Shown: positions 1 to 64,000 of the stretch, piece by piece
How the letters are laid out: each line of letters starts with the position of its first letter
Numbering within the stretch: the stretch's first letter is position 1
From: Mytilus trossulus
Lineage: Eukaryota
NCBI RefSeq assembly: GCF_036588685.1
Contig: NC_086381.1
Coordinates: 53,320,001 to 53,384,000 of the forward strand
Length of the DNA: 64,000 nucleotides
Direction: 5' to 3'
Translations under genes and position numbers: made by a program
Notes under the pieces: generated by a model
Seen by the model: only the letters and a program-made list of their open reading frames with translations
Told to the model about the DNA's origin: nothing
The model's database searches: none

Positions 1-150
1 CTGAATATCAAGGAAATCCTGCATAGAATACACATCTGAATTTTCCACAAAGTGTTGTCTACCCTTTAACATCAACAGAAATTTCTCACTCATTGCATTC
101 TTACAAAGCAATAGATATTTTTTCATTATCAGTAGTTCTTCTCGTAATTT
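1..150 (-). CDS. DEF8: DEF8 exon (KLREELLIMKKYLLLC...RQHFVENSDVYSMQDFLDIQ); gene runs off the window
   Basis: AG acceptor at 151-152; RQHFVEN..YS.QD motif of DEF8. Confidence 0.92.
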
Positions 151-420
151 CTGAAAGTAAGAAAAAATCAATCAGTTACATGTATTATTATAACTGAAGT
201 TTAACAGTATATTTTGTCAGAAAAAAATATGAGGGCTGGAATACAACAAACTAAGATTAAACAAGATTTTATAAAATATCTAAGCTCATTCATCACAGAA
301 ATTTCATAAGGGACTTTCTTGATCAAGGAGTGTGAAAGTATAACATTTTACACCAGAGATAGAAAATATAATATATGCATCTCACTAAACAAGTGTTTTA
401 AATATATCATATGAAAAATT

Positions 421-1085
421 TGTAAGGGTTCCGCGGAACCCAGTGTCTCGCCTACTTTTGCTGTAAATCGCGGGCTCAAAAAAAAATCAATAAAATTTTC
501 CTCTTAATACCATCTTATGATTGTAAGAAGCTTCTGTCTAGGTTTAGTAAAAATCTAGGATAGTTAATAAATCTAATGAATGTTTTGAAAACTTTAACTG
601 CAAACTGTATGTAATGTTAACTTTAAAGAAAATCTAAGTCCATTTAAAAATAAAATACAGAAAAAATAGAGTTATCTTTTTACAAAATTTACTTCCATAT
701 ACTATTTTATGATCATAAATAAGCTTCTGTCCAAGTTTGGTACACACCCAGGATAGTTTAAGAAAGTTATTAAAATTTTAAAAACTTTAACCACAGAGTG
801 AATGTAATGTTTCCCCGCAGAAAAACTAAGTCCATTTAAAAGTAAAATACGGAAAAAATGGATTTATATTTTTACAAAATTTACTTCTGGATACTATCTT
901 ATGATCATAAACAAGCTTCTGTCCAAGTTTGGTAGAAATCCGGTATAGTTTTAAGAAAGTTATTAAAATTTCAAAAACTTTAACCACAGAGTGAATATTT
1001 GTTGACGCCGCCGACGACACCGCCCACGACGGAATGTAGGATCGCTTAGTCTCGCTTTTTCGACTAAAGTCGAAGGCTCGACAAA
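421..1085 (-). mobile_element. Helentron/HINE-like non-autonomous element with internal ~190-bp tandem repeats
   Basis: Terminal perfect palindrome GGGTTCCGCGGAACCC (426-441), other end TTCGACTAAAGTCGAA hairpin, GC-rich microsatellite; second copy at 61455-62512. Confidence 0.65.
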
Positions 1086-1484
1086 AAGAAGATGTGGTAT
1101 GATTTCAAATGAGGCAACTATCCACAAAAGACCAAAATGACACAAACACTAACAACTATAGGTCACCGTACAGCCTTCAACAATGAGCAAAGCCCATACC
1201 GCAAAGTCGGCTTTAAAAGGCAGGCTAAATATCAGATTCATTTCTGAAAAGTACCAGGTTCTACAGTACTTTGTTTTTATTTTTTTATTTTTTTTTTTTA
1301 ATTGTGCAGTTTTAAAAGGATGTTGAGTTTAATTATCAAGTTCTTTGTTTTAGGTATCATTACTTATATCAACTGCAATATTACTTTTCATTGTAGAATC
1401 TAAAGCTATATAGAGGCAGATGTTTGTCCTTGCAAGTACCACAGGTACTTTAATATTCAGAAAACAAAAAACCCTCCCTTCACA

Positions 1485-1928
1485 AGGGGTACAATCAAAA
1501 TCAAGTGATTGATATACACACCGGAAGTTACAGTCGAACTCATTGCTTGAAAGGTTAGTAGTTGAATTTTCTTGTTTATATCAATTAAATTTTGATAAAT
1601 AAGTTGGCACACCGAATGTCGTATAGTATGTAGTTTTAAAATACACAATTGTTTTTGCTAGAAAGCATGCAGTTATTGCAAACACTTCAACACAGTTATC
1701 TGATGAAATTTTGGAACTGTGCCGAAGTGTTAGCATTAACTGCATGCTTTCTAGCAAGGATAATTGTGTATTTCAAAACTAGATAGTATCCGACATTCAG
1801 TGCACTACCTTATTTATTAAATTTTATTGATATAAACAAGTAAATACGACTACTCAACTTTCAAGCGGTCTGCTCGACTGTTACTTCCGGTGTGTGTATA
1901 TCCATCATGTGATTTTGATTGTACCCTT
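1485..1928. mobile_element. Foldback MITE (long inverted arms), possibly Mutator-like
   Basis: GGGTACAATCAAAATCA...TGATTTTGATTGTACCC arms extending ~190 bp; flanks CCCTTCACA / TGCTTCACA resemble a 9-bp TSD. Confidence 0.7.
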
Positions 1929-2387
1929 TGCTTCACAGGGGAGATGTCATATGTGTTTGATCTGGCATAAATACTTGGTGCAATAATCTTAAAGTTAGAT
2001 TGTAAAACAAAGAAACAATTGTTATTTTATCATGAAAACCATACAAACACATTAGAAATCAATATCAACTTTTCCTTGGATATATATTGCAAAATTTCAA
2101 TATGTAATAACCTACATACTTATATCATTACATTAAATGCATATAGCTTCTTATATTATGTCACTTATTGTGGATTCATTTATTTTCGTTTGTACTAATT
2201 TTATGGATTGAAGAAAACTCACATGTTTGTAGATATTTTATTTCATGGTTTTGCCCAAGTTTGCTAACATGCCTATAGAAAATTTGTCATTCTTTAAACA
2301 TTTAATTTTGTACCCACAAAACCCATGAAAATTTGTATCCAACGAATAATAATGAATCCACAGTAAACATACAACCCATTTCCCTAC

Positions 2388-2501
2388 CTTAACCTCACTC
2401 AATTCTTCCACATAGTTAAACAACATTGGATTGACATCTTGGATTCTCATCACAGCTTTGTCTGTCATCAACTTAAGGAACTGTTTAGAAGCCCTACAAA
2501 C
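2388..2501 (-). CDS. DEF8: DEF8 exon (VCRASKQFLKLM...NPMLFNYVEELSEVK)
   Basis: 114 nt, AG/GT bounded, continues the Rubicon-homology domain. Confidence 0.92.
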
Positions 2502-2974
2502 CTGTATTATATATAACAATATTCATACCTCTGTATTTATTCATAAAAACATCTAATAAAATTAAAACATTTTATCTTAAAAAACTGAGAACTAGCAATC
2601 CTTGAGAAAATGTTTGAACAAATAAAACCAAATAAAAGTACTTTGCTTAAAAAAAAAAGAAAAAAAAAAAAAAAGAATGCAGTTGCAGTCTTGATAATAT
2701 AGTCAAATTGTCATATATAAATTCTACCACTGCATCGAGTGTAATACAATATTTATTCGTTGGAGATAGTAATTTTTTTGAAATCTAAAACAGGAGGTTT
2801 GCATATGTTTTTTACAACCTCAGTATAACACTTTATACTTTCATGTGTTTTAAATCAACGGTGGAATCTGATTGTTCAATTCCTGTTTGTGATATAATGC
2901 TGGTAAGAAAGTATAAATAAATCTTTATTATTGAAATATGAAGCTGGAGCTTACACTTATTCTATAATTTATTA

Positions 2975-3145
<171 letters not shown>

Positions 3146-3887
3146 TCATTCCATTGCAGCTAATATTGTACTTATGATTAAACATAAATTAAACATAATT
3201 TTTTAATAACTAAAAAGAATAAATATATTTTGGCAAGCGCATAAGTACAAAACTTTTCAAAGGAATTTGTAAGTTCTAAGTAACCATCTAGAAAGTATAA
3301 AGAGACAAAATACACATTTTTTTTATAAACTCGGAATTTATTTCTTGGTTGGTATAACTAATAGGGATAAATCTATTTTCAATATTTACGACCAAAGCCA
3401 TGCAACAGCAGATATCATTTATCTAATACAATTATCATGAATTATGAGCTATTCTGTAGTTCATTGCAAAAACTATAATAAAGAATAATTACATTAGATG
3501 TAAGTTTCATTATAATACGTTATTCTGATTGGTTAACTAGCAATCTCATGATATTCCTTAATCAATTGCATTACACAATGCAACTTTTCATTCATGATGA
3601 CATGAGGTCCCACAATAAAGTGCACAGGTAAATGAAATAAAAACTTGATAAAAGGCGTGTTTTCATGATCCTATAGGTAAAAATGTAATTATAAGTATTG
3701 AATGCTTTTTTTGTAACTTTATAGGGTTGTAAAAGCGTTGACTGTGTGTACATTTTTAGTATGAAGCACTTCCGCGCTTCATACAAAATGTACTTTGGTC
3801 AACGCTTTTACACCCAAATAAATTTACAAAAAAGAGCATTCAATTCTTAAATATAAATAGACAAAAGATATCTACAGAATTTTGAGA

Positions 3888-3990
3888 GACTATCATACAA
3901 GTGAGAGGTTTAGCTGGCTATAAAACCAGGTCCAATCCACCATTTTCTACATCAGAAAATACCTTTACCAAGTCAGGAGTATGACAGTTG
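3888..3990 (+). ncRNA. Degenerate twister-like motif in repeat family C
   Basis: GTGA-GA-GGTT...TCCAC-CATTTTC..GAAAAT..TACCAAGTCAGG, closed by ACTATCATAC/GTATGACAGT; P4 mutated. Confidence 0.45.
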
Positions 3991-4146
3991 TTATCCATTC
4001 GTTTGATGTGTTTGAGGTTTTGATTTTGCCATTTGTTTAAGGACTTTCTGTTTTGAATTTCCTGAAGTGTTTTTTATTTTTGTTATTTCCTCAGAGTTCG
4101 GTATTTAAGTTACCAGTCTTTGACTTATTTCTTAACTTCCACTTAC

Positions 4147-4246
4147 TAAATGAAATGTGACTTCTACATTCAGCACACCTGTAGTTCTGAGCTGACAAAC
4201 CTCTATCTGGGCATATTGACAAGCAAAAGATACCATTTTCTGCAAC
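4147..4246 (-). CDS. DEF8: DEF8 exon (ICPDRGLSAQNYRCAECRSHISF)
   Basis: Start of Rubicon-homology (DUF4206) region; gtaagt donor at 4141-4146. Confidence 0.92.
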
Positions 4247-4445
4247 CTGAAGTAAAAACAAAAGAAATACTACCCTCTCCTAAAAATACATTCACATATG
4301 TGTATCATGTGATAATTTCTGACAATACTTACTGTTAAAAGAACTTTGTGAGTAATGCTTGTGATTAAATTTGTTTCAATCAGCAATCCTGGAGTTAATC
4401 TGCTTCTCTCCTTCTATCCATGATTCAGCCGAGTTGTGACCAATG

Positions 4446-5033
4446 AAAGGAGTAGGTTCAGTAAGACCACTTTTTGGCCCCAAAATATAGCAGTTTTACA
4501 AAATTGTGAAAATATAATCTTTTAGCTATTTATAAGAAAGTGGAATGTTTCTGCTACACAAATATGGGCTGTTTATGACAATACAATGCACCTATATCGG
4601 GTACTAACATCATTAAGTCATGCTAAATTACTGAAATCTTCAAAATTTCAGCATTTTTGTTAAATTTTAGACGATTTCCGTCTTAAATGAAATTGGACGC
4701 ATTCGTGTTTATTCATAATATTGAAATGTAAGTTGTATTTGATGATAATACATAACATATATAAAGGTTGAGGATGAACACGGATGCTGCCACTTTCATT
4801 TTTGACAAAAACCATCTGAAAAATGACAATGTTTGCATATTTGATAGATTTTTCATATTTAAGCTTGATTCGGAGTGTTTTTTTTAAAATGAATTAACCA
4901 GTTAAAATCTTTTACATAAACTAATTGAATCAATTGAAATAGACACTCAAGTGTTTAAAAAGTGTCCAAAATATTTCGTTAGATGAACCTGAAATTTGGG
5001 GCCAAAATTGGCCCTTACTGGACCTACTCCTTT
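4446..5033. mobile_element. MITE with ~38-bp TIRs (AGGAGTAGGT(T/C)CAGTAAG...)
   Basis: Matching inverted termini; no ORF; TSD unclear. Confidence 0.75.
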
Positions 5034-5370
5034 GCATATATATATGCTCATGAAATAAGTTTAGTTTTCCCAATATCTGGCATATCTCAGTGTGACATTA
5101 AAAGCATGCAAATTTTTTTATGAAGTATAGCAAACATTTGCATTTTCACTATTATAATTTGTTTATAAAATATGAAAGGTATAAATAGTGATACATGTAT
5201 ATATATGTTATATTTGGAGAAACAAGTTGGTCTCAAAACAAATTTCTTTTCAAAATAATAATAAAATGTGAAGTTTGATACAAAAATTCTTTTTTAAATA
5301 GTGTTTAAGGATTTCTAATCAAATGGGAGAAAATTCATGTAGAAATTGGACATGAAATAAAATCACCTAC

Positions 5371-5435
5371 CTTTAAACTTGCACAAGTTCTTTTGATGCC
5401 ATTGACACATTTCTCGTGGCAGCTGTAACCACAAT
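5371..5435 (-). CDS. DEF8: DEF8 exon, C1 domain second half (DCGYSCHEKCVNGIKRTCASLK)
   Basis: Manual translation; phases match flanking exons. Confidence 0.9.
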
Positions 5436-5802
5436 CTGGAATAAACAGATATATTACTGATACTTTTTTTGTACTTTCATTTATTGATGATCATATAATA
5501 GTGTTTTTATACTAAATTTTGTTGATTTATTTATGCATAATACTGATTATAACAAATAGTACATCTCTTAGTTTTTATGCTAGCAGTTTTATTAAAGATT
5601 TGTAGTAGAAACTACTATGCTGGATACTTGAATGGCTTCTTGGATGTTAATAGGAAAATCAAGGTTCCAAGAAACTTTCCTTAGAAAACTATTTTAGTAA
5701 CAAAATATGAAAGCTTTTAAAAAGAATTTTTTTTTTGTATATTTCTGTATTGATCTGAGTCAAATGACTATCATTTACAGTATGAATGAAAGATAATTAT
5801 AC

Positions 5803-5947
5803 CTGCACATCTAAGCCAGGTCTGAATTACACCTAGGATCATTGCATTACATTTCTCACAATAATGTTTGGCATTACGACTTTCTTGGATTGTAAACTTG
5901 TGTCCAAGAACTATCTTAATGTCAGAGGATACTGGTTCTGGTCCTTC
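5803..5947 (-). CDS. DEF8: DEF8 exon, C1 (phorbol ester/DAG-type zinc finger) first half
   Basis: GHKF...YCEKC...WLRC; AG/GT bounded, 145 nt. Confidence 0.9.
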
Positions 5948-6275
5948 CTGAAAGGTACAAAGGTTCATAAGAGAAGCTCTGTCATTGGTAGATAGATTAT
6001 TGGTATAATGTATCCTAAAATAAGCTCTTTAAAGTAAAAGTATCATAAGAGAAGCTCTGTCATAATCATTGGTAAATTACTGATGTTTTTAATTATTTAG
6101 CTCTGAAAGTATATGATGTATCATAAAGAAGCTCTTTAAAAGAAGATCCATTTCCGTTGATCAACAGATTTAAATTGGTAAAAACACTATTTTAATTACA
6201 TTTTGCAGATATTATTTAACCTGATTTATTAGTATGTTAATTGAATTACTGAATTTGTCCATTCGAAGTTTTCTG

Positions 6276-6742
6276 TACAATCCAGACTACCGTAAGTTCC
6301 TGTAACTTCAGTCGAAGCTGAACTAATTTCTGAACCAGATTTTTCATTCTGTCAGAGAGAGGCTGTGTTTCACTGATCATTTCTTTACCTATATACAATC
6401 CAGCCTACTTTAAGTTCCTGTAACTTCAGTCTTAGCTGAATTAATTTCTGAACCAAATTTTTCATCCTGTCAGAGTGAGGCTGTGTTTCACTGATCATTT
6501 CTTTACCTATGTACAATCCAGCCTACTTTAAGTTCCTGTAACTTCAGTCGTAGCTGAATCAATTTCTGAACCAGATTTTTCATTCTGTGAGAGTGAGGCT
6601 GTGTTTCACTGATCATTTCTTGACCTATATACAATCCAGCCTACCTTAAGCTCCTGTAACTTCAGTCGTAGCTGAATCAATTTCTGAACCAGATTTTTCA
6701 TTCTGTCAGAGTGAGGCTGTGCTTCACTGATCATTTCTTTAC
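6276..6742. repeat. Four 118-bp tandem copies of the 3' part of a DEF8 exon plus its splice donor
   Basis: TACAATCCAG anchors at 6276, 6394, 6512 and 6630. Confidence 0.92.
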
Positions 6743-6794
6743 AGTTTTCTATAGCCATCTCTAATTCTTCATGATTACTTAATCCAAAATGTCC
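6645..6794 (-). CDS. DEF8: DEF8 exon (GHFGLSNHEELEMAIENCKEMI...LIQLRLKLQELK, coiled coil)
   Basis: 150 nt, AG/GT bounded, open frame, DEF8-like LRLKLQELK. Confidence 0.88.
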
Positions 6795-7351
6795 CTGTAA
6801 AAGACAAATTTACATTGGATTCCTTGTACATGTATCTGTATAATGCTTTGCCTGAGTCTTTGTCTGTCTTTTTTTTTTTATTGTTTATAGAGATTATCTT
6901 TTATCTTTATATTATAAGATTATAAGAGTTTTTTAGACAATTTATACTATATACATGTTTGTATTGTAGTGAACTGGTAGTATGTTTTCATTTTGCTTTG
7001 TTTTTGTCTTTTGTCATGTTTGTTTGTCTCTTGCTATGTTTTTTTTTATTATTCCCATTATCTTTTTTCTCTCTATCTTATACAAGTTGATTAGACAATT
7101 TATACTATATGTAATGTAATGTAGTATGCTCTCATTTTGAAGGGCACTCCCCCAAATAAAATCTGTTTAATGCTCAATGGTCTCCATTACCTATCAAACC
7201 ATTCAATATGATAATGCACTATTTACATGTAGCAGCGGTATTAATTCTATCTAATTTGCATCTATCCACTTATAAAGATAGACATTTTAGTAACTGTCTG
7301 TAAATATTTTTTAAACATCAAAACCAATGTGCTTCGTAGTTATATATATAC

Positions 7352-7449
7352 CTCAGGATGTGAGAAATGATCTTCGGCCAGTCCAAGTTCAGCATTTATA
7401 GTGATTTCATCCCCTGTCTCTGATAAATTGGTCCATGATGAAAAAGATC
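7352..7449 (-). CDS. DEF8: DEF8 exon (...ELGLAEDHFSHPE)
   Basis: AG/GT boundaries and phase consistent; LGLAEDHFS resembles the DEF8 N-terminal motif. Confidence 0.85.
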
Positions 7450-7804
7450 CTGTTGTGCAAAAATTACAATACTATAATTAACTAATTCAAGGAAACTGTT
7501 TGAATAATATGTTGAGTATTTTCATTAATATCATTTCTAACTGTATCATACACCAAATTTGTAGAAAAGCATGTTTGTACTGATGTCAAGAGCTGTTTAT
7601 GTATATTTCACATCAAAGAACTGAATGAGATTTTTTTCAATGGATTTTGTTCTACATGTATAATTATAAAGCAAAACTCCATGAATAAAACCAGTAATAA
7701 ATGGCAACAGGGGAAATTAGACATAAAATTTTTACCACACTTCTGTGGATTCCTTTATTTTAGTATTACAGTGAAACAATTTGTATTATTGAGGAACAAA
7801 TTAC

Positions 7805-8288
7805 CTGAACGAGGCCTTGAATTATTGATTTCAAAATGATCTTCTTCCATGTGCAAGTCTCTATCAAAAGGATTAAATCTACTTTGACTAAAGTTACTGG
7901 GTGATTCCCCTTTATCAGTTTTTATTGTCTTTTCAATACTGTCCTCTTTACTTGCGTCACTGAGACCTCGCTTTTTTAAGTCAATTTCTAACTTCACAAT
8001 ATCATCATCATGTTCAGGAACAAATTTCTCATTAATTTTCTTCAATGTTTCTTCATCTACAGGTCCTATTTCTCTAAAGGAGTAGTCTTGTTCTTCTTCA
8101 GAGGAAATTTCTTCGTCTGAGAGACCAGTAATCACAGTACCAGTAAATTTAATGGAAGCTGTATTATTTTCAATACGGTGAATGACACCTGCGGAACCAG
8201 TGTTATCTATGGTAGTTTCTTTTGATGCTCCAGGTAGGTCTGATAACGTTCTTACTTTGGCCGAAAATTGTTCCCCTGAAACATTCAT
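7805..8288 (-). CDS. DEF8: DEF8 homolog, first recognisable coding exon (acidic low-complexity N-terminus)
   Basis: cag|ATG at 8288, GT donor at 7803-7804; 484 nt, phase 1 matches the next exon. An upstream exon may exist. Confidence 0.75.
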
Positions 8289-9388
8289 CTGTAGACCTAT
8301 AATATGTATTTAATACTTTTTAATATATTTGAAGTAGTTAATTGAAAAATAAATCCATAAGTTTCAACACAGTATAGCAATTGGAATGCTTAAATAAAAT
8401 GTATTTCAATAGAGTATTTTACAATGTTTAATAATCCATTTCCATCTAGACAGTTCAAAAGAGGGTCTTGTAAGGATATATAATAAATTAGAACGATTAT
8501 AGATTATATAAGGCGTCTTGAAAATCATTAAATCAACATCACTCTTTAAATACTGGCTTAAATTGTAACTGAGTTTTCCCCTAATATTTTCAAATAGCAC
8601 AATAAAATATGAAAGTCCTCTAGAATCCAAGCACTACATTTTGAATAATGTTTTAATATAAACTCTTTTCCGATAGCACCTTGATATCAATGATAAACAA
8701 AAGGAGTAATAAGAAAAAGGAGCTTATTCTGTAAAATGTGGTAGTAAGTACAAATGCATATGATAAAGGGACATAATTCATTTCAAAAGTGTACAAATGC
8801 AGGTCCAGAGTTTTGAAAAGGAGGCCTATACTAGTCAACCACTCTCGAAAGGGTGCACTCGATTTAAATCTTAATGGACTACAATTGTCAGTTTTCCTAT
8901 CGAAGGTTGGTGGTTTTCTTTTATAGCATACTAAAACACTTATCCAAATTATCATAAGTATTAAATAAACAATTAACAATACATATAATAGATAAAATAT
9001 AACAGAAATTTGTGTGTATTAATTTTTAGTCAAGAGGCCATCTAGCATGTCTAGTTAACAAATGAGATGACTGACAGTTACATTTTGTTCATAACATGAT
9101 CTAAATATAAACGTAAATATAAATAGATAAGGACCTTCTGCAAATGGATTTTTTCGATTTAACCTGTATAAGAATGATATTTTTGTGGATCGAGTCAGTC
9201 AATCAAATGATTTACATTTGTTTCTCTTTCAATGTTGACTTGCAAGTTAATATATAATTCATCATCAACCTTTCTTAGCTTATTTTTACAAAAATAAACC
9301 ATACTGGCTGCTATGACACTTTCATTAATGATTTAACAAAACAAATACAATTTAAACTTTATTTATCTTTTAGCTTGTGCCCCTTTAA

Positions 9389-9686
9389 CCCTTTCCTCCA
9401 TAATGACACCTTTTGACGCCACCCCCTTACTCCATAATGACGCCTTTTGACACCTGTGTAGTACCTCAGTTGAAACACTTTTGACTACAAAGTGTCTGCA
9501 GTTGACTTAATAAAATATGTATCCAATATGAAAAGAAATATCATAGGAATATCTGACTTAAATTTATTTGATGAAATAGTTGTTTTTCGCAATGCCTTAA
9601 TACTTTAAAGCATATGTTCAGCATTTTATTAAAAAAATCCTATGCGAATCAAGTATGCAAAAAAAAAAATTCAATGGAGGAAAGGG
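9389..9686. mobile_element. piggyBac-like MITE
   Basis: TIR CCCTTTCCTCCAT / ATGGAGGAAAGGG flanked by TTAA on both sides (9385-9388, 9687-9690). Confidence 0.85.
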
Positions 9687-11019
9687 TTAAAGAAATCCAA
9701 TTATATTGTTCAGATTCTTAATTTTTATACCCTGGTGAATAGAAACAAACCTCAAATTACTGTAACCAATGAAATTGAATTCAAACTGCTCTGCAAATAA
9801 AAAATAAGATAAAATGAAACATAAAATCTACCTCGTTCATGATGAAGTCACAATATTTTGTAGTCCTGAAATGTAATGGAACTGATAACCTAGTGATAGC
9901 AGAAAGCTTTATACAAGTTAACATGAAACATCGTAAATATTCAGCGAAATTGTAGACTGACTTCAACACATTCAATTATATACACACAAAGCAACACTAT
10001 ACTAAAAAATAAAATCAGGGCGAACAGACTCGGGGCAAACAGGTATTAGGGTGAACCAGAATCAGGGGGGACGAACCCGGATTCAATTCATACAGTACAT
10101 TGATCATGATCATCAATTATGAGATGACAATAAGATGAGTTAATCACTTGGGCATTTAAGAAAAAAAAATTCAATGGGAGTGAATATAATTCAGTTATGG
10201 TCAGTTACACCTGAAGCATGCAGCTTAATCAATTGATTCATAAACAAAAGATTTGTATGTTTTTGAGTTCTAGAAAAAACAAGGTTTCATTTTTTTTCAT
10301 GTTTTGTTGTTCCTGAAATATTTTAAATATACATTTGTTATCAAGTTTGAACATGTGCTTTAAAGATTTCATTACATTAATTGAAATAGAAAAGAGAAGT
10401 CCCTGTAAACTGGGGTGTCCTCTGAAAACAGAAATAACCCCACTTTTTCTGACTTGAGCCAAACCTGTCTGTCAAAAACTTTTATTAGCAATCACTATTT
10501 TATGATGAACATTCTTATAACATGCATAATTTGATAATCTTTTCAATTATTAACCAATTTCATATATTATAGTAAAAGTAGGTGTCACTTTAAGGAAATA
10601 TAAAACGGAAGAAAATGAGAGAAAAATACAGATGTATATCCTCATAACCATAACAAAACAGAAAATGAAACGGAACCTTAAAATGTTATCCTGAATTTGG
10701 AAAGTCAAACTTGTTATTCACAGCAAGAAAAGTTTTACAAATCGCATGTTCACTTTCAACTCTTGCTAATACTGTAACAATTATTCTCGTTCAGTTTTCT
10801 CACATGATCAAAGATCATAAATTTGTTTTTGTTTTCTAAAACATCCCTTTCGGACTTCTCTTATCTAAATAATGAAGACCGAGGTGTTCCTAATTTTCGT
10901 ACCAAAAAATATTTTTAAAAATAATAGAAACGAACGACCCCTTTATAGGTATTTTATTTTATAGTTTCTCACTCGTTTGTTTCCATTAGAAATAACTCAT
11001 TTAATTAAAACTGAAAACA

Positions 11020-11130
11020 AACTGATTTTCATAGTTCGTTTTTATGTTGTACTGTTGTACCACTGTCCCAGGTTAGGGGGAGGGTTGGGATCCCGCTTAC
11101 CGTGTTTAACCCCGCCACATTATTTATGTA
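11020..11130 (+). repeat. 5' part of dispersed repeat family B (host of both LINE insertions)
   Basis: Colinear with the uninterrupted copy at ~39425-39800; continues at 19559-19567 and 25831-26066. Confidence 0.85.
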
Positions 11131-11158
11131 CTTCCAGTGAGTAGGAAGTTCACGAGAT

Positions 11159-11168
11159 AACATGGCGG
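11159..11168 (+). promoter_or_regulatory. YY1-type motif AACATGGCGG near the LINE-A 5' end (candidate internal Pol II promoter)
   Basis: Matches AANATGGCGG ~30 bp inside the element, after an ACTTCC/GGAAGT hairpin. Confidence 0.4.
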
Positions 11169-11561
11169 ACTGATTTTCACTGCACAGAAAGAAGACAATA
11201 TTATTGAGTTTCCTAAGTGTTGCACTCCACTTAAATCAAAAACAATTGTCTATATTGAGCACGATAGTAACGTTCACGTTTGAACTTAAATTTAATTTAT
11301 TTAAATCGATTTTTAGAAACAATATTGACATTTTCTGATCGATTGAATTTCCCGCCTTATTACGCGGGTCATTTGAGTTCACTTTTCAAGTCTTCCGTCC
11401 ATTGCTAGCTCATTTTTATTATTTTATATTTGCAATTCGTATTTAAATGTTATTTAACTAAAAAACTAAACCCTGCCAAGGCCCAAATTTTCTTGGAATC
11501 TTGTAGCCGGCTGTTCCTGATAGTACCACCCCCCCTCTTTTGTCAACAATATCGAATCTAT

Positions 11562-12317
11562 ATGTCCGAGACAAAGCTAACAAAATATCTCAGAACACAT
11601 AACTTTGTGCCTCCAACAGGACAAACAAGACGGCGCCCTGTCATTTTATCTGACAGCAAAGGATTTTCATTACGAAACAATATCATAAGTCCATTTGACC
11701 AAAATATTATATGGTGGTGCAAGCAAGGTGTGACAATTGAGCAAAGTTTTGCCTGGCTCAAAAGAAATCTTCCCACTAAATTATATGAAATTGGAGACAT
11801 TGCTCTATATGTCTGGCTTGGTACATGTAATCTGACAACCAAAGAAAAATCCTCAAAATACATATCTATTACAACTGATAATTCTGATACTGTTGACAAA
11901 GTTATCTCCTGTATTGATGACATCAAGAACTATATACAAGATTTTCCACAAGTCAAACTTATTTTCCTTGAAGTACCAGTATACTCAATAAAAGCTTACA
12001 ATCAACATCAAAAACACTCCGACCCGAAAACTTTCAAGCAACAAGACGAAACACTTGCAAATCAAGTCTGGCAAGTAAATGAGAAAATAAGAGCTACAAA
12101 CCAAATCTTAAATACACGCTCACCTAATTTTTCACTTTTCCTACAAGCCCGCAAACAACACCGTACACGGTCAAGAGTCGAAGCCTGGGAATACTTCAAT
12201 TACAACCTGTACAGGGACGGGATCCATCCTGGCCAGAATCTAGCAAAAGTTTGGTTACGTGAAATAGCAGAAAGAATAAAAATTGATTGCTGGAGCAAAT
12301 CTGAAGTTAAATCCTAA
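11562..12317 (+). CDS. LINE-A ORF0: SGNH/GDSL-type esterase (~251 aa; first ATG at 11562, frame open from 11430)
   Basis: Block I ILSDS, block II KQG, block III WLGTCN, block V DGIHP. Confidence 0.8.
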   Translation: MSETKLTKYLRTHNFVPPTGQTRRRPVILSDSKGFSLRNNIISPFDQNIIWWCKQGVTIEQSFAWLKRNLPTKLYEIGDIALYVWLGTCNLTTKEKSSKYISITTDNSDTVDKVISCIDDIKNYIQDFPQVKLIFLEVPVYSIKAYNQHQKHSDPKTFKQQDETLANQVWQVNEKIRATNQILNTRSPNFSLFLQARKQHRTRSRVEAWEYFNYNLYRDGIHPGQNLAKVWLREIAERIKIDCWSKSEVKS

Positions 12318-12338
12318 ATTCTTATACTTATATTTAAC

Positions 12339-12815
12339 AGATACAGGTCAGTCTGCATGGGATGCCAAGCTAACTAGGTTCTGTATCTAAAACTGGAACA
12401 ACATACACAACAGCAATAGTACATTGTTTGTATATAAAAACCTTGTCCGTCAGATAGAATACCAACATATAACTGAAATTTAACATCTATAATATTTTTA
12501 CTCTTCTCACAACAAAAAGTTTATTATACAGACTGCATGGGATGCCAAGCTAACTGCTATTATAAACTTTAGAATATGATAAATTCTAATAGAATTTAAG
12601 AAAATAAAATTAGTAAAACCAGCCTCAAAGACACATAAATAAGTATATTAATCCGTAGCTTCAAATTCAATAGTCATACATATAACAAATATAGACCAGT
12701 CTGCATGGGATGCCAAGCTAACTGATTCTGTACCTAAAACACCTTCGTAAGAGCTTATTATCCTCTCAACAAATAGTTTTGATACAGACTGCATGGGATA
12801 CCAAGCTATCTGTCA
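12339..12815 (+). ncRNA. Four structured hairpins (core CTGCATGGGATRCCAAGCTA) in the ORF0-ORF1 spacer
   Basis: Cores at 12353, 12533, 12701 and 12789, each with a different but self-complementary basal stem. Confidence 0.8.
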
Positions 12816-12889
12816 TAATAAACATTAAATATACAACCAATTTATAGACAAAGAAATAAATAAATAAAAGATACAATAACTTTATCAAC

Positions 12890-15394
12890 ATGGGCTCCAG
12901 GGAAATAACAAGGCCTACAAGAACTAGACACCCTCCCATGACATACACACCAAGTGTAACTCGATCACATGGGAATAAGCATATGTCCTACAGGCTAAAT
13001 GCCAAGAAGGCACTAGATAAGAAAATTGATGCAACAGACAGGGATCACTCCTGTGATATGGAATTTAAAGATGGTACACTAGTCATAACATGCAATGCAG
13101 GAGCTTATGAAATCTTGAAATCCTCCATATATAAATATTACGACCAATCTGAAGATAGAACATATAGGCTACACACCAAAACAAGCAAGTCAAGTCTACC
13201 AGATGTCAGCAAACAACCAATGATAGTTGAGGAATCATTATCTGTCAAAAATAGAGATCCATCCTTGTCTAGTCGTCAGCTATTTAGAATAAACATGTTC
13301 AACACCACATGTAGAATCGATGCTAACGGATATATGGTACAAACATTTATTCAAGAAGACCTCGATAAAATATGCGAAGAACTATTGGTCAATAAATCAT
13401 ACTCTGAGCTAAATAACAAAATCAAGCAAATGTGTAAGCTCACTAAAGACCAAATAAATAATCCAAAAAAGGGGCAAGCTAAATCCATCTTATCAGCTAA
13501 GCCCATACTCAACAAAACTGTGCAAACCAATACTTCCACAGGTAACAGTGATAAGGACAAGAAAACGTGTGTTATTAAACAGCATTCTCACCATATAGTT
13601 CAAACACAAGTTGAGCTAAATGATTATAACCAAGATAGTCATAACCATCAACCAAAAACAACACATAGATTAATGACCACCAATGATAAAGATCTATGCG
13701 ACTCTAGCCCTACACGTATAAACAGTCATTATAACTCAATTACTAGTCTAAATGATGAACTTATTGACTCTGAGTTACACACACTTTCTCGTGAAGGCGA
13801 AGAAACAACAGATGAAATCTGCATAGTATGTGGATCTGCTATTATAGATGAAAATAATGTAGAATGTACAATATGTGGACAATGGCTGCATACTGTTTGC
13901 GAAGGAATATCCGAAAACTCGCTCAATAACCATACAGCCTACGTATGCTCGTCATGCAGAATCCTAGACGATACAATTCCATATGACGAATCACTGCATA
14001 ATGAAATGATCCAACAAAGGGATGAAACCCATCCAAAACAGCTAGTATATAAAGCAAAGAGTCAACAGGATACTGACGCTATAAAAATATGCCATACAAC
14101 TGAAGCTGAAGCAGAAAAATCTGATCCATGCCTACCTGTTCTACCAGAATCAGCAGTTAAAGAAGATCTTACCAAAAATAATATACATATTCCACCTATT
14201 GAAGTGAAAACCAAACCAAAGCGAACAAAAAAGAAGGACAATCTAGAACAAACTCATCTTGAATTACAACTGGCTGAAAGTCAAACAAAAATCAGCAATC
14301 TTCAAACAGTCAATCAGGAATATAGACAAACAATTGACTTACTATCATCAAAATTAGGCATACAATCTCCATTAGACAACAACAGCCAACTTCCATTTAA
14401 CCAACAAATCCATCAGCTTGAAGTGAAATTTGAAGGGCAAATTAATAAAATGAAACTGGAGTTTGAGCATCAACTTAACATCATATCCATTCAAATGAAA
14501 CACAATACAGAAATCAATGAGCTGAAATGTAAACTTCATCATATGGAAAATGAATGTAAACAACATAAATCTACCATAAGTGGAAATCAACAACCACCTA
14601 GTCAATCTCCACAGATGAATACTCAATTCACTCCATTTCCAAGATGTCAGAATGGGAACTCAAATCAACAAACTCAACAACCACTAAACCATCCACATAC
14701 ACCTGGGCTACAGTGGACAAGACCTCCAATATGGACTAAACCACCACAATACCAAGCACCTATTGGACAGGATAGACCACAGAATGAGAACTTTCCTCAA
14801 CAGGCACTAAACAATCCACAGATACCTGGTGTACAATATACAAGACCTCCAATGTGGACTAGACCACAACCCTATCAAACACCTATGGGATTGGTATTCG
14901 CCCCATATGCTCCTCATATGCAACAACAAAAAACACACATAAGCTATGATACAAGGCATAAAAATGTTCAACCACCTCGCCAAAGAGTAAATACCGAAAC
15001 GCAAGGACAAAAACGGTCCAGAATGCAAAGAAATCATCAAAAACTGGCGAAAACCACTAACACCAATAGTGAACAAGTTTACAAGCAACAAACTCTCCAT
15101 CAAGTGCAAGAAAATCAGGAGCCAAACCAAAATTCTCATCAAAATCTGGTACAAACTCCAGAATCAAATCAGGCTAACACCCAAATAAGGGATGGACATG
15201 TATATACAGAACATGATATGGACACATCTCATAGTACATGTAAACCAGATATTCCACCGTCTAGAAGTAAATTACATCATAGAAGTATTTCGGAACCAGC
15301 CTTAAATAATGAACAAATAAACTCAAACAAGCCTTTTTTAGGAGCAGGCAGAGCCTCATCAGTAAACTGGACAATAAACCACATGAATTTATAA
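12890..15394 (+). CDS. LINE-A ORF1: conserved N-terminal domain, PHD finger, coiled coil, Q/P/N-rich tail (834 aa)
   Basis: CIVC...CTICGQWLHTVC...CSSC (C4HC3); N-terminal similarity to LINE-B ORF1. Confidence 0.88.
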   Translation: MGSREITRPTRTRHPPMTYTPSVTRSHGNKHMSYRLNAKKALDKKIDATDRDHSCDMEFKDGTLVITCNAGAYEILKSSIYKYYDQSEDRTYRLHTKTSKSSLPDVSKQPMIVEESLSVKNRDPSLSSRQLFRINMFNTTCRIDANGYMVQTFIQEDLDKICEELLVNKSYSELNNKIKQMCKLTKDQINNPKKGQAKSILSAKPILNKTVQTNTSTGNSDKDKKTCVIKQHSHHIVQTQVELNDYNQDSHNHQPKTTHRLMTTNDKDLCDSSPTRINSHYNSITSLNDELIDSELHTLSREGEETTDEICIVCGSAIIDENNVECTICGQWLHTVCEGISENSLNNHTAYVCSSCRILDDTIPYDESLHNEMIQQRDETHPKQLVYKAKSQQDTDAIKICHTTEAEAEKSDPCLPVLPESAVKEDLTKNNIHIPPIEVKTKPKRTKKKDNLEQTHLELQLAESQTKISNLQTVNQEYRQTIDLLSSKLGIQSPLDNNSQLPFNQQIHQLEVKFEGQINKMKLEFEHQLNIISIQMKHNTEINELKCKLHHMENECKQHKSTISGNQQPPSQSPQMNTQFTPFPRCQNGNSNQQTQQPLNHPHTPGLQWTRPPIWTKPPQYQAPIGQDRPQNENFPQQALNNPQIPGVQYTRPPMWTRPQPYQTPMGLVFAPYAPHMQQQKTHISYDTRHKNVQPPRQRVNTETQGQKRSRMQRNHQKLAKTTNTNSEQVYKQQTLHQVQENQEPNQNSHQNLVQTPESNQANTQIRDGHVYTEHDMDTSHSTCKPDIPPSRSKLHHRSISEPALNNEQINSNKPFLGAGRASSVNWTINHMNL

Positions 15395-18300
15395 TAGGAA
15401 CCATCAATATTCAAAATATAAAAGGCAACACCCTGTATCTTAATTCAATCCTGGATACAGTGCAAATTCTATGTATACAAGAACATTGGCTGCTATCTTT
15501 GGAAAAAAATATAGCAATAGAAATAAATAAAAAATTCTCGTCAAATATCAAATCAGTGGATGACGAAAACCCACTAATAGACTTTAAATCTATCCGTGGC
15601 TACGGAGGAACAGCAATTCTGTGGCAGAAAGATCTAAACAACACAGTTAATATAATGCCGGATGGGAATTCTCGTATTCAAGTGATAACAATAAACAGCA
15701 GTCCAATTGCAACATGCTTAATTAATACCTATATGCCATCTGCACAGAGTAGTGGGGACATTGAATATAAAGATACACTAGATCAAATCTCCGAAATTAT
15801 GGATAAGTATAGAGAAACATACCAGATAATTTTATGTGGTGATATGAATGCGTCTTTACATCGTGACAATAGGAAACGGGACACCGTCTTTGGAGAATTC
15901 AAAAACATAAACAATCTCCATATACCAGATGGTTATCCAATAAAGCCAACCTTTTTTCATCACAATGGCAAATATACCTCACAAATTGACTATTTCTTGT
16001 TTGATGAAAGAATTATACAGCAATCAAATCCAAATGTGAAAATAGCTATGAGGCATCCTACAAATACCTCTGATCATACTCTAGTCACTGCAAATATGGC
16101 TCTAAAGGTTAAAAGATGTTCTCTACGACCTGTCAAAATATATACAAGGCCAAACTGGAGAAAATGCGACAAAAGCCTCTACAAGTCAACTATTGAAAGT
16201 AGTCTAGACAATACATCTGGAGAAAAGAAATTCTCGGGTACCGTAGAATCACGTATACAAAAATTGGAATTAACACTTCATAAAGCTGGTACAAAATCTA
16301 TTCCGAGCTACAGGAAGCTGAAAAAACTAAAATCTGTTGGGAAAGGCATATGGAATAGCAAAATTAGCCAAGCATCTAAAGAAGCAAAGTCTGCACATAG
16401 GAACTGGATAGATAAAACCAACAAAAATGAGGATGCAGATCAAGAAAAGCTGGCTCTCAAAAACAAAAAACGTCATCTGAGACAACTACAGAGACAGGCA
16501 CATGCATCAAAGAAGGAAAAGTTCATAAATGAAATCATGCAAGCTTCAGAAAAAGACAGCAAAACATTCCATAAATTAATAAAGCAACAACGATCTAATC
16601 ATTCATCAAATACTGACGTTCTTTACATTGGAAATGAGAAATTTGAAGGAGAAAGTATTCTAAAAGCATGGACAATACATTTCGAAAAACTCGGAACACC
16701 AAATCATGACAAAAATATCTTTGACCTGGAACGCTTCCACTTGGCTAAATTACAAAATGACATCATTTTTGAAAATCAACATTCCAAAAAAGAAATTAAA
16801 CAAGCAACACCTGAAGTAGTTAAAAGTGCAATTAAGAACCTAAGCACTGGCAAAACATCAGACGAAAATGGTATATGTTCTGAACATTACAAATATGCTG
16901 TAGATGAATTATCAGAAGAAATCGCAAGCATAATCAATGATATTTTCTCCGATTTGGATGTTCCAAAAAATCTAAAAAATGGTTTATTAACACCTGTTCT
17001 TAAAAAGAAGAAGGATAAAACCGTACCTGGAAATTACAGGGGAATTGTTGTAACAAGTATCTTTTCTAAAATCTTTGAATCAATCGTTAAAGGAAGGCTA
17101 GAATATGAGCTACTACCATCGCAAAATCCATTACAGAGAGGGTTTACAGAGGGCGCATCAAGCCTCTTTGCAGCCTTTATTACAACTGAAACTATTCTAA
17201 TATATCGTCTTCTTCAAATATTATTAGAACTTGTTGCACTGGATGCAGAAAAGGCATTTGACACCCTGAGTCATGAGATCATGTTAAATAAGCTTTATCA
17301 TGATGGAATTGAGGGAGATATGTGGATCCTACTACGGAACATCTATCAAGATCTGTCTCTCAAAATCAAGTGGAATAATGAAACATCAGAAAGTATTAAT
17401 ATCATGCAAGGGGTTCGTCAAGGAGCAAAATTATCATCTCTGCTATACAAGCGATACAATAATACCATTCTGAATGCAATATCCAGTAGTAATCTAGGCG
17501 CAAAAATAGGCAACATACAAGTAGGCTCTCCTACATGTGCGGACGATATTGCCTTACTGGGTGAGCGGTCAGATTTACAGGCAATGCTCAATATTATAGA
17601 CTTCCACACTAAAAGAGACATGGTTAAAATTAATCCAGACAAATCAGAGATAATGTGCGTATCCAAAGGATTAAAGCAACAAACGCATTCATACAGCTTC
17701 AATGGAAAAGAAATAAAAAGAGTAGAAAAGCTGAAGCATCTAGGTATCACCAGGGCAACAAATGGCAAAGTCAACTTGGACGAAAGGCTAAAAACTGGCC
17801 GGCAAACTATATATGCCTTGCTAGGTTCTGGCCTACATGCCAGAACAGGAATGTCACTGCTGGTACTTAAAAAGATCTGGAAAACATATGTTGTCCCCCG
17901 CTATCTTTATGGGCTCGAAGTACAAATATGCATGAAAAAGGATGTATCTGAACTAGAAAAGTTACAGAGGAAAATGTTCAAACAATTTCAATGTCTACCA
18001 GATAGGACTGCATCTGCAGCAGTATATATACTAATAGGAGCTGAACCCATTGAATCGGTACTGGACAAAAACATGCTAGCCTTATTTCTTTCAATTTCTC
18101 GCCTAGATGGCTCAATAGAACATCAAATCCTAGAATGGGAACTAGAAATCAGCACAGAATTTGACAATTCCTTCATCTGTCGTATAAGCAAAATTTTACA
18201 AAAATATCAACTCCCAACAGCAGAAGAAATTATGAAAAATCCTCCATCAAAATATATTTGGAAAAAACAACTTCAAAAAGCCATAAATGATTACTGGTCT

Positions 18301-18816
18301 TCAATTTGGACAGAAGAATGTAATACAAAACCAACACTCAAACATTTATCGTTGCAAAATAATCCGGTAAATAATCCGCATAACATTTGGAAATGTGTTC
18401 GAAATAATCAATATGACATCAAAAAAGCGGAATTGAAATGTAAGCTAGTAACTGGTACATACATGCTTCAAAGTATAAAAGCAAAATTCAGTAAAAATAT
18501 AGTACTGCCTGACTGTAAGCTATGTAAGGACAATGATGAAACCCTTGAACATTTTCTCCTGGAATGTACTAGGCTCGGTGATGTACGACAAAAATGCATG
18601 GCGAAGCTAGTCAACAAGCTAAGAGAGATAGAAGGGGGTGGTACAATCGACGTCAGTAATGATGAAATACTGATAGAAATTATACTGGATTGTTCTAAGA
18701 CAAATATACTGAATAATCAGCCAATGGACAAGCTACTGGATATAGAAAGGCAAACACAAGATCTTTGCTACCAGTTACATATAAAGCGAACAAAACTTTT
18801 ATGTGACATCAAGTAA
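15313..18816 (+). CDS. LINE-A ORF2: AP endonuclease + reverse transcriptase + C-terminal CCHC (no AUG upstream of the endonuclease)
   Basis: GTINIQN, QEHWL, GDMN, IDY, SDH (APE); NYRGI, DAEKAFD, GVRQG, PTCADD (RT); CKLC...HFLLEC. Frame open from 15313. Confidence 0.95.
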   Translation, partial: TNKLKQAFFRSRQSLISKLDNKPHEFIIGTINIQNIKGNTLYLNSILDTVQILCIQEHWLLSLEKNIAIEINKKFSSNIKSVDDENPLIDFKSIRGYGGTAILWQKDLNNTVNIMPDGNSRIQVITINSSPIATCLINTYMPSAQSSGDIEYKDTLDQISEIMDKYRETYQIILCGDMNASLHRDNRKRDTVFGEFKNINNLHIPDGYPIKPTFFHHNGKYTSQIDYFLFDERIIQQSNPNVKIAMRHPTNTSDHTLVTANMALKVKRCSLRPVKIYTRPNWRKCDKSLYKSTIESSLDNTSGEKKFSGTVESRIQKLELTLHKAGTKSIPSYRKLKKLKSVGKGIWNSKISQASKEAKSAHRNWIDKTNKNEDADQEKLALKNKKRHLRQLQRQAHASKKEKFINEIMQASEKDSKTFHKLIKQQRSNHSSNTDVLYIGNEKFEGESILKAWTIHFEKLGTPNHDKNIFDLERFHLAKLQNDIIFENQHSKKEIKQATPEVVKSAIKNLSTGKTSDENGICSEHYKYAVDELSEEIASIINDIFSDLDVPKNLKNGLLTPVLKKKKDKTVPGNYRGIVVTSIFSKIFESIVKGRLEYELLPSQNPLQRGFTEGASSLFAAFITTETILIYRLLQILLELVALDAEKAFDTLSHEIMLNKLYHDGIEGDMWILLRNIYQDLSLKIKWNNETSESINIMQGVRQGAKLSSLLYKRYNNTILNAISSSNLGAKIGNIQVGSPTCADDIALLGERSDLQAMLNIIDFHTKRDMVKINPDKSEIMCVSKGLKQQTHSYSFNGKEIKRVEKLKHLGITRATNGKVNLDERLKTGRQTIYALLGSGLHARTGMSLLVLKKIWKTYVVPRYLYGLEVQICMKKDVSELEKLQRKMFKQFQCLPDRTASAAVYILIGAEPIESVLDKNMLALFLSISRLDGSIEHQILEWELEISTEFDNSFICRISKILQKYQLPTAEEIMKNPPSKYIWKKQLQKAINDYWSSIWTEECNTKPTLKHLSLQNNPVNNPHNIWKCVRNNQYDIKKAELKCKLVTGTYMLQSIKAKFSKNIVLPDCKLCKDNDETLEHFLLECTRLGDVRQKCMAKLVNKLREIEGGGTIDVSNDEILIEIILDCSKTNILNNQPMDKLLDIERQTQDLCYQLHIKRTKLLCDIK

Positions 18817-18971
18817 AAGAAATGTATGAAGGCTCTAATTATTTTAGATTTTAACTTTTATAAATCTAAAGTATATATTTAAATACTGAAATAGCAAATA
18901 AGTCTTACTAAAATGTTCTAGATTTTAACTATTAACGTTTTCAAGTAATATAACACCGAAATCGTAAATAT

Positions 18972-19100
18972 ATGGTGTGTACTGTCTGCATGGGATGCCA
19001 AGCTAACTAGTACACTCTATAATATCTTCAAATCAAGAGCAATATCCAATATAGTCTGTACAGTCTGCATGGGATGCCAAGCTAACTTGTATCAGTCTAT
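18972..19100 (+). ncRNA. Two more copies of the same hairpin in the LINE-A 3' UTR
   Basis: Cores at 18986 and 19065; stems GTGTACT/AGTACAC and ATAG.CTGTACA/TGTA.CAG.CTAT. Confidence 0.8.
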
Positions 19101-19968
19101 CAAGAAGTGCGTGATTTATACTTTTTAATGATAGCCTAGGCAGGGCACTTATAGTTTTATTAAATAAGCTGTAAATAACATTTTTATCATAATATAGTGG
19201 TGAACGCTATTGCCGCAATAGTTCTGTGTACATTTCTTATCGTGATATAGTATTTGCAACTTGTGCTGTGTACATTTTTATTGTGATACAAGTGGTGAAC
19301 GTTAGCTGCATACATTTTTACCGTGATATCGTGTTGATTCTTATTACCGCAATTGTGATGTGTACATAATATTTTTAACTTATTATCGTCGTAATATTTT
19401 AAGACTTTTAAAATATTTCTTTTAGTCGTACATATTTTAATGTAAATATAAAGATATCCGCAATCTCGGTGTGTAAATTAAATTGCTCATCCGATAAGTG
19501 GAGTGCTCCGATTAAACGGAGGTGAATACCTGTACAGAACAGAACAGAACAGAACTGATGTGCCTGTTTTTTGTTTGGTGGTTGAAGGTGGTGGTTGTGT
19601 AATTTATTGAGAGCCAGTTTTACAGATTTTACAGATTTTTACAGACTTGATAGTGTTTTAATGTGAACTTTTATTTCCTGTATTGCCAATGAGAACCCTG
19701 AATGATGTTTTAGCAAAGTGAAAATACATTTACTGCCATTTCTCGAAAGAAAATGAGATACACGAGACAAAGAAATAGCCGATTCATAGTCGGCATCTTG
19801 GTTTTATGAAGAAATTTTAAAGAAGTTTTTAATTAACAGTCCTTTTACCTTTTAAACATAGAACACTTTTAATATATAGTGAACAGTTTTAAGAAAGACA
19901 ATTGTTTTATTTAAACATTTTTTCCAAATCACTGTTTTTGAGTAGATACAACCAACAGTAAATTCAAA

Positions 19969-22050
19969 ATGTCGAGAAGGTCAAGTAGAGAATTAGTTCC
20001 AACTAAAATATATACACCCAGCAAGAGTATTCAAACTACTAAGAATTATGTATTAAATGAGAAAAGAACTTTGAATAAAATTAAGGAAGCTGCAAATAGA
20101 GACATTGATATTCAAGCAACTTTGAAAAGGGGGAATTTAATCATACAGTTTTCATCGGCTGCATTTTTGCAATTCAATACATGCTTCGACCAGTATTTTA
20201 GCTCAAACCAAAGTTTAAAACTAACAGTACATGAAAGGTTCGATTTATCAAAGAAATTATCTGAGAGGTCAATTTCATTTGCTGACGTTAGTAATCCGTC
20301 AAAGCAACTATATAGGGTGAACATTTTTAATACAACATGTCGTATTGAAGTGAATGGGAAACAATTTATGTCATTCATAGATGAATTTTCTAAAATTGCA
20401 TCGCATATGAGTAATGATGTAGACTATAAACATCTCAACACCAAAATTAAAGAGCAATGTGATTTTTTATTATCGTCAATTAATAACGGTCATAATCCGT
20501 CAGTTGTAGTGGATAATACAAAGATTAGTCAATCTAAAGCTGTTACAAATGCTGCCGCTGGTAGTAATGACATTAAGGACCCTAAAGTATGCCCTAAATG
20601 TACTAGAAATTGCTTATCTAGAAGTGTCTGGTGTAATAGGGGTGAACATTGGATACACTATAATTGCGAAAAACTAAAAAGTGAAATGATTAACATTTTA
20701 GAGAATAATTCTGATACAAACCATTATATATGTTCAATTTGTGATATAGACTCCATAGATGATAAGCAAGTATTATCTGTGAATTCTCCCACTCATACTC
20801 AAGTATGTGATAGTATCAACTTACCTTTGGTCAACATGATTAATGAAGAATCTTTTTTAGAAGGAAATGGAATAGAATCCGATACTTCAGTAGAACATAT
20901 AGATAAAGATCAAGTAATACCCAAAGTAACTTTTGCTCAATCTCTTTTATTGGAGGAATTTCCAAGGTCTTGTGCCTTATGTTTAGAGTTGTTAAATACT
21001 GATGAACAAATTTGTGAATTCTGTGATCAATCTTATCACATAAAATGTATGGGAAAAGAAAATAAAATATGTCTAGGATGTGAAGCAACACATAGTCAAA
21101 ATTCTGAAAATTTGCATTTGAATATTGAAACTTCAGTAAAGAAGGTTAATTCACCTCGTCCAACTTTAGTCTGTGTAGACAAAAACATTACTGATAAATC
21201 TAAAGAAAATCAAGATAAGGATAATGAAAATAGTGTGTTGAAACAGAAAGAATTGCGTCAATTAGAACTAAAATTAAAGAAAAAAGAAGAAAGTCTGAAA
21301 TTAAAAGAGTTGTCAGTGAATGAAAAACTTAAAGAGAAAACCAAGCTTCTTGATTATCTTCACCAAATTGAAGCCCGAAATTTAGAGTTAGAACAAACCA
21401 TAAAAACAATGAATAGGAAAATTATTATATTGGAAGAAAATCAAAATAACTCTTCCCTGCGTAATGAAAAATCAGAATCTGGAAATTTAAATAGTCATAG
21501 GGATAATAGTGAAGATTTACTGGTACAAGTAAGGAATAAAGTCACAAAATTTATTGTGGACAAGATTGAAAATGAATTGGATAAATTATCTGACAATATT
21601 ACTGAAAGCAATGATAAATTAAAGGATACACAAAATCATGTTTATCAACAAAATGTGAAAGATAACTCAGAAAATCAATATTCTCAACATAATTGGGATT
21701 ACCAAAATTATTATCATCAATATCCATATTATTATGATCATCACAACTCATATTATATAAATAATTATGGAACTGTAAATGAGAGTCATAGTGATTCAGA
21801 AAGTAGATGTGATTATGAAAATCAATGGTTTCAAGATACGTCTCCGGACAATACTCAAACTGTTACTCATTCGAATCTTATTGATGTATTAGCGTCAGAC
21901 AACCAAGTAAGGACAAATTGTGATTCACAAAGTAATCAACCTAGGGACTATTTGGGACAAAATTTATATTTCCAAAGTAATAACATTGCCAAAACTTTAC
22001 ATGGAAATAATTTTTTATGGAAAACAAGCCTCAGTGTCCAACCGACATAA
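19969..22050 (+). CDS. LINE-B ORF1: N-terminal domain, two PHD-like fingers, coiled coil, Y/H/N/Q-rich tail (693 aa)
   Basis: CPKC...HWIHYNC...CSIC and CALC...CEFCDQSYHIKC...CLGC. Confidence 0.88.
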   Translation: MSRRSSRELVPTKIYTPSKSIQTTKNYVLNEKRTLNKIKEAANRDIDIQATLKRGNLIIQFSSAAFLQFNTCFDQYFSSNQSLKLTVHERFDLSKKLSERSISFADVSNPSKQLYRVNIFNTTCRIEVNGKQFMSFIDEFSKIASHMSNDVDYKHLNTKIKEQCDFLLSSINNGHNPSVVVDNTKISQSKAVTNAAAGSNDIKDPKVCPKCTRNCLSRSVWCNRGEHWIHYNCEKLKSEMINILENNSDTNHYICSICDIDSIDDKQVLSVNSPTHTQVCDSINLPLVNMINEESFLEGNGIESDTSVEHIDKDQVIPKVTFAQSLLLEEFPRSCALCLELLNTDEQICEFCDQSYHIKCMGKENKICLGCEATHSQNSENLHLNIETSVKKVNSPRPTLVCVDKNITDKSKENQDKDNENSVLKQKELRQLELKLKKKEESLKLKELSVNEKLKEKTKLLDYLHQIEARNLELEQTIKTMNRKIIILEENQNNSSLRNEKSESGNLNSHRDNSEDLLVQVRNKVTKFIVDKIENELDKLSDNITESNDKLKDTQNHVYQQNVKDNSENQYSQHNWDYQNYYHQYPYYYDHHNSYYINNYGTVNESHSDSESRCDYENQWFQDTSPDNTQTVTHSNLIDVLASDNQVRTNCDSQSNQPRDYLGQNLYFQSNNIAKTLHGNNFLWKTSLSVQPT

Positions 22051-25000
22051 TGGAACAATTAAATCATGAAAGTAGAGAGGATGATAAAAAGAAAGAACTT
22101 AATATTTTAACTTTTAATTGTAAAAATATACAAACATGCGGTATGTTTTTTGATGAACTTTTTAAATCAACAGATATATTTTTAATTCAAGAACATTGGC
22201 TGTTTAATTTTCAACTGAATTTACTTAATGAACTTCATCAAAATATTTGTGGAATTGGAAAAGCGGTCGATGATAAAGATCCAATAAATCCAACCAATTT
22301 ACCTCGTGGTTATGGGGGAACAGGAATTTTATGGAGAAAAGACCTTGACAATTTTATTAATCCGTTAGATATTGGAAACGATAGAATTTGCTGTGTTGAA
22401 CTTTTAGGATCTTCAAAGCTACTCCTAGTATCTGTTTATTTACCATGTAAAGGAACACCATCTGATTCATTAGAATTTTATAACTGTATAGACCAACTAC
22501 ATGAAATCGTTCAAAGTTATAGCGACTCTCACTCTATTATAATTGGTGGCGATTTTAACGAAAATATTTTAAGTAAAATAGATACGAGAAGAAACAAATA
22601 TTTAGTAGACTTTTTGAATGAAAATAGTTTATATACTGAAGAAAATGGTATTACTTTTGTAAATTGTAGTGGTAAAGGAACTTCAACTATTGACTTTTTA
22701 CTTTTTAAACAAGATTTTAAAGAGAATGTGATCAGTATGGAAACAATGGACAATGTAGCTACTAACGTGTCTGATCATTTTCCTGTTAAAGCAAAATTGA
22801 AATATATCATCAATGCTAAAGAAAAACTGAAATGTTCAAATTCAAATATTCTACCCTCTGGAAAAACTCCATGGAAAAAAATAGATAAAGACGCATATAA
22901 AACTTTAGTTGAAAATGGATTAGATAATTTTTCATCATCTTTAGAAAATAAATATGAAGTGGATATTGCTTTTCAAAATATGAACAGTTTGCTCTTCAAT
23001 TCAGCAAAAAGTTGTTGTCCAACTCCTCGAAAAAGATATAGAAAACCAAAATTAAAAGTAATGAATGAAGATATTTCTGGCGCAATTGCAATGAAAAAAA
23101 AGGCTTTTTATCAATGGAAGATTAATGGGCGGTCGGAAGATCCAAGGAATGAACTTTATATTCAGAAAAAAGAGACAACTTATAATTTACGTAAACACTG
23201 TCGCAAGGCAGTTGCGATGAATAGAATCGATGAAAGAGAAAAAATAATGGAAGCAAATATCAAAAACAAAAATTCATTTTATAGACTTATTAAAAAACAG
23301 AGGGGAAGATTAAGTAATCATATAGATGAACTATCTGCAGGAGACACAGTGTATAGTACAGAAAACAACATTTTAAGTGGATGGAAACATCATTTTGAAA
23401 ATTTAACAAAAAATTCTATTCATGAACATTTTGATAACAAATATCAACAAAAGATCGAACAAGAATATATTGATATAATTGACATTTGTAGAGCTATGTT
23501 TCAGCACCAAAGTATTACTGAAAATGAAATAGTAGAAGCTTTGAAGTTATTAAATTTAAATAAATCACCAGATATATTTGGAGTTTCAACTGAAAACTTA
23601 TTATATGGAGGACAATCTCTTATTTATCACCTTAAAGAACTCTTGGATAGTACTTTTAGACTTTGTTATATACCAGACGAACAGAAATTAGGGATAGTAA
23701 TTCCGCTCTTTAAGAATAAAGGAAGTTGTAAAGACAGTAAAAATTATCGTGGAATAACAATTACTCCAACATTATCCAAACTCATTGAGGCTGTTTTAAA
23801 GATCAGAATTAATCCTGACATTATAAAATATCAAAATCCATTACAACGTGGCTTTACCAAAAGAACAGCACCATTAAACTGCTCTTTTATTATAGAAGAA
23901 TATCACAAGGAATGTATCGAGTTAAATGATCAAATAATAATAACTATGCTTGATGCAAAATCTGCATTCGATGCTGTTAAACATGCTGGGCTTATCAGAA
24001 GATTATATCAAATGAAAATTCCGGAACAATCAATTTTAATTATTGATAATCTATATAAAAATGCTGTTTCTTGTGTTAAATGGAATAATCAAATATCGGA
24101 CACTTTTAGAATAGAACAAGGCGTAAGACAAGGAGGGACTCTTAGTGCAGACTTGTACAAAATCTATATAAATACACTTTTAGACATTTTAGCTGATTCA
24201 GGATATGGAGGCAAAATTGGATCTATTTCTTGTTGTGCTCCTACTTGCGCAGATGATTTAGCCATTCTTAGTAACTGTCCGTATGAAACGCAAATTTTAA
24301 TTGATATGGCCTTTGATTTTAGTAAACGTGAGGCATACTTACTACAACCAGCAAAAAGTTGTGTTATACAGTCTAAATCACGTCACCATGAGAAAGTAAA
24401 TGAAAATTTTTGGAATTTAGGCAATTCTGTTCTTCCAACTTCTAATAAAGCAACACATATAGGAATATGTCGTACAGACGATGATTCATGTAAAGCAACA
24501 ATAGATGAGAATTTAAAGAAAGCAAGAAGGACACTATATAGTTTAATGGGGGTTGGACTTTATGGCGAAAATGGACTAGATCCACAAACTTCAATGTCAA
24601 TAATGAATACTTGTATTATACCGATAATGTTTTATGGATTGGAAATAGTAATCCCTAGAGGAAGATGTTTAGAAACTTTAAATATCCAATTTAAGAAGTT
24701 CTTGAAACAATTGTTATCTTTACCAAAAACAGTAGCAGATCCTGCTATATATATGATTTCTGGGATGTTACCTGTAGAAGCTCAAATAGATGTAAAAATT
24801 CTAACTTTTTATGGAAATATTACTAGACAAGGAAAAAATTCTATTGAATGGCAACTAGCGGAAAGGCAATTAAATGTTAAATCTATTAATAGTAATAGTT
24901 GGTTTAGTTTACTGAGGAAAATATTTTTGAAATATGAACTTAATGATCCTGCACAATACTTAGTTAATCCAATTAGTAAATACCAATGGAAAAGGGAAAT

Positions 25001-25568
25001 AACTTCCAAAGTTCAAAAATTCTGGATTGAGAAGATACTGAATCAAGCAAAACTTTATACCAGTTTAAGATACTTATCGTTGATATATAAACCAGGACAA
25101 TGTCATCCTATTGCAAATACAAATACTATGAATTCAAGGGAAATTATTAGAATTCCTACAAAATTGAAAATAGCTACTGGGAGTTACATTCTGCAAACAG
25201 TTAGAGCCAAGTTTAAAAGTAATACAGAACTGTCTATATGCAAACTGTGTAATGAAACAGAAGAAACTTTACCACATTTCTTATTAACGTGTAAAAGTTT
25301 AGAAGATATCAGAAAACCAATTTTGGAAGATTTAATTAATTCCTGTAGTGAAGAACTAGCTGCTTTTAATATGAAAGGTGAACATTTTGACATTTTACAA
25401 CTGATCATAGATCCCTTTAATTACATGACAATGTTAAGAAATGAAAAAGTTTTTAAAGTGATACAGAACATTATAGATCCAAAATGTAGGCGATTATGTT
25501 ACAATCTCCATTGTGAAAGATATAGACTGTTGCAATTAGATGATATAAAGAAAAAGAAAAGAAAGTAA
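22011..25568 (+). CDS. LINE-B ORF2: AP endonuclease + reverse transcriptase + CCHC (ATGs at 22017 and 22050; frame opens at 22011)
   Basis: TFNCKN, QEHWL, GDFN, IDF, SDH; NYRGI, DAKSAFD, GVRQG, PTCADD; CKLC...HFLLTC. Confidence 0.95.
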   Translation, partial: FFMENKPQCPTDIMEQLNHESREDDKKKELNILTFNCKNIQTCGMFFDELFKSTDIFLIQEHWLFNFQLNLLNELHQNICGIGKAVDDKDPINPTNLPRGYGGTGILWRKDLDNFINPLDIGNDRICCVELLGSSKLLLVSVYLPCKGTPSDSLEFYNCIDQLHEIVQSYSDSHSIIIGGDFNENILSKIDTRRNKYLVDFLNENSLYTEENGITFVNCSGKGTSTIDFLLFKQDFKENVISMETMDNVATNVSDHFPVKAKLKYIINAKEKLKCSNSNILPSGKTPWKKIDKDAYKTLVENGLDNFSSSLENKYEVDIAFQNMNSLLFNSAKSCCPTPRKRYRKPKLKVMNEDISGAIAMKKKAFYQWKINGRSEDPRNELYIQKKETTYNLRKHCRKAVAMNRIDEREKIMEANIKNKNSFYRLIKKQRGRLSNHIDELSAGDTVYSTENNILSGWKHHFENLTKNSIHEHFDNKYQQKIEQEYIDIIDICRAMFQHQSITENEIVEALKLLNLNKSPDIFGVSTENLLYGGQSLIYHLKELLDSTFRLCYIPDEQKLGIVIPLFKNKGSCKDSKNYRGITITPTLSKLIEAVLKIRINPDIIKYQNPLQRGFTKRTAPLNCSFIIEEYHKECIELNDQIIITMLDAKSAFDAVKHAGLIRRLYQMKIPEQSILIIDNLYKNAVSCVKWNNQISDTFRIEQGVRQGGTLSADLYKIYINTLLDILADSGYGGKIGSISCCAPTCADDLAILSNCPYETQILIDMAFDFSKREAYLLQPAKSCVIQSKSRHHEKVNENFWNLGNSVLPTSNKATHIGICRTDDDSCKATIDENLKKARRTLYSLMGVGLYGENGLDPQTSMSIMNTCIIPIMFYGLEIVIPRGRCLETLNIQFKKFLKQLLSLPKTVADPAIYMISGMLPVEAQIDVKILTFYGNITRQGKNSIEWQLAERQLNVKSINSNSWFSLLRKIFLKYELNDPAQYLVNPISKYQWKREITSKVQKFWIEKILNQAKLYTSLRYLSLIYKPGQCHPIANTNTMNSREIIRIPTKLKIATGSYILQTVRAKFKSNTELSICKLCNETEETLPHFLLTCKSLEDIRKPILEDLINSCSEELAAFNMKGEHFDILQLIIDPFNYMTMLRNEKVFKVIQNIIDPKCRRLCYNLHCERYRLLQLDDIKKKKRK

Positions 25569-25830
25569 CATTTTATGAATCCTAAGTGTCAATTGGTTGT
25601 CTACTCTTAAACAGTGATATCTTTAGATAAATATTTTTAGATTTTAAAATATTTAATGATTTGATGATATTGACATTAAGTCCAATTTTATCGTCAAGAA
25701 TATGATGAACAATGTAAATAGTGTATAGTGATATTGGTGGAAGATATTTTTATTCATGATGTGAAAAACCAATACTCGGAAGAGGTGTGCCTACATTGGC
25801 AGAATATATATTACAGATTACAGATTACAA

Positions 25831-26066
25831 TTCCAAGTCAGGAACCTGTTATTTAGTGGTTGTCGTTGGTTTTTGTGTTACATATTTGTTTTTCGTTCAT
25901 TTTTTGACATAAATAAGGCCGTTAGTTTTCTCGCTTGAATTGTTTTACATTGTATTATCGGGGCCTTTTATAGCTGACTACATGCGGTATGGGCTTTGCT
26001 CATTGTTGAAGGCCGTACGGTGACCTATAATTGTTAATGTTTGTGTCATTTTGATCTTTTGTGGAT
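25831..26066 (+). repeat. 3' part of repeat family B resuming after LINE-B
   Basis: TCCAAGTCAGGAACCTG... colinear with 39541-39780. Confidence 0.85.
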
Positions 26067-26762
26067 AGATAAAAAGACCAAAATTTTAACTTTGACCACT
26101 GAACCATGAAAATGAGATCAAGGTCAGATGATATCTGCCTGCTAGACATGTACACTTTACAATCATTCAATACAACAAATATAGTAAACATATTGCATAA
26201 AGTATGAGAAAAACAGACCAAAACACAAAAACTTAACTATAACCACTGAACCATGAAAATGAGGTCAAGGTCAGATGGCACCTGCCCGTATGACATGTAC
26301 CCCTTACAATCCTTCCATACACGGAATATACTAGACCTATTGCATATAGTATCTGAGATATGGACTTAACCACCAAAACTTAACCTTGTTCACTGATCCA
26401 TGGAATGAGGCCGAGGTCAAGTGAAAACTGTCTGACGGGCATTATAGGACCTTGCAAGGTACGCACAAACCAAGCATAGTTATTCTATTACAAGTCTTAT
26501 AGTAAGAGAGAATTCAACATAACAAAAAATCTGAACTTTTTTTCAAGTGATTACTGAACCATGAAAATGAGGTCAAGGACAATGGACATGTGACTGATGG
26601 AAATTTCGTAACATGAAGCATCTATATACAAAATATGAAGCATCTAGGTATTCCACCTTCTAAAATATATAGCTTTTAAGAAGTGAGCTAACACCGCCGC
26701 CGCCGCCAGATCACTATCACTGTGTCGAGCTTTCTGCAACAAAAGTTGCAGGCTCGACAAAA
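26067..26762 (-). mobile_element. HINE-like element fragment with internal tandem subrepeats
   Basis: Terminus TGCAACAAAAGTTGCAGGCTCGACAAA with (CCG)n, similar in design to the 421-1085 element. Confidence 0.5.
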
Positions 26763-26780
26763 ATCACATAAATTAACAAA

Positions 26781-26870
26781 GGCCAAAGGCTACTGACTTG
26801 GGACAGGCGCAAAAAAAGGCGGTGTTCAACATGTATTTTGAGATCTCAACCCTCCCCCTATACCTTGACA
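26781..26870 (-). ncRNA. Twister-like motif in repeat family D
   Basis: Minus strand reads GGGG-GA-GGGT-TGAGATCTCA...GAA-CACC-GC-C..G-CCTG-TCCCAAGT-CAGT. Confidence 0.45.
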
Positions 26871-28868
26871 ATGTAGAAAAACAAACACACAACAATACGC
26901 ACAGTAAAACTCCGTTCAAGAGAATTCCAAGTCCGATGTCAGAAACGGTAACAAAAGAAACTACACAAAATGACAATAATACATACATTAACAAAGGACT
27001 ACTAGCAGTTACTAACATGCCAGCTCCAGACCTCAATTAAACTGATTGAAAGATTATGTCTTCATCATATGAATATAAAGATCAATCCATCCCGTTAGGG
27101 GTTAAGTATTATACCATCATAGAATATACGAGAAGAACATAACCCGTGTCATGCCAACAACTGGGTTTAGAATAAATGTGTTTAATTCCGATGCAAAGAC
27201 CCTTTAAATGAATCAATATTAAAGCCAACATATGCAATCTTTAATGACCTGATAACAGTATCGTAACTATATCGCTTCTATTTTTAATAAGTTTGTTAAA
27301 AGGTTTTGTAAGTTTTTTTTAGGTAAAATCTGCCATTTTTGTGCTCTGTAAAGAATATTACCATGAAAGATTGGATGTGAAATACCTGAACGTATAGGAT
27401 GTCTGCATGTTGAGTTTTATATTTACGAATGATGTCTTTATACCGATGACAAAATTTAGTAAATGTTTTGACTAGTTTGTGATATCAAAAACCCTGGTGT
27501 AATAATTTTCAGTAATAAATAAATTTCTCTCGCTAAAAATCTAATACAAGTATATTTATAGCTACTGGTGGAAAAAGCTACAGTAAAAATAAATGTTATA
27601 AAGGATCGGGTTGTCACTAGTTTACATAATAATTAAACCTAAAGGAGATTATACAAATCTGGTTAAAAATATCTATATTTTCCAAATATTAATTTAAATA
27701 AATCCTGACAAAAAAAAGTTAGGTTAAAAGTGAGAAAAACAAATAGTGCATATTAGATCTTTTGTAAATATACAATTGAGCACATCTCGTCAAAGTCTTT
27801 TTTGGTAATCCAATATTTTTAGGTGCTATATCAGCAGTTGCTCTATCAGCAGGTAAGTGATATTGACCTTACTGGGAATATCTATGACTTCATTGCTGTC
27901 ATGACTATGATGCACCCTTATTTTTGACATTTTTACCTTTTATGTCTGTGGTTTTTTTTGTTAAAACATCGTTGTCAATATATTTATACGACTATTATAC
28001 AAGTGAGAGGATTAGTTAGTAATAAAACCAGATTTAATCCACCATTTTCTACATCAGAAAATGCCTGTACCAGGTCAAGGATATGGCAGTTGCTATTCAT
28101 TCGTTTGATGTGCTTGAGCTTTTGATGTTGCCATTTAATAAGGGATTTTCCATTTTGAATTTTCCTCGGAGTATTTTTGTGATTTTACTTTTGTATATAA
28201 TATTTATGATACACAACCAGTATAACACGAAAATAATTGGATGAGGGTATTAAAAAATGCGATTCCATACGTGGGTTAACTGTGTCTATAATCGAGATAT
28301 ACATCTGACTCATCTATTATTTATAAATGAGTTTTTCGATAGAAAGCAGAACAATTTGATATATAATTAAGATCTTTTAGAGGGAATTTTAGTAATAATG
28401 AACACTAAAAGTTACCCAAGTCTTAATACATGATAGCTATAGTGCATGTATCATTTTACAAATATGTCAATATCATTTTATCTACTGGAATGTGGAAGGC
28501 ACTTGAAGGGGTTTTTAGTTTAACAAAAAAAGTATTTTTTTTTCATCATTAGAGAAACAGATTCTTACATAGTTACACGTGGATTATCGGATTTATCCAA
28601 TCCCGATATTTAAATTATAAGGTTTAAAACCCTAACCGTAAGGATAAAATATTTTATTATTTTTGCTGTTGCAGGGCAAACAATGACTATTATAAATTTT
28701 CCTGTAGGTTTTTTTTCTAGATAATTGCGTTTAAAAAAACAACGAAAGAACAACAACAACATTGTTCTCTATCAGGAGTAGAAATACCATTACTGTATAC
28801 ATACCACTTCACTCTTAAGGGGGTTCGATCTGTTGTATGCAAAGTGAGGCATAGAGTTGTTATTTTTT

Positions 28869-30105
28869 TCATTTTATACTGCTGATCTTTTTAAAATATT
28901 TTATTTGCCTTATACGATCTAATATCAAAGCTTTTTTGTGGCATTTTCCTGCTTCAGTCATATCACCTATCATATAGCACCCAATACCTAATAGAGTATA
29001 ACACTCTGCTTTCATGACGTTATTTCCTATATAGTTATTGCTTTCAATGCATGTTTTCATTTCATTTAAAGACGCTAAACATTTTTGCATCTCTTCTAAC
29101 TTAAGTAAACACACAAAACGTAAAAATAATGTATAAACAATAGGGGGTTTCTGGATATATCCCTTGTGTTCTACTTCAGGTCTCATTTCGTCAGGAATTA
29201 AAAACGAGTTACGGGAAAAATCGCTCGGCTCCATTGTATAAGCTATATATATTGAGTTTAAATCGGTATCTTGAGTTTGATTCGCTAAATTGTCGATGGT
29301 AAATTTATCTTCACTGTAATACAGTTTCTCTTGTTGATCGTCCTGAAACTTCGATAACACGTAGTCAGCGATTGCAACAGAAACTGAATATTTTCTAATG
29401 CAATAATAGTAAGAAGCTAAGACATTCCACCCGGATACTCCATCACTACGTACTCCCATTAATACAAAGGGTAACATCTCTTTTAAACGTTGATAATGAA
29501 GTTTATTACCCCCGCGCGTGACATTCTGATAAGTAAAACGAGTACCAATGTTTCGACACAACGTACTGAATAAACACTTGAAAATAAATCGGTCGTGATT
29601 TCGTTTGAGCAGGTCAAAACTATTAACCAACACTTGCCAAGGCATAAGTTTGTTTGTAAGGACGGCTTGGCCGCATATAAGCAAAAATCTCACTTCATTA
29701 AGCTTTGAGAGATTTGCAGAACATTTGGAATGGCCAATCACATCCGCTTCTGTAAATATAGGTGACATGTTTTGTGATATGATTTCATATTGAGGAGAAC
29801 AGAAAAAATCAGACATGAAACTTGAAAAAGCAAGACATGCAGAGTAATTTTTATACAACTCAACTATTGTTGTTTTCAAATTCCTCCATTCTGGTAAAGT
29901 GATTCTTTGTTCAAGCACATTCCTTTCTTTTATAAAATAATGCGGCAAGATATGATGTTGAACATAGTATTCAAGTCGCTTGAGTCATTCCGAAAAACAG
30001 TTCTCAAAATTGTGCGGTGTGTATTCTGTAACAGCAACTTCTTCTGAAATCCAGAACACAACTGTTTAAAAAAAATACGAACAAAGAAGTTCTTTTAGAT
30101 TGAAT
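28869..30105 (-). pseudogene. 5'-truncated Mab-21/cGAS-like paralog (C-terminal half only)
   Basis: Highly similar to 37880-39110; in-frame stops at 29985-29987 and 30066-30068; catalytic N-terminus absent. Confidence 0.88.
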
Positions 30106-30506
30106 TATGCAACTTTCAAATTATCTGAAAGATGACAATTTACATATGTAGGGACATTGAATCAAAAAGCCGGAATTTGAAAAAAAAGATAAACAACGCA
30201 TATGATATAATAGCCTTGTGCAATTTGTGTTTTCACAGAAAACGATATTTACCTGTTTCATAGAAGTACAATAACTAGGATAAATATAGATAAAGGTGTG
30301 AACACTGGCGTCGTTTTATAATGATGGAAACTTGTTTGCGGAAATAATAAGCATGATGATATGTTTTTCTGCATCACAATACTGAACAAGGGCATATAAT
30401 TTAAATTACAACATAATAGGAGCTTTCTGGCAACAGTTTTGTAAACCAAATTAAGGTTAGTCTGTTTAAAGGGTTAGCTGCAAACATGACGTGAAGACAA
30501 TCCCAT

Positions 30507-32070
30507 ATTTTTAGCTCACCTGGCCCAAAGGGCCAAGTGAGCTTTTCCCATCACTTGGCGTCCGGCGTCCGGCGTCGTCGTCCGTATTGGTCGTCCGTCG
30601 TCGTTAACTTATACAAAAATCTTCTCCTCTGAAACTACTGGGCCAAATTTAACCAAACTTGGCTACAATCATCATTGGGGTATCTAGTTTAAAAAATGTG
30701 TCCGGTGCCCGGCCAACCAACCAAGATGGCTGCCATGGCTAAAAATAGAACATAGGGGTAAAATGCAGTTTTTGGCTTATAACTCAAAACCAAAGCATTT
30801 AGAGCAAATCTGACATGTGGTAAAAGTGTTAATCATGTTAAGATCTATCTGCCCTAAAATTTACAGATGAGTCCGACAACGCGTTGTTGGGTTGCTGCCC
30901 CTGAATTGGTAATTTTAAGGAAATTTTACTGTTTTTGGTTATTATCTTGAATATTATTATAGATAGAGATAAACTGTAAACAGCAATAATGTTCAGCAAA
31001 GTTAGATTTGAAAATAAGTCAACTTGACCAAAATGGGGTATCTAGTTTAAAAAATGTGTCCGGTGACCCGGCCATTCAATCAAGATGGACGCCATGGCTA
31101 AAATTAGAACATAGGGGTAAAATGCAGTTTTTGGTTTATAACTTAAAAATTAAAGCATTTAAAAAAAATCTGACAATTTAAAGTTGTTAATCAAGTCAAG
31201 ATCTATCTGCCCTGAAAATTTCAGATGAATCGGACAACCGGTTGTTGGGTTGCTGCCCCTGAATTGGTAATTTTCAGGAAATTTTGCTGTTTTTGGTTAT
31301 TATCTAGAATATTATTATAGATAGAGATAAACTGTATGCAGCAATAATGTTCAGCATAGTAAGATTTACAAATAAGTCAACTTGACCGAAATGGTCAGTT
31401 GACCCCTTTAGGATTTATTTCTCTTTATAGACAATTTTTAACCATTTTTCATAAATCTTAGTTATCTTTTACAAAAATCGTCTGAAACTACCTGGCCAAA
31501 TTAATCCAAACTTGGCCACAATAATCTTTGGGGTATCTTGTTTAAAAAATGTGTCTGGTGACCCGGCCATCCAACCAAGATGGCCGCTATGGCCAAAAAT
31601 AGAACATAGGGGTAAAATGCAGTTTTTTGGCTTATATCTCATGAACCAAAGCATTTAGAGAAAATCTGACAGAAGTAAAATTGTTTATTTATTCCCTGAA
31701 ATTTTCAGGTAAATCGGACAAACCGATGTTTGGTTGCTGCACTTGAATTGTTAATTTTCAGGAAATTTTTCTGTTTTGGGTTATTATCTTGAATATTACT
31801 GTAGATAAAGATAAACTGTTCACAGCAATTATGTTCAGCACAGTAAGATTTACAAATAAGTCAATATGACCGAAATGGTCAATTGACCCCCTAAAGAGTT
31901 ATTGTCCTTTACAGTCAATTTTTAACAATTTTCCACTGAAACTACTTGGCCAAGTTCATTATAGATAGAGATAATTGTAAGCAGCAAGAAAGTTCAGTAA
32001 AGTAAGATGTATTAACACATCACCATCATCAAAACACAATTTTGTGATGATCGATCTGCGTCCTTTGTTT
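30507..32070 (+). mobile_element. Helentron-associated (HINE-like) element with internal tandem repeats, 3' truncated
   Basis: TTTTAGCTCACCTGGCCCAAAGGGCCAAGTGAGCT subTIR/IR, (CGT)n microsatellite, three internal repeat units. Confidence 0.7.
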
Positions 32071-34377
32071 ATTTATTAATGAGATATTTTTTGTCTATTT
32101 CAAAATGTTGAAAAACATTAAAAAGACTAGTTAAATCAACTCTTCATTCTTAACATAACAAACGCAAGTTAACATATGATTTATAAAAAAAAGTGTGTGA
32201 CGATTGCAAATGAAATAATAAATATCCACCCAAAATAAATAAACAAGGAACTAAAAAAACAACCTTAAGGTTATAGTATAATAAGTCACTTTACATCTTT
32301 CGATCTGTTTTATTAAACGAAATTTGTCGGAAATCCACTTTTTGTAATGTTTAAAACCTTTTCATAATTACTAGCGTACGAAAAGTTTAAACGGGAATTA
32401 AATGTATCGACATTGCTTATCTAACTATGATGACATTACCAATGAAATTGTGCATGTTATTTGGAAGACAGGTATCAATGTGAAGTTGAAAATACCAAAA
32501 CTGCAAAAATGTGATTAAATAATCTAAATCGGTTCGGAATATCAAAATCTGTTGTATTAAAAGTTAATTAATATTCAATTTTCTCAATTACAAACCTAAA
32601 CTTGATTAAAAAAACCAGATCCCACCTTGCAAGCAAAGTTTAGAGATAGGACATGTTGTTTTATCACATTTTCAAAAAGTACCTATCGTGTGCCTCGCCT
32701 GAGTGAGGGTTAGGCTACGGCAATGCATGGATTTTCTAATTGTGTGGCATTTCCTTATTTTGCAAGGCATGATTTGATAAAATACCCCATAGGGGCTGAA
32801 ATCAAACAATGCGAGAAAAACATTATAGTATAGTTGTAAAGCGAGATAGATCATTGTACCTTGATCTCATATATAAATTAATCTTTTTTTTTTTTTTATC
32901 AAAAGCGGGCATATATATATCTATAGGAGTCATATGACGAGGTGTATTGCATGTAAGTCACATACCTATAAATTTATCCAATGATTCTTGATTCTCTTTA
33001 ACTTTATAATTTATATTGATTTATATTCATATTGATATGAATAACGAATTATTAAGCAAGTTGTACGTCAATGCAAAAAGACAAAAAGAACGTATCAGTA
33101 GAAAATTGAAACAGTATACCAGAAATGTTTTATTGATAGATAGGATAAAATTTCCTTGTGAAAACTGGATATACCAGGGGGGAAATAATTACCGATTTCG
33201 TAGAAATTTTTAACTGTAACGAATAATTTATCAGTTTTTTTATTGTTTGCGAAAATCATATGCATGTAAATGTTACAATAAATAGATAAAATTATGAATT
33301 ACACGTAATCGTTAATCAATTTAGTAATTACTTGTATTTATTCATTGTTTCAGTGATTACTTGTATCACTGTTTTTTTTTTGTGTGTCATGTTACAGCTA
33401 TTTACTAACTTGATATTTAGATGAGAAATAAATCAAGAAACCAAAAAGAAAGTAAATAAGTACGGAAAAAATGTAAATCACAAAAAATGTTTATCAAAAT
33501 TTCAAACACATCAAACAAACGGATAACAACTGTCATATACCTGACTTGATACAGGTATTTTCTTACGTAGAAAATGGTAGATCAAACCTGGTTTGATAAC
33601 TAGCTAACTAGCAAAAAAAAACTGGGTTTATACTTTATTGCTACCTTAACCTCACACTTGTATGACAGTCGCAACCATTCCATTATATTGACGATGTGTG
33701 AACAAAACAAACAGACATAATAGGTAAACATGTAAAAAAATATATGATACAACAATCAATATTGTGTTATAATCTTTATCACTATAAAACAAACAAATAT
33801 ATAATAATGTTTGATTTACAAATTATCTCAACCAAACATGCAATATTGTCACCAATCAACATAGAAATGAATGTCTATTTAAACAATGAGTGCAAATAAC
33901 TTATCATGATACGACAAACTGTTGAGAAATCTTGAGTTTTGTATGCACACTTTACGAATCTTTGCTATTTTGTTATTATTTTGGTTAACTGATGCTAGAA
34001 ACTGAAAAACGGAAGCAACCAAATCCTCGTTACTACTTTGAGCAAAAGATCCACGATTTCTGATGATCATCTCAAAATTCATATCATTTTCTTCTTTCAG
34101 AATTGCTAGCATTTCGGTTGGTATTGGAGACGTAGCTAGGCTGACATTTGATGCAACCAAACATTGTCTACTAGTATTAAGGTGAACATCTCATTCACAG
34201 TGATTTTTTTTTCGAAAATGATGCATGTTGCCTAATTTTGTAGTTATGTTGTTTCTCTTGAAATACACTAGCATGTCTTGTGGTCACCTTTGAACCTCTC
34301 AACACTGCCTTCTGATAAGTATTATCCTTACTTTTAATCATCGGACCATATTTCAACATAGATTTAACAATAAGTAA

Positions 34378-35139
34378 CTTGAGGCTATAAAGAGCCTCTG
34401 TCGCTCACCTTGGTCTATGTGAATATTAAAACAAAGAACACAGATGGATTCATGACAATATTGTGTTTTGGTGATGGTGATGTGTTTGTAGATCTTACTT
34501 TATTAAACAGTATTGCTACTTACAATTATCTCTATCTATAATGAACTTGGCCCAGTAGTTTCAGTGTAAAATGTTAGTGAAAATTTACAAATTTTATGAA
34601 AATTGTTAAAAATTTACTATAAAGGGCAATAACTCCTACAGGGGGTCAACAGACCATTTTAGTCATGTTGACTTATTTGTAAATCTTACTTTGCTGAACA
34701 TTATTGCTGTATTACAGTTTATTTCTATCTATAACAATATTTAAGATAATAACCAAAAACAGCAAAATTTCCCTAAAATTACCAATTCAGGGGCATCAAC
34801 CAAACAACGGGTTGTCCGATTCATCTAAAAATTCAAGGCAGATAGATTCTGACCTGATAAACAATTTCATCTCCTGTCAGATTGGCTCTAAATGCTTTGT
34901 TTTTTTAGTTATAAGCCAAAAACTTCATTTTACCCCTATGTTCTATTTTTAGCCATAGCGGCAATCTTGGTTGGTTTGCCGGGTCACCGGACACATTTAT
35001 TTAAACTAGATACCCCAATGATGATTGTGGCCAATTTTGGTTAAAGGCCCAGTAGTTTCAGAGGAGAAGATTTTTGTAAAAGTTAACGACGACGGACGAC
35101 GGACGCCAAGTGATGAGAAAAGGGCCAGGTGAGCTAAAA
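34378..35139 (-). mobile_element. HINE-like element of the same family with both termini
   Basis: AGGTGAGCTAAAA end, and GCTCACCT subTIR with GAGGCT/AGCCTC hairpin at the other end. Confidence 0.7.
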
Positions 35140-37130
35140 AGGTATAAATAAATTGCTTCGCTGAGCGCAGGTGGATACGACCGCAGATGTCCAACCCTGG
35201 AAAATTTGGTATAATATGGACACAATATTCACGCTTGTAACTGAAATTGACACATACTTTGATTAAATAACTGCAGTCAATGAACTTTAGAATGGTTATA
35301 TCATTTTTTTTTTACTTTTGTGCAATACCCTATGCTGTTGCGAATTGACCCCCCACTACTCCTCCCCAACCACCCCCCCCCCCCCCCAAAACAATAATTT
35401 TAGCCAGTTTTTTGTTGATGTGCAATACAATATGCTGTTGAATATTAAACCCCAAGAAGAAGACATTTCTTTTAATTTCTGAAATCTGAAATGAGAAATG
35501 AGGAAATACCCTCAAGATATAGTCAGTTTTTCAATTCAAATTTCTAATGGAGTTTGTAACTATAATTACCCATTTAAGAACATCATTTAAAAGTTTTAAA
35601 ATATAAAATAACATACATAATCATGGTTAAAATTAAATTCCTTTTTTTGCCCTTAATTACGAAATGGTTTGAGACATAACCACCCCCACCCCAAGTCAAT
35701 CATTACCATCCCTTTGTAGTATGGAACCTTGTGGTATAGTTTCAGAAAAATTCATGCACTTTAACACAGGTTATTGTCTGGAAACTAACAAATGTTTAAT
35801 TGGGCCCCATTTTTGGCCCCTAATACTTAAACAATTGGGACCATAACCCCCAAAATCAATCCCAACCTTCCTTAAGTGGTTATAAAATTTGTGTTGATAT
35901 TTTATTGATTTCCATCTTCTTATACTAAAGTTATCATCCCGGGAAACCATCTGTCTTCAGACGACGCTGACGACGACGACGACGATAACGTGATACGATA
36001 TTGAATATATGACAAAACAATATTTATCTTATAGTTAACAGTTTAAAGATCATTTAAAAAATAGTATTACTTGGCATTTTCAGGAATTGCTTGCATTAAC
36101 TAAGTGAATCAGTGAATTAAACGTAATTCCTAAATTTAAGTAATTACCTGGAAGTCGTCAATACACATATTTACTGTAACATATACACTAAAAGAGATAT
36201 TGAATCTAATCAGAAAACAATAAGACCTCTCTTTAGATCTTTAGTTAATAGAACAGACATCTGATGATTAACTTTTCACAATATGTTCTATTACAGAATG
36301 TAGACGCTTGCCCAGTCGACACAAAACTCGTCCTTTTTTTAGTTCATGCTATTCCTACAGGTTTTTGTTTTGTTTTATATAAATATGTATTACCTTGATT
36401 TTTCTCTTCTGGAAATCAGAGAAACCAACGTCGATTAAATACTATCTAAAATTATCTACCTTTGTGTGAAGCTCTATTGATTGTATTTTAAGACTCAATC
36501 AATTAACAAAAAAGTGAAAATCATGATATATCACAGTTCATTATACCCTTTATGCAGTATAAGTATTGTAATTAAAAGAGTTGATTTTGAATTTTGCCTA
36601 TAGTACAATTGAAATTCAAACATAAAAAAAAGTTTGTTCTTATATTACATGTAAAAATGTATAATGTTACACCAATCTTACAGTAAGGGGAGGGTTTGCA
36701 CATTAAAACTTGTTAACCCCATCCATAAGTGTTATGTGCCTGTAGTTCAGTGGTTTTCGTTGGTTCATTTTGTCATGTTTGTTTTTTGTAAATTGTTTTG
36801 TTATAAATAAGGCCCTTAGTTTTCTCATTTGAAACATAACGAGTTTATATATTCTACTTTTACATTAGTCACAAATTTATACAGTGATAAAATTGTTAAT
36901 CTCTATTTAAAACAAGATGTGGTTTGATTGCCAATGATAAAAATGTTCATATGAATTTTAGTGGATGTAAGCATTTATAGGGCTTCAACAATTAGAAATA
37001 TCCACACTGTTTAGTAGGCTATAAAAGGTCCCACTATGAATAAAGTATGAAACATTAAGTCTCTAATGGTAAATAATGTCACCTTACTGTTTTTCTTTTC
37101 TTTTTCAGTTCAAAAATCCTGACCGAAAGT

Positions 37131-39176
37131 ATGGAAAAACGCTCATTACGATTATATAATTTTCTAAGTGACAAACTTGGAACCGAAGATATAGTGAAAA
37201 CAAGACGAAGTTATTATATAACACACAATTATTTGACCAAAAGTAAAACACACACACCGTTTTTCTGTGGAAGTAGAGCAGAAGATCTTGATATGAAGGG
37301 CAGTGACACGGACACAGTTATTTTACTTAATGATATACATATTGTTGAAGATGTCACCAATACTTACGATTCTAATACATTTGTCATGAAGACTTGTGAT
37401 ACCAGACCTGGTTTTACACAGTTAGAGTTGTGCAGTAGTTACGAATATACAGATGTGTGGTGTAAGAAAATCGGACATAAATTCTATCTTTCAAGCAGTA
37501 AAATGAAGCAGATATTAGTTTCTTTGAACGAAAATAATGAAATATGTACACTTAACACTCTACATGGACCATGTGTTTCTACAGCCAACGAAACACATGA
37601 CTGCACTGCAGGTGTAAAGTGCCAATCATTCATTAAACAAGCACAGGAATGGGTAGGAAGAAAACGTTGTTGGCCAACGGAAGCATTAAAAAGGATAATT
37701 ATTGATAGTGGGGTATGGTTTGTCCCAATAGGCTACAAGTTGTCGCCAAATGAAGATATAGAATGGCGAGTCGCGTTTGGTATCGCTGAAAAACTGCTTG
37801 TCTATTCTTTTAGTCATACTCAGCTTTTGGTTTATGCTCTTTTGAAAATAATTTTAAAAGACGTGATTGAACAAAATCTTAAACTAAAAGATCTTCTATG
37901 TTCGTATTTTTTAAAAACAGTTGTTTTCTGGATTTCAGAAGAAATTGCTGTTACAGTATGGACACCGCACAATTTTGAGAAATGTTTTTCGGAATGCCTT
38001 AAGCGACTTGGATACTATGTTAAACATGATATCTTGCCGCATTATTTTATAAAAGAAAGGAATGTGCTTGAACAAAGAATCAATTTAGCAGAATGGATGA
38101 ATTTGAAAACAACAATAGTTGAGTTGCATAAATATTTCCCTGCATGTCTTGCTTCTTCAAGTTACATGTCTGAATTTTCCCGTTCTCTGCAATATGAAAT
38201 TGTATCACAAAACATGTCACCTAGATTAAGTGAAACGGATGTGGTTGGACATTCCAACTGTTCTGCAAATCTCGCCAAGCTTAATGAAGTCAGATTTTTG
38301 CTTCTATGTGGTCAAGCCGTTCTTACAAATAAACTTATGCCTTGGCAAGTGTTGGTTAATAGTTTTGGGCTGCTCAAACGAAATCACGACCGATTTATTT
38401 TCAAGTGTTTATTCAGTACGTTGTGTCGTAATATTGGTACTCGTTTTACCTATGAGAATGTCACACGCGGGGGTAATAAACTACATTATCAACGTTTAAA
38501 AGAGATGTTACCCTTTGTATTAATGGGAGTACGTAGTGATGGAGTATCCGGGTGGAATGTCTTAGCTTCTTACTTTTATTGCATTAGAAAATATTCAGTT
38601 TGTGTAACAATCACTGACTACGTGTTATCGAAGTTTCAGGACGATCAACAAGAGAAACTGTATTACAGTGAAGATAAGTTCACCATCGACAATTTAGGGA
38701 ATGAAAGTCAAGATACCAATTTAAACTCAATATACATAGCTAATACAATGGAGCCGAACGATTTTTCTCGTAACTCGTTTTTAATTCCTGATGAAATGAG
38801 ACCTGAAGTAGAACACAAGGGATATATCCAGAAACCTCCGATTGTTTATACATTATTTTTACGTTTTATGTGTTTACTTAAGTTAAAGCAGACACACAAA
38901 TGTTCAGAGTCTTTAAATGATCTCAAAATATACATTGAAAGCAATAACTATATTGGAAATCACGTCATGAAAGCAGAGTGTTACACACTACTTGGTATTG
39001 CTTTCTATCTGAAAGGTGACCTGACAGAAGCAGGAAATTGTCACAAAAAAGCTTTGGCATTAGATTATTTAAAGCAAATTAAATATTTAAAAATGATCCA
39101 CAAAATACAAAAACAATATGAAGAAATGAAAACAAATCATTGTACTGTTCAAGAAGAAACAGTTCAAATTTCGTAG
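37131..39176 (+). CDS. Mab-21/cGAS-like receptor (cGLR) nucleotidyltransferase with C-terminal helical/TPR-like region (681 aa, single coding exon)
   Basis: GSRAEDL...GSDTD motif, HGPC, EWRVAF..AEK.L, CSYFLKTVVFW, LPHYFI; splice acceptor at 37107-37108 just upstream of the ATG. Confidence 0.9.
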   Translation: MEKRSLRLYNFLSDKLGTEDIVKTRRSYYITHNYLTKSKTHTPFFCGSRAEDLDMKGSDTDTVILLNDIHIVEDVTNTYDSNTFVMKTCDTRPGFTQLELCSSYEYTDVWCKKIGHKFYLSSSKMKQILVSLNENNEICTLNTLHGPCVSTANETHDCTAGVKCQSFIKQAQEWVGRKRCWPTEALKRIIIDSGVWFVPIGYKLSPNEDIEWRVAFGIAEKLLVYSFSHTQLLVYALLKIILKDVIEQNLKLKDLLCSYFLKTVVFWISEEIAVTVWTPHNFEKCFSECLKRLGYYVKHDILPHYFIKERNVLEQRINLAEWMNLKTTIVELHKYFPACLASSSYMSEFSRSLQYEIVSQNMSPRLSETDVVGHSNCSANLAKLNEVRFLLLCGQAVLTNKLMPWQVLVNSFGLLKRNHDRFIFKCLFSTLCRNIGTRFTYENVTRGGNKLHYQRLKEMLPFVLMGVRSDGVSGWNVLASYFYCIRKYSVCVTITDYVLSKFQDDQQEKLYYSEDKFTIDNLGNESQDTNLNSIYIANTMEPNDFSRNSFLIPDEMRPEVEHKGYIQKPPIVYTLFLRFMCLLKLKQTHKCSESLNDLKIYIESNNYIGNHVMKAECYTLLGIAFYLKGDLTEAGNCHKKALALDYLKQIKYLKMIHKIQKQYEEMKTNHCTVQEETVQIS

Positions 39177-39424
39177 GGAAAACATTGACATGACATTCAT
39201 AGTGATTCTACTCTTGCTAGCAATGTTTTTGTTTTTAGTTTATTTGTTTTAGAAATTATATTGGTTCGACAAAAGATACGCAAGTTAAATACTATTCTTA
39301 TCCTTAGTCTGAGATTTGGTTCGACACAACCACAGTTTCGACTCATTTAATTTTGTTACAACAGCAGTCGAACGCGGCCACGTCCACTTCTATTTTTGTC
39401 CAACTGCAGAGTAAAGCTTTTTTT

Positions 39425-39800
39425 AACTGATTTTTATAGTTCGTTCTTATGTTGTACTATTATACCACTTTCCCATGTTAGGGGAGGGTTGGGATCCCGC
39501 TAATATGTTTCCCCCGCCACATCATTTATGTATGTACCTGTCCAAAGTAGAGACCTGTAATTTAGTTGTTGTCGTTTTTTTATGTGTTACATATTTGTGT
39601 TCGTTCATTTTTTTTTATATATAAATAAGGCCGTTAGTTTTCTCGTTTGAATTGTTCTACATTGTCATTTCGTGGCCTTTCATAGCTGACTGTGAGGTAT
39701 GGGCTTTGCTCAATGTTGAAGGCCGTACGGTGACCGATTATTGTTAATTTCTGTGTCATTTTGGTCTCTTGTGGACAATTTTCTCATTGGCAATCGTATT
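39425..39800 (+). repeat. Uninterrupted copy of repeat family B (degenerate twister-like core)
   Basis: Serves as the empty-site reference for the two LINE insertions; more partial copies at 1086-1221, 36680-36830, 45480-45595, 50690-50912. Confidence 0.8.
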
Positions 39801-40189
39801 TTTTTTTATATATTCTACTCATATGCTATTTTTATTTTATTCTCATTCTCTTCTCATTCTCTTCCTAATCGCTTCTTTAGTCGAATTCTATTCTCATGTA
39901 CATCTTACTAACTGTTTCAACTTTTGTATGACTTTTTTGATTTCGAAAATATTTTTTGACTCGCGAATTAATAAAGAGACATTTATTGTTGACATGTGCA
40001 TCTCCTGAGGCTGTATTATAGTTGGTAAGGTTAATGTTATTCTGTCTTCCTATTCTTTTCTCACATACACGTTCCCATTATCATGAACACCAAAAACGAA
40101 ACTCAAGTAACATACAGTTCGGTTATCATATTTTTGCCTTCCAGGGTGAGTACTACCATCACAAATAATCTGTAGCCCAATTCATTGGT

Positions 40190-40540
40190 TGATTACAACA
40201 TATTTTCAGCATGATGGATTGATATCTAAACAGACATCATCATTCCTAAGTCATTCTTGAGGGTAATCATTGTGCACACCTATCTGGTCGACTTTTTGAA
40301 CTCATAGGAGAAATTATTTAAATTTTCTCAAAAAGAAGAAAAAAAACCCATCTAGTTGAAATTTCTTTAACTTCTTTTTGAGATATATTGTAGTGCTTTG
40401 TCACTTACTCGTCATTTCCATGAGTGCTTGCATCTTATATATTCAAGTAACCTTGAAATCAAGAATTCTACCGAAACTGTAACATTTGTAAGTTGTGCTT
40501 CATGTCTTGATCGTTTCCCCGATATCGACTCATTATTGTA
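40190..40540 (+). pseudogene. Highly degenerate Penelope-like RT fragment
   Basis: Residual nucleotide similarity to 44860-45150 (NCAP.L.DL, FRYI, LEIK..TET regions). Confidence 0.45.
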
Positions 40541-42050
40541 AGCCTAGTTTCTCTAATGAGCAAATGGACAATTTCAAACAAGATCATGTATATATCTCAA
40601 TTGATAACTAACACTCGTTTACATTTACACTTTATGTATTTTATTAGCAGCACATAAAGTTTTCCTACAAAGTTATGTAGAAAAACGACTGAACTCGACA
40701 CTATATGAGTGTAAGTGTCACCATTCCGAGATGTGGTGTACATGCCAATGAGACAGTATGCTTGTGAATCAACTCATTGTCGATATTCTTTGAAAGTGTT
40801 AGATCTTTTGATAGCAGAATATTCGTATATTCTGTAATTTAACCGATTGTATTTATTCTTGATTGTGATACTTTGTCTTAGTGTGGATTCGCATGAAGGT
40901 AGATACATGAATAGTTGCCATCCCTGGTCGTGTCGACGCAACCGTTCTCTATTCTTTTGAATTTCAAATGATTAACTCGTTTTTGTTCGTTAGCCAATCG
41001 ATTTATGATATTTGAACATATTAAGTAAACTACTGTTGACTAAATTTAAATTTCGTGACCGGAATTTTTTGGACTAAATCAACAAACAATCTTACTGCTA
41101 TCAATGTTTAGCACTTGTTTGCTTGCAATTCGAATTGCATTTCCATATGTCTTTCCAAATATAATAGTTATATCTGTTTTCAGTTCTTTTTAAATATTTC
41201 ACTCAGTCTGATGATAGCATTGGTCAGATGGTGACTAAGTTAATAATGCATAATGATTCTCTTATAAGTCCCGTGATCTGAAGGCATCGGAGTAGAAGTA
41301 TCAGAGTAAAGGTTTTAATTGATTTGTGGTAACGAAATACCCGAGTGGCGACTTAATACTTTATCAATGATATATATAGATTACGCTGGTTGAACTAAAT
41401 AACGTCATTTTAAACATAGAGACAAAGCATACGAGATGGGATATATAAACACCGTAAGATGGGACCAAAGAAAAATCACCCACCAAAAAAGGTAAATTAA
41501 CAATAGAAAACTAAGAATGGTCCTTTATGTCGTAAATTCACGTATAGAGGGTCCAAAGACAAAGTTATCGTCCTTTGGTTTACGTTTTTTACGAATATAG
41601 ATCTCAGAGTGAACAGCGTATAACTTGCATGTTTTGTTTGTTACACTTTCCTAATTTATTTTTTGATATTTAATGCATAAGTGAATGAAATGACATGTGA
41701 AACAAAATTGGGTGTTGAATCTTTATGTTTTTAATTTAATTCTTTATCTATTTAAAGAGGATCTTTATGTTTTTGTGATTTGGTACAGTTAAAAAATGTC
41801 AAAACTTAGTACGTCTGAAGCTGTCGTACTGAATTTTAGATTCCCTTAAAACAGAATTTTTAATAATTTGAGTTAGAGCTGGTAGAAGTTTTTATATTTG
41901 TGATATTATTTGTCCCAATAGTAGTACACTACATTGTAAAAATCTTTATGAGATAGAGCAGGTGCTTTTTTTTTAATTGAATTTAATTTCTTTAAGAAAT
42001 GCACTACGAATAAACTAATCATAGATACCAGAATTAAAATTTTATAATTA

Positions 42051-42092
42051 CGCCAGACGCGCGTTTCGTCTACAAAAGACTCATCAGTGACG
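42051..42092 (-). ncRNA. Minimal type I hammerhead ribozyme (retrozyme copy 42011-42170)
   Basis: CGTCA-CTGATGA-GTC(TTTTGTA)GAC-GAAA-CGCGCG-TC-TGGCG: complete core, GUC cleavage triplet, palindromic stem III. Confidence 0.88.
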
Positions 42093-42635
42093 CTCGAATC
42101 AAAAAATGTTTTAAAGGCCAAATAAAGTAAGAAGTTGAAGAGCATTGAGGACCAAACATTCCTTAAAGTTTAAAAAATAACTGTGTTTTCGGGGCAGATG
42201 TTCATGTGCTAGTTTGGCCATATACAGTAATAAATAACATTACAGGAAAAAAGTCTTCTCCTAAAAGCTGCAATTAGTGCATATTGAAATACCTACAAAA
42301 TGTCGACAAGCTATGAAGCTGAAACGTACAGGTGTTGTCCAGGATAAATTTTACATCTTTAGTCGACTAACGGAATGCTCAAAACTAACGACTGAATTGT
42401 AAGGACCACCAAGACCGTGTAATTTATCTAAAATATATGCATATTTTTTTTAGTCCAGAAATAAATACTCTCATTATTCTTCATATGTCTTTGTAAATAC
42501 CTTATTTGAAAAGTTAATGGCAAGTTGTTTGATTGTAGTCAGAAATTTTGTTGAAATCACTAATAGATAAGTTTTTGAGCACTCAATATAGGCCGATATG
42601 AAACAATATTTGAAGGTGTTTTTGGCGTAGTTAGA

Positions 42636-43043
42636 ACGAAACGCGCGTCTGGCGAATTGAATTATAACCCTGGTACCTTTGATAACTATTTACACCATTG
42701 GGTCGATATCACTGTTGGTGGACGTATTGTCCCCTAGGGTATCACCAGCCCAGTATTCAACACTTCGGTGTTGACATGCATATCAATTTTATGGTCATTT
42801 TTATAAATTCACTGTTTACAAAAGTGTGAATTTTTCGAAATACCAAGGATTTTCTTATTCCGAATATAGATTACCTTAGCCGTATTTGGCACAATATTTT
42901 TGGAATTTGGGGTCCTCAATTCTCTTCAACTTTGTGCTTGTTTGGCTTTATAACTATTTTGATCTGAGTGTCACTGATAAGTTTTATGTAGATGAAATGC
43001 GCGTCTGGCGTATTAAATTATAAGCCTGGTCCCTTTGATAACT
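42636..43043 (+). mobile_element. Retrozyme-like element: ~356-nt monomer bounded by two (degenerate) hammerhead motifs
   Basis: GCGCGTCTGGCG at 42643 and 42999, each followed by the same ~35 bp. Confidence 0.75.
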
Positions 43044-43481
43044 AATTAGATATTCAATACATAGAAGGGTCTTTCAAAGATTCAGAGCAGGACACATACT
43101 GAGTTGTGGTAATGATCTGATAGTTGATGTTCGAACCTCTGTCGATATCCCAGACCTATATACAGAAGTTTTGTAAAGAATTATTTTATATCAGCACCTC
43201 ATTGTTAGCTGATTTGTTGGCAAATACGAGCACACACAAACAGAAGTTTGAGTTCCTAAAGATTGTGTTGCATTGATAGGATCGGTCATATTAGCAGACC
43301 ATTTATGACTTTCTAATTTACTTTTTAAATGTTTCCAAATTTTACTGGGTTGTCCCTTGTGGACGGTTTCTAAAAAAAGTAAAAACACAAAAATACCGAA
43401 CTCCGAGGAAAATTCAAAAAGGAAAATCCAAAATCAAAAGGCAAAATCAAAAGTCCAAACACATCAAACGAATGGATAACA

Positions 43482-43581
43482 ACTGTCATATTCCTGACTT
43501 GGTACAGGCATTTTCTAATGTAGAAAATGGTGGATTGAATCTGGTTTTATAGCTAGCTAAACCTCTCACTTGTATGACAGT
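43482..43581 (-). ncRNA. Best-preserved P5-type twister-ribozyme-like motif (family C)
   Basis: P5 ACTGTCATA/TATGACAGT; GA-GGTT (T1'); CAA; AC (T2); P3 CATTTTCTA/TAGAAAATG; P4 CCTG/CAGG with loop TACC-AA-GT. Confidence 0.6.
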
Positions 43582-44527
43582 CGCATCAAATTCCATTACA
43601 TTGTCAACGATGTATGAACAAAACAAACATACTCAAAGAGTAAAAATGTCAAAAATAGGGGTACAGCAGTCAATATTGTGTTATCATCTTAATATCACTA
43701 TAAAAACAACAAATGTAACGAAGAATCACAAAAAGGCATACATCAAATTTAACATACTCATTTTGCTTTTCTTGTACCACTTAATTTATGTATATAAAGT
43801 CTACCCGTAAAGGAAAGAAGGTTTTCATTGCTGGTATAAAAATGCGCCTTTGAAATTCGTACAGGTAGACATAAAAATAATTTTGTCGTTAAAAGTATGA
43901 ACAAAACAAACATACTTGCAACACTATAAAAACAACAAATGTAAACGAAGAAGCACAAAAAGGCATACATCAAATTTAATATACTCATTTTGCTTTTCTT
44001 ATACCACTTAATTTATCTATATAAAGTCTAGCCGGAAAGAATAGAAGGTTTTCATTGCTGGTGTAAAATTGCGCCTTTGAAATTCGCACAGGTAGACATA
44101 AAAATAATTTTGTCGTTCAAAGTATGAAGGTTTACATACATGCATAGTCACGTAAAGTTGATATAACAAACAACAGACTCAACAGTAAATGTAATAATAT
44201 TAAATAAATAAGGTGTGGTTCAAAGTATGACGGGATACATACGTACAGTATCACGTCAAATGTATGAAATAAAAAACAGACTTAACAGAAATTTAAAGTA
44301 TTTTATTGAATGAAATAATTTTATCATTCATAGTATGTCAAAATCCATAAGTAAGAGTAATTTAAGTAAATGAAATAATTTTGTCGTTCAAAGCATGATG
44401 TTTTTATTTGACCACAGAGTCAATTCAAAAGAATATCTCAAACATTTAACAAGCAATATTAATAAAGACTAATAAAATAATACTATAACGCGTTATTAAG
44501 ATGATAACCAACGTCAGTACGGAAAAT

Positions 44528-45190
44528 CTATACTTCAAGACCATCTTGTATTATTTGTGAAGTTGATACGGAATATTTATCAACAAGTTCTGGGTATCTT
44601 CCGATGAACTTTTTAAGAAAAAGGACGAGACGTTCTTTGACATACCCCTAGTTCATCAACTTTCTGCTCAGACACTGGTGACGTTGTACAAAGTCTGAAT
44701 AGGAGCTGCAAGCTCTTAAATACCTAATAAGTTGGGAAATGTATATTCCATATGCAGGTGAAGTTGGTATATTACTACTAAGGTGGGGGAAATTGATAAT
44801 TTCAAAATTGAAATCGTCTCGTTTATCATAGATTCTGGTACTGAGATGACGGTGTATGTCAAATTCGAGGTATAAGTCTAAAAATGAGGCGGAGGAAGCC
44901 GTGTCTGTGGTCTCTTTAATTTCTAGTTCTTGTGGGTATATTAATGGAACCCAATCAGAAACGTTCGGATTGTTAATGGAAAGAACATCATCAATATATC
45001 TGAAAGTGAAATTAAATAACCTGGCTTCTTTGATCTTTTTGTTTTTAACAAGTGTCTGAAGGAACTCCGATACATATGAAAATAAGAAGAGATCGGTAAG
45101 GAGAGGCGCACAATTCGTTCCCATAGGAATGCCGACAATTTGTTGAAAAAGTCTACCTCCAAATTCAACAAATATATTGTCAATAATCAT
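44528..45190 (-). pseudogene. Penelope-like reverse transcriptase C-terminal fragment
   Basis: GIPMGTNCAP, RYIDD, FLDL, YDKRDDF, SQLIRY; one premature TAG at 44648-44650, frame continues to TAG at 44528; no C-terminal GIY-YIG. Confidence 0.85.
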
Positions 45191-46643
45191 TCCAGATTTC
45201 TAATCAAGTGGTTTGAATTTTAACATTTTAATATATGTGTGTATTACTAGTATTCTTTATAATGGCAAAAGGTTAATCTTACATTTACGGAAGGAGTACA
45301 GATATTCCTGTGTTCGTCTAAAAATATTCTGTCTCGTTTGTCCTGTCACAGGAAAGTGGGAGTGAAAACGCTTTCTTACTCACTGTCGACCTCACTAGCA
45401 TCATTTTGTACATAACTTACTTCGTTATTTTTCTCTTCTGATCTGTTTTATATTTGTAATTTCATGGCGTTTCATCAGTGACGATGCGGTATGGGCTTTG
45501 CTCATTTTTGAAGGCCGTACAGAGACCCATGTTTAATTTCTGTTTCATTTGGTCTCTTGTGGAGAGTTGTCTCATTGGCAATCATTCCAGATTTTAATCT
45601 TAGTATTTATTATACCTTTCACGTTTAGTTGTCCTCTTTAAACTATTTAAAACGAAACAATTAAAATAAAAACAAGCAAGAGGAGAAATATTGTGAGTGT
45701 ATATGCCAATTATTATTACTTTCTAATTTACTTTCAAAATGTTTCCAAATTTTGCTGGGTTGTCCCTTGTGGACGGTTTTTAGTGGTTTGAATTTTAACA
45801 TTTTAATATGTATGTGTATTATTCTTAAAAATAGTTTAAGGTTAATCTTTCATTTTCGGAAGGGGTACAGATGTTCCGGTGTTCGTCTAAAATATAAACA
45901 AGATAAGAAACATACTAATTTTTTGTGTGTGATAACTAGGGTTTATAGTTTTCATACACTAAAAAAAATCTAGTCTGCCCTTCCCCGAAATATTTTTCTT
46001 GAATTACATAATGGAAGGGCAGACACGAAAATTACTGAGCTAATAGATTGATATCTTTTCGTCCGTGGTATTTTTTTCAAAAAAATCGGAGGTTATGCAT
46101 TTTTGTCATCCAACATGAAAGATACCCATGTCGTCGACTTGATATCTAATTGTTCTGCTCAACTATGTACTAGATAAATTGAAAACTTATGCAAATGGTG
46201 TTTTTAAAATAAAACTTTTCGTAATTGAGAAGAAAATTGCAATTTTCTTTGTTTCTATTAACTTATAAAGTTTTTGTCACTGATGAGTCATTTGTAGAGA
46301 TAACGCGCGTCTGGCGTACATACAAAATTTAGTCTTAGTATCTATGATGAGTTTATTTAACAGACCAAGTCTCTTGAATTCATACTGCTAAATTCATTAA
46401 AAATGTGTTTTCACTTCGTGATTATACATCCGCGGCAAATCATGGAAATAGAGAACTCCAATAGTAATGGAAAGCAGATAAAAAAGAATGAACAAAAAAA
46501 CGTAAAATTAACTGCTATTTAGCTTAATGCAAATTCGCTTTTATTTTTATCCCCCTCATTAATAGAGTCACTGAATTCAAAACGTTGGTTGAAAGTATTT
46601 GTTTGAGTACATTTACAGATGAGCATATAACTCATTCCATGTA

Positions 46644-47401
46644 CTGTGAAAGTACTTTAATTCGTGGGTATCAATTTTCGTGGTTTGAGCTATATTTACA
46701 TGTTCGTGGGTTTTTAAATTCGTGGATTTTAGTTTTCTAAAAAAAATATAATAATTGAAAAAATAAAAGCCTTTAGAAAAGAAGATTACAAATAGTCTGG
46801 ATGGAAGGAAATTGCAAAGTAAACATTGACCTGTGTAAATCGTAGTGATAACACTAATTAACCCATGATAAAGTGATCAATAGATAAAAGACCATCAAAG
46901 GTGTTAATTTTGCCATAAACATGTCACTTAAAGAAAACAGTAACAAATGCCATCAATATATCTTGAATTGTCAAATAATTCTTATCAAAATTAAGTCCAA
47001 CATTAAATTATTATTTCCCATATGTACGATAATTGAGGATATAAAACGAACACTTTATCATACCAGCGTATCTATACCGGAAATCTGACTTTCATTGATC
47101 AAAAACATTTATTATGATAATTAAAACATGACAAGCTGTACAGTTAAGGTTATTAGAAATTAAATGGGTATAATCCTGCATGCAGTTGTAGTTCTGTGAC
47201 TGCTATTAAAGTATTCTCAGATTTGGCATTATTCAAAATGTTCTTAAGATCATAAAAGTAGTCAAACCTACCGACGGGGAATACTCCATGTCTTAATTTG
47301 GACAATGGTTGTTTTATTTCGTTGGACACTTAAATTCGTGGATAATGTCATCCACGAAAACCACGAAAATTGGTACCCCACGAATAAAAGTACTTTCACA
47401 G
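46644..47401. mobile_element. TIR element with TA flanks (non-autonomous DNA transposon)
   Basis: TA|CTGTGAAAGTACTTT...AAAGTACTTTCACAG|TA, ~40-bp TIRs. Confidence 0.8.
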
Positions 47402-47828
47402 TATCATATTTCATTTTTCTTATTTATTTTGGTTTTGACTCCGGTTTCCGCTGTTGTGAAGATATCTGATAATGTCAATTTCATATTTCAAGCTAGTGGG
47501 AAATAGTGCGATTGGCATTTTGAATATATAAATTTCCACATTGGTATGGATTTCTGTTCACTGCATGCACACTGATATTGAATCATGAATAGACTGTATC
47601 TTTATTAACAGCGAATGGTCGCAATTCGGTGTTGACATTAATATCAATTATGTGGTCATTTTCATAAATTTCCTGAATATAAAACTTTGAATATTTGAAA
47701 AACTAAGGATTTTCTTATCCCAGGAATAGATTACCTTAGCCGTATTTGGCACAACTTTTTGGAATTTTTGGATCCTCAATGCTCTTCAACTTCGTACTTG
47801 TTTGGCTTTATAAATATTTTGATATGAG

Positions 47829-47870
47829 CGTCACTGATGAGTCTTATGTAGACGAAACGCTCGTCTGGCG
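47829..47870 (+). ncRNA. Minimal type I hammerhead ribozyme (retrozyme copy 47626-47907)
   Basis: CGTCA-CTGATGA-GTC(TTATGTA)GAC-GAAA-CGCTCG-TC-TGGCG. Confidence 0.82.
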
Positions 47871-49208
47871 AACTAAATTATAATCCTGGTACCTTTGATA
47901 ACTATTTATGTAACAAAGATCTCATATTTCGTCATTTTATTTTATGTTTAATATACAAAATATTGAATCAAGCGATTAATTGCTTCTCGTTATTCCTCTA
48001 ATATATATGTATCGATTAAACTATATATGAAATGGAATAAAAACATGGCCTATATAAAGCCCAACTTGGTACAGGCCAAATAGATTAGGTGAGCACGAAC
48101 CCTCAATTTTGTCACAATAACAAAACAAGCACATGTCAGATACTAACTTTAAACAGGATGACTTCTGAAAAGAACAAAGCGCATGATACGGAAAGCAGAG
48201 TATATGTTTTTTTTTTAACATACTACAAAAAGCTAGTACGGCATTTACAGCTCTTGAATTTCTCGCTACATTGAAGACCTGTTGGTGACCTTCTGCTGTT
48301 GTTTTTTTTATTTGGTCAGGTTGTTGTCTCTTTGACACATTCCCCATTTCCATTCTCAATTTTATTTACAGCTCTTGGTTGGACATTTCCTTGCAGGAAG
48401 AAATACAACTTACAGAATATGCATAGGGAATTATTTTCGAAGTATTGAAAAAAATGCGGGATCTGTAAATCTGTAAACATAACTTTATAACACAAACAGG
48501 AAAGTTGGTCGAAGGCAAAGAACCTCTGACATGTACAATGTATGACAGTCCCATAATATTCCATTATTTGACAACGATGTGTGAACAAAACAAACAGATG
48601 TTTCATTTAAAAATGTCAAAAGTAACAGCTGTCAACATGATGTTATAACAAATATGTCAACAAAGATAACCAAACAGGCATTTTGTAAAAAAGCACATTA
48701 GCAAATATGAAAGACAAGAATACACAAATTTACCCTAACACTATAACAAAATGCCAGGATATATAGGTACCGAGCCACGTCAAATGCATAGTACTCAAAA
48801 TAGACTACACAGTTAAAGTAATAATATGCAACGACAAAGACTTAATATATAGATTGACATCCTATATGGTGACCTTTATTTTTTGCACTTTGTTCTTTTG
48901 GTGTCTTAGTGGAAATCGTTCCACGTTTTCTAAAATGTATTTTATGAAAGTCAGGTTTATTTTAGTTACAACGATATAATTTAAGATAGCTTTGTCAATC
49001 TTCAAAATGAAAAAAAAAATCCATTTTTGATTCTCAAAAGTAGAAAATGTATCTTTCTTAAATAAATCAGACTCAACTCATTTGATAGTTTTGTCAGCTG
49101 TATATCTTTAATTACTTATCTTACTGTTATCATCCTGAAGCAAGTAACAATCTATCTCTTCGAGACAAAATCAAATTAGTTTAAACATACTTATTTATAG
49201 TGGATTGG

Positions 49209-49527
49209 GAAACAAGTTTTACAACTTATATTAATCCCTTTCCACTTTGCGGGTGCGAGTGCTGCCTTGTAGCGGCATTAGCCTACTCTTTTTCGAAATC
49301 TACAAGGGTGTCTTTAACGTGCAAGAGATATGGCTCTCTCTTAACATGGGTCAGCCATTTATCGTCCCCGTCCGACAGACTTTCATCGTTTCCTCAAGAC
49401 CATACTCTCAAATGGTGTCAAGGAAAAACCGAAAATTGAGTTCCTGAAATTTTCATCCCAAACGGGAATCGACTCAGGAAACTTGTGTTAGTAGTCCGAT
49501 GCCCTAACCACTACACCACGGCTCTCT
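49209..49527 (-). mobile_element. tRNA-derived SINE with a Deu/Nin-like central domain
   Basis: A box TGGTGTAGTGG, B-box-like GAGTCGATTCC; ACGTTAAAGACACCC..TTTCGAAAAAGAGTAGG segment; second copy at 55711. Confidence 0.7.
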
Positions 49528-50411
49528 GTTAAGATCGTAACTGAAAATATTCCAGTTTCATCGTCTTTACCAGTAAAAGAATGTTTGTTTTTTAATTAAA
49601 CTTGTTCAATTGGTTATACTCACATGCATCATATATTACATTCAACGTATTAATGTTTCTTCGTGCTTCATATAACCGATATTAGAACGGCTTTTAGTTG
49701 TTTAATTTGTTGTTCGACGTACACAATTCTCGTCTTTTATTGAGCATAGTTGTTTAGTTGTCTTGTTTTGTTGCTGCCTCTTCATTGCTTCTTGTCATAT
49801 AGGTTTATACGTTACATTGCTAGTTTGATTAGAACTTTATATAAGCTTTGAAGCATCTTTCATTTTTGTATGTAAGAGTCAAAATTTTCAGATGTTATAA
49901 TTCATTTTAGGTGTTACTGTATTTTCATTTTGCTCGTCGTGTTTTGCAGATCTTCAGATGCTTTAGTTTTAGATGTTGAGTGTTCATCAACATTTAAAAC
50001 AGCTTTAGTTCTAAATGTTGTAGCATTATCAGAATTGGTTCAATGGTAAAGATTTCAACTGTTTTTTTTCTCTATTTCTATATAATGTCTATCTGCATAC
50101 GTCATTATTACATGTTTTAAGATATAATAAAATATGTGTGCGTTATATAATAAGTCCGCAGTGCTCTTACTGTAGGATCATTAAGATTGTTTTATACTAT
50201 CAATATTATGTCAAACCTATGCATTTATAGTGATATGTGATATAAAGACAGGACAATATTGCAGATCAATAATAGTAGTAAACCATTGGTATGGCTCATC
50301 AGCGTAGTTCCCACTATTGGCTGAATCAAAGTATGATGTTTTTACTCATTTGTGTTACTGATTGTATAGTACTTCTTTGATAATGAACTTATCTTAACAA
50401 TCATGATCATT

Positions 50412-50654
50412 AGGCCAAAATGAAAAATAGGTTTGTTTGCCCAAACGCTACCTACCCAGAAAAAAGCTGCCTACTCAAATTCTTTTATTGTCCTGATTTG
50501 AAGAAGTTTTTTTTTAATCAAATAGGCATGAAGACTTACTAACATCTGATACTTCAATTTCTATTTTAGAAAAAAAAAAATGCCTACCTACCTACCCACT
50601 GTCTCAACCTTTGGGTAGGGTTTGGGCAAACCAAAATATTTTTAAGTGTGGCCA
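50412..50654. mobile_element. Small TIR element (MITE)
   Basis: GGCCA...TTTGCCCAAAC.CTACC / GGTAGGGTTTGGGCAAA...TGGCC inverted ends. Confidence 0.6.
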
Positions 50655-52273
50655 AGCTGTACCATGGCTGTTCCAAATGTTGACTTGAGTCCGTATTTCA
50701 GTGGTTGTTGTTTGTTTACATTAGTTTTTCGTATATTTGTACATAAGTTAGGCCGTAATTTTTTTCTCATTTGAATTGTTTTACATTTATTATTTTTTTG
50801 GTCCTTTTATAGATGACTACGCGGTATGGGCTTTTCTCATTGTTGAATGCTGTACGTAGACCCATAGTCTCTTGTGGAGAGTTGTCTCATGGGCAATAAT
50901 GCCACATCTTCTTTCTATAAATTAACTTAAAGACATCCATGATTGATACCATTAATAAGTATTTTTTTTATTTATGTTCGCAGTACTCCCATTGACAAAA
51001 CAATGTTGATGAGGTTGTTTAATGTCAAGAAAAGGAAGTTTTAATTCTATATCGATCATCTTTAACCCGCCTTCCAATTTGTTGTTCATGTTGTTGTTCG
51101 GTAAACGTTATCGCCTCCCCCCCCAAAAAAAAAAAATCTGTTAGAAATTAAAGACTAAGAGTTTTAAATATTGTATTAGTTCTTTTGGTTTGTACATGTT
51201 TGATGCAATATAAGTTAAATTTGGAAGAATTAATGATTTTAATCCTATTATTTTACCTATTCATGATAAGTTTTTTTTTCATTCAGTTTGAAATTATTTG
51301 TTCATATTTTTTTTAACCAATCTACCAGTTTTCATTTTTTGAGTCTTGGCTGTTATAACCAAAGTAAAAGCCAAGACTTTTAATGTTATCTGTTTTCCAA
51401 TTTGTCTCTACTATGTGTAAGTTTCCTCAACCAAAATAATTCTGTTTAATTGTAATTCTGAGAGGCTACCAAAGGTTTTAATTATATTCATTGCTAAACT
51501 AACATCTTTTGGTGATTTAAGAGTTGCATCATCTGCATGTTAGCATATTTGTAGTGAGCAGTCTTTACCACTTAATTTCACCTCTAAACATTTTAGGTTA
51601 TCATTTAGTCTTAATTTAATTTCCATAATGTCAACTACCAAAACCAAGACTATAGGTTGCACTTTGTAAATACAGCTGTTTCTGAAAACCCTCCTCTTTT
51701 GGGGAGAAATTGAATATTCACAGAAAATTAATTGTGTTTACATACTGTTTCCCAGTTATGCTCTCTGTGTTCCATATCGCAGAGACAGAACTTGGGATTG
51801 TTACCAGTAAATAAACACGTGCATATTGTTTACATTGAAATCTGTGGTAACCTTTCATTCGAGGTAGCGGTAGTTAAGAAAATTAGTGTAAGTTCAGGGC
51901 ATATAAACGTTGAAAATATACCGCACAGTCCTATATTTTGACCTTTGAAAAAATTGTGGTGCAAATGAACTTTCAATTCTAGGATAAGACTTTTTTCAAA
52001 ACTTCATAGTAAAAGTAGTACAGTTTTAGCCGTAAAAGGAGTTCCTATGGGAAATTGCATTGTCAATATTTACAAAAATGCAACCTTAAGAAGAAATTTA
52101 ACAATTTTGTCGAATTCTGTGAAACATATTAAAACTGCTGGACATCCAACCATTGTTGAGTATACATCCTTTAAATGTATGAGTACATTGGTTGATTCCG
52201 TCTGATAAAACATCGTCAAAAACCAAATTTTCTTAGATATCTGACATAAAGTGAGTATTGTTCCATTAAAAAA

Positions 52274-54358
52274 TTAATCACATAAGGACTTCAGATATTC
52301 TTCAAAAATAATCAAAGGATCTTGAATAGATGTTTGACAATAATTGTTCATGGCTTTCGTTCCCATTTCATATTGTCTACGTATTTTTTGTAGCTTTTTC
52401 ACATAGCTAAATTGCCTTGAATAATCTGATACTAAAGCTTTTTTGTGGTAATTTTCTGCTTCCACCAAATCACCAATAAGATGGTATGCAATACCAAGAA
52501 GGGTGTAACATTCTGCTTTCATAACATGAGTACCAATATAGTTATTGGTTTCAATTAATGTTTTTAGATCACTTAATGACTGTGAACATTTTTGAGTCTG
52601 CTCTAACTTTAGTAAACACATAAAACGTATAAAAAATGTGTACACAATCGGAGGTTTCTGAATATATCTCTTGTATTCTACTTCTGGTTTCATTTCATCA
52701 GGAATTAAAAACGAGCCACGATAAAAATCGTTCGGCTCCATTGAATTAGCTATGTGTATATCGCTCAAGTCAATAGTATGACATCCCCTTGGTAAATAGT
52801 CGACGGTAAACTTATCCTCACTGTAATACAGTTTCTCTTGTTTCGCTTCCTTTATCTTGTATAATACGTAGTCAGTGATTTTAAGTGAAACTGAATATCT
52901 ACCTATGCAATAATAGAATGTAGCTAAAACGTTCCAGCCTGATACGGCATCGCTTCGTACTCCTAGGATAACAAATGGTAATATCTCTTTCAGTTTTTGA
53001 TAATGTAGTTTATTACCACCACCAGTCACATCGTCAGAGGTAAAACGGGTACCAACGCCGCGACATATCGTACTGAATAAACTCTTGAATATAAACCGGT
53101 CGGGTTTTTGTTTGAGTAGCTCAAAACTATTAACCAATACCTGCATGGGCGTAAGTATGTATGTCAGGATAGCCTGACCATCTAAAAGCATAATTCTTAC
53201 TTCATTAAGACTGGAAATATTGGCGGAACATTTGGCACAGTCAACCATGTCAGTTTCACGTAATGCAGGCAAAATGTTTTGGGATACACTTACATATAGA
53301 GGCACAAGGAAGAAGACAGACATAAAACTTGACGAAGCAAAACATGCAGGGTATTTTTTATACAACCGAACTATTGTTGTTTTCAAATTCATCCACTCAG
53401 GTAAAGTGATTCTATGTTCAAGCATATTCCTTTCTGTTATGAAATAATGCGGCAAGATATCATATTTAACATAGTATTCCAGTCGTTTAAGGCATTCTAG
53501 AAAGCAATTCATAAAGTTATGCGGTGCCCATTCTGTGACCCCAATTTCTTCTGAAATCCAGAAAACAACGGTCTTTAAAAAATAAGAACATAGAAGCTCT
53601 TTGAATTGGCAATTGTTTTCAATTAAGTCTTTCAATGTTATTTTTAAAAGAGCATAAACCATAAGTTGGGTATGGGTAAAAGAAAACACAAGAAGTACTT
53701 CAGCGACCGTAAATGCGGCTCGCCATTCTATATCTTCATTTGGCGACAGCTTGTAGCCTATTGGGACAAACCAGACCCCACTATCAATAATTATCTTTTT
53801 TATTACTTCTGTTGGCCAATGTCGTTTTCTTCCTATCCATTCCTGTGCTTGTTTAATGAATGATTTGCACTTTATCCCCACAGTAAAGTCTTGTGTTTCA
53901 TTACTTGTAGACATACACGGCCCATGTAGATTAGTAATGTTACATGCACTATAATCTTTGTTAACATAAAGTAACTCCTGCATCATTGTACTACTAGAAA
54001 GAAAGAATTTATGTTTGATTTTCTTTAACCAAGCATCTGAATATGTGAAACTACTACACAGCTCTAACTGTGCAAAGCCTGGTCTGGTATCAGAAGACCT
54101 CATTACAAATGTGTTAGAACCATCTTTATTGTTAGGTTGTTCAACAATGTGCATATCTTTAATCAAGACAATTGTATCTGTGTCACTGCCTTTCATGCGA
54201 AGACCTTCTCCTTTACTTCCACAAATGAACGGTGCGTGTGTTTTCGTTTTGCTCAAATAATTGTGTGTTATATAATACGTTCGTCTTGTTCTCACTGTAT
54301 CGTCGGATCCAAGCTTGTCACTTAGGAAATTATATAATCGCAATGAAAGGTTTTCCAT
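52274..54358 (-). CDS. Mab-21/cGAS-like receptor (cGLR) paralog (694 aa from ATG 54358)
   Basis: GSKGEGL...GSDTD; colinear with the 37131 protein; splice acceptor at 54376-54377 places the start at MENLSL. Confidence 0.9.
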   Translation of the reverse strand: MENLSLRLYNFLSDKLGSDDTVRTRRTYYITHNYLSKTKTHAPFICGSKGEGLRMKGSDTDTIVLIKDMHIVEQPNNKDGSNTFVMRSSDTRPGFAQLELCSSFTYSDAWLKKIKHKFFLSSSTMMQELLYVNKDYSACNITNLHGPCMSTSNETQDFTVGIKCKSFIKQAQEWIGRKRHWPTEVIKKIIIDSGVWFVPIGYKLSPNEDIEWRAAFTVAEVLLVFSFTHTQLMVYALLKITLKDLIENNCQFKELLCSYFLKTVVFWISEEIGVTEWAPHNFMNCFLECLKRLEYYVKYDILPHYFITERNMLEHRITLPEWMNLKTTIVRLYKKYPACFASSSFMSVFFLVPLYVSVSQNILPALRETDMVDCAKCSANISSLNEVRIMLLDGQAILTYILTPMQVLVNSFELLKQKPDRFIFKSLFSTICRGVGTRFTSDDVTGGGNKLHYQKLKEILPFVILGVRSDAVSGWNVLATFYYCIGRYSVSLKITDYVLYKIKEAKQEKLYYSEDKFTVDYLPRGCHTIDLSDIHIANSMEPNDFYRGSFLIPDEMKPEVEYKRYIQKPPIVYTFFIRFMCLLKLEQTQKCSQSLSDLKTLIETNNYIGTHVMKAECYTLLGIAYHLIGDLVEAENYHKKALVSDYSRQFSYVKKLQKIRRQYEMGTKAMNNYCQTSIQDPLIIFEEYLKSLCD

Positions 54359-55710
54359 ATTTACGGATAATGTGCCTAAAAATGAAATGAATCTAAGGTT
54401 AGATAAATATTCCATAAAATTATCATGGAAACACACATAATTTGACCTATAATGGTTTACGTTTACATATTGTGACTTGGATTGAGAGTTGTATCATTGA
54501 CACTCGCACCACACATTCTTATATCTATATAATAATTGTGATCAGTGTGGGGAAAAGGTCGTTTTACGTCTGATGAGCATTATTCTTAAAAAAAAACAGT
54601 GTAAAAAAGTGTCTCTACGTGCGACTTTAGAAATGTAAAAAAAAAAAAACAGGAGCAAAAATCATTTAAGTGTTGTCTAAATCAATTCTTTCAAATAAAA
54701 TACCTTTATTGTGTATTGGTGTAAATTTACCATTTGATATTATGACTTTCACGTTTTGCTAATTTTTCTATGTATTAGAGTATCATTGACTAAGCTAAAC
54801 AGTATTATAGAAAGCCTATATAAGAAAAGATCATGTTTGCTAAATGATTTAAATTATTGAATTTTACATATTCTTATATAAATATTCATATTCAAATCGA
54901 AAAAAGAATTGGTCACCAATTGTTTTTTTTTAGTAGAAACCAATACATTCTTAAAATTGTTTTGCAATTACAGATTACCGACATTGCAACAACAGAATTG
55001 TTAGAACGGGACCTATATGTTTAAAAAAATATTGTCTAGCTTGAATGCAATGGACGACGACATATCTTATTTCAAAGAAACTTACCAACAGTGGAAGGGC
55101 TGTATAGCCAGTCAAGGTCGTTAAAAACTTCCATTTGTTGAACAGTTATGAACAGAGCTGGTTTTAGTTTAGATAGTAAACTTCAAACAGTGAAAAATTA
55201 CGTATCAAACATAACGGGAAAACAAAATGCCTAAAGTTTCGATACCCTTGGTATCTTTCGTCCCTCTTTTCGAAAACCTAATTGGGACTTAAGAAGAAAG
55301 CAGGGATAACATGATACCTGAGTATATTTCACAAAATGACAATTTCTATATCTCATTTCTTTTAAATTTAACATGCACAAAATACAGTATTTTTTTTGTT
55401 CTCAAATATCATGGAGCAACGCTATAAATGGTATCCATATAACTTGAATATGTCACATACACGCATATTGTCGAGAGAAATAATATTTCATTAAGACCTT
55501 TAACTAATGAAAACGCAGGACAAAATGTTTCATCCTAGTCCCTCCCCTCCCCCTTCCCATAAAATCAAATGGTAGCTTCCTTATGATTGAGTTCAGCCTT
55601 TCCTTTTTAAAAATGTTACAGTTTATGAAATATTCAGAATTGTGATCTTTCAAAGTTCTGCATAATTGCTGTTTCTAGTCTATCAAAGTTTTACATCGCT
55701 ACTGAAAAAA

Positions 55711-56300
55711 GAGCCGTGGTGTAGTGGTTAGTGCATCGGACTACTAACACAAAGGTTCCAATTTCGATTGCCGTTACGGGGTGAAAATTTCAGGGACTGA
55801 ATTTTCGGCTCTCCCTTGACACCATTTGCGAGTGTGGTCTTAAGGAAACGATGATAGCCCGTCGGAAGTGGACGACAAATGGCTGACCTGTTTAGAGAGC
55901 CATATCTCTTGCGCGTAAATAAACTCATCATAGATACCAGGACTAAATTTAGTATATACGCCAAACTCGCGTTTCGTCTATAAAAGACTCATCAGGGACA
56001 CTCGAATCCAAAAAAGTTTAAAATTCCAAATAAATTACGAAGTTGAAGAGCATTGAGAACCAAAATTCCTAAAAGTTTTGCCAAATACAGCTAAGGTAAT
56101 CTATGTCTGAGGTAGAAAAGCCTTAGCATTTCAAAAAATTAATAATTTGTAAACAGTAAATTTATAAATATAACCATATCAAGGTAAAAGACATCCTTGT
56201 AGATTTCAGAAAAGAGCAGGCTAATGTCGCTACAAGGCAGCACTCGCACCAGCAAAGTGGAAAGGGATTAATATCAGTTCCATTAGCTTGTTTCCTACTC
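55711..56300 (+). mobile_element. tRNA-derived SINE interrupted by a retrozyme copy (55920-56183, minus strand)
   Basis: Both halves match 49209-49527; GTAAA at 55915 and 56184 flanks the insert. Confidence 0.75.
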
Positions 56301-58053
56301 CACTATAAATAAATATGTTAAAACTTTAAATTGAACTACTGAAATTATAGCTTCATTGTCAGCGTATTTGTTGAAATGATTGACGTAAGCTAAAACTCAC
56401 TATAACAATAAATCAGGCTTGCCATGCATCTTGAAGTTGTTTGTTTGTTCTGAACTACTGATATGTTAGTCACAGTTATGATTTATCAATATTTTACAAG
56501 AAAAAGGAAATGTACAAAATATTTTTAAGGTCAAATATGCACCTACATTTATGTCAGCTTGTAGTATTTTCAATAAATGAAACACCACGAGATTTTGAAA
56601 TAGTACTGTATTCCTACTGTATTCATAAATGTAAAAGCAGCACACTTGCACATATAATACATTTAAACATATATCATCATGGTGCTAAAAGGCCGTACAG
56701 AGAACCAAGTAAAATTATTTATACAGATGTAGATTATAGATACAAAGCTGTGTATCCATTTGATTGGTGTGTTTGAGCTTTTGGTTTTGCTATTAGCGTA
56801 GGGAAAAAGTAAAATCACATAAATACTGAACGCCGAGGAAAAACTCAAAATCAAAAGCTCAAAGGCATCAAACGAATAACCAAAACTGTCATATTCCTGA
56901 CTTGGTTCATTCCGTTTAAAATTTTCCTCGGAACTCGGTATTTTTGATATTTCACTTTTACTGTAATTAAAAAAAAATATATAAGATACTTTTATATTTG
57001 CAGTCACTCTGCAGAATTAATCCCTTCACAAGTCATTAAAAAAATCGCTCATCTAACAACAATAGTCTATATCTACACTTGCTAAAAAATAAACAGATAA
57101 ATTAAATGTCTTCGAAAGAATGGTATCTGTAAATCTATTAAGATTCCACTAAAGTCATATTATAGGACACCACATAAACATCTAAAACTTTGCCTGTATT
57201 TTTTAACCTATAACGAAGAAAGTCCTAAACCATGGGAACATGTGTTCATTAAAACGCACTGTGTAAATTGTAAATAAACTTGAAATTATTATGTTGTTGC
57301 CAAACCAGTTATTAGGATGAACACTAAATTTTCAAAGAAAAAATCTGGAGGCCTGCTAGATCACTTAATTTGTTTAAAATTAAAAAACGCATTTTTGCAT
57401 TTTTTCTTCTTTCAAAAATTCAATCATACCAAGCATAATTTTGGGGAATATTCTAGTAAGAAAACCAATGCCGATACATTTAATTTCAGAAATTTAATTT
57501 GATGACAATACAAGCTATTACGAGGCATGAATAAAAGGCTTCAAAAAGTTGATTTCCTGGAAAGCCATTAAAATTGCATAGTGGATAGATTTTGATGGCT
57601 AATGTAAATGTTAAATGTTGTATCTGAAACATTTTTTTTCATTGGGTAAGGTAGGGATAGTTTTTGCTTCAATAGAAGTCGCATGACGTTTTTTTAATAT
57701 GCTTATGAATAATAAGTATTTTTTAATTACATGTAATCTGAAGATTCAATTAGTTAGTAATTTGACGATTTTTTTAATTTTCAAAGAAGGAAATTCATCT
57801 TTATACCTAAATATTAGAAGATATACCTAAGATTACCTAAGCTGTATTTGGCAAAACTTTTGGTCCTCAATGCTGTTATTTTTTTTTATTCGAGCCTGAA
57901 GGATGAGTCTTTAGTGTGTACCAAGTCAGGAAAATGGCCATTGTTATATTATATTTCGTTTCTGTGTGTGTGTTACATTTTAGTGTTGTGTTTCTGTTAT
58001 GCCGTAGTTCTCCTGTTATATTTGATGTTTTCCATTCAGTTTTAGTTTGTAAG

Positions 58054-58298
58054 CCGGATTTTTTTTCTCAATCAATTTATGAATTTCGAACAGCGGGATA
58101 CTACTGCTGCCGTTATTTAGTAGACAAACGTGTAACCCGGATTTTTTTTCTCTCAATCGATTTATGAATTTCGAACAGCGGGATACTACTGCTGCCGTTA
58201 TTTAGTAGACAAACGTGTAACCCGGATTTTTTTTTCTCTCAATCGATTTATGAATTTCGAACAGCGGGATTCTACTGCTGCCTTTATTTAGTAGACAA
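58054..58298. repeat. ~72-bp tandem repeat, three copies
   Basis: TTTATGAATTTCGAACAGCGGGATACTACTGCTGCC..TATTTAGTAGACAAA repeated. Confidence 0.85.
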
Positions 58299-59139
58299 AA
58301 TACGCGTCCGACGCAAAAATATAGAATTGCAATCTTAAATTTGTATCTATGATGACTGCCATGCCAGTGATAGGTTTAGCGCTATAAAACCAGGTTCAAT
58401 CCACCACTATCTACATTTGAAAATGCATGTACCAAGTCAGGAATATGACAGTTGTTGTCCATTTGTTTGATGTGTTTAATCATTTGATTTTGCCATTTGA
58501 TTTGGGACTTTCCGTTTTGAATTTTCTCGGAGTTTAGTATTTTTGTGATTTTACTTGTTATTTATACCAAGAATCGAACTTCAGTGATCTTATAATAGGG
58601 TTTTATCAGTTTATTTTACATTACTTCAGACACTTACCTTATTATTATCATCCAGACGCTTTCAAGTAACAATCAATATATCTAAAACAAAATTGCCGGG
58701 GCTTGTTGACTAATATGACACAGGAAAATATACTATTATCAATCAAACATGTTGATAATCCAGAGAGACACTCCCCTAATTCTATAATAAAATTGTTATA
58801 AATATTAAGTACACTTCAAGTACTTCTATAAAACCGGAAAAAAATAAAGTTTTAAGATAAGTGGAAACATTTTTATCAACCAATCAATGTCCTTAGAATT
58901 TGATCTATATCATCAAATGAACTTTTACAAAATGAAGCACAGTAAAGGATAACGATAAGAGTAATTGAAGTACGTTTACAAAAAAACATTAAGTCTTTTG
59001 AAGCCATTGTGACCAGGAGAAAATACGTCTTCATAATCAATTAATAGACCTATAAGTATATAAGAGAACTCTTGGTAGATTTGTTTGATTTTTGGTATTG
59101 TCCAAACTACATCGATATTTTCTAGAATTTTCTCACGTC

Positions 59140-59340
59140 TTTGAATTTCTGAAAAACTAATTACCTTAGCTGTATTTGGCAAAACCTTTAGGGATTTTGG
59201 TCCTCAATGCTCCTCCACTTCGTACTTTATTTGGCCTTTTAAACTTTTTTGAATTCGACATCACTGATGAGTCTTTTGTGACGAACGGTGTATCTGGCGT
59301 AAATGGAAAATATTGATCCTGGTATCTATGATGAGTTTAT
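59140..59340 (+). mobile_element. Degenerate retrozyme copy
   Basis: CACTGATGAGTCTTTTGTGACGAAC... with damaged stem III; further fragments at 46275-46338 and 57830-57910. Confidence 0.6.
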
Positions 59341-61454
59341 TTTCAAAAAGGAGTGCAAAAAATAGATAAGTTTAGATTAACAAATAAATGTCATTACATT
59401 TAGATGAAAGCTAATTTTGAGTTGACAATTTCAATAATAAAGATGTTACGACCTCGACTGTTTCTTACTGAATAGGACATATTAAAAGAAAATATATTTC
59501 ATCGGATGGTACAAAGCTGATACTTTCGGTTTTCAGATGTTATACCAATTTGTCTCCTCTATCAATTTCAAGGTCATGGCAGCTATTTCTAAATCTTACA
59601 AGTACACCCTGTATAACTCCGATACAGATGAAACCCGACGTTGACGCTTTCGAATCGAGCACACCTTGTAACACTTTAGTTTAGATAGTAAGGAACATAA
59701 AAAAACGCACGATGATATCGATGATAAAACGTGCTTGGTATTTTTAAATATTCGAAATTTAATGTTTCTCGTACCTCATAGTTTTTAAAACATTACCTAA
59801 AACTGTTGGATATATACTGACTAATACTTAAGATACATGATATACCTCTTAGTTGTAATTTGCTTTGCTTTGAAATAACTATCAGTTACTACAATTGCTC
59901 CTTTGACGATATTTTATGTATATGTTTTTTGTGCCTTGTACCGACATTTTAAGTTGAGCCAATTGCAACTGTACATCTTTCTTTTTATCATGATGTGCTG
60001 TTACACTAGTACTCCAGGTTAACGAGAGGGTTCGGGGCTCGATTCTGTAGTACATTGGTTACATAGATCTGTCATTTTTTTCTTCTTTACGACATAATTC
60101 ATAAGTTATAAATATATAACAGTTAGTTTTCTAGTTTTATTTTTTTCACATTTTATTTTATATCAAGGCCGTTTTAAGCCGACTATATGGTATAGGGTTT
60201 CATCATTGTTAAATGTTGTATATTTGACTATACTGATTGCTTTATACACCCACTTCATATTTAAACTTTGGTGGAAGGTTGTCTTACTGGCCATCACACC
60301 ACATCTACAAAGCTTTATATGTAACAAAAGAAATAGAAAAAATAAATCAGTTGGCATGCCATCTAAGGCATTCGGCAATCTAAGTTCAACGAGCTCCTAT
60401 ATCTGCTTTCGTCTAGGTGGATTTAGACCAACATCAGCATTTGAAATAGCCTCAAATTGTGAAAAGTAAGTCATTTTAAGTTTTATTGTCTACTATACTT
60501 CTTGAAAATTTCTTTCCTCTGGAATATATGTATTATCTGTTTATTTCATGTGGAATAACGTTGAAAGTCCTAATTTCAAATAGAAACATTCCTATCTGAT
60601 ATAGTCTGGTTAAACATTGCAATTTCGGCTTTGGATGACTGATATTTTAAGTTCAAATACTTCGACTAGGTTAACAGATAAACATTTCCAATAAAATACA
60701 GAAAAACGGTCGCTGACTTCATCTCGAATACCTTAAAAAGAAAGTGATTTGTGTCGGTTTTTGTTAACGAACTTTACCGTGATCATTTAAAAACGCACAA
60801 CGAACGCGACACATTTGGATGAACGAACAATACAGTTAGAGAAAATTTATTATGCATGATATTTCCTTTCCTCTTAGTTCTAGACAACATTTGTAGGCAC
60901 GTAGTAATTCAACGTATAGTTATTAATTATTGCTTAAAGTATTGATACGCAAAGGTGTATGCAAGAAAAGATATTCAGCATAAAACATATGAAATTGCAC
61001 CATGTCTGTGCGTTTTGCATCTAGAAGTTTTATCAAATGGCGTTTGCAATATCTAAAACTTACAACAATTGTATAATTGGATAAATAAACCAACATTCAC
61101 ATTGACATATTTATATATACTCATATAAGTTCTAGAGAGGCATTCGAAATTGTTGTCATCCTAAATCTTGTCTTGATTATCGCTTCGAACGCGTCAACGT
61201 CCGGATTCATTTGTATCGGGGTTATACGGGGTGGTTTAGATGGCTCTCAATAATGAAGACTTTAGTATGCACACTGAAAAAAAAATATTCTTCTGCATGT
61301 GTAGTAACTTTAACAATAACATAATTTACGAAAAAAATTTATTGTTTTCATTTTCTATTGTTTATTATCCATTTTAAGATAGTGGCTTTCACTTTTCGCC
61401 ATCCTTGGGTGTTTCAATTTGTTCTATTCACTCATGTAAGTAACAACACATTTG

Positions 61455-62512
61455 ATTTTTGTCGAGCCTTTGACTTTAGTCGAAAAAGCGAGACTAAGCG
61501 ATCCTACATTCCGTCGTCGTCCGTGTTGTCTTCGGCGGCGGCGTCCACAAATATTCACTCTGTGGTTAAAGTTTTTGAAAATTTGATAACTTTCTTAAAC
61601 TCTACTGGATTTCTACCAAACTTTGACAGAAGCTTGTTTATGATCATAAGATAGTATCCAGAAGCAAATTTTGTAAAAATAAAATTCCATTTTTTCTGTA
61701 TTTTATTTATAAATGGACTTAGTTTTTCTGCGGGGAAACATAACATTCACTCTGTGGTTAAAGTTTTTAAAATTTGAACATCTTTCTTAAACTATACTAG
61801 ATTTCTACCAAACTTGGACAGAAGCTTGTTTATGATCATAAGACAGTATCCAGAAGCAAATTTTGTAAAAATAAAATTCCATTTTTTCTGTATTTTATTT
61901 ATAAATTGACTTAGTTTTTCTGCTGGTAAACATTACATTTACTCTGTGATTAAAGTTTTTAAAATTTATATATTTTTCTTTACTGGATTTCTTCCAAACT
62001 TGGACAGAAGCTTGTTTATGATCAAAAGATAGTATCCAGAAGTAAATTTTGTAAAAAAATTAATTCATTTTTTCCGTATTATACTTTTAAATGGACTTAG
62101 GTTTTCTGCCAGGAAACAACACATTCACTCTGTGGTTAATTTTTTAAAAATAATTCAATGACTTTCTTATACTAATTCAAATTTGTACCAAACTTGGACA
62201 GAAGCTTGTTTATGATCAAAAGCTAGTATCTAGAAAGGAAATTTTGTTAATATTTGGTACCTGTGTATCTGTATTTTACTAAGTTTTTCTTCCAGTTAAC
62301 ATTACATACAGTCTGCAGTTAAAGTTTTAAAACATTTATTCGATTCATAAACTATCCTGAAATTTTTACCAAATTTGGACAGAAGCTTCTTACAATCAAA
62401 AGATAGTACATGTACCAAGAGGAATATTTTTATTGATTGTTTACTTCATTTTTGTTGAGCCTGGGAGTTCCAGCAAAAGTAGGCGAGACACTGGGTTCCG
62501 CGGAACCCTTAA
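61455..62512 (+). mobile_element. HINE-like element, same family as 421-1085 with more internal repeats
   Basis: Same termini; palindrome GGGTTCCGCGGAACCC at 62493-62508. Confidence 0.65.
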
Positions 62513-64000
62513 GAATTTTAATTATAGAAATCTCTGTATAACTGAAAAAATATTACACAAGGGTTTTCGATAGGATAAACTTGTTAAACAATCAATTTAC
62601 ATAATTTTATTATCGACACAAGGACATCATTCTTGATTATTAATCAACACACAGACATCTTAAAAATTTAGGTATTTCACATCCAATCTTTGGTAATACT
62701 CTAAACAAAGCACACGTATGTCGTCTTTCACCTGAAAAGTATACCAAACCTTTAAACAGACTTATTTAGGAAGGATAAGTTAAGATATTGGTGTCAGGTC
62801 ATTAAGATGGCATATTTTAAAATTAATATACTAGTATGTCACTCATAGCTTCTTTGCATCGGAAATAAACATATTTATTACAATGCCAGTTGTTGGCAAG
62901 ATGCAGGTTATGTTCTTCTCGTATAGTTTATGATGATATGATGGTCGTAACGTTTTTTTTTGCGCCTGTCCCAAATAAGGAGCATTTGTCATTGTCAATC
63001 TTCAACATTTAAAAAAAATAAAAAAAATATTTTTATGTTTTTGAGTTTAGTTGGATATTCATTTTCACTGAACTAGTACAAATTTTTATGTAAGGGCCAA
63101 CTGAAGCCCCGTGCCTCCGCGTGCTAGATTGTCTCGCTGTCACGTGAGAGTTGTGTGACGACCCATTGGTAGCCGCTCTCTGCCGCGGGTCGGGTTGTTA
63201 TCTATTTGACACATTTCTCATTTCATTCTCAATTTTGCGAAAGCAATACACAATGTAATGTCATATCCAATACAATTCTGAATACAGTTAAATTTGTTTG
63301 AAATGTAGGAATATAATCAAACACCAATCTTTTACTTCCGGCTAATTGACATTATATGCAAAACAGGAACTGCACAGTTTAATTGAAGCAATGGATAAAT
63401 GATTAACTAAAAGTGAAAGAAAAACACGCAGTTGAAATCAAACTTTTTGCAAACATTGTCATTAAAATAAGTTATACTTATCAGATTTGTACTTCGGTTA
63501 TTTTCGTATTTGCAACAATATACATCCATCAACAGAAATGTAGTATAAATGAATGAACAACGTCGGGAATGTGGCCTATCAAAATAACTGACTGACGCAT
63601 TGCACTACTATCCAGATGTTAAAAGTGGGTCTTAAAGGTACTAGTACACATTTTGAATTATAAGTTAAGATAATGTGTAGGTTTTAGTTTGTCTTTTGGT
63701 GTTTTTTTTATTTAAAATAGAATGTTATATATTTGATCGCAATTTTGTCTATTCAATAAATAGGAATGTACAAGAGGGACGAAAGATACCAGAGGGGCAT
63801 TCAAACTCATAAATCGAAAATTAACTAACAACACTATGGCTAAAAATGAAAAAGACAAACAGACAAAAAAAAGTACACATAACACAACATATAAGACTAA
63901 AGAATAAGCAACATGAACCGCACCAAAAACTAGGGATTACCTCAGGGGCTCTGGAAAGGTAAGCAAATCCTGCTCCACATGTTGCTCATGTTATAACAAA

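Follow-up and report, generated by a model that had tools for sequence, protein, structure and literature searches.

The window analyzed here, a stretch of 64,000 nucleotides of Mytilus trossulus DNA (GCF_036588685.1 NC_086381.1:53320001-53384000), contains a full-length LINE retrotransposon, LINE-A (11147-19555, + strand, as are all features described below), which is 99.6% identical over its whole length to a second copy (L036). Thirteen 5'-truncated or full copies of this family were examined and all end at 19544-19555. The first ORF of the element is ORF0 (11562-12317), which encodes a stand-alone protein of 251 aa with a predicted SGNH esterase fold. Pfam and a PDB sequence search found nothing, however, the SDSKG, GTCN and DGIHP blocks, corresponding to the Ser (block I), Gly, Asn (block III) and Asp-x-x-His (block V) motifs of SGNH hydrolases, are conserved, the AF2 model reached a pLDDT of 91.8, and the top hits of this model in Foldseek were GDSL/SGNH hydrolases (E 6e-7, prob 1.0), among them GDSL lipases and PAF acetylhydrolase. 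The catalytic activity of ORF0p is inferred from sequence and model alone. ORF0 is followed by a spacer (12318-12889), by ORF1 (12890-15394; 834 aa) with a PHD finger (PF00628, E 9e-6), and by ORF2 (15460-18816, the start given being the mechanical ORF start) with an APE endonuclease and a reverse transcriptase (PF03372, PF00078). The 3' end is formed by a conserved island (19442-19555) with an (ACAGA)n tail at 19534-19555, which is the likely start region of reverse transcription and is distinct from the hairpins described in the following.

The first-pass annotation had noticed a six-copy RNA hairpin within LINE-A, and this observation was confirmed. The 20-mer CTGCATGGGATGCCAAGCTA occurs exactly at 12353, 12533, 12701, 18986 and 19065, and with a single G>A exchange at 12789. 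No other match with up to three mismatches was detected in the window, and none appeared in 100 shuffles (0 expected). All six copies fold as GC-A-UGG(loop)CCA-A-GC above a CU/UA internal loop and a basal stem, with MFE values of -13.6 to -22 kcal/mol (z = -2.9 to -4.5). Four copies are located between ORF0 and ORF1: A1 (12339-12388, core 12353-12372; -19 kcal/mol, z -2.85, 47.2 bits in the covariance-model search), A2 (12516-12570, core 12533-12552; -16.9 kcal/mol, z -3.82, 50.3 bits), A3 (12690-12732, core 12701-12720) and A4 (12784-12813, core 12789-12808, loop GAUA). Two copies follow the ORF2 stop in the 3' UTR: A5 (18971-19021, core 18986-19005; -22 kcal/mol, z -4.45) and A6 (19051-19100, core 19065-19084). 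A3 to A6 were likewise recovered by the covariance model, whereas covariance-model searches did not find any copy in LINE-B, an element lacking ORF0. As a match to a catalogued family would have argued against the earlier proposal, the region 11500-19800 was compared to Rfam 15, including its ribozymes, IRE, SECIS, histone stem-loop, miRNAs and cis-regulatory elements. Even at E<=10 this only yielded five chance-level snoRNA or thermometer matches (E 1.3-3.8), none of which was located on a hairpin.

Some details of the earlier description required correction. It had been stated that the flanks of the copies share little sequence but always pair. Cognate arms indeed pair better than non-cognate arms in most copies, however, A1/A3, A2/A4 and A5/A6 are paralogous pairs of 82-91% identity (87% for A3 to the A1 region, 82% for A4 to the A2 region, and 91% over 43 nt for A6, a 79-nt duplicate of A5), indicating that the array arose by duplication, and A4 possesses a basal stem of only 5 bp. 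An invariant apex holds only among close relatives, as the terminal loop varies freely in related families. Finally, G-U pairs had been taken to favor the sense RNA. In the six copies, the sense MFE folds contain 3 G-U pairs and the antisense folds 11, so that these counts do not favor the sense strand. The sense fold is more stable in five copies and equally stable in one (A3), but never by more than 6 kcal/mol. In contrast, wobble changes in the core helix of relatives do favor the sense strand.

To determine whether the motif is restricted to LINE-A, related sequences were searched. A degenerate pattern gave 55 hits in the Mytilus genome and none for the reversed control, and at least 9 core variants were identified. 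The motif also follows ORF0 in 10 of 21 metagenome contigs whose ORF0 is only 33-57% identical; in this identity range it was found behind ORF0 in L051, L053, L054, L055, L057, L065, L066, L071 and L073 (working designations of the sequences compared). The first copy nearly always lies 4-76 nt after the ORF0 stop, and in three LINE families referred to as A (that of LINE-A), B and C the motif recurs in the 3' UTR; elements carry one to six copies. About 30 of 37 hits outside these three families are located downstream of an independently detected ORF0 on the same strand. LINE-B, whose ORF2 belongs to the same clade (31% identity), lacks both ORF0 and the hairpin. In a covariance-model search of the genome, in which only the 150 best candidates were scored, every hit that could be placed belongs to a LINE copy or lies next to an ORF0. 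No high-copy family and no SINE carrying the motif was found, and the motif occurs in tens of copies. However, about half of the ORF0-bearing contigs lack a detectable copy.

The comparison of these variants defined a module of about 30 nt. It consists of a CAGU/ACUG lower helix, a small internal loop (C-N opposite U-A, sometimes with one extra base), two G-C/C-G pairs, a single A·A mismatch, a 3-4 bp NGG/CCN helix and a loop of any sequence, and is usually extended below by a family-specific stem. The upper helix is 99.1% paired in 23 sequences. Pair 15-26 occurs as U-A (15), C-G (5) and G-C (2), and further variants add U·G and G·U pairs. No shuffle reached the observed covariation score, and slid controls gave 13-54% pairing. 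The A·A mismatch is present in most variants, exceptions being G-C in L057 and in the C8:16806035 type, A·C in L065 and C·A in B2 (a family-B copy). The terminal loop is the least conserved part, the loops observed being GAUG, AAUG, GAUU, AUUG, GUUUUU, GCUCUU, GUAUUUU, AUUUU, GAAGU and others. All copies within one element share the same loop variant, which holds for GAUG in A, AAUG in B1-B3 despite unrelated stems, GAUU in L051 and AUUG in L071. In the 3' UTR, families A and C share only two islands, the hairpin and the terminal ~110 nt, the latter with 76-82% identity.

We further analyzed the spacer between ORF0 and ORF1, which is 66-625 nt long in the elements compared. The last hairpin lies 8-90 nt before the ORF1 AUG, and minimal spacers of 66-127 nt hold a single hairpin. 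In LINE-A, seven of the eight ATG in the spacer are located inside hairpin cores, leaving 1 ATG in 460 unmasked nt against 5.4 expected. In the hairpin-positive spacers together, 6 AUG were observed outside the hairpins against 25.7 expected (Poisson P = 4e-6), compared to 28-44 for the base permutations and 37 for CAT. The AUGs inside the family-A cores open only 3-codon or 6-11-codon sORFs. This depletion argues for scanning or reinitiation rather than internal initiation at ORF1.

The interpretation put forward in the first-pass annotation, a selected protein-binding array for RNP packaging, localization, processing or internal initiation that is possibly partnered with the esterase ORF, is only partly supported. 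The covariation, the conservation across LINE families with strongly diverged ORF0 and the island of conservation in an otherwise diverged 3' UTR support a selected RNA structure that belongs to no catalogued family and is tied to the esterase ORF. Not supported is the view that an invariant apex is the recognized part, as the lower helix, the internal loop and the A·A mismatch are conserved instead, and the basal stems are only partly free, as the proximal CAGU/ACUG is conserved in sequence. The list of functions is broad and remains hypothetical, and no evidence for processing was found.

In our best explanation, the six hairpins belong to a conserved cis-acting RNA module of a bivalve LINE lineage that encodes a free-standing SGNH esterase (ORF0) ahead of a PHD-type ORF1 and an APE-RT ORF2. 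Our analysis establishes the module, its architecture and its reading on the sense transcript, whereas its binding to a protein and its function are inferred. At a probability of about 0.4, we favor the hypothesis that the conserved helix, internal loop and mismatch form a specific docking site for a protein made by the element itself. The most attractive candidate would be ORF0p, which finishes translation 4-76 nt upstream of the first hairpin. In this view, copies after ORF0 and in the 3' UTR would nucleate RNP assembly in cis, and duplication would raise avidity. As the hairpins also reside in the AUG-depleted spacer, an occupied hairpin would probably also modulate reinitiation at ORF1, much as a phage operator hairpin couples packaging with translational control. 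The uniform loops within an element would fit an element-specific partner but can also come from recent duplication. ORF0p has a conserved basic stretch, RKQHRTRSR, but no recognized RNA-binding domain, and the basic patch is equally present in ORF0 relatives without the hairpin. In addition, the core is far better conserved than the proteins (ORF0 33-45% identical), which a conserved host partner could explain equally well, and RNA-seq gave almost no reads. An extended, operator-like version, in which the free-standing esterase would bind the hairpin just after its own stop codon and in the 3' UTR and thereby package the RNA in cis, tether it to membranes and at the same time gate ribosome reinitiation on ORF1/ORF2, is not excluded but rather unlikely; if true, it would provide the long-puzzling LINE esterase with a defined RNA partner.

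The main rival, which we consider less likely, is a reinitiation element that holds the 40S subunit or eIF3 on the RNA after translation of the long ORF0, so that scanning resumes and ORF1 is translated from the same tricistronic RNA. The position of the hairpins between the ORF0 stop and the ORF1 AUG, the AUG depletion, the co-occurrence with the extra upstream ORF and the strong sequence conservation, which fits a host translational partner, support this reading. However, the copies kept under selection in the 3' UTR of families A, B and C have no ORF downstream, L053 has a copy in its 5' UTR, and stable hairpins in a scanned region would, if anything, slow scanning. Termination-reinitiation signals such as the calicivirus TURBS lie upstream of a stop-start overlap, while the hairpins lie downstream of the ORF0 stop. 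TURBS expose a motif complementary to 18S rRNA (UGGGA); scored by presence alone, without reference to the mussel 18S rRNA, UGGGA occurs in A, C, L051, L054 and L057 but not in B, L053, L055 and L065.

Still less likely, the hairpin may recruit a conserved host RNA-binding protein that stabilizes, exports or localizes the long intronless polycistronic RNA, e.g., by shielding the early ORF0 and ORF2 stop codons from nonsense-mediated decay, as is conceivable by analogy to the RSV stability element after gag, retroviral CTEs and the NXF1-binding element in the L1 3' UTR. The core is much better conserved than the element's own proteins, copies sit within about 160 nt after the ORF0 and ORF2 stop codons, and copy number varies as it does with additive elements. 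However, no hairpin follows the ORF1 stop in LINE-A although 4 kb of RNA lie downstream, the related LINE-B does without the motif, and loop variants that are uniform within but differ between elements are not predicted by a fixed host partner, although the loop may be irrelevant to binding.

Two further readings are very unlikely. A reverse-transcriptase recognition stem-loop of the stringent-LINE type would agree with the A·A mismatch and the 3' UTR copies, but these copies lie 450 to about 1300 nt from the 3' end, the terminal island and (ACAGA)n tail occupy the priming position, most copies are internal, after ORF0, no high-copy SINE carrying the motif was among the placeable hits of the 150 candidates scored in the covariance-model search, the loop is not conserved, and all 13 family-A copies end at 19544-19555 rather than at the hairpins. 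A processing signal (Drosha-like cleavage, a small ribozyme or a small-RNA precursor that splits or silences the transcript) would agree with imperfect hairpins of 45-65 nt repeated along the RNA, and with other, putatively ribozyme-like repeats noted in the same window. However, Rfam gave no ribozyme or miRNA match, the stems of 14-27 bp are shorter than the about 33-35 bp of animal pri-miRNAs, which have conserved arms and a variable loop, and the conserved block is the center of the hairpin while the distal arms vary. A contig of RNA-seq run X1 spans 11179-12904 without a break or a pile-up of read ends, at a read depth too low for a real test. That the hairpins are merely inherited palindromic by-products of local duplication is least likely, since, despite the recent duplicates and the uninformative 99% identity among family-A copies, the motif persists with compensatory changes where ORF0 is only 33-45% identical and spacers no longer align, forms an island in the diverged 3' UTR and is absent from the reversed control.

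Among known systems, L2-clade LINEs (eel UnaL2, zebrafish ZfL2-1/ZfL2-2) possess a 3' tail stem-loop bound by the tail-binding region of ORF2p in an element-specific manner, the stem of which is interrupted by an A-A mismatch in most zebrafish elements and by U-U plus a bulge in UnaL2 (PMC1636434, PMC4176376). The mussel hairpin shares the interrupted stem, but is mostly internal, occurs in 1-6 copies, is not next to the 3' terminal repeats, was not found in SINE tails and has a free loop, whereas the GGAUA loop of UnaL2 is essential. Schneider et al. (2013) proposed that esterase-type ORF1 proteins of CR1/L2-like LINEs, which lack a folded RNA-binding domain, target 'specific structural RNA elements' through basic peptides, a recognition of the arginine-rich-motif type (PMC3905857). 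No such element was identified in that work, and in ZfL2-1 the esterase is part of an ORF1p with a coiled coil, while here a structured element travels with a separate ORF0 ahead of a PHD-type ORF1. Translational coupling signals, such as the SART1 UAAUG with a downstream structure or the TURBS, similarly place an RNA structure close to the stop of an upstream ORF, but the mussel element lies after the stop, is followed by a longer spacer instead of a stop-start overlap, and has 3' UTR copies with nothing to reinitiate. The Vhc stem-loop of V-type SINEs in molluscs and arthropods (PMC4758252) is also a hairpin of about 37-39 nt with an internal loop, is highly conserved across retroposon families, and has CR1-like partner LINEs in oyster; the resemblance noted here is one of general form. 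The operator hairpins of the RNA phages MS2 and PP7 are not homologous and act outside a eukaryotic, scanning-dependent context, but the mussel hairpin may work alike, as a short hairpin recognized by a putative binder through its stem and bulge, placed just before the next cistron and serving both packaging and translational repression.

To verify the repeated hairpin described in the first-pass annotation, the 20-mer CTGCATGGGATGCCAAGCTA was searched across the 64-kb window. It was found at positions 12353, 12533, 12701, 18986 and 19065, and with one G>A exchange at 12789 (hairpins A1, A2, A3, A5, A6 and A4, respectively). No other match occurred in the window at up to three mismatches, and no match was produced by any of the shuffled sequences. 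Each copy folds as had been drawn, with UGG/CCA under a 4-nt loop, an A·A mismatch, GC/GC, a CU/UA internal loop and then a basal stem, at energies from -13.6 to -22 kcal/mol and z values between -2.9 and -4.5. The observation itself was therefore confirmed. A search against Rfam 15 gave nothing on or near the hairpins, even at E<=10.

The element carrying the hairpins, LINE-A, spans 11147-19555. A second copy is 99.6% identical over exactly that range, and all 5'-truncated copies end at 19544-19555 in an (ACAGA)n tail. The stretch just upstream of its 5' end (11020-11130) matches other loci (L009, L040) at 89-92%, independently of the LINE, and is a different repeat into which LINE-A is inserted. 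LINE-A has three ORFs: ORF0 at 11562-12317, ORF1 at 12890-15394 with a PHD finger, and ORF2 ending at 18816 with APE endonuclease and RT domains. ORF1 contains an internal direct duplication (14673-14890), in which 14673-14767 resembles 14796-14890 with about 81% identity between copies. ORF0 gave no match in searches of Pfam or of PDB sequences. However, it keeps the SDSKG, GTCN and DGIHP blocks, and its AlphaFold model (pLDDT 91.8) matches GDSL/SGNH hydrolases in a Foldseek search (E down to 6e-7), so that the reading of ORF0 as a predicted esterase holds and the fold was settled by structure prediction only. The protein, ORF0p, is 98% identical to an M. galloprovincialis protein. LINE-A has CR1/L2-like features (predicted esterase, PHD ORF1, APE-RT and microsatellite tail). 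The neighboring LINE-B is a relative (ORF2 31% identical, ORF1 N-terminus 32%) without ORF0, and covariance-model searches find no hairpin in it.

Comparison of the six copies showed that A1/A3 (87%), A2/A4 (82%) and A5/A6 (88-91%) are paralogous pairs. The four-copy array is thus a duplicated two-hairpin unit, and the 3' pair is a 79-nt duplication. The statement of the first-pass annotation that the flanks share little sequence is therefore too strong. The paralogues do differ by compensatory changes, for example U-A in A5 against A-U in A6 at the third basal pair, and U-A against A-U next to the core in A4.

To further determine how widely the motif occurs, the genome was searched for the core. 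The exact or near-exact core occurs about 55 times, and every placeable hit is in a LINE copy. Family A has three full-length and about ten truncated copies. Family B, with the loop AAUG and about 70% nucleotide identity in ORF2, carries two hairpins after ORF0 and one in the 3' UTR, each with a quite different stem, and families C and C12 each carry a 3' UTR copy. A degenerate pattern keeping only the conserved positions gave 55 hits, and none for the reversed control, and revealed at least nine core variants. A covariance-model search of the whole genome agrees with this. The hits were then compared with the ORF0 homologues found independently by protein search. Outside families A, B and C, the additional Mytilus families are known from matched cores and coordinates only, and about 30 of the 37 hits there lie on the same strand downstream of an ORF0. 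Most lie 4-76 nt after its end, in arrays of one to six, and five lie about 2.4 kb downstream, whereas the other seven have no ORF0 in the incomplete list of homologues used for this comparison. One ORF0-bearing family (G000:C8:76275052-76278345 and G000:C9:6195132-6198432, minus strand; genome, contig and positions) has three hairpins right after ORF0 and a second pair about 2.4 kb further downstream. Isolated copies of that pair occur elsewhere (C13:33794936, C21:1448727), and this may be a short or non-autonomous derivative, or represent hairpins after ORF1. At G000:C12:40867396-40873353 (locus L034 and beyond), three hairpin copies lie about 3 kb apart on the same strand, which looks like a tandem repeat of a LINE 3' portion.

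A scan of metagenome contigs with an ORF0 profile returned 23 loci with ORF0 33-57% identical. Of the 21 with enough downstream sequence, ten carry the motif just after ORF0 (L051 with two copies, L053 with three, L054, L055, L057, L065, L066, L071 with two, and L073). In L053, one of the three copies is located in the 5' UTR (L053:1-43), 57 nt before the ORF0 AUG, in addition to the two after ORF0. Some of the ORF0 relatives without the motif have other hairpins at the same place after the ORF0 stop, such as L058 (932-962), L064 (4750-4860) and L070 (496-515); in L064 these are two copies of UGGAAAC-loop-GUUUCCA. A post-stop hairpin may therefore be more general than this particular consensus.

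In 23 aligned copies, the upper helix is 99.1% paired, and the pair under the apical helix occurs as U-A (15 copies), C-G (5) and G-C (2). None of 500 shuffles reached the observed covariation score, and slid controls gave 13-54% pairing. The terminal loop is the least conserved part and appears as GAUG, AAUG, GAUU, GAUA, AUUG, GUUUUU, GCUCUU, GUAUUUU, AUUUU, GAAGU and others. The constant parts are the lower helix CAGU/ACUG, which is conserved in sequence and not only in pairing, the small internal loop, the G-C and C-G pairs, and the A·A mismatch, the latter with a few exceptions (G-C in L057 and one Mytilus family, A·C in L065 and C·A in the family B hairpin B2). Below the CAGU/ACUG helix each copy has its own extension, and cognate arms pair better than non-cognate arms in 11 of 15 copies even when the proximal 4 nt are left out. 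The description of an invariant apex above free basal stems is therefore true for the window but close to the reverse of the deep pattern.

The first-pass annotation had also proposed that G-U pairs favor the sense RNA. Folding energies were mixed and G-U counts (sense 25 against antisense 48) did not separate the strands overall. However, within the core helix several families have C-G changed to U·G or G-C changed to G·U. Those changes would be A·C mismatches on the other strand, and only one change goes the other way (L055). Together with the fixed orientation relative to the ORFs, this points to the sense RNA.

The first hairpin follows the ORF0 stop within 4-76 nt, and the last precedes the ORF1 AUG by 8-90 nt; the shortest spacers (66 and 127 nt) hold one hairpin. 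In seven hairpin-positive spacers from seven families, including 12318-12889 of LINE-A, L051:541-941 and L053:839-1462, ATG occurs outside the hairpins 6 times against 25.7 expected, while the five base permutations occur 28-44 times and CAT 37 times (Poisson P = 4e-6). In LINE-A, seven of the eight spacer ATGs sit inside the hairpin cores, where they open only 3-codon or 6-11-codon reading frames. The spacer is therefore very probably crossed by scanning ribosomes, suggesting that ORF1 is reached by scanning or reinitiation after ORF0 and arguing against internal entry at ORF1. Readthrough of the ORF0 stop into ORF1 was rejected as a general mechanism, as ORF1 is out of frame with ORF0 in LINE-A and in L054.

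Between families A and C the 3' UTR has diverged except for two islands, the hairpin and the last ~110 nt. The terminal island (19442-19555 in LINE-A; 76-82% to family C) contains its own small hairpin, CUCCG-AUUAAA-CGGAG, ends in (ACAGA)4.4 and is the likely reverse-transcription start signal. The 3' UTR of LINE-A also holds degenerate repeats of 40-134 nt downstream of the hairpins (19178-19367; for example 19178-19233 against 19312-19367, 77%). The repeated hairpin is thus a separate selected element 450 to about 1300 nt from the end. To detect transcripts of the element, public RNA runs of the species were examined. The raw-read runs gave only 0-5 reads on 11100-14099, without joints or pile-ups of ends, which is too thin to judge expression, splicing or cleavage. 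One contig of a run of uncertain type covers 11179-12904, spanning ORF0 plus the spacer, without interruption, but this likewise shows nothing about splicing, cleavage or expression level.

Taken together, the analysis establishes a conserved, covarying RNA module on the sense strand that is tied to the predicted esterase ORF and is placed after the ORF0 stop in a very probably scanned spacer, with further copies in the 3' UTR, whereas its role as a docking site for a protein is inferred. The functional interpretation of the first-pass annotation, a selected protein-binding array for RNP packaging, localization, processing or internal initiation, possibly partnered with the esterase ORF, is supported in part. 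We tentatively rank an element-encoded partner first, at a probability of about 0.4. This reading explains all the positions, including the 3' UTR copies and the 5' UTR copy in L053, and fits the uniform loop variant within each element. It also has direct precedent in LINE biology (PMC1636434, PMC4176376) and matches the published conjecture that esterase-type LINE proteins bind specific structured RNAs through basic peptides (PMC3905857). However, no link was found between the basic patch of ORF0p and the presence of the hairpin, as the patch is present with and without it. A reinitiation model is less likely but possible; it explains the position and the AUG depletion best, but not the 3' UTR copies. 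A conserved host partner for stability or export appears more doubtful still, although it would explain the strong sequence conservation. A role as the 3'-tail reverse-transcription priming signal was rejected on the basis of the distance from the 3' end and the separate terminal island, and processing or an absence of function are likewise disfavored.

Almost nothing is known about RNA signals inside multi-ORF LINEs, or about how esterase-type LINE proteins, which lack RNA-binding domains, find their RNA. The motif described here is short, conserved across deeply diverged families and physically tied to the predicted esterase ORF, and it has clear mutational handles in the A·A mismatch, the internal loop and the lower helix. 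It therefore gives a concrete RNA to test against ORF0p, ORF1p, ORF2p, eIF3 and the 40S subunit, and a test case for how three cistrons are translated from one eukaryotic RNA. In addition, it is a candidate new RNA family for Rfam-type catalogues and a marker for annotating this LINE lineage in molluscs. A literature search for the core sequence identified no paper. LINE RNAs of the 'stringent' type carry one protein-recognized stem-loop at their 3' end, and the nearest described structures are the 3' tail stem-loops of L2-clade LINEs, where the stem-loop is the reverse-transcription start signal, which the hairpin reported here is not, and, possibly, the Vhc stem-loop of mollusc V-SINEs. The present motif belongs with the cis-acting LINE RNA hairpins, among which it has a new location, a new consensus and a new companion gene.

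Follow-up and report, generated by a model that had tools for sequence, protein, structure and literature searches.

How does a LINE produce its endonuclease and reverse transcriptase when the ORF that encodes them has no AUG ahead of the first domain? How LINE ORF2 protein (ORF2p) is made has been examined for a small number of elements, the usual answer being reinitiation. The question was raised by element A, an APE-RT LINE in a 64 000 nt stretch of the Mytilus trossulus genome (NC_086381.1, forward strand), the whole of which is referred to here as the window and supplies all coordinates given below. Element A encodes an APE endonuclease and a reverse transcriptase (RT), ends in a 3′ repeat tail and has dispersed and 5′-truncated copies, identifying it as a LINE. 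One copy on another contig (L111) aligned to window positions 11147–19555 and displayed flanks different from those of element A. The layout of the element is as follows.

Positions 11147 to 19555, forward strand: element A, the complete APE-RT LINE with its three ORFs (8417 nt aligned with L111 at 99.6 %; the 5′ end possibly up to ~18 nt further left).
Positions 11562 to 12317, forward strand: ORF0, likely SGNH/GDSL esterase-like, a conserved upstream ORF of the clade (ESM Atlas, tblastn).
Positions 12890 to 15394, forward strand: ORF1, 834 aa, with a PHD finger (PF00628, E 9.4e-06) and a stop at codon +18 past the heptamer described below.
Positions 15313 to 18816, forward strand: ORF2 frame, encoding APE endonuclease, RT and a C-terminal zinc motif (ORF list, Pfam).
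Positions 19535 to 19555, forward strand: 3′ tail, (CAGAA)n (sequence; tail also in L110 and L111).

The ORF1 frame was open over 12860–15394 and shared 82 nt with the ORF2 frame (15313–18816), which is −1 relative to it. An earlier, sequence-only reading of the locus had held that the ORF2 frame from 15313 encodes the endonuclease N-terminal motif with no AUG ahead of it, and this was borne out: the motif FIIGTINIQN starts at 15388, the first endonuclease Asn is at 15406 and the first in-frame AUG is at 15655, 83 codons beyond that first invariant Asn. Residues N8, Q32-E33-H34, D59, G72 and G75, invariant in 35/35 aligned endonucleases, all precede 15655, and because a start there skips them this AUG cannot give an intact endonuclease. 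The same reading had placed U-UUU-UUA at 15334–15340 in the ORF1 frame and had assigned ORF2 to the −1 frame; the sequence does contain TTTTTTA at this position, parsed ccT TTT TTA in ORF1 phase.

Positions 15334 to 15340, forward strand: slippery heptamer U_UUU_UUA in ORF1 phase, the likely −1 shift site (sequence; 56/69 pooled families).

The junction thus has the attributes of a −1 frameshift site, in that ORF2 occupies the −1 frame, is open from the heptamer onwards and has no conserved start of its own. From comparative sequence evidence, we consider it very probable that element A and its clade produce ORF2p by programmed −1 ribosomal frameshifting at U_UUU_UUA, giving a predicted ORF1–ORF2 fusion. 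Most ribosomes would complete ORF1p, whilst a minority would slip −1 at the heptamer, presumably by tandem tRNA slippage, to yield a fusion of about 1975 aa by codon count at a probably low ratio to ORF1p.

A single heptamer is no evidence alone, because the count of TTTTTTA in the whole window sits at chance level (93 observed vs 91 expected). Conservation carries the argument. All four copies of element A that reach the junction kept the heptamer and had no AUG, the fifth being 5′-truncated below the heptamer; hence neither a copy with an in-frame AUG nor one without the heptamer, which the sequence-only reading had named as evidence against its proposal, was found among these four. Comparison of element A with its sister family showed similarity beginning at the heptamer and nothing alignable just upstream. 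The own-genome set comprised 131 loci from two endonuclease queries and one DNA query, many being the same place found twice; 126 contained the endonuclease start and the five without it were dropped. Merging five broken B copies and removing L066 (no candidate) and L075 (duplicate) reduced 46 clusters to 39 families. TTTTTTA was present within 450 nt before the endonuclease motif in 29/39 families, against 0.22 expected, with the neighbouring element B among the 29, and all 29 heptamers were in slip phase and within the open ORF2 leader; the background in the coding sense strands of these A-rich elements was 17 in 147 610 nt. Among 32 families with intact ORF1, all 26 Phe-Leu families used TTT TTA, preceded by T in 25, whilst in ORF1 overall TTT accounts for 65 % of Phe codons and TTA for 27 % of Leu codons. 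Site and phase are therefore conserved beyond amino-acid need.

A held-out set from metagenome contigs comprised 72 loci, of which 47 had the endonuclease start and 46 were analysed, giving 39 families, two of them already in the own genome. The heptamer was in phase in 30/39, replaced by variants in five, out of phase in two broken copies and absent from two. For pooling, L120, L122 and L130 were left out as broken, leaving 36 own-genome families, and 33 metagenome families were retained after removal of L224 and L193, which duplicate own-genome families, L210, whose upstream sequence was too short, the degenerate L243, and the out-of-phase L189 and L252. In the resulting 69 families, with a median pairwise endonuclease identity of 35 %, U_UUU_UUA was found in 56, and in all 13 variants the A-site triplet was still UUU (C_CCU_UUU, A_AAU_UUU, U_CCU_UUU, U_UUU_UUU and others). 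Over both sets, L066, L210 and L243 had no usable site, and the site was out of phase in L189 and L252. Family counts are not independent because the families are related, and all four deep tree branches carried the site (a quick tree and FastTree, the latter without four short rows). LINEs of other clades displayed an in-frame AUG before the endonuclease in 14/14 cases and no heptamer (14 of 20 fetched loci used; motif mislocated in L175). Independent of these DNA sets, a full HMMER search of a 1.8-billion-protein library with ORF1 gave 8948 matches; among the best 150 of 8948, 75 of 91 homologues longer than 600 aa had Phe-Leu in the last 140 residues vs 13 % expected, with the proviso that the profile includes C-terminal columns and may favour FL. 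A screen of viral contigs gave 139 pattern matches, none of them a relative. These comparisons confirmed the heptamer, as a sequence feature of the junction, to be a clade-wide trait; the earlier suggestion to check its conservation across the family was thus answered by retention of both heptamer and phase in copies of A and in diverged families, which supports the programmed −1 shift that the same reading had proposed. Two branches had features of their own: L085, L113, L116, L128 and L241 carry X_XXU_UUU in place of U_UUU_UUA, then an Arg CGN codon, and the metagenome branch of L195, L201, L207, L221, L227, L228, L232, L236 and L245 has Thr-Asn-His at codons +6 to +8.

Termination–reinitiation or leaky initiation would instead assign ORF2 a start codon of its own, the heptamer being otherwise employed. 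Element A has one candidate.

Positions 15367 to 15369, forward strand: ORF2-frame CUG, flanked by A at −3 and G at +4, the rival start for element A (sequence).

Further candidates are found in the neighbouring element B, whose heptamer, like this CUG and the upstream ORF0, went unremarked in the sequence-only reading.

Positions 19969 to 22050, forward strand: element B ORF1, with its TAA stop (22048–22050) exactly 30 nt past the heptamer and overlapping an ORF2-frame AUG.
Positions 22011 to 22017, forward strand: U_UUU_UUA heptamer of element B, in ORF1 phase and immediately 3′ of a −1-frame TAA (sequence).
Positions 22011 to 25568, forward strand: ORF2 frame of element B (APE-RT), whose first position coincides with that of the heptamer, with AUGs at 22017 and 22050 (ORF list).

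Given the good-context CUG in A and the two in-frame AUGs in B, one at 22017 and one within a UAAUG overlap at 22048–22052, reinitiation could act in these elements too, and the position of ORF1 behind ORF0 already calls for reinitiation or an internal start of some kind. Reinitiation is also the accepted route for SART1 and human L1 (PMC2881922; here and below, a citation covers the relevant passage of the source). These elements resemble the clade in that ORF2 depends on ORF1 translation, but they make a separate ORF2p by reinitiation or coupling, whereas the clade of element A has no conserved start codon. The SART1-type UAAUG overlap is absent from element A, and B alone had it among the junctions inspected. 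Across the 69 pooled families, an in-frame AUG before the endonuclease was absent from 51; 28 had no AUG, CUG, GUG, UUG or ACG there, 47 had none in good context, and no start-codon position was conserved. AUG was no more frequent than in the +1 frame (18 vs 21 families), and a NUG near the offset of the CUG of element A occurred in few families only. Stops in the −1 frame were common just 5′ of the heptamer (112/1035 codons) and adjoined it in five families; their complete lack downstream is partly by construction. The ORF1 stop lay 30 to 378 nt beyond the heptamer, which also argues against reinitiation, and such a route leaves the heptamer, its phase and the fixed −1 relation unexplained. 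We therefore regard initiation at the CUG of A (15367) or the AUG and UAAUG of B as an unlikely account of ORF2.

RNA processing offers a second way of joining the frames. A canonical splice acceptor is a pyrimidine run followed by AG, and a G directly 3′ of the heptamer in 44/56 families creates the acceptor-like sequence UUUUUUAG, from which ORF2 might be translated in a spliced mRNA using an upstream AUG. Yet the nearest AG is more than 6 nt from the heptamer in 12/69 families, and splicing gives no reason for a phase locked to the codons of ORF1. Spliced genomic copies would be expected under LINE cis-preference; a spliced ORF2 mRNA had been named in the sequence-only reading as evidence against frameshifting, and 0/85 copy comparisons broke at the AG past the heptamer. 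One contig ran unbroken over 15169–18445, and among the joints listed for four contig runs none fell at the junction, with the caveat that the RNA status of these runs is guessed and that contigs drop rare forms. Taken together, splicing appears decidedly improbable.

Overlapping protein constraint, without any slippage, might also preserve the site, through a need for Phe-Leu at the ORF1p C-terminus and for Phe-Phe in ORF2p. Downstream ORF1-frame residues do look constrained, Arg codons of the G-R-A class vary synonymously and third positions are the least conserved. Variants nevertheless swap FL for PF, NF, LF or FF with slip ability retained, and dual coding is impossible in the five families with an abutting −1 stop, because that stop bars an ORF2 start upstream of the heptamer. 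It is hard to credit as the explanation, and the same low standing applies to slippage of RNA polymerase on the T run, which would add a U and join the frames at the RNA level. Individual genomic copies whose run is longer (L122) or shorter (L077, L120) by one T are compatible with the latter, and may equally be mutation or homopolymer error; the extra T of L122 puts ORF1 and ORF2 locally into one frame. The runs comprise only 4–7 T, which is short for transcriptional slippage, no run indel was present among the contig rows listed, and slippage by the polymerase would select neither the phase nor X_XXY_YYZ variants.

Ribosomal −1 frameshifting thus remained the preferred reading, and we examined the region 3′ of the heptamer for its stimulator. 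The sequence-only reading had likened the site to HIV gag-pol and noted a weak AGGC/GCCT hairpin: heptamer, phase and frame agree with that model, but no RNA stimulator structure of the retroviral kind, expected 5–9 nt downstream, was found, and the hairpin, although present, was not more stable than shuffled sequences (−6.3 kcal/mol, z 0.08). Local folding, a model that takes in neither pseudoknots nor long-range pairs, revealed no structure above shuffles in A, B or the 69 families (mean z 0.13; 3/69 below −2, like the control region), and the 3 bp GGC/GCC stem was broken in several G-R-A families. The stimulator is accordingly probably neither a stem-loop nor a pseudoknot.

A positional register was evident instead. 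The ORF1 frame contained no stop at codons +1 to +10 (0/690 codons), whereas the first stop fell exactly at +11 in 18/69 families. Pro-Pro started at +9 in 15/69, three families having both it and the +11 stop, and 30/69 had either a stop at +11 or Pro-Pro at +9/+10, including element B (stop at +11) and excluding element A. The stop class underwent eight changes on the tree, at least five of them forced, and register classes clustered on the tree. Among the best 150 of 8948 ORF1 homologues, those with FL ended at +11 in 27/75 cases and had Pro-Pro at +9 in 16/75. Pro-Pro pauses ribosomes, and both stop and Pro-Pro would place the A site of a slow ribosome at +11, a register that is the spacing of a disome. 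The likeliest stimulator would be a leading ribosome that halts while reading ORF1, its A site holding codon +11 (either a stop or the codon that follows Pro-Pro); the ribosome behind it would then be stacked over the heptamer and be prompted to slip −1. That collision with a ribosome paused 11 codons past the UUA stimulates shifting is a tentative proposal, to which we give somewhat less than even weight. It draws on the relatives of element A, including B, because element A, whose own sub-branch is FL-x-x-G-R-A, has the GCC motif described below and not the +11 register (ORF1 stop at +18, no Pro-Pro).

Published systems bear on this proposal from both sides. Reporter experiments in Escherichia coli showed more −1 shifting by a trailing ribosome when the one ahead was stalled at a stop, with a peak at a 9-codon spacer (PMC6815119); the spacer in the LINE clade is 10 codons. 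Mouse disomes occupy two stacking states one codon apart (59–60 and 62–63 nt), and liver disome sites had no association with prolines (PMC7397865). High ribosome load lowered shifting in IS3 (PMC6815119), and in SARS-CoV-2 the stop position influences shifting by a different route (PMC8168617). For Salmonella ugtL, a similar collision model has been proposed for +1 shifting (bioRxiv 10.1101/2024.09.11.612453). The E. coli reporters (PMC6815119) and ugtL share with the clade a slippery site one ribosome length 5′ of a stop or Pro-stop pause and no RNA structure; these precedents are, however, bacterial and either synthetic −1 or single-gene +1, whereas the LINE case is eukaryotic, one codon longer, clade-conserved and predicted. 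If true, eukaryotes would possess a natural −1 frameshift that is programmed by collision and conserved in evolution, and ORF2p output would depend on eIF5A, on the speed of termination and on ribosome load. Collision-driven recoding has so far been demonstrated mainly in bacterial reporters, and dozens of natural variants sharing one downstream register would form an allelic series for its study in eukaryotes.

A second downstream feature was shared more widely and included element A.

Positions 15353 to 15357, forward strand: GCCUC motif at +13, a candidate RNA-level signal (GCC at +11/+12/+13 across families).

GCC started at nucleotide +11, +12 or +13 in 38/69 families vs 3.4 % of control windows, and therefore in three codon phases. 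It is a candidate RNA-level signal that may contribute to shifting. In PRRSV, protein-transactivated shifting involves CCCANCUCC 11 nt 3′ of the site (PMC5009743); both systems have a short unstructured motif ~11 nt downstream, that of the LINE clade being GCC(U) in 38/69 families.

Among the closest known parallels is HIV-1 gag-pol (PMC5009743), which has the same heptamer and phase, and a structural ORF followed by an RT-bearing −1 ORF. Unlike HIV-1, element A is a non-LTR element with an APE endonuclease, has no downstream stem-loop and has no protease domain by Pfam; since none was found, the predicted fusion would remain a single protein unless cleaved by a host protease. With a clade-wide slip site of retroviral type, ORF1 and ORF2 would be joined covalently in a polyprotein, the two proteins would be made in a fixed ratio, and ORF2 starts in these LINE families would be mis-annotated. 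Frameshifting has been stated for other non-LTR elements. Dictyostelium TRE5-A and TRE3-A are APE-type LINEs said to need a −1 frameshift for ORF2 (PMC5911963), but are of a different lineage and neither a shift site nor a test is named in that passage, in contrast to one heptamer over dozens of families in the clade of element A. Drosophila HeT-A is likewise said to need a frameshift (PMC5009743), though there the shift is inside gag and no RT is encoded.

We tentatively label element A as Proto2 (RTE group), on a by-eye match of sequence signatures. Three bivalve RTs labelled Proto2 (PMC10294476) had the QRGF, KAFD and PTCADD signatures of A and B by eye, whereas two Proto2 reference rows were without them, and that source reports Proto2/RTE-X discordance. 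The word 'frameshift' has no occurrence in its main text. Our literature search, with subscription papers and Repbase entries outside its scope, found no description of the heptamer or register in the clade, and the cited passages of PMC4120745, PMC5753468, PMC1965478 and PMC5006619 added nothing on the ORF1–ORF2 junction; an earlier remark on frameshifting in the clade is possible, for example in those Repbase entries or subscription papers.

The clade layout comprises three ORFs, a separate esterase-like ORF0 followed by ORF1 and ORF2. Pfam and PDB searches gave no match for ORF0, whilst comparison with GDSL clusters in ESM Atlas gave feature matches of 0.93–0.94 and a Pfam share of about 30 %, so that an SGNH/GDSL esterase-like identity is likely. 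Matches to ORF0 by tblastn were found 5′ of ORF1 in many relatives, with weaker matches in the other-clade LINEs L172 and L176. A ~20 nt repeat is present in four copies between ORF0 and ORF1 (12355, 12535, 12703, 12791) and two in the 3′ UTR (18988, 19067) of element A, and in L111 too; it could bear on ORF1 translation after ORF0. The only named ORF1 homologue was from Mytilus coruscus (63 %; word-indexed protein search, two proteins returned). A 6 nt polymorphism near 15150 may explain a contig break in that area.

With respect to the wider window, three long host ORFs at 37077–39176 (forward), 52274–54493 (reverse) and 28869–29984 (reverse) are paralogous; two match Mab-21_C and, weakly, TPR, and the third, without a Pfam match, is similar by eye. 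An unrelated high-copy LINE, L163, displayed a SART1-style TAATG stop-start junction. Elements A and B lie in tandem within one high-copy host repeat (window 11100–11146 and 25833–25900), as contigs connect 11127–11130 to 25833–25876, and two other copies of element A have flanks unlike those in the window. Family B (22011–25568, L043–L056) includes many copies of 99–100 % identity with intact 1185-codon frames and is therefore young.

Follow-up and report, generated by a model that had tools for sequence, protein, structure and literature searches.

Known routes to ORF2

HIV-1 expresses gag-pol through a -1 frameshift at U UUU UUA, and MoMLV expresses it through UAG readthrough. How the ORF2 of LINEs gets translated has been described as an open question (PMC3894237). 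The studied cases, SART1 and L1, have bicistronic RNAs in which ORF2 depends on ORF1 translation and make a separate ORF2p by reinitiation; UAAUG translational coupling has been described for SART1, in which downstream RNA structure is reported to matter for ORF2 initiation. According to a review (PMC5911963), ORF2 of the Dictyostelium elements TRE5-A and TRE3-A needs a -1 frameshift; on that account they are APE-type LINEs with a -1 frameshift, as predicted here for LINE-B, but their host and clade are distant.

A large LINE family of mussels and related animals seems, judging from the ORF1-ORF2 junctions, to make its ORF2 enzyme by a -1 slip or, in one branch, by stop codon readthrough. The likeness to retroviral gag-pol lies in the same heptamer and in the apparent interchangeability of frameshift and readthrough as ways to a structural protein-enzyme fusion at a low ratio. 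The mussel LINEs differ in their non-LTR host element with APE-RT, in having no protease found and no stem-loop or pseudoknot detected, and in a 0-frame stop fixed 10 codons downstream. They also differ from SART1 and L1, since an AUG is not conserved among their relatives and the clade-wide, virus-type recoding signals imply a fusion, although LINE-B happens to carry UAAUG.

Two adjacent LINEs in the window

The window, a stretch of 64,000 nucleotides from M. trossulus contig NC_086381.1, contains LINE-A and, beginning directly after its 3' end, LINE-B. With an ORF1, an APE-RT ORF2, and a simple-repeat 3' tail, these are APE-type non-LTR retrotransposons, and their parts are as follows:

12890..15394 (+), LINE-A ORF1, with a PHD finger and the C-terminus ...P-F-L plus 17 aa
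15313..18816 (+), LINE-A ORF2, APE-RT, first in-frame ATG at 15655
15334..15340 (+), LINE-A predicted slip site U UUU UUA, register as in LINE-B, stop 17 codons on
15352..15358 (+), LINE-A AGCCTCA, with GCCTC at +13
19506..19555 (+), LINE-A 3' end, a 5-bp hairpin (19506-19521) and an (ACAGA)n tail
19969..22050 (+), LINE-B ORF1, 693 aa counted from the first Met (frame stop-to-stop 19942-22050)
22008..22010 (+), TAA shutting the LINE-B ORF2 (-1) frame, directly 5' of the heptamer
22011..22017 (+), LINE-B predicted slip site U UUU UUA in the ORF1 register
22011..25568 (+), LINE-B ORF2, with APE endonuclease, RT (TCADD), and a C-terminal zinc finger
22017..22019 (+), LINE-B ORF2-frame ATG made by the heptamer plus TG, with U at -3
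22018..22047 (+), LINE-B spacer from heptamer to ORF1 stop, 30 nt or 10 codons
22027..22033 (+), LINE-B AGCCTCA, core GCCTC 22028-22032, at +11
22048..22052 (+), LINE-B TAATG, the ORF1 stop TAA overlapping an ORF2-frame ATG
25810..25829 (+), LINE-B 3' tail (ATTACAG)n

LINE-B ORF1 runs from an N-terminal alpha/beta domain through PHD-like Cys/His finger(s) and a coiled coil to a disordered tail that ends in ...N-F-L plus 10 aa. A predicted model of the protein (mean pLDDT 57) had no PDB match at E≤0.001 and gave only weak PHD hits, and no protease that could release ORF2p from a fusion was found in the LINE-A and LINE-B proteins.

The preliminary description had read the LINE-B junction correctly: TTTTTTA at 22011-22017 falls as T-TTT-TTA in the ORF1 frame, the preceding TAA closes the -1 frame, ORF2 opens at 22011, and LINE-A has the same heptamer in the same register at 15334-15340. 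TAATG is likewise present, and the ORF2 frame contains the ATGs at 22017 and 22050. The LINE-B junction is not an assembly slip: it is covered by contigs of 4/4 sequencing runs examined, X10 record 14, which runs across it (21653-22429), shows 0 differences, and the indels listed for the sequencing-run contigs all lie outside the LINE-A and LINE-B junctions. The window by itself does not make the heptamer decisive, because the body of LINE-B ORF1 holds two further in-register TTTTTTA (20463 and 20853); the heptamer is far above chance only once relatives are compared.

Conservation of the heptamer

Related elements were dereplicated at <70% endonuclease identity to 70 lineages; these share ancestry, and binomial tests overstate their independence. 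An in-register -1 slippery heptamer was found in 55/70, as UUUUUUA (44 lineages), UUUUUUG (8), or AAAAAAC (3), with a register distribution across relatives of 56:0:1 and a background of only 4 in 24,903 ORF1 codons. Of the other 15 lineages, 8 have a single in-frame stop, the other 7 being decayed, truncated, or atypical; dereplication at 50% left 31/42 with the heptamer plus 7 with putative readthrough. The X XXY YYZ heptamer lies in the 0-frame register inside the overlap of ORF1 and ORF2(-1), and the earlier suggestion that frameshifting is conserved in the clade is strongly supported by this junction survey. Two elements, L094 and L030, have long frames that extend, still open, into ORF2, but homology with ORF1 could not be demonstrated for them.

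Conservation exceeds both chance and the needs of the protein. A Phe-Leu pair is close to the C-terminus of 40/59 ORF1 proteins of at least 500 aa, with exactly 10 aa beyond it in 31, and its codons are invariant in form: F is always UUU, L is always UUR, and the codon before always ends in U. Lys, Glu, Gln, Met, or Trp precedes F in 0/40 of these proteins versus 12/30 elsewhere, being barred because an NNU codon is required there. The U-run is exactly 6 long in 51/52 U-heptamers.

We propose that the CADD-motif group of probable bivalve Proto2 LINEs, LINE-A and LINE-B among them, express ORF2 by recoding and not by initiation. Most ribosomes would end at the ORF1 stop, yielding ORF1p, and a minority would slip by -1 through tandem tRNA slippage on U UUU UUA, U UUU UUG, or A AAA AAC, giving an ORF1-ORF2 fusion of ~1866 aa in LINE-B (predicted junction ...NNFL / MENKPQ...) and ~1975 aa in LINE-A. 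On the comparative evidence, it is very probable that slippage occurs and that such a Gag-Pol-like fusion is made. A search for long natural ORF1-ORF2 fusions yielded one gene-model chimera among 6938 candidates, which is weak evidence.

A putative readthrough branch

In the 8 lineages with a single in-frame stop (L051, L052, L061, L064, L069, L072, L074, and L080), ORF1 and ORF2 are in frame across one stop in a leaky context, and this sub-branch would reach the same fusion by stop codon readthrough. The 8 form one branch (SH-aLRT 91 in a quick tree) beside the AAAAAAC group. Their stop contexts are UAG-CAA-UUA, UAA-CAA-UUA, UAGGGC, UAGGAU, and four other UAG-GA-N. The first four match or come close to published readthrough types: L069 has the exact type I, L052 its UAA variant, and L074 and L061 have published type III hexamers; the four remaining UAG-GA-N contexts are absent from the published type lists.

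Distance to the ORF1 stop and the nature of the stimulator

The heptamer is exactly 10 codons from the ORF1 stop in 25/55 lineages and in 21 of the 28 whose stop precedes the endonuclease start, and no lineage (0/55, with 29 expected) has fewer than 10 codons. The 10-codon peak spans the three heptamer types and lineages with 23-69% endonuclease identity; the length of the spacer is conserved but not its sequence (median identity, 33%). Position +4 of the stop is C in 17/25 ten-codon lineages versus 69/418; the LINE-B context, UAA-U, is unlike this common stop-C. Neither the fixed distance nor the readthrough sister group had been noticed in the preliminary description.

Ten codons is the ribosome-collision gap reported in yeast. 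In E. coli reporters, a ribosome paused at a stop promotes -1 slippage in the one behind it, with a sharp spacer optimum of 8-10 codons that peaks at 9 (Smith 2019, PMC6815119); the headings of that paper also state that high ribosome load lowers IS3 pseudoknot frameshifting. The reporters resemble the LINE junctions in placing a slippery heptad before a slowly decoded stop, in lacking RNA structure, and in the sharp spacer optimum, but they are engineered and bacterial, whereas the LINEs would be a natural example, conserved among eukaryotic elements, in which the gap is 10 codons. By its position, the 0-frame stop also affects -1 efficiency in SARS-CoV-2 (PMC8168617), where, in contrast to the 10 codons of the LINEs, it lies 5 codons from the slip site, within the pseudoknot, and is a proposed refolding aid.

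The exact one-ribosome-length spacing suggests that the slip is set off by queued ribosomes and not by RNA folding. In LINE-B and the other 10-codon elements, a ribosome pausing at the ORF1 stop would keep the one behind it on the slip site. Such a termination queue could equally well be, or not be, the stimulator in these elements. It would not be universal, because 30/55 lineages, including LINE-A, have 11-47 codons to the stop. The wider reading, a natural, conserved eukaryotic -1 frameshift stimulated by the terminating ribosome in a clade that switched between frameshift and readthrough and leaves its fusion uncleaved, may hold, with slightly more doubt than confidence on our part.

The main alternative, plausible though not our preference, concerns the stimulator only and accepts frameshifting as real: the slip would be promoted by a protein that binds GCCUC, perhaps ORF1p, perhaps a factor of the host, by the ORF1 peptide as it is being made, or by a pseudoknot that escaped detection, and the 10-codon spacing would reflect a protein or structural constraint. 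This reading leaves the absence of spacers shorter than 10, the peak at 10, and the stop-C enrichment unexplained. It draws on the GCCTC element. The earlier note that AGCCTCA follows the heptamer in both window elements (22027 and 15352) is accurate, but the codon registers differ (9 versus 11 nt past the heptamer), and the full 7-mer is mostly not conserved (4/55 lineages). What is kept is the GCCTC core starting at +11 to +13, found in 18/55 lineages (shuffles: mean 0.21, maximum 2), at a position conserved in all three codon registers and in 10-codon and longer elements alike; it is missing in 37/55. Tentatively, GCCUC near the mRNA entry channel might be an auxiliary stimulator or a protein-binding site. 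In 10/55 lineages, FL is preceded, at 13-23 residues, by a G-x-P-[LIV]-x-[YF]-like peptide, and the duplex search gave a weak signal downstream (mean z, -0.52; standard error, 0.28), both in line with another stimulator.

The downstream stimulatory stem-loop or pseudoknot typical of -1 frameshift sites was not found. Mean MFE z was ~0 in four windows across the 55 lineages; the alifold consensus of 25 ungapped junctions was empty, showing no covariation and helix scores no higher than in column-permuted controls, the folds explicitly modeled being pseudoknot-free. Single folds at the window junctions were only weak, with z ~0 for LINE-B in windows up to +90, and searching ~300 nt on either side gave no convincing duplex partner for the +8..+19 segment. 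For efficient eukaryotic -1 frameshifting, this lack of a detected structure is unusual.

Initiation, splicing, and slippage in transcription

LINE-B had also been suggested to have a second route to ORF2, SART1-type reinitiation at UAAUG or AUG 22017, which would give free ORF2p. The two AUGs each lie before the endonuclease in the ORF2 reading frame, and SART1 provides the UAAUG precedent. The stop-start overlap in LINE-B is not conserved among relatives, however: TAATG occurs in 2/55 lineages (LINE-B and L066), about the ~2 that chance placement of TG after the 34 A-ending stops would give. A usable AUG, in frame before the endonuclease, occurs in 14/55 and is lacking in 41/55; in LINE-A the earliest in-frame ATG (15655) falls well within the endonuclease, so that none lies upstream of it. 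AUG 22017 arises incidentally where the codon UUA meets UGG, and no strong downstream structure like that of SART1 was found in LINE-B windows up to +90. We consider this second route unlikely, though LINE-B itself may reinitiate now and then.

Less likely still is AUG-independent reinitiation as in L1, the U-tract being a restart site ~30 nt before the stop. The fixed distance to the stop would suit it, and L1 ORF2 reportedly tolerates other sense codons replacing its AUG; the three-variant X XXY YYZ geometry and the strict register would go unexplained, and the in-frame readthrough branch can give only a fusion.

It is highly improbable that UUUUUUAG serves as a 3' splice acceptor, with ORF2 translated from spliced mRNA: 34/52 U-heptamers do read UUUUUUAG (G next) and gene predictors place an intron between ORF1 and ORF2 (P0027, P0019), but the AG is missing in 18/52, LINE-B included, the AAAAAAC lineages retain register and spacing, the U-run is fixed at 6, and, more weakly, no joint fell at either heptamer's AG among the joints listed for contigs of one run (X6, guessed to be RNA). 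Transcriptional slippage adding U to U6, for which T7 or T8 in the DNA of a few copies (L011, L053, L056, and L036) might speak, and a merely conserved F-L motif at the ORF1p C-terminus can be dismissed almost entirely, as the former does not need the 56:0:1 register and the latter does not account for the invariant UUU, UUR, and preceding NNU codons or for the same geometry in the KN lineages.

Clade placement

Judging by the published label of its matching RT, LINE-B is probably a bivalve Proto2-clade LINE. Compared by eye, its RT matches M.edulis_75_LINE of Martelossi 2023, which is labeled RTE superfamily, Proto2; a LINE-A-like RT (M.edulis_315/319) bears the same label in the published table. 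Martelossi 2023 reports Proto2/RTE-X discordances, and the main text of that paper does not mention a frameshift in its Proto2 clade. The named Proto2 references that were compared have YADD, whereas the LINE-B/LINE-A group has a CADD motif. RTE-X was considered and rejected as the clade: the RTEX references compared show YADD/FADD, and the matching entry is labeled Proto2. The window motifs had no match in the part (~0.35 MB each) of the published multi-MB supplement files 24 and 25 that was searched, and no relatives were found among viral contigs.

Implications for expression and annotation

In contrast to the separate ORF2p made by reinitiation in SART1 and L1, a fusion would keep the enzyme attached to the ORF1p particle and set the ORF1p:ORF2p ratio in a retrovirus-like manner. 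Stimulation by terminating ribosomes, if true, would make ORF2 output depend on ribosome load. The demonstrations of collision-stimulated frameshifting that we found are all in engineered bacterial reporters, and the 10-codon rule makes a sharp prediction for eukaryotes. For annotation, the consequence is that, at these junctions, gene predictors give ORF2 a wrong start or insert spurious introns; ORF1 and ORF2 are bridged with an intron in P0027 and P0019.

Junctions of LINE-A and LINE-B

The two adjacent LINE retrotransposons of the window, LINE-A and LINE-B, carry the same predicted slippery heptamer near the end of ORF1:

15334-15340, + strand: LINE-A heptamer, identical to that of LINE-B in sequence and register
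22011-22017, + strand: LINE-B heptamer T-TTT-TTA, X XXY YYZ in the ORF1 register

U UUU UUA is also the frameshift heptamer of HIV-1. The LINE-B junction coordinates of the preliminary description proved correct on re-reading of the sequence: the ORF1 frame reads AAT TTT TTA TGG ... ACA TAA, and ORF2, in the -1 frame, is open from 22011, directly after a TAA, and holds ATGs at 22017 and 22050. The first ATG in the ORF2 frame of LINE-A lies at 15655, beyond the first endonuclease motifs. The endonucleases of the two elements are only 32% identical. Contigs span the junctions in 4 of 4 sequencing runs, and in a diverged relative (record 15 of run X10) the alignment breaks at 21921 and restarts at 22014, within the heptamer.

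Conservation of the predicted frameshift signal

A search seeded on ORF2 motifs only supplied the related loci: 80 metagenome stretches, out of 175 confirmed, and 26 loci, presumably host DNA, in genome bins of symbionts. From these 106 loci and the two window elements, 17 were excluded: 13 lacked an intact endonuclease start, 2 began at contig edges, and in 2 the domain was short. A U-tract is still visible in four of the excluded loci that were checked by eye. Seven of the 91 retained loci form a separate group, which lacks the heptamer, carries YADD or FADD wherever the motif could be read, and has an AUG no more than 60 nt from the endonuclease; this group was kept out of the lineage counts and used as a contrast. 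The remaining 84 loci represent 70 lineages at <70% endonuclease identity. Their junctions contain UUUUUUA (44 lineages), UUUUUUG (8), AAAAAAC (3), an in-frame stop (8), or other arrangements (7); dereplication at 50% leaves 42 lineages (31 frameshift, 7 readthrough, 4 other). The earlier proposal that frameshifting is conserved in this clade is strongly supported by the in-register heptamer in 55 of 70 lineages and by a distribution over the three registers of 56:0:1 within 150 nt upstream of the endonuclease, compared with 4 such heptamers per 24,903 codons of ORF1 bodies.

The seven other lineages include decayed U-tracts (L005, L007), a truncated AAAAAAC (L034), and a non-canonical U CCU UUU located 10 codons before the stop (L010, ~2860-2900). 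In the remaining three, the ORF2 frame is open for 457+ codons upstream in L094 (1-1373) and 94+ in L030 (1-283), possibly single-ORF fusions, and L028 (2340-2700) has a candidate C CCU UUU 351 nt upstream.

A profile from 12 ORF1 proteins, covering the ORF1 C terminus, was searched against 50%-identity representatives. The best 150 of 2066 matches included 142 new proteins, 59 of at least 500 aa; some proteins end at contig ends. Among these 59, 40 have F-L within the last 32 residues, of which a few probably do not represent slip sites and six or more are elements also present among the DNA-survey loci; exactly 10 residues follow F-L in 31 of the 40. The background in the rest of the proteins is 30 F-L per 40,236 residues. 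Lys, Glu, Gln, Met, or Trp precedes the Phe in 12 of those 30 but in none of the 40, which would be expected if the codon before Phe needs a final U.

Judging from sequence conservation, a deeply conserved recoding signal is a real feature of these LINE junctions, and very likely it directs a -1 frameshift that would yield an ORF1-ORF2 fusion. Such a frameshift is required in TRE5-A and TRE3-A, according to a review figure legend (PMC5911963), and for HeT-A gag, according to a passage in PMC5009743. No report of recoding in Proto2/RTE-X LINEs was found among the freely accessible papers searched.

Heptamer-to-stop spacing and possible stimulation of slippage

In 25 of the 55 frameshift lineages, including LINE-B and representing all three heptamers, exactly 10 codons separate the heptamer from the ORF1 stop. 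These 25 share 23-69% endonuclease identity and a median spacer identity of 33%; their distance to the endonuclease ranges between 30 and 120 nt. One of them (L011) has T7 in DNA. Spacings below 10 codons are absent (0 of 55; the density of stops in the background predicts 29). Of the 30 lineages with longer spacing, most have the stop at or past the first endonuclease strand, where its position looks incidental. The stop is directly followed by C, a context of poor termination, in 17 of the 25 lineages versus 69 of 418 in the background. In E. coli, a stop-paused ribosome increases -1 slippage of the trailing ribosome, with a peak at a 9-codon spacer (excerpts of Smith 2019, PMC6815119); this geometry matches the arrangement in these LINEs, although a link between the two is inferred. 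Stimulation of the slip by such a termination queue has roughly an even chance of being correct.

Folding excess, consensus structure, and covariation were not found at the frameshift-lineage junctions. In 18 of 55 lineages, GCCTC begins between +11 and +13, and it occurs in all three codon registers, which makes an RNA-level motif probable; no pairing partner was detected. In 10 of 55 lineages, F-L is preceded at a distance of ~13-23 residues by a G-x-P-[LIV]-x-[YF]-like peptide (LINE-B, ~21955-21972), which could either act from inside the exit tunnel or serve in binding.

The preliminary description had also proposed UAAUG, as in SART1, as a second route to ORF2, which now appears improbable. 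An in-frame AUG precedes the endonuclease in only 14 of 55 frameshift lineages (41 have none), and a stop-start overlap is found in 2, where ~2 TAATG/TGATG are expected by chance alone because 34 of 55 ORF1 stops have a final A. SART1-type coupling is thus not the conserved route.

A branch with in-frame stops

In the 8 in-frame-stop lineages, which are candidates for stop-codon readthrough, a single stop, in each case following AAA or GAA, lies 18-72 nt upstream of the endonuclease, and AUG is absent in 7. Among the stop contexts are UAG CAA UUA, an exact match to the type I readthrough nonamer, a UAA version of it, and two of the type III hexamers listed in PMC13517186. Upstream ORF1 homology is clear in L080 and weak in L074; the others are truncated. 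In a quick tree with a midpoint root, these lineages form one branch (SH-aLRT 91) that joins the AAAAAAC group (support 94), both nested within a 95-supported set including LINE-A. Switching from one recoding mechanism to another points to the ORF1-ORF2 fusion, rather than any one signal, as what selection maintains.

Element identity and other features of the window

ORF2 contains APE and RT domains plus a weak zinc-finger match, LINE-A ORF1 has a PHD finger, and the named homologues are chiefly Mytilus proteins. By eye, the LINE-B RT looks identical to M.edulis_75_LINE in the RT alignment of Martelossi 2023 (PMC10294476), an entry labelled in Table S7 of that work as Proto2 of the RTE superfamily; its LINE-A-like entries are likewise labelled Proto2. 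The RT motif of the LINE-A/LINE-B group is CADD, in contrast to YADD in the named Proto2 references examined and to YADD or FADD in those of RTEX.

Upstream of LINE-A ORF1 lies a further frame:

11409-12317, + strand: 302-aa frame with SDSKG ... DGIHP motifs

We take it to be esterase-like from its SGNH pattern; it has no match in Pfam or PDB. Because its homologues recur in 9 loci, 5' of ORF1 or ORF2, these LINEs may be tricistronic. A ~21-26 nt motif has four copies between this frame and ORF1 (12353, 12533, 12701, 12789) and two in the LINE-A 3' UTR (18986, 19065). Within 19506-19600, LINE-A terminates with a 5-bp hairpin and an (ACAGA)n tail, and LINE-B apparently starts immediately 3' of this tail, with continuous read depth over both. 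Many intact animal-type LINEs (L081-L106) occur in bins titled Sedimenticola or "Ca. Thiodiazotropha," probably as host contamination. The window also contains:

7755-8309, - strand: open frame without Pfam match
26072-26419: tandem repeat 3' of LINE-B, 147-bp unit, 2.4 copies
28869-29984, - strand: open frame without Pfam match
37077-39176, + strand: Mab-21/cGAS-like receptor gene with TPR repeats
44648-45199, - strand: open frame without Pfam match
52274-54493, - strand: second Mab-21/cGAS-like receptor gene with TPR repeats
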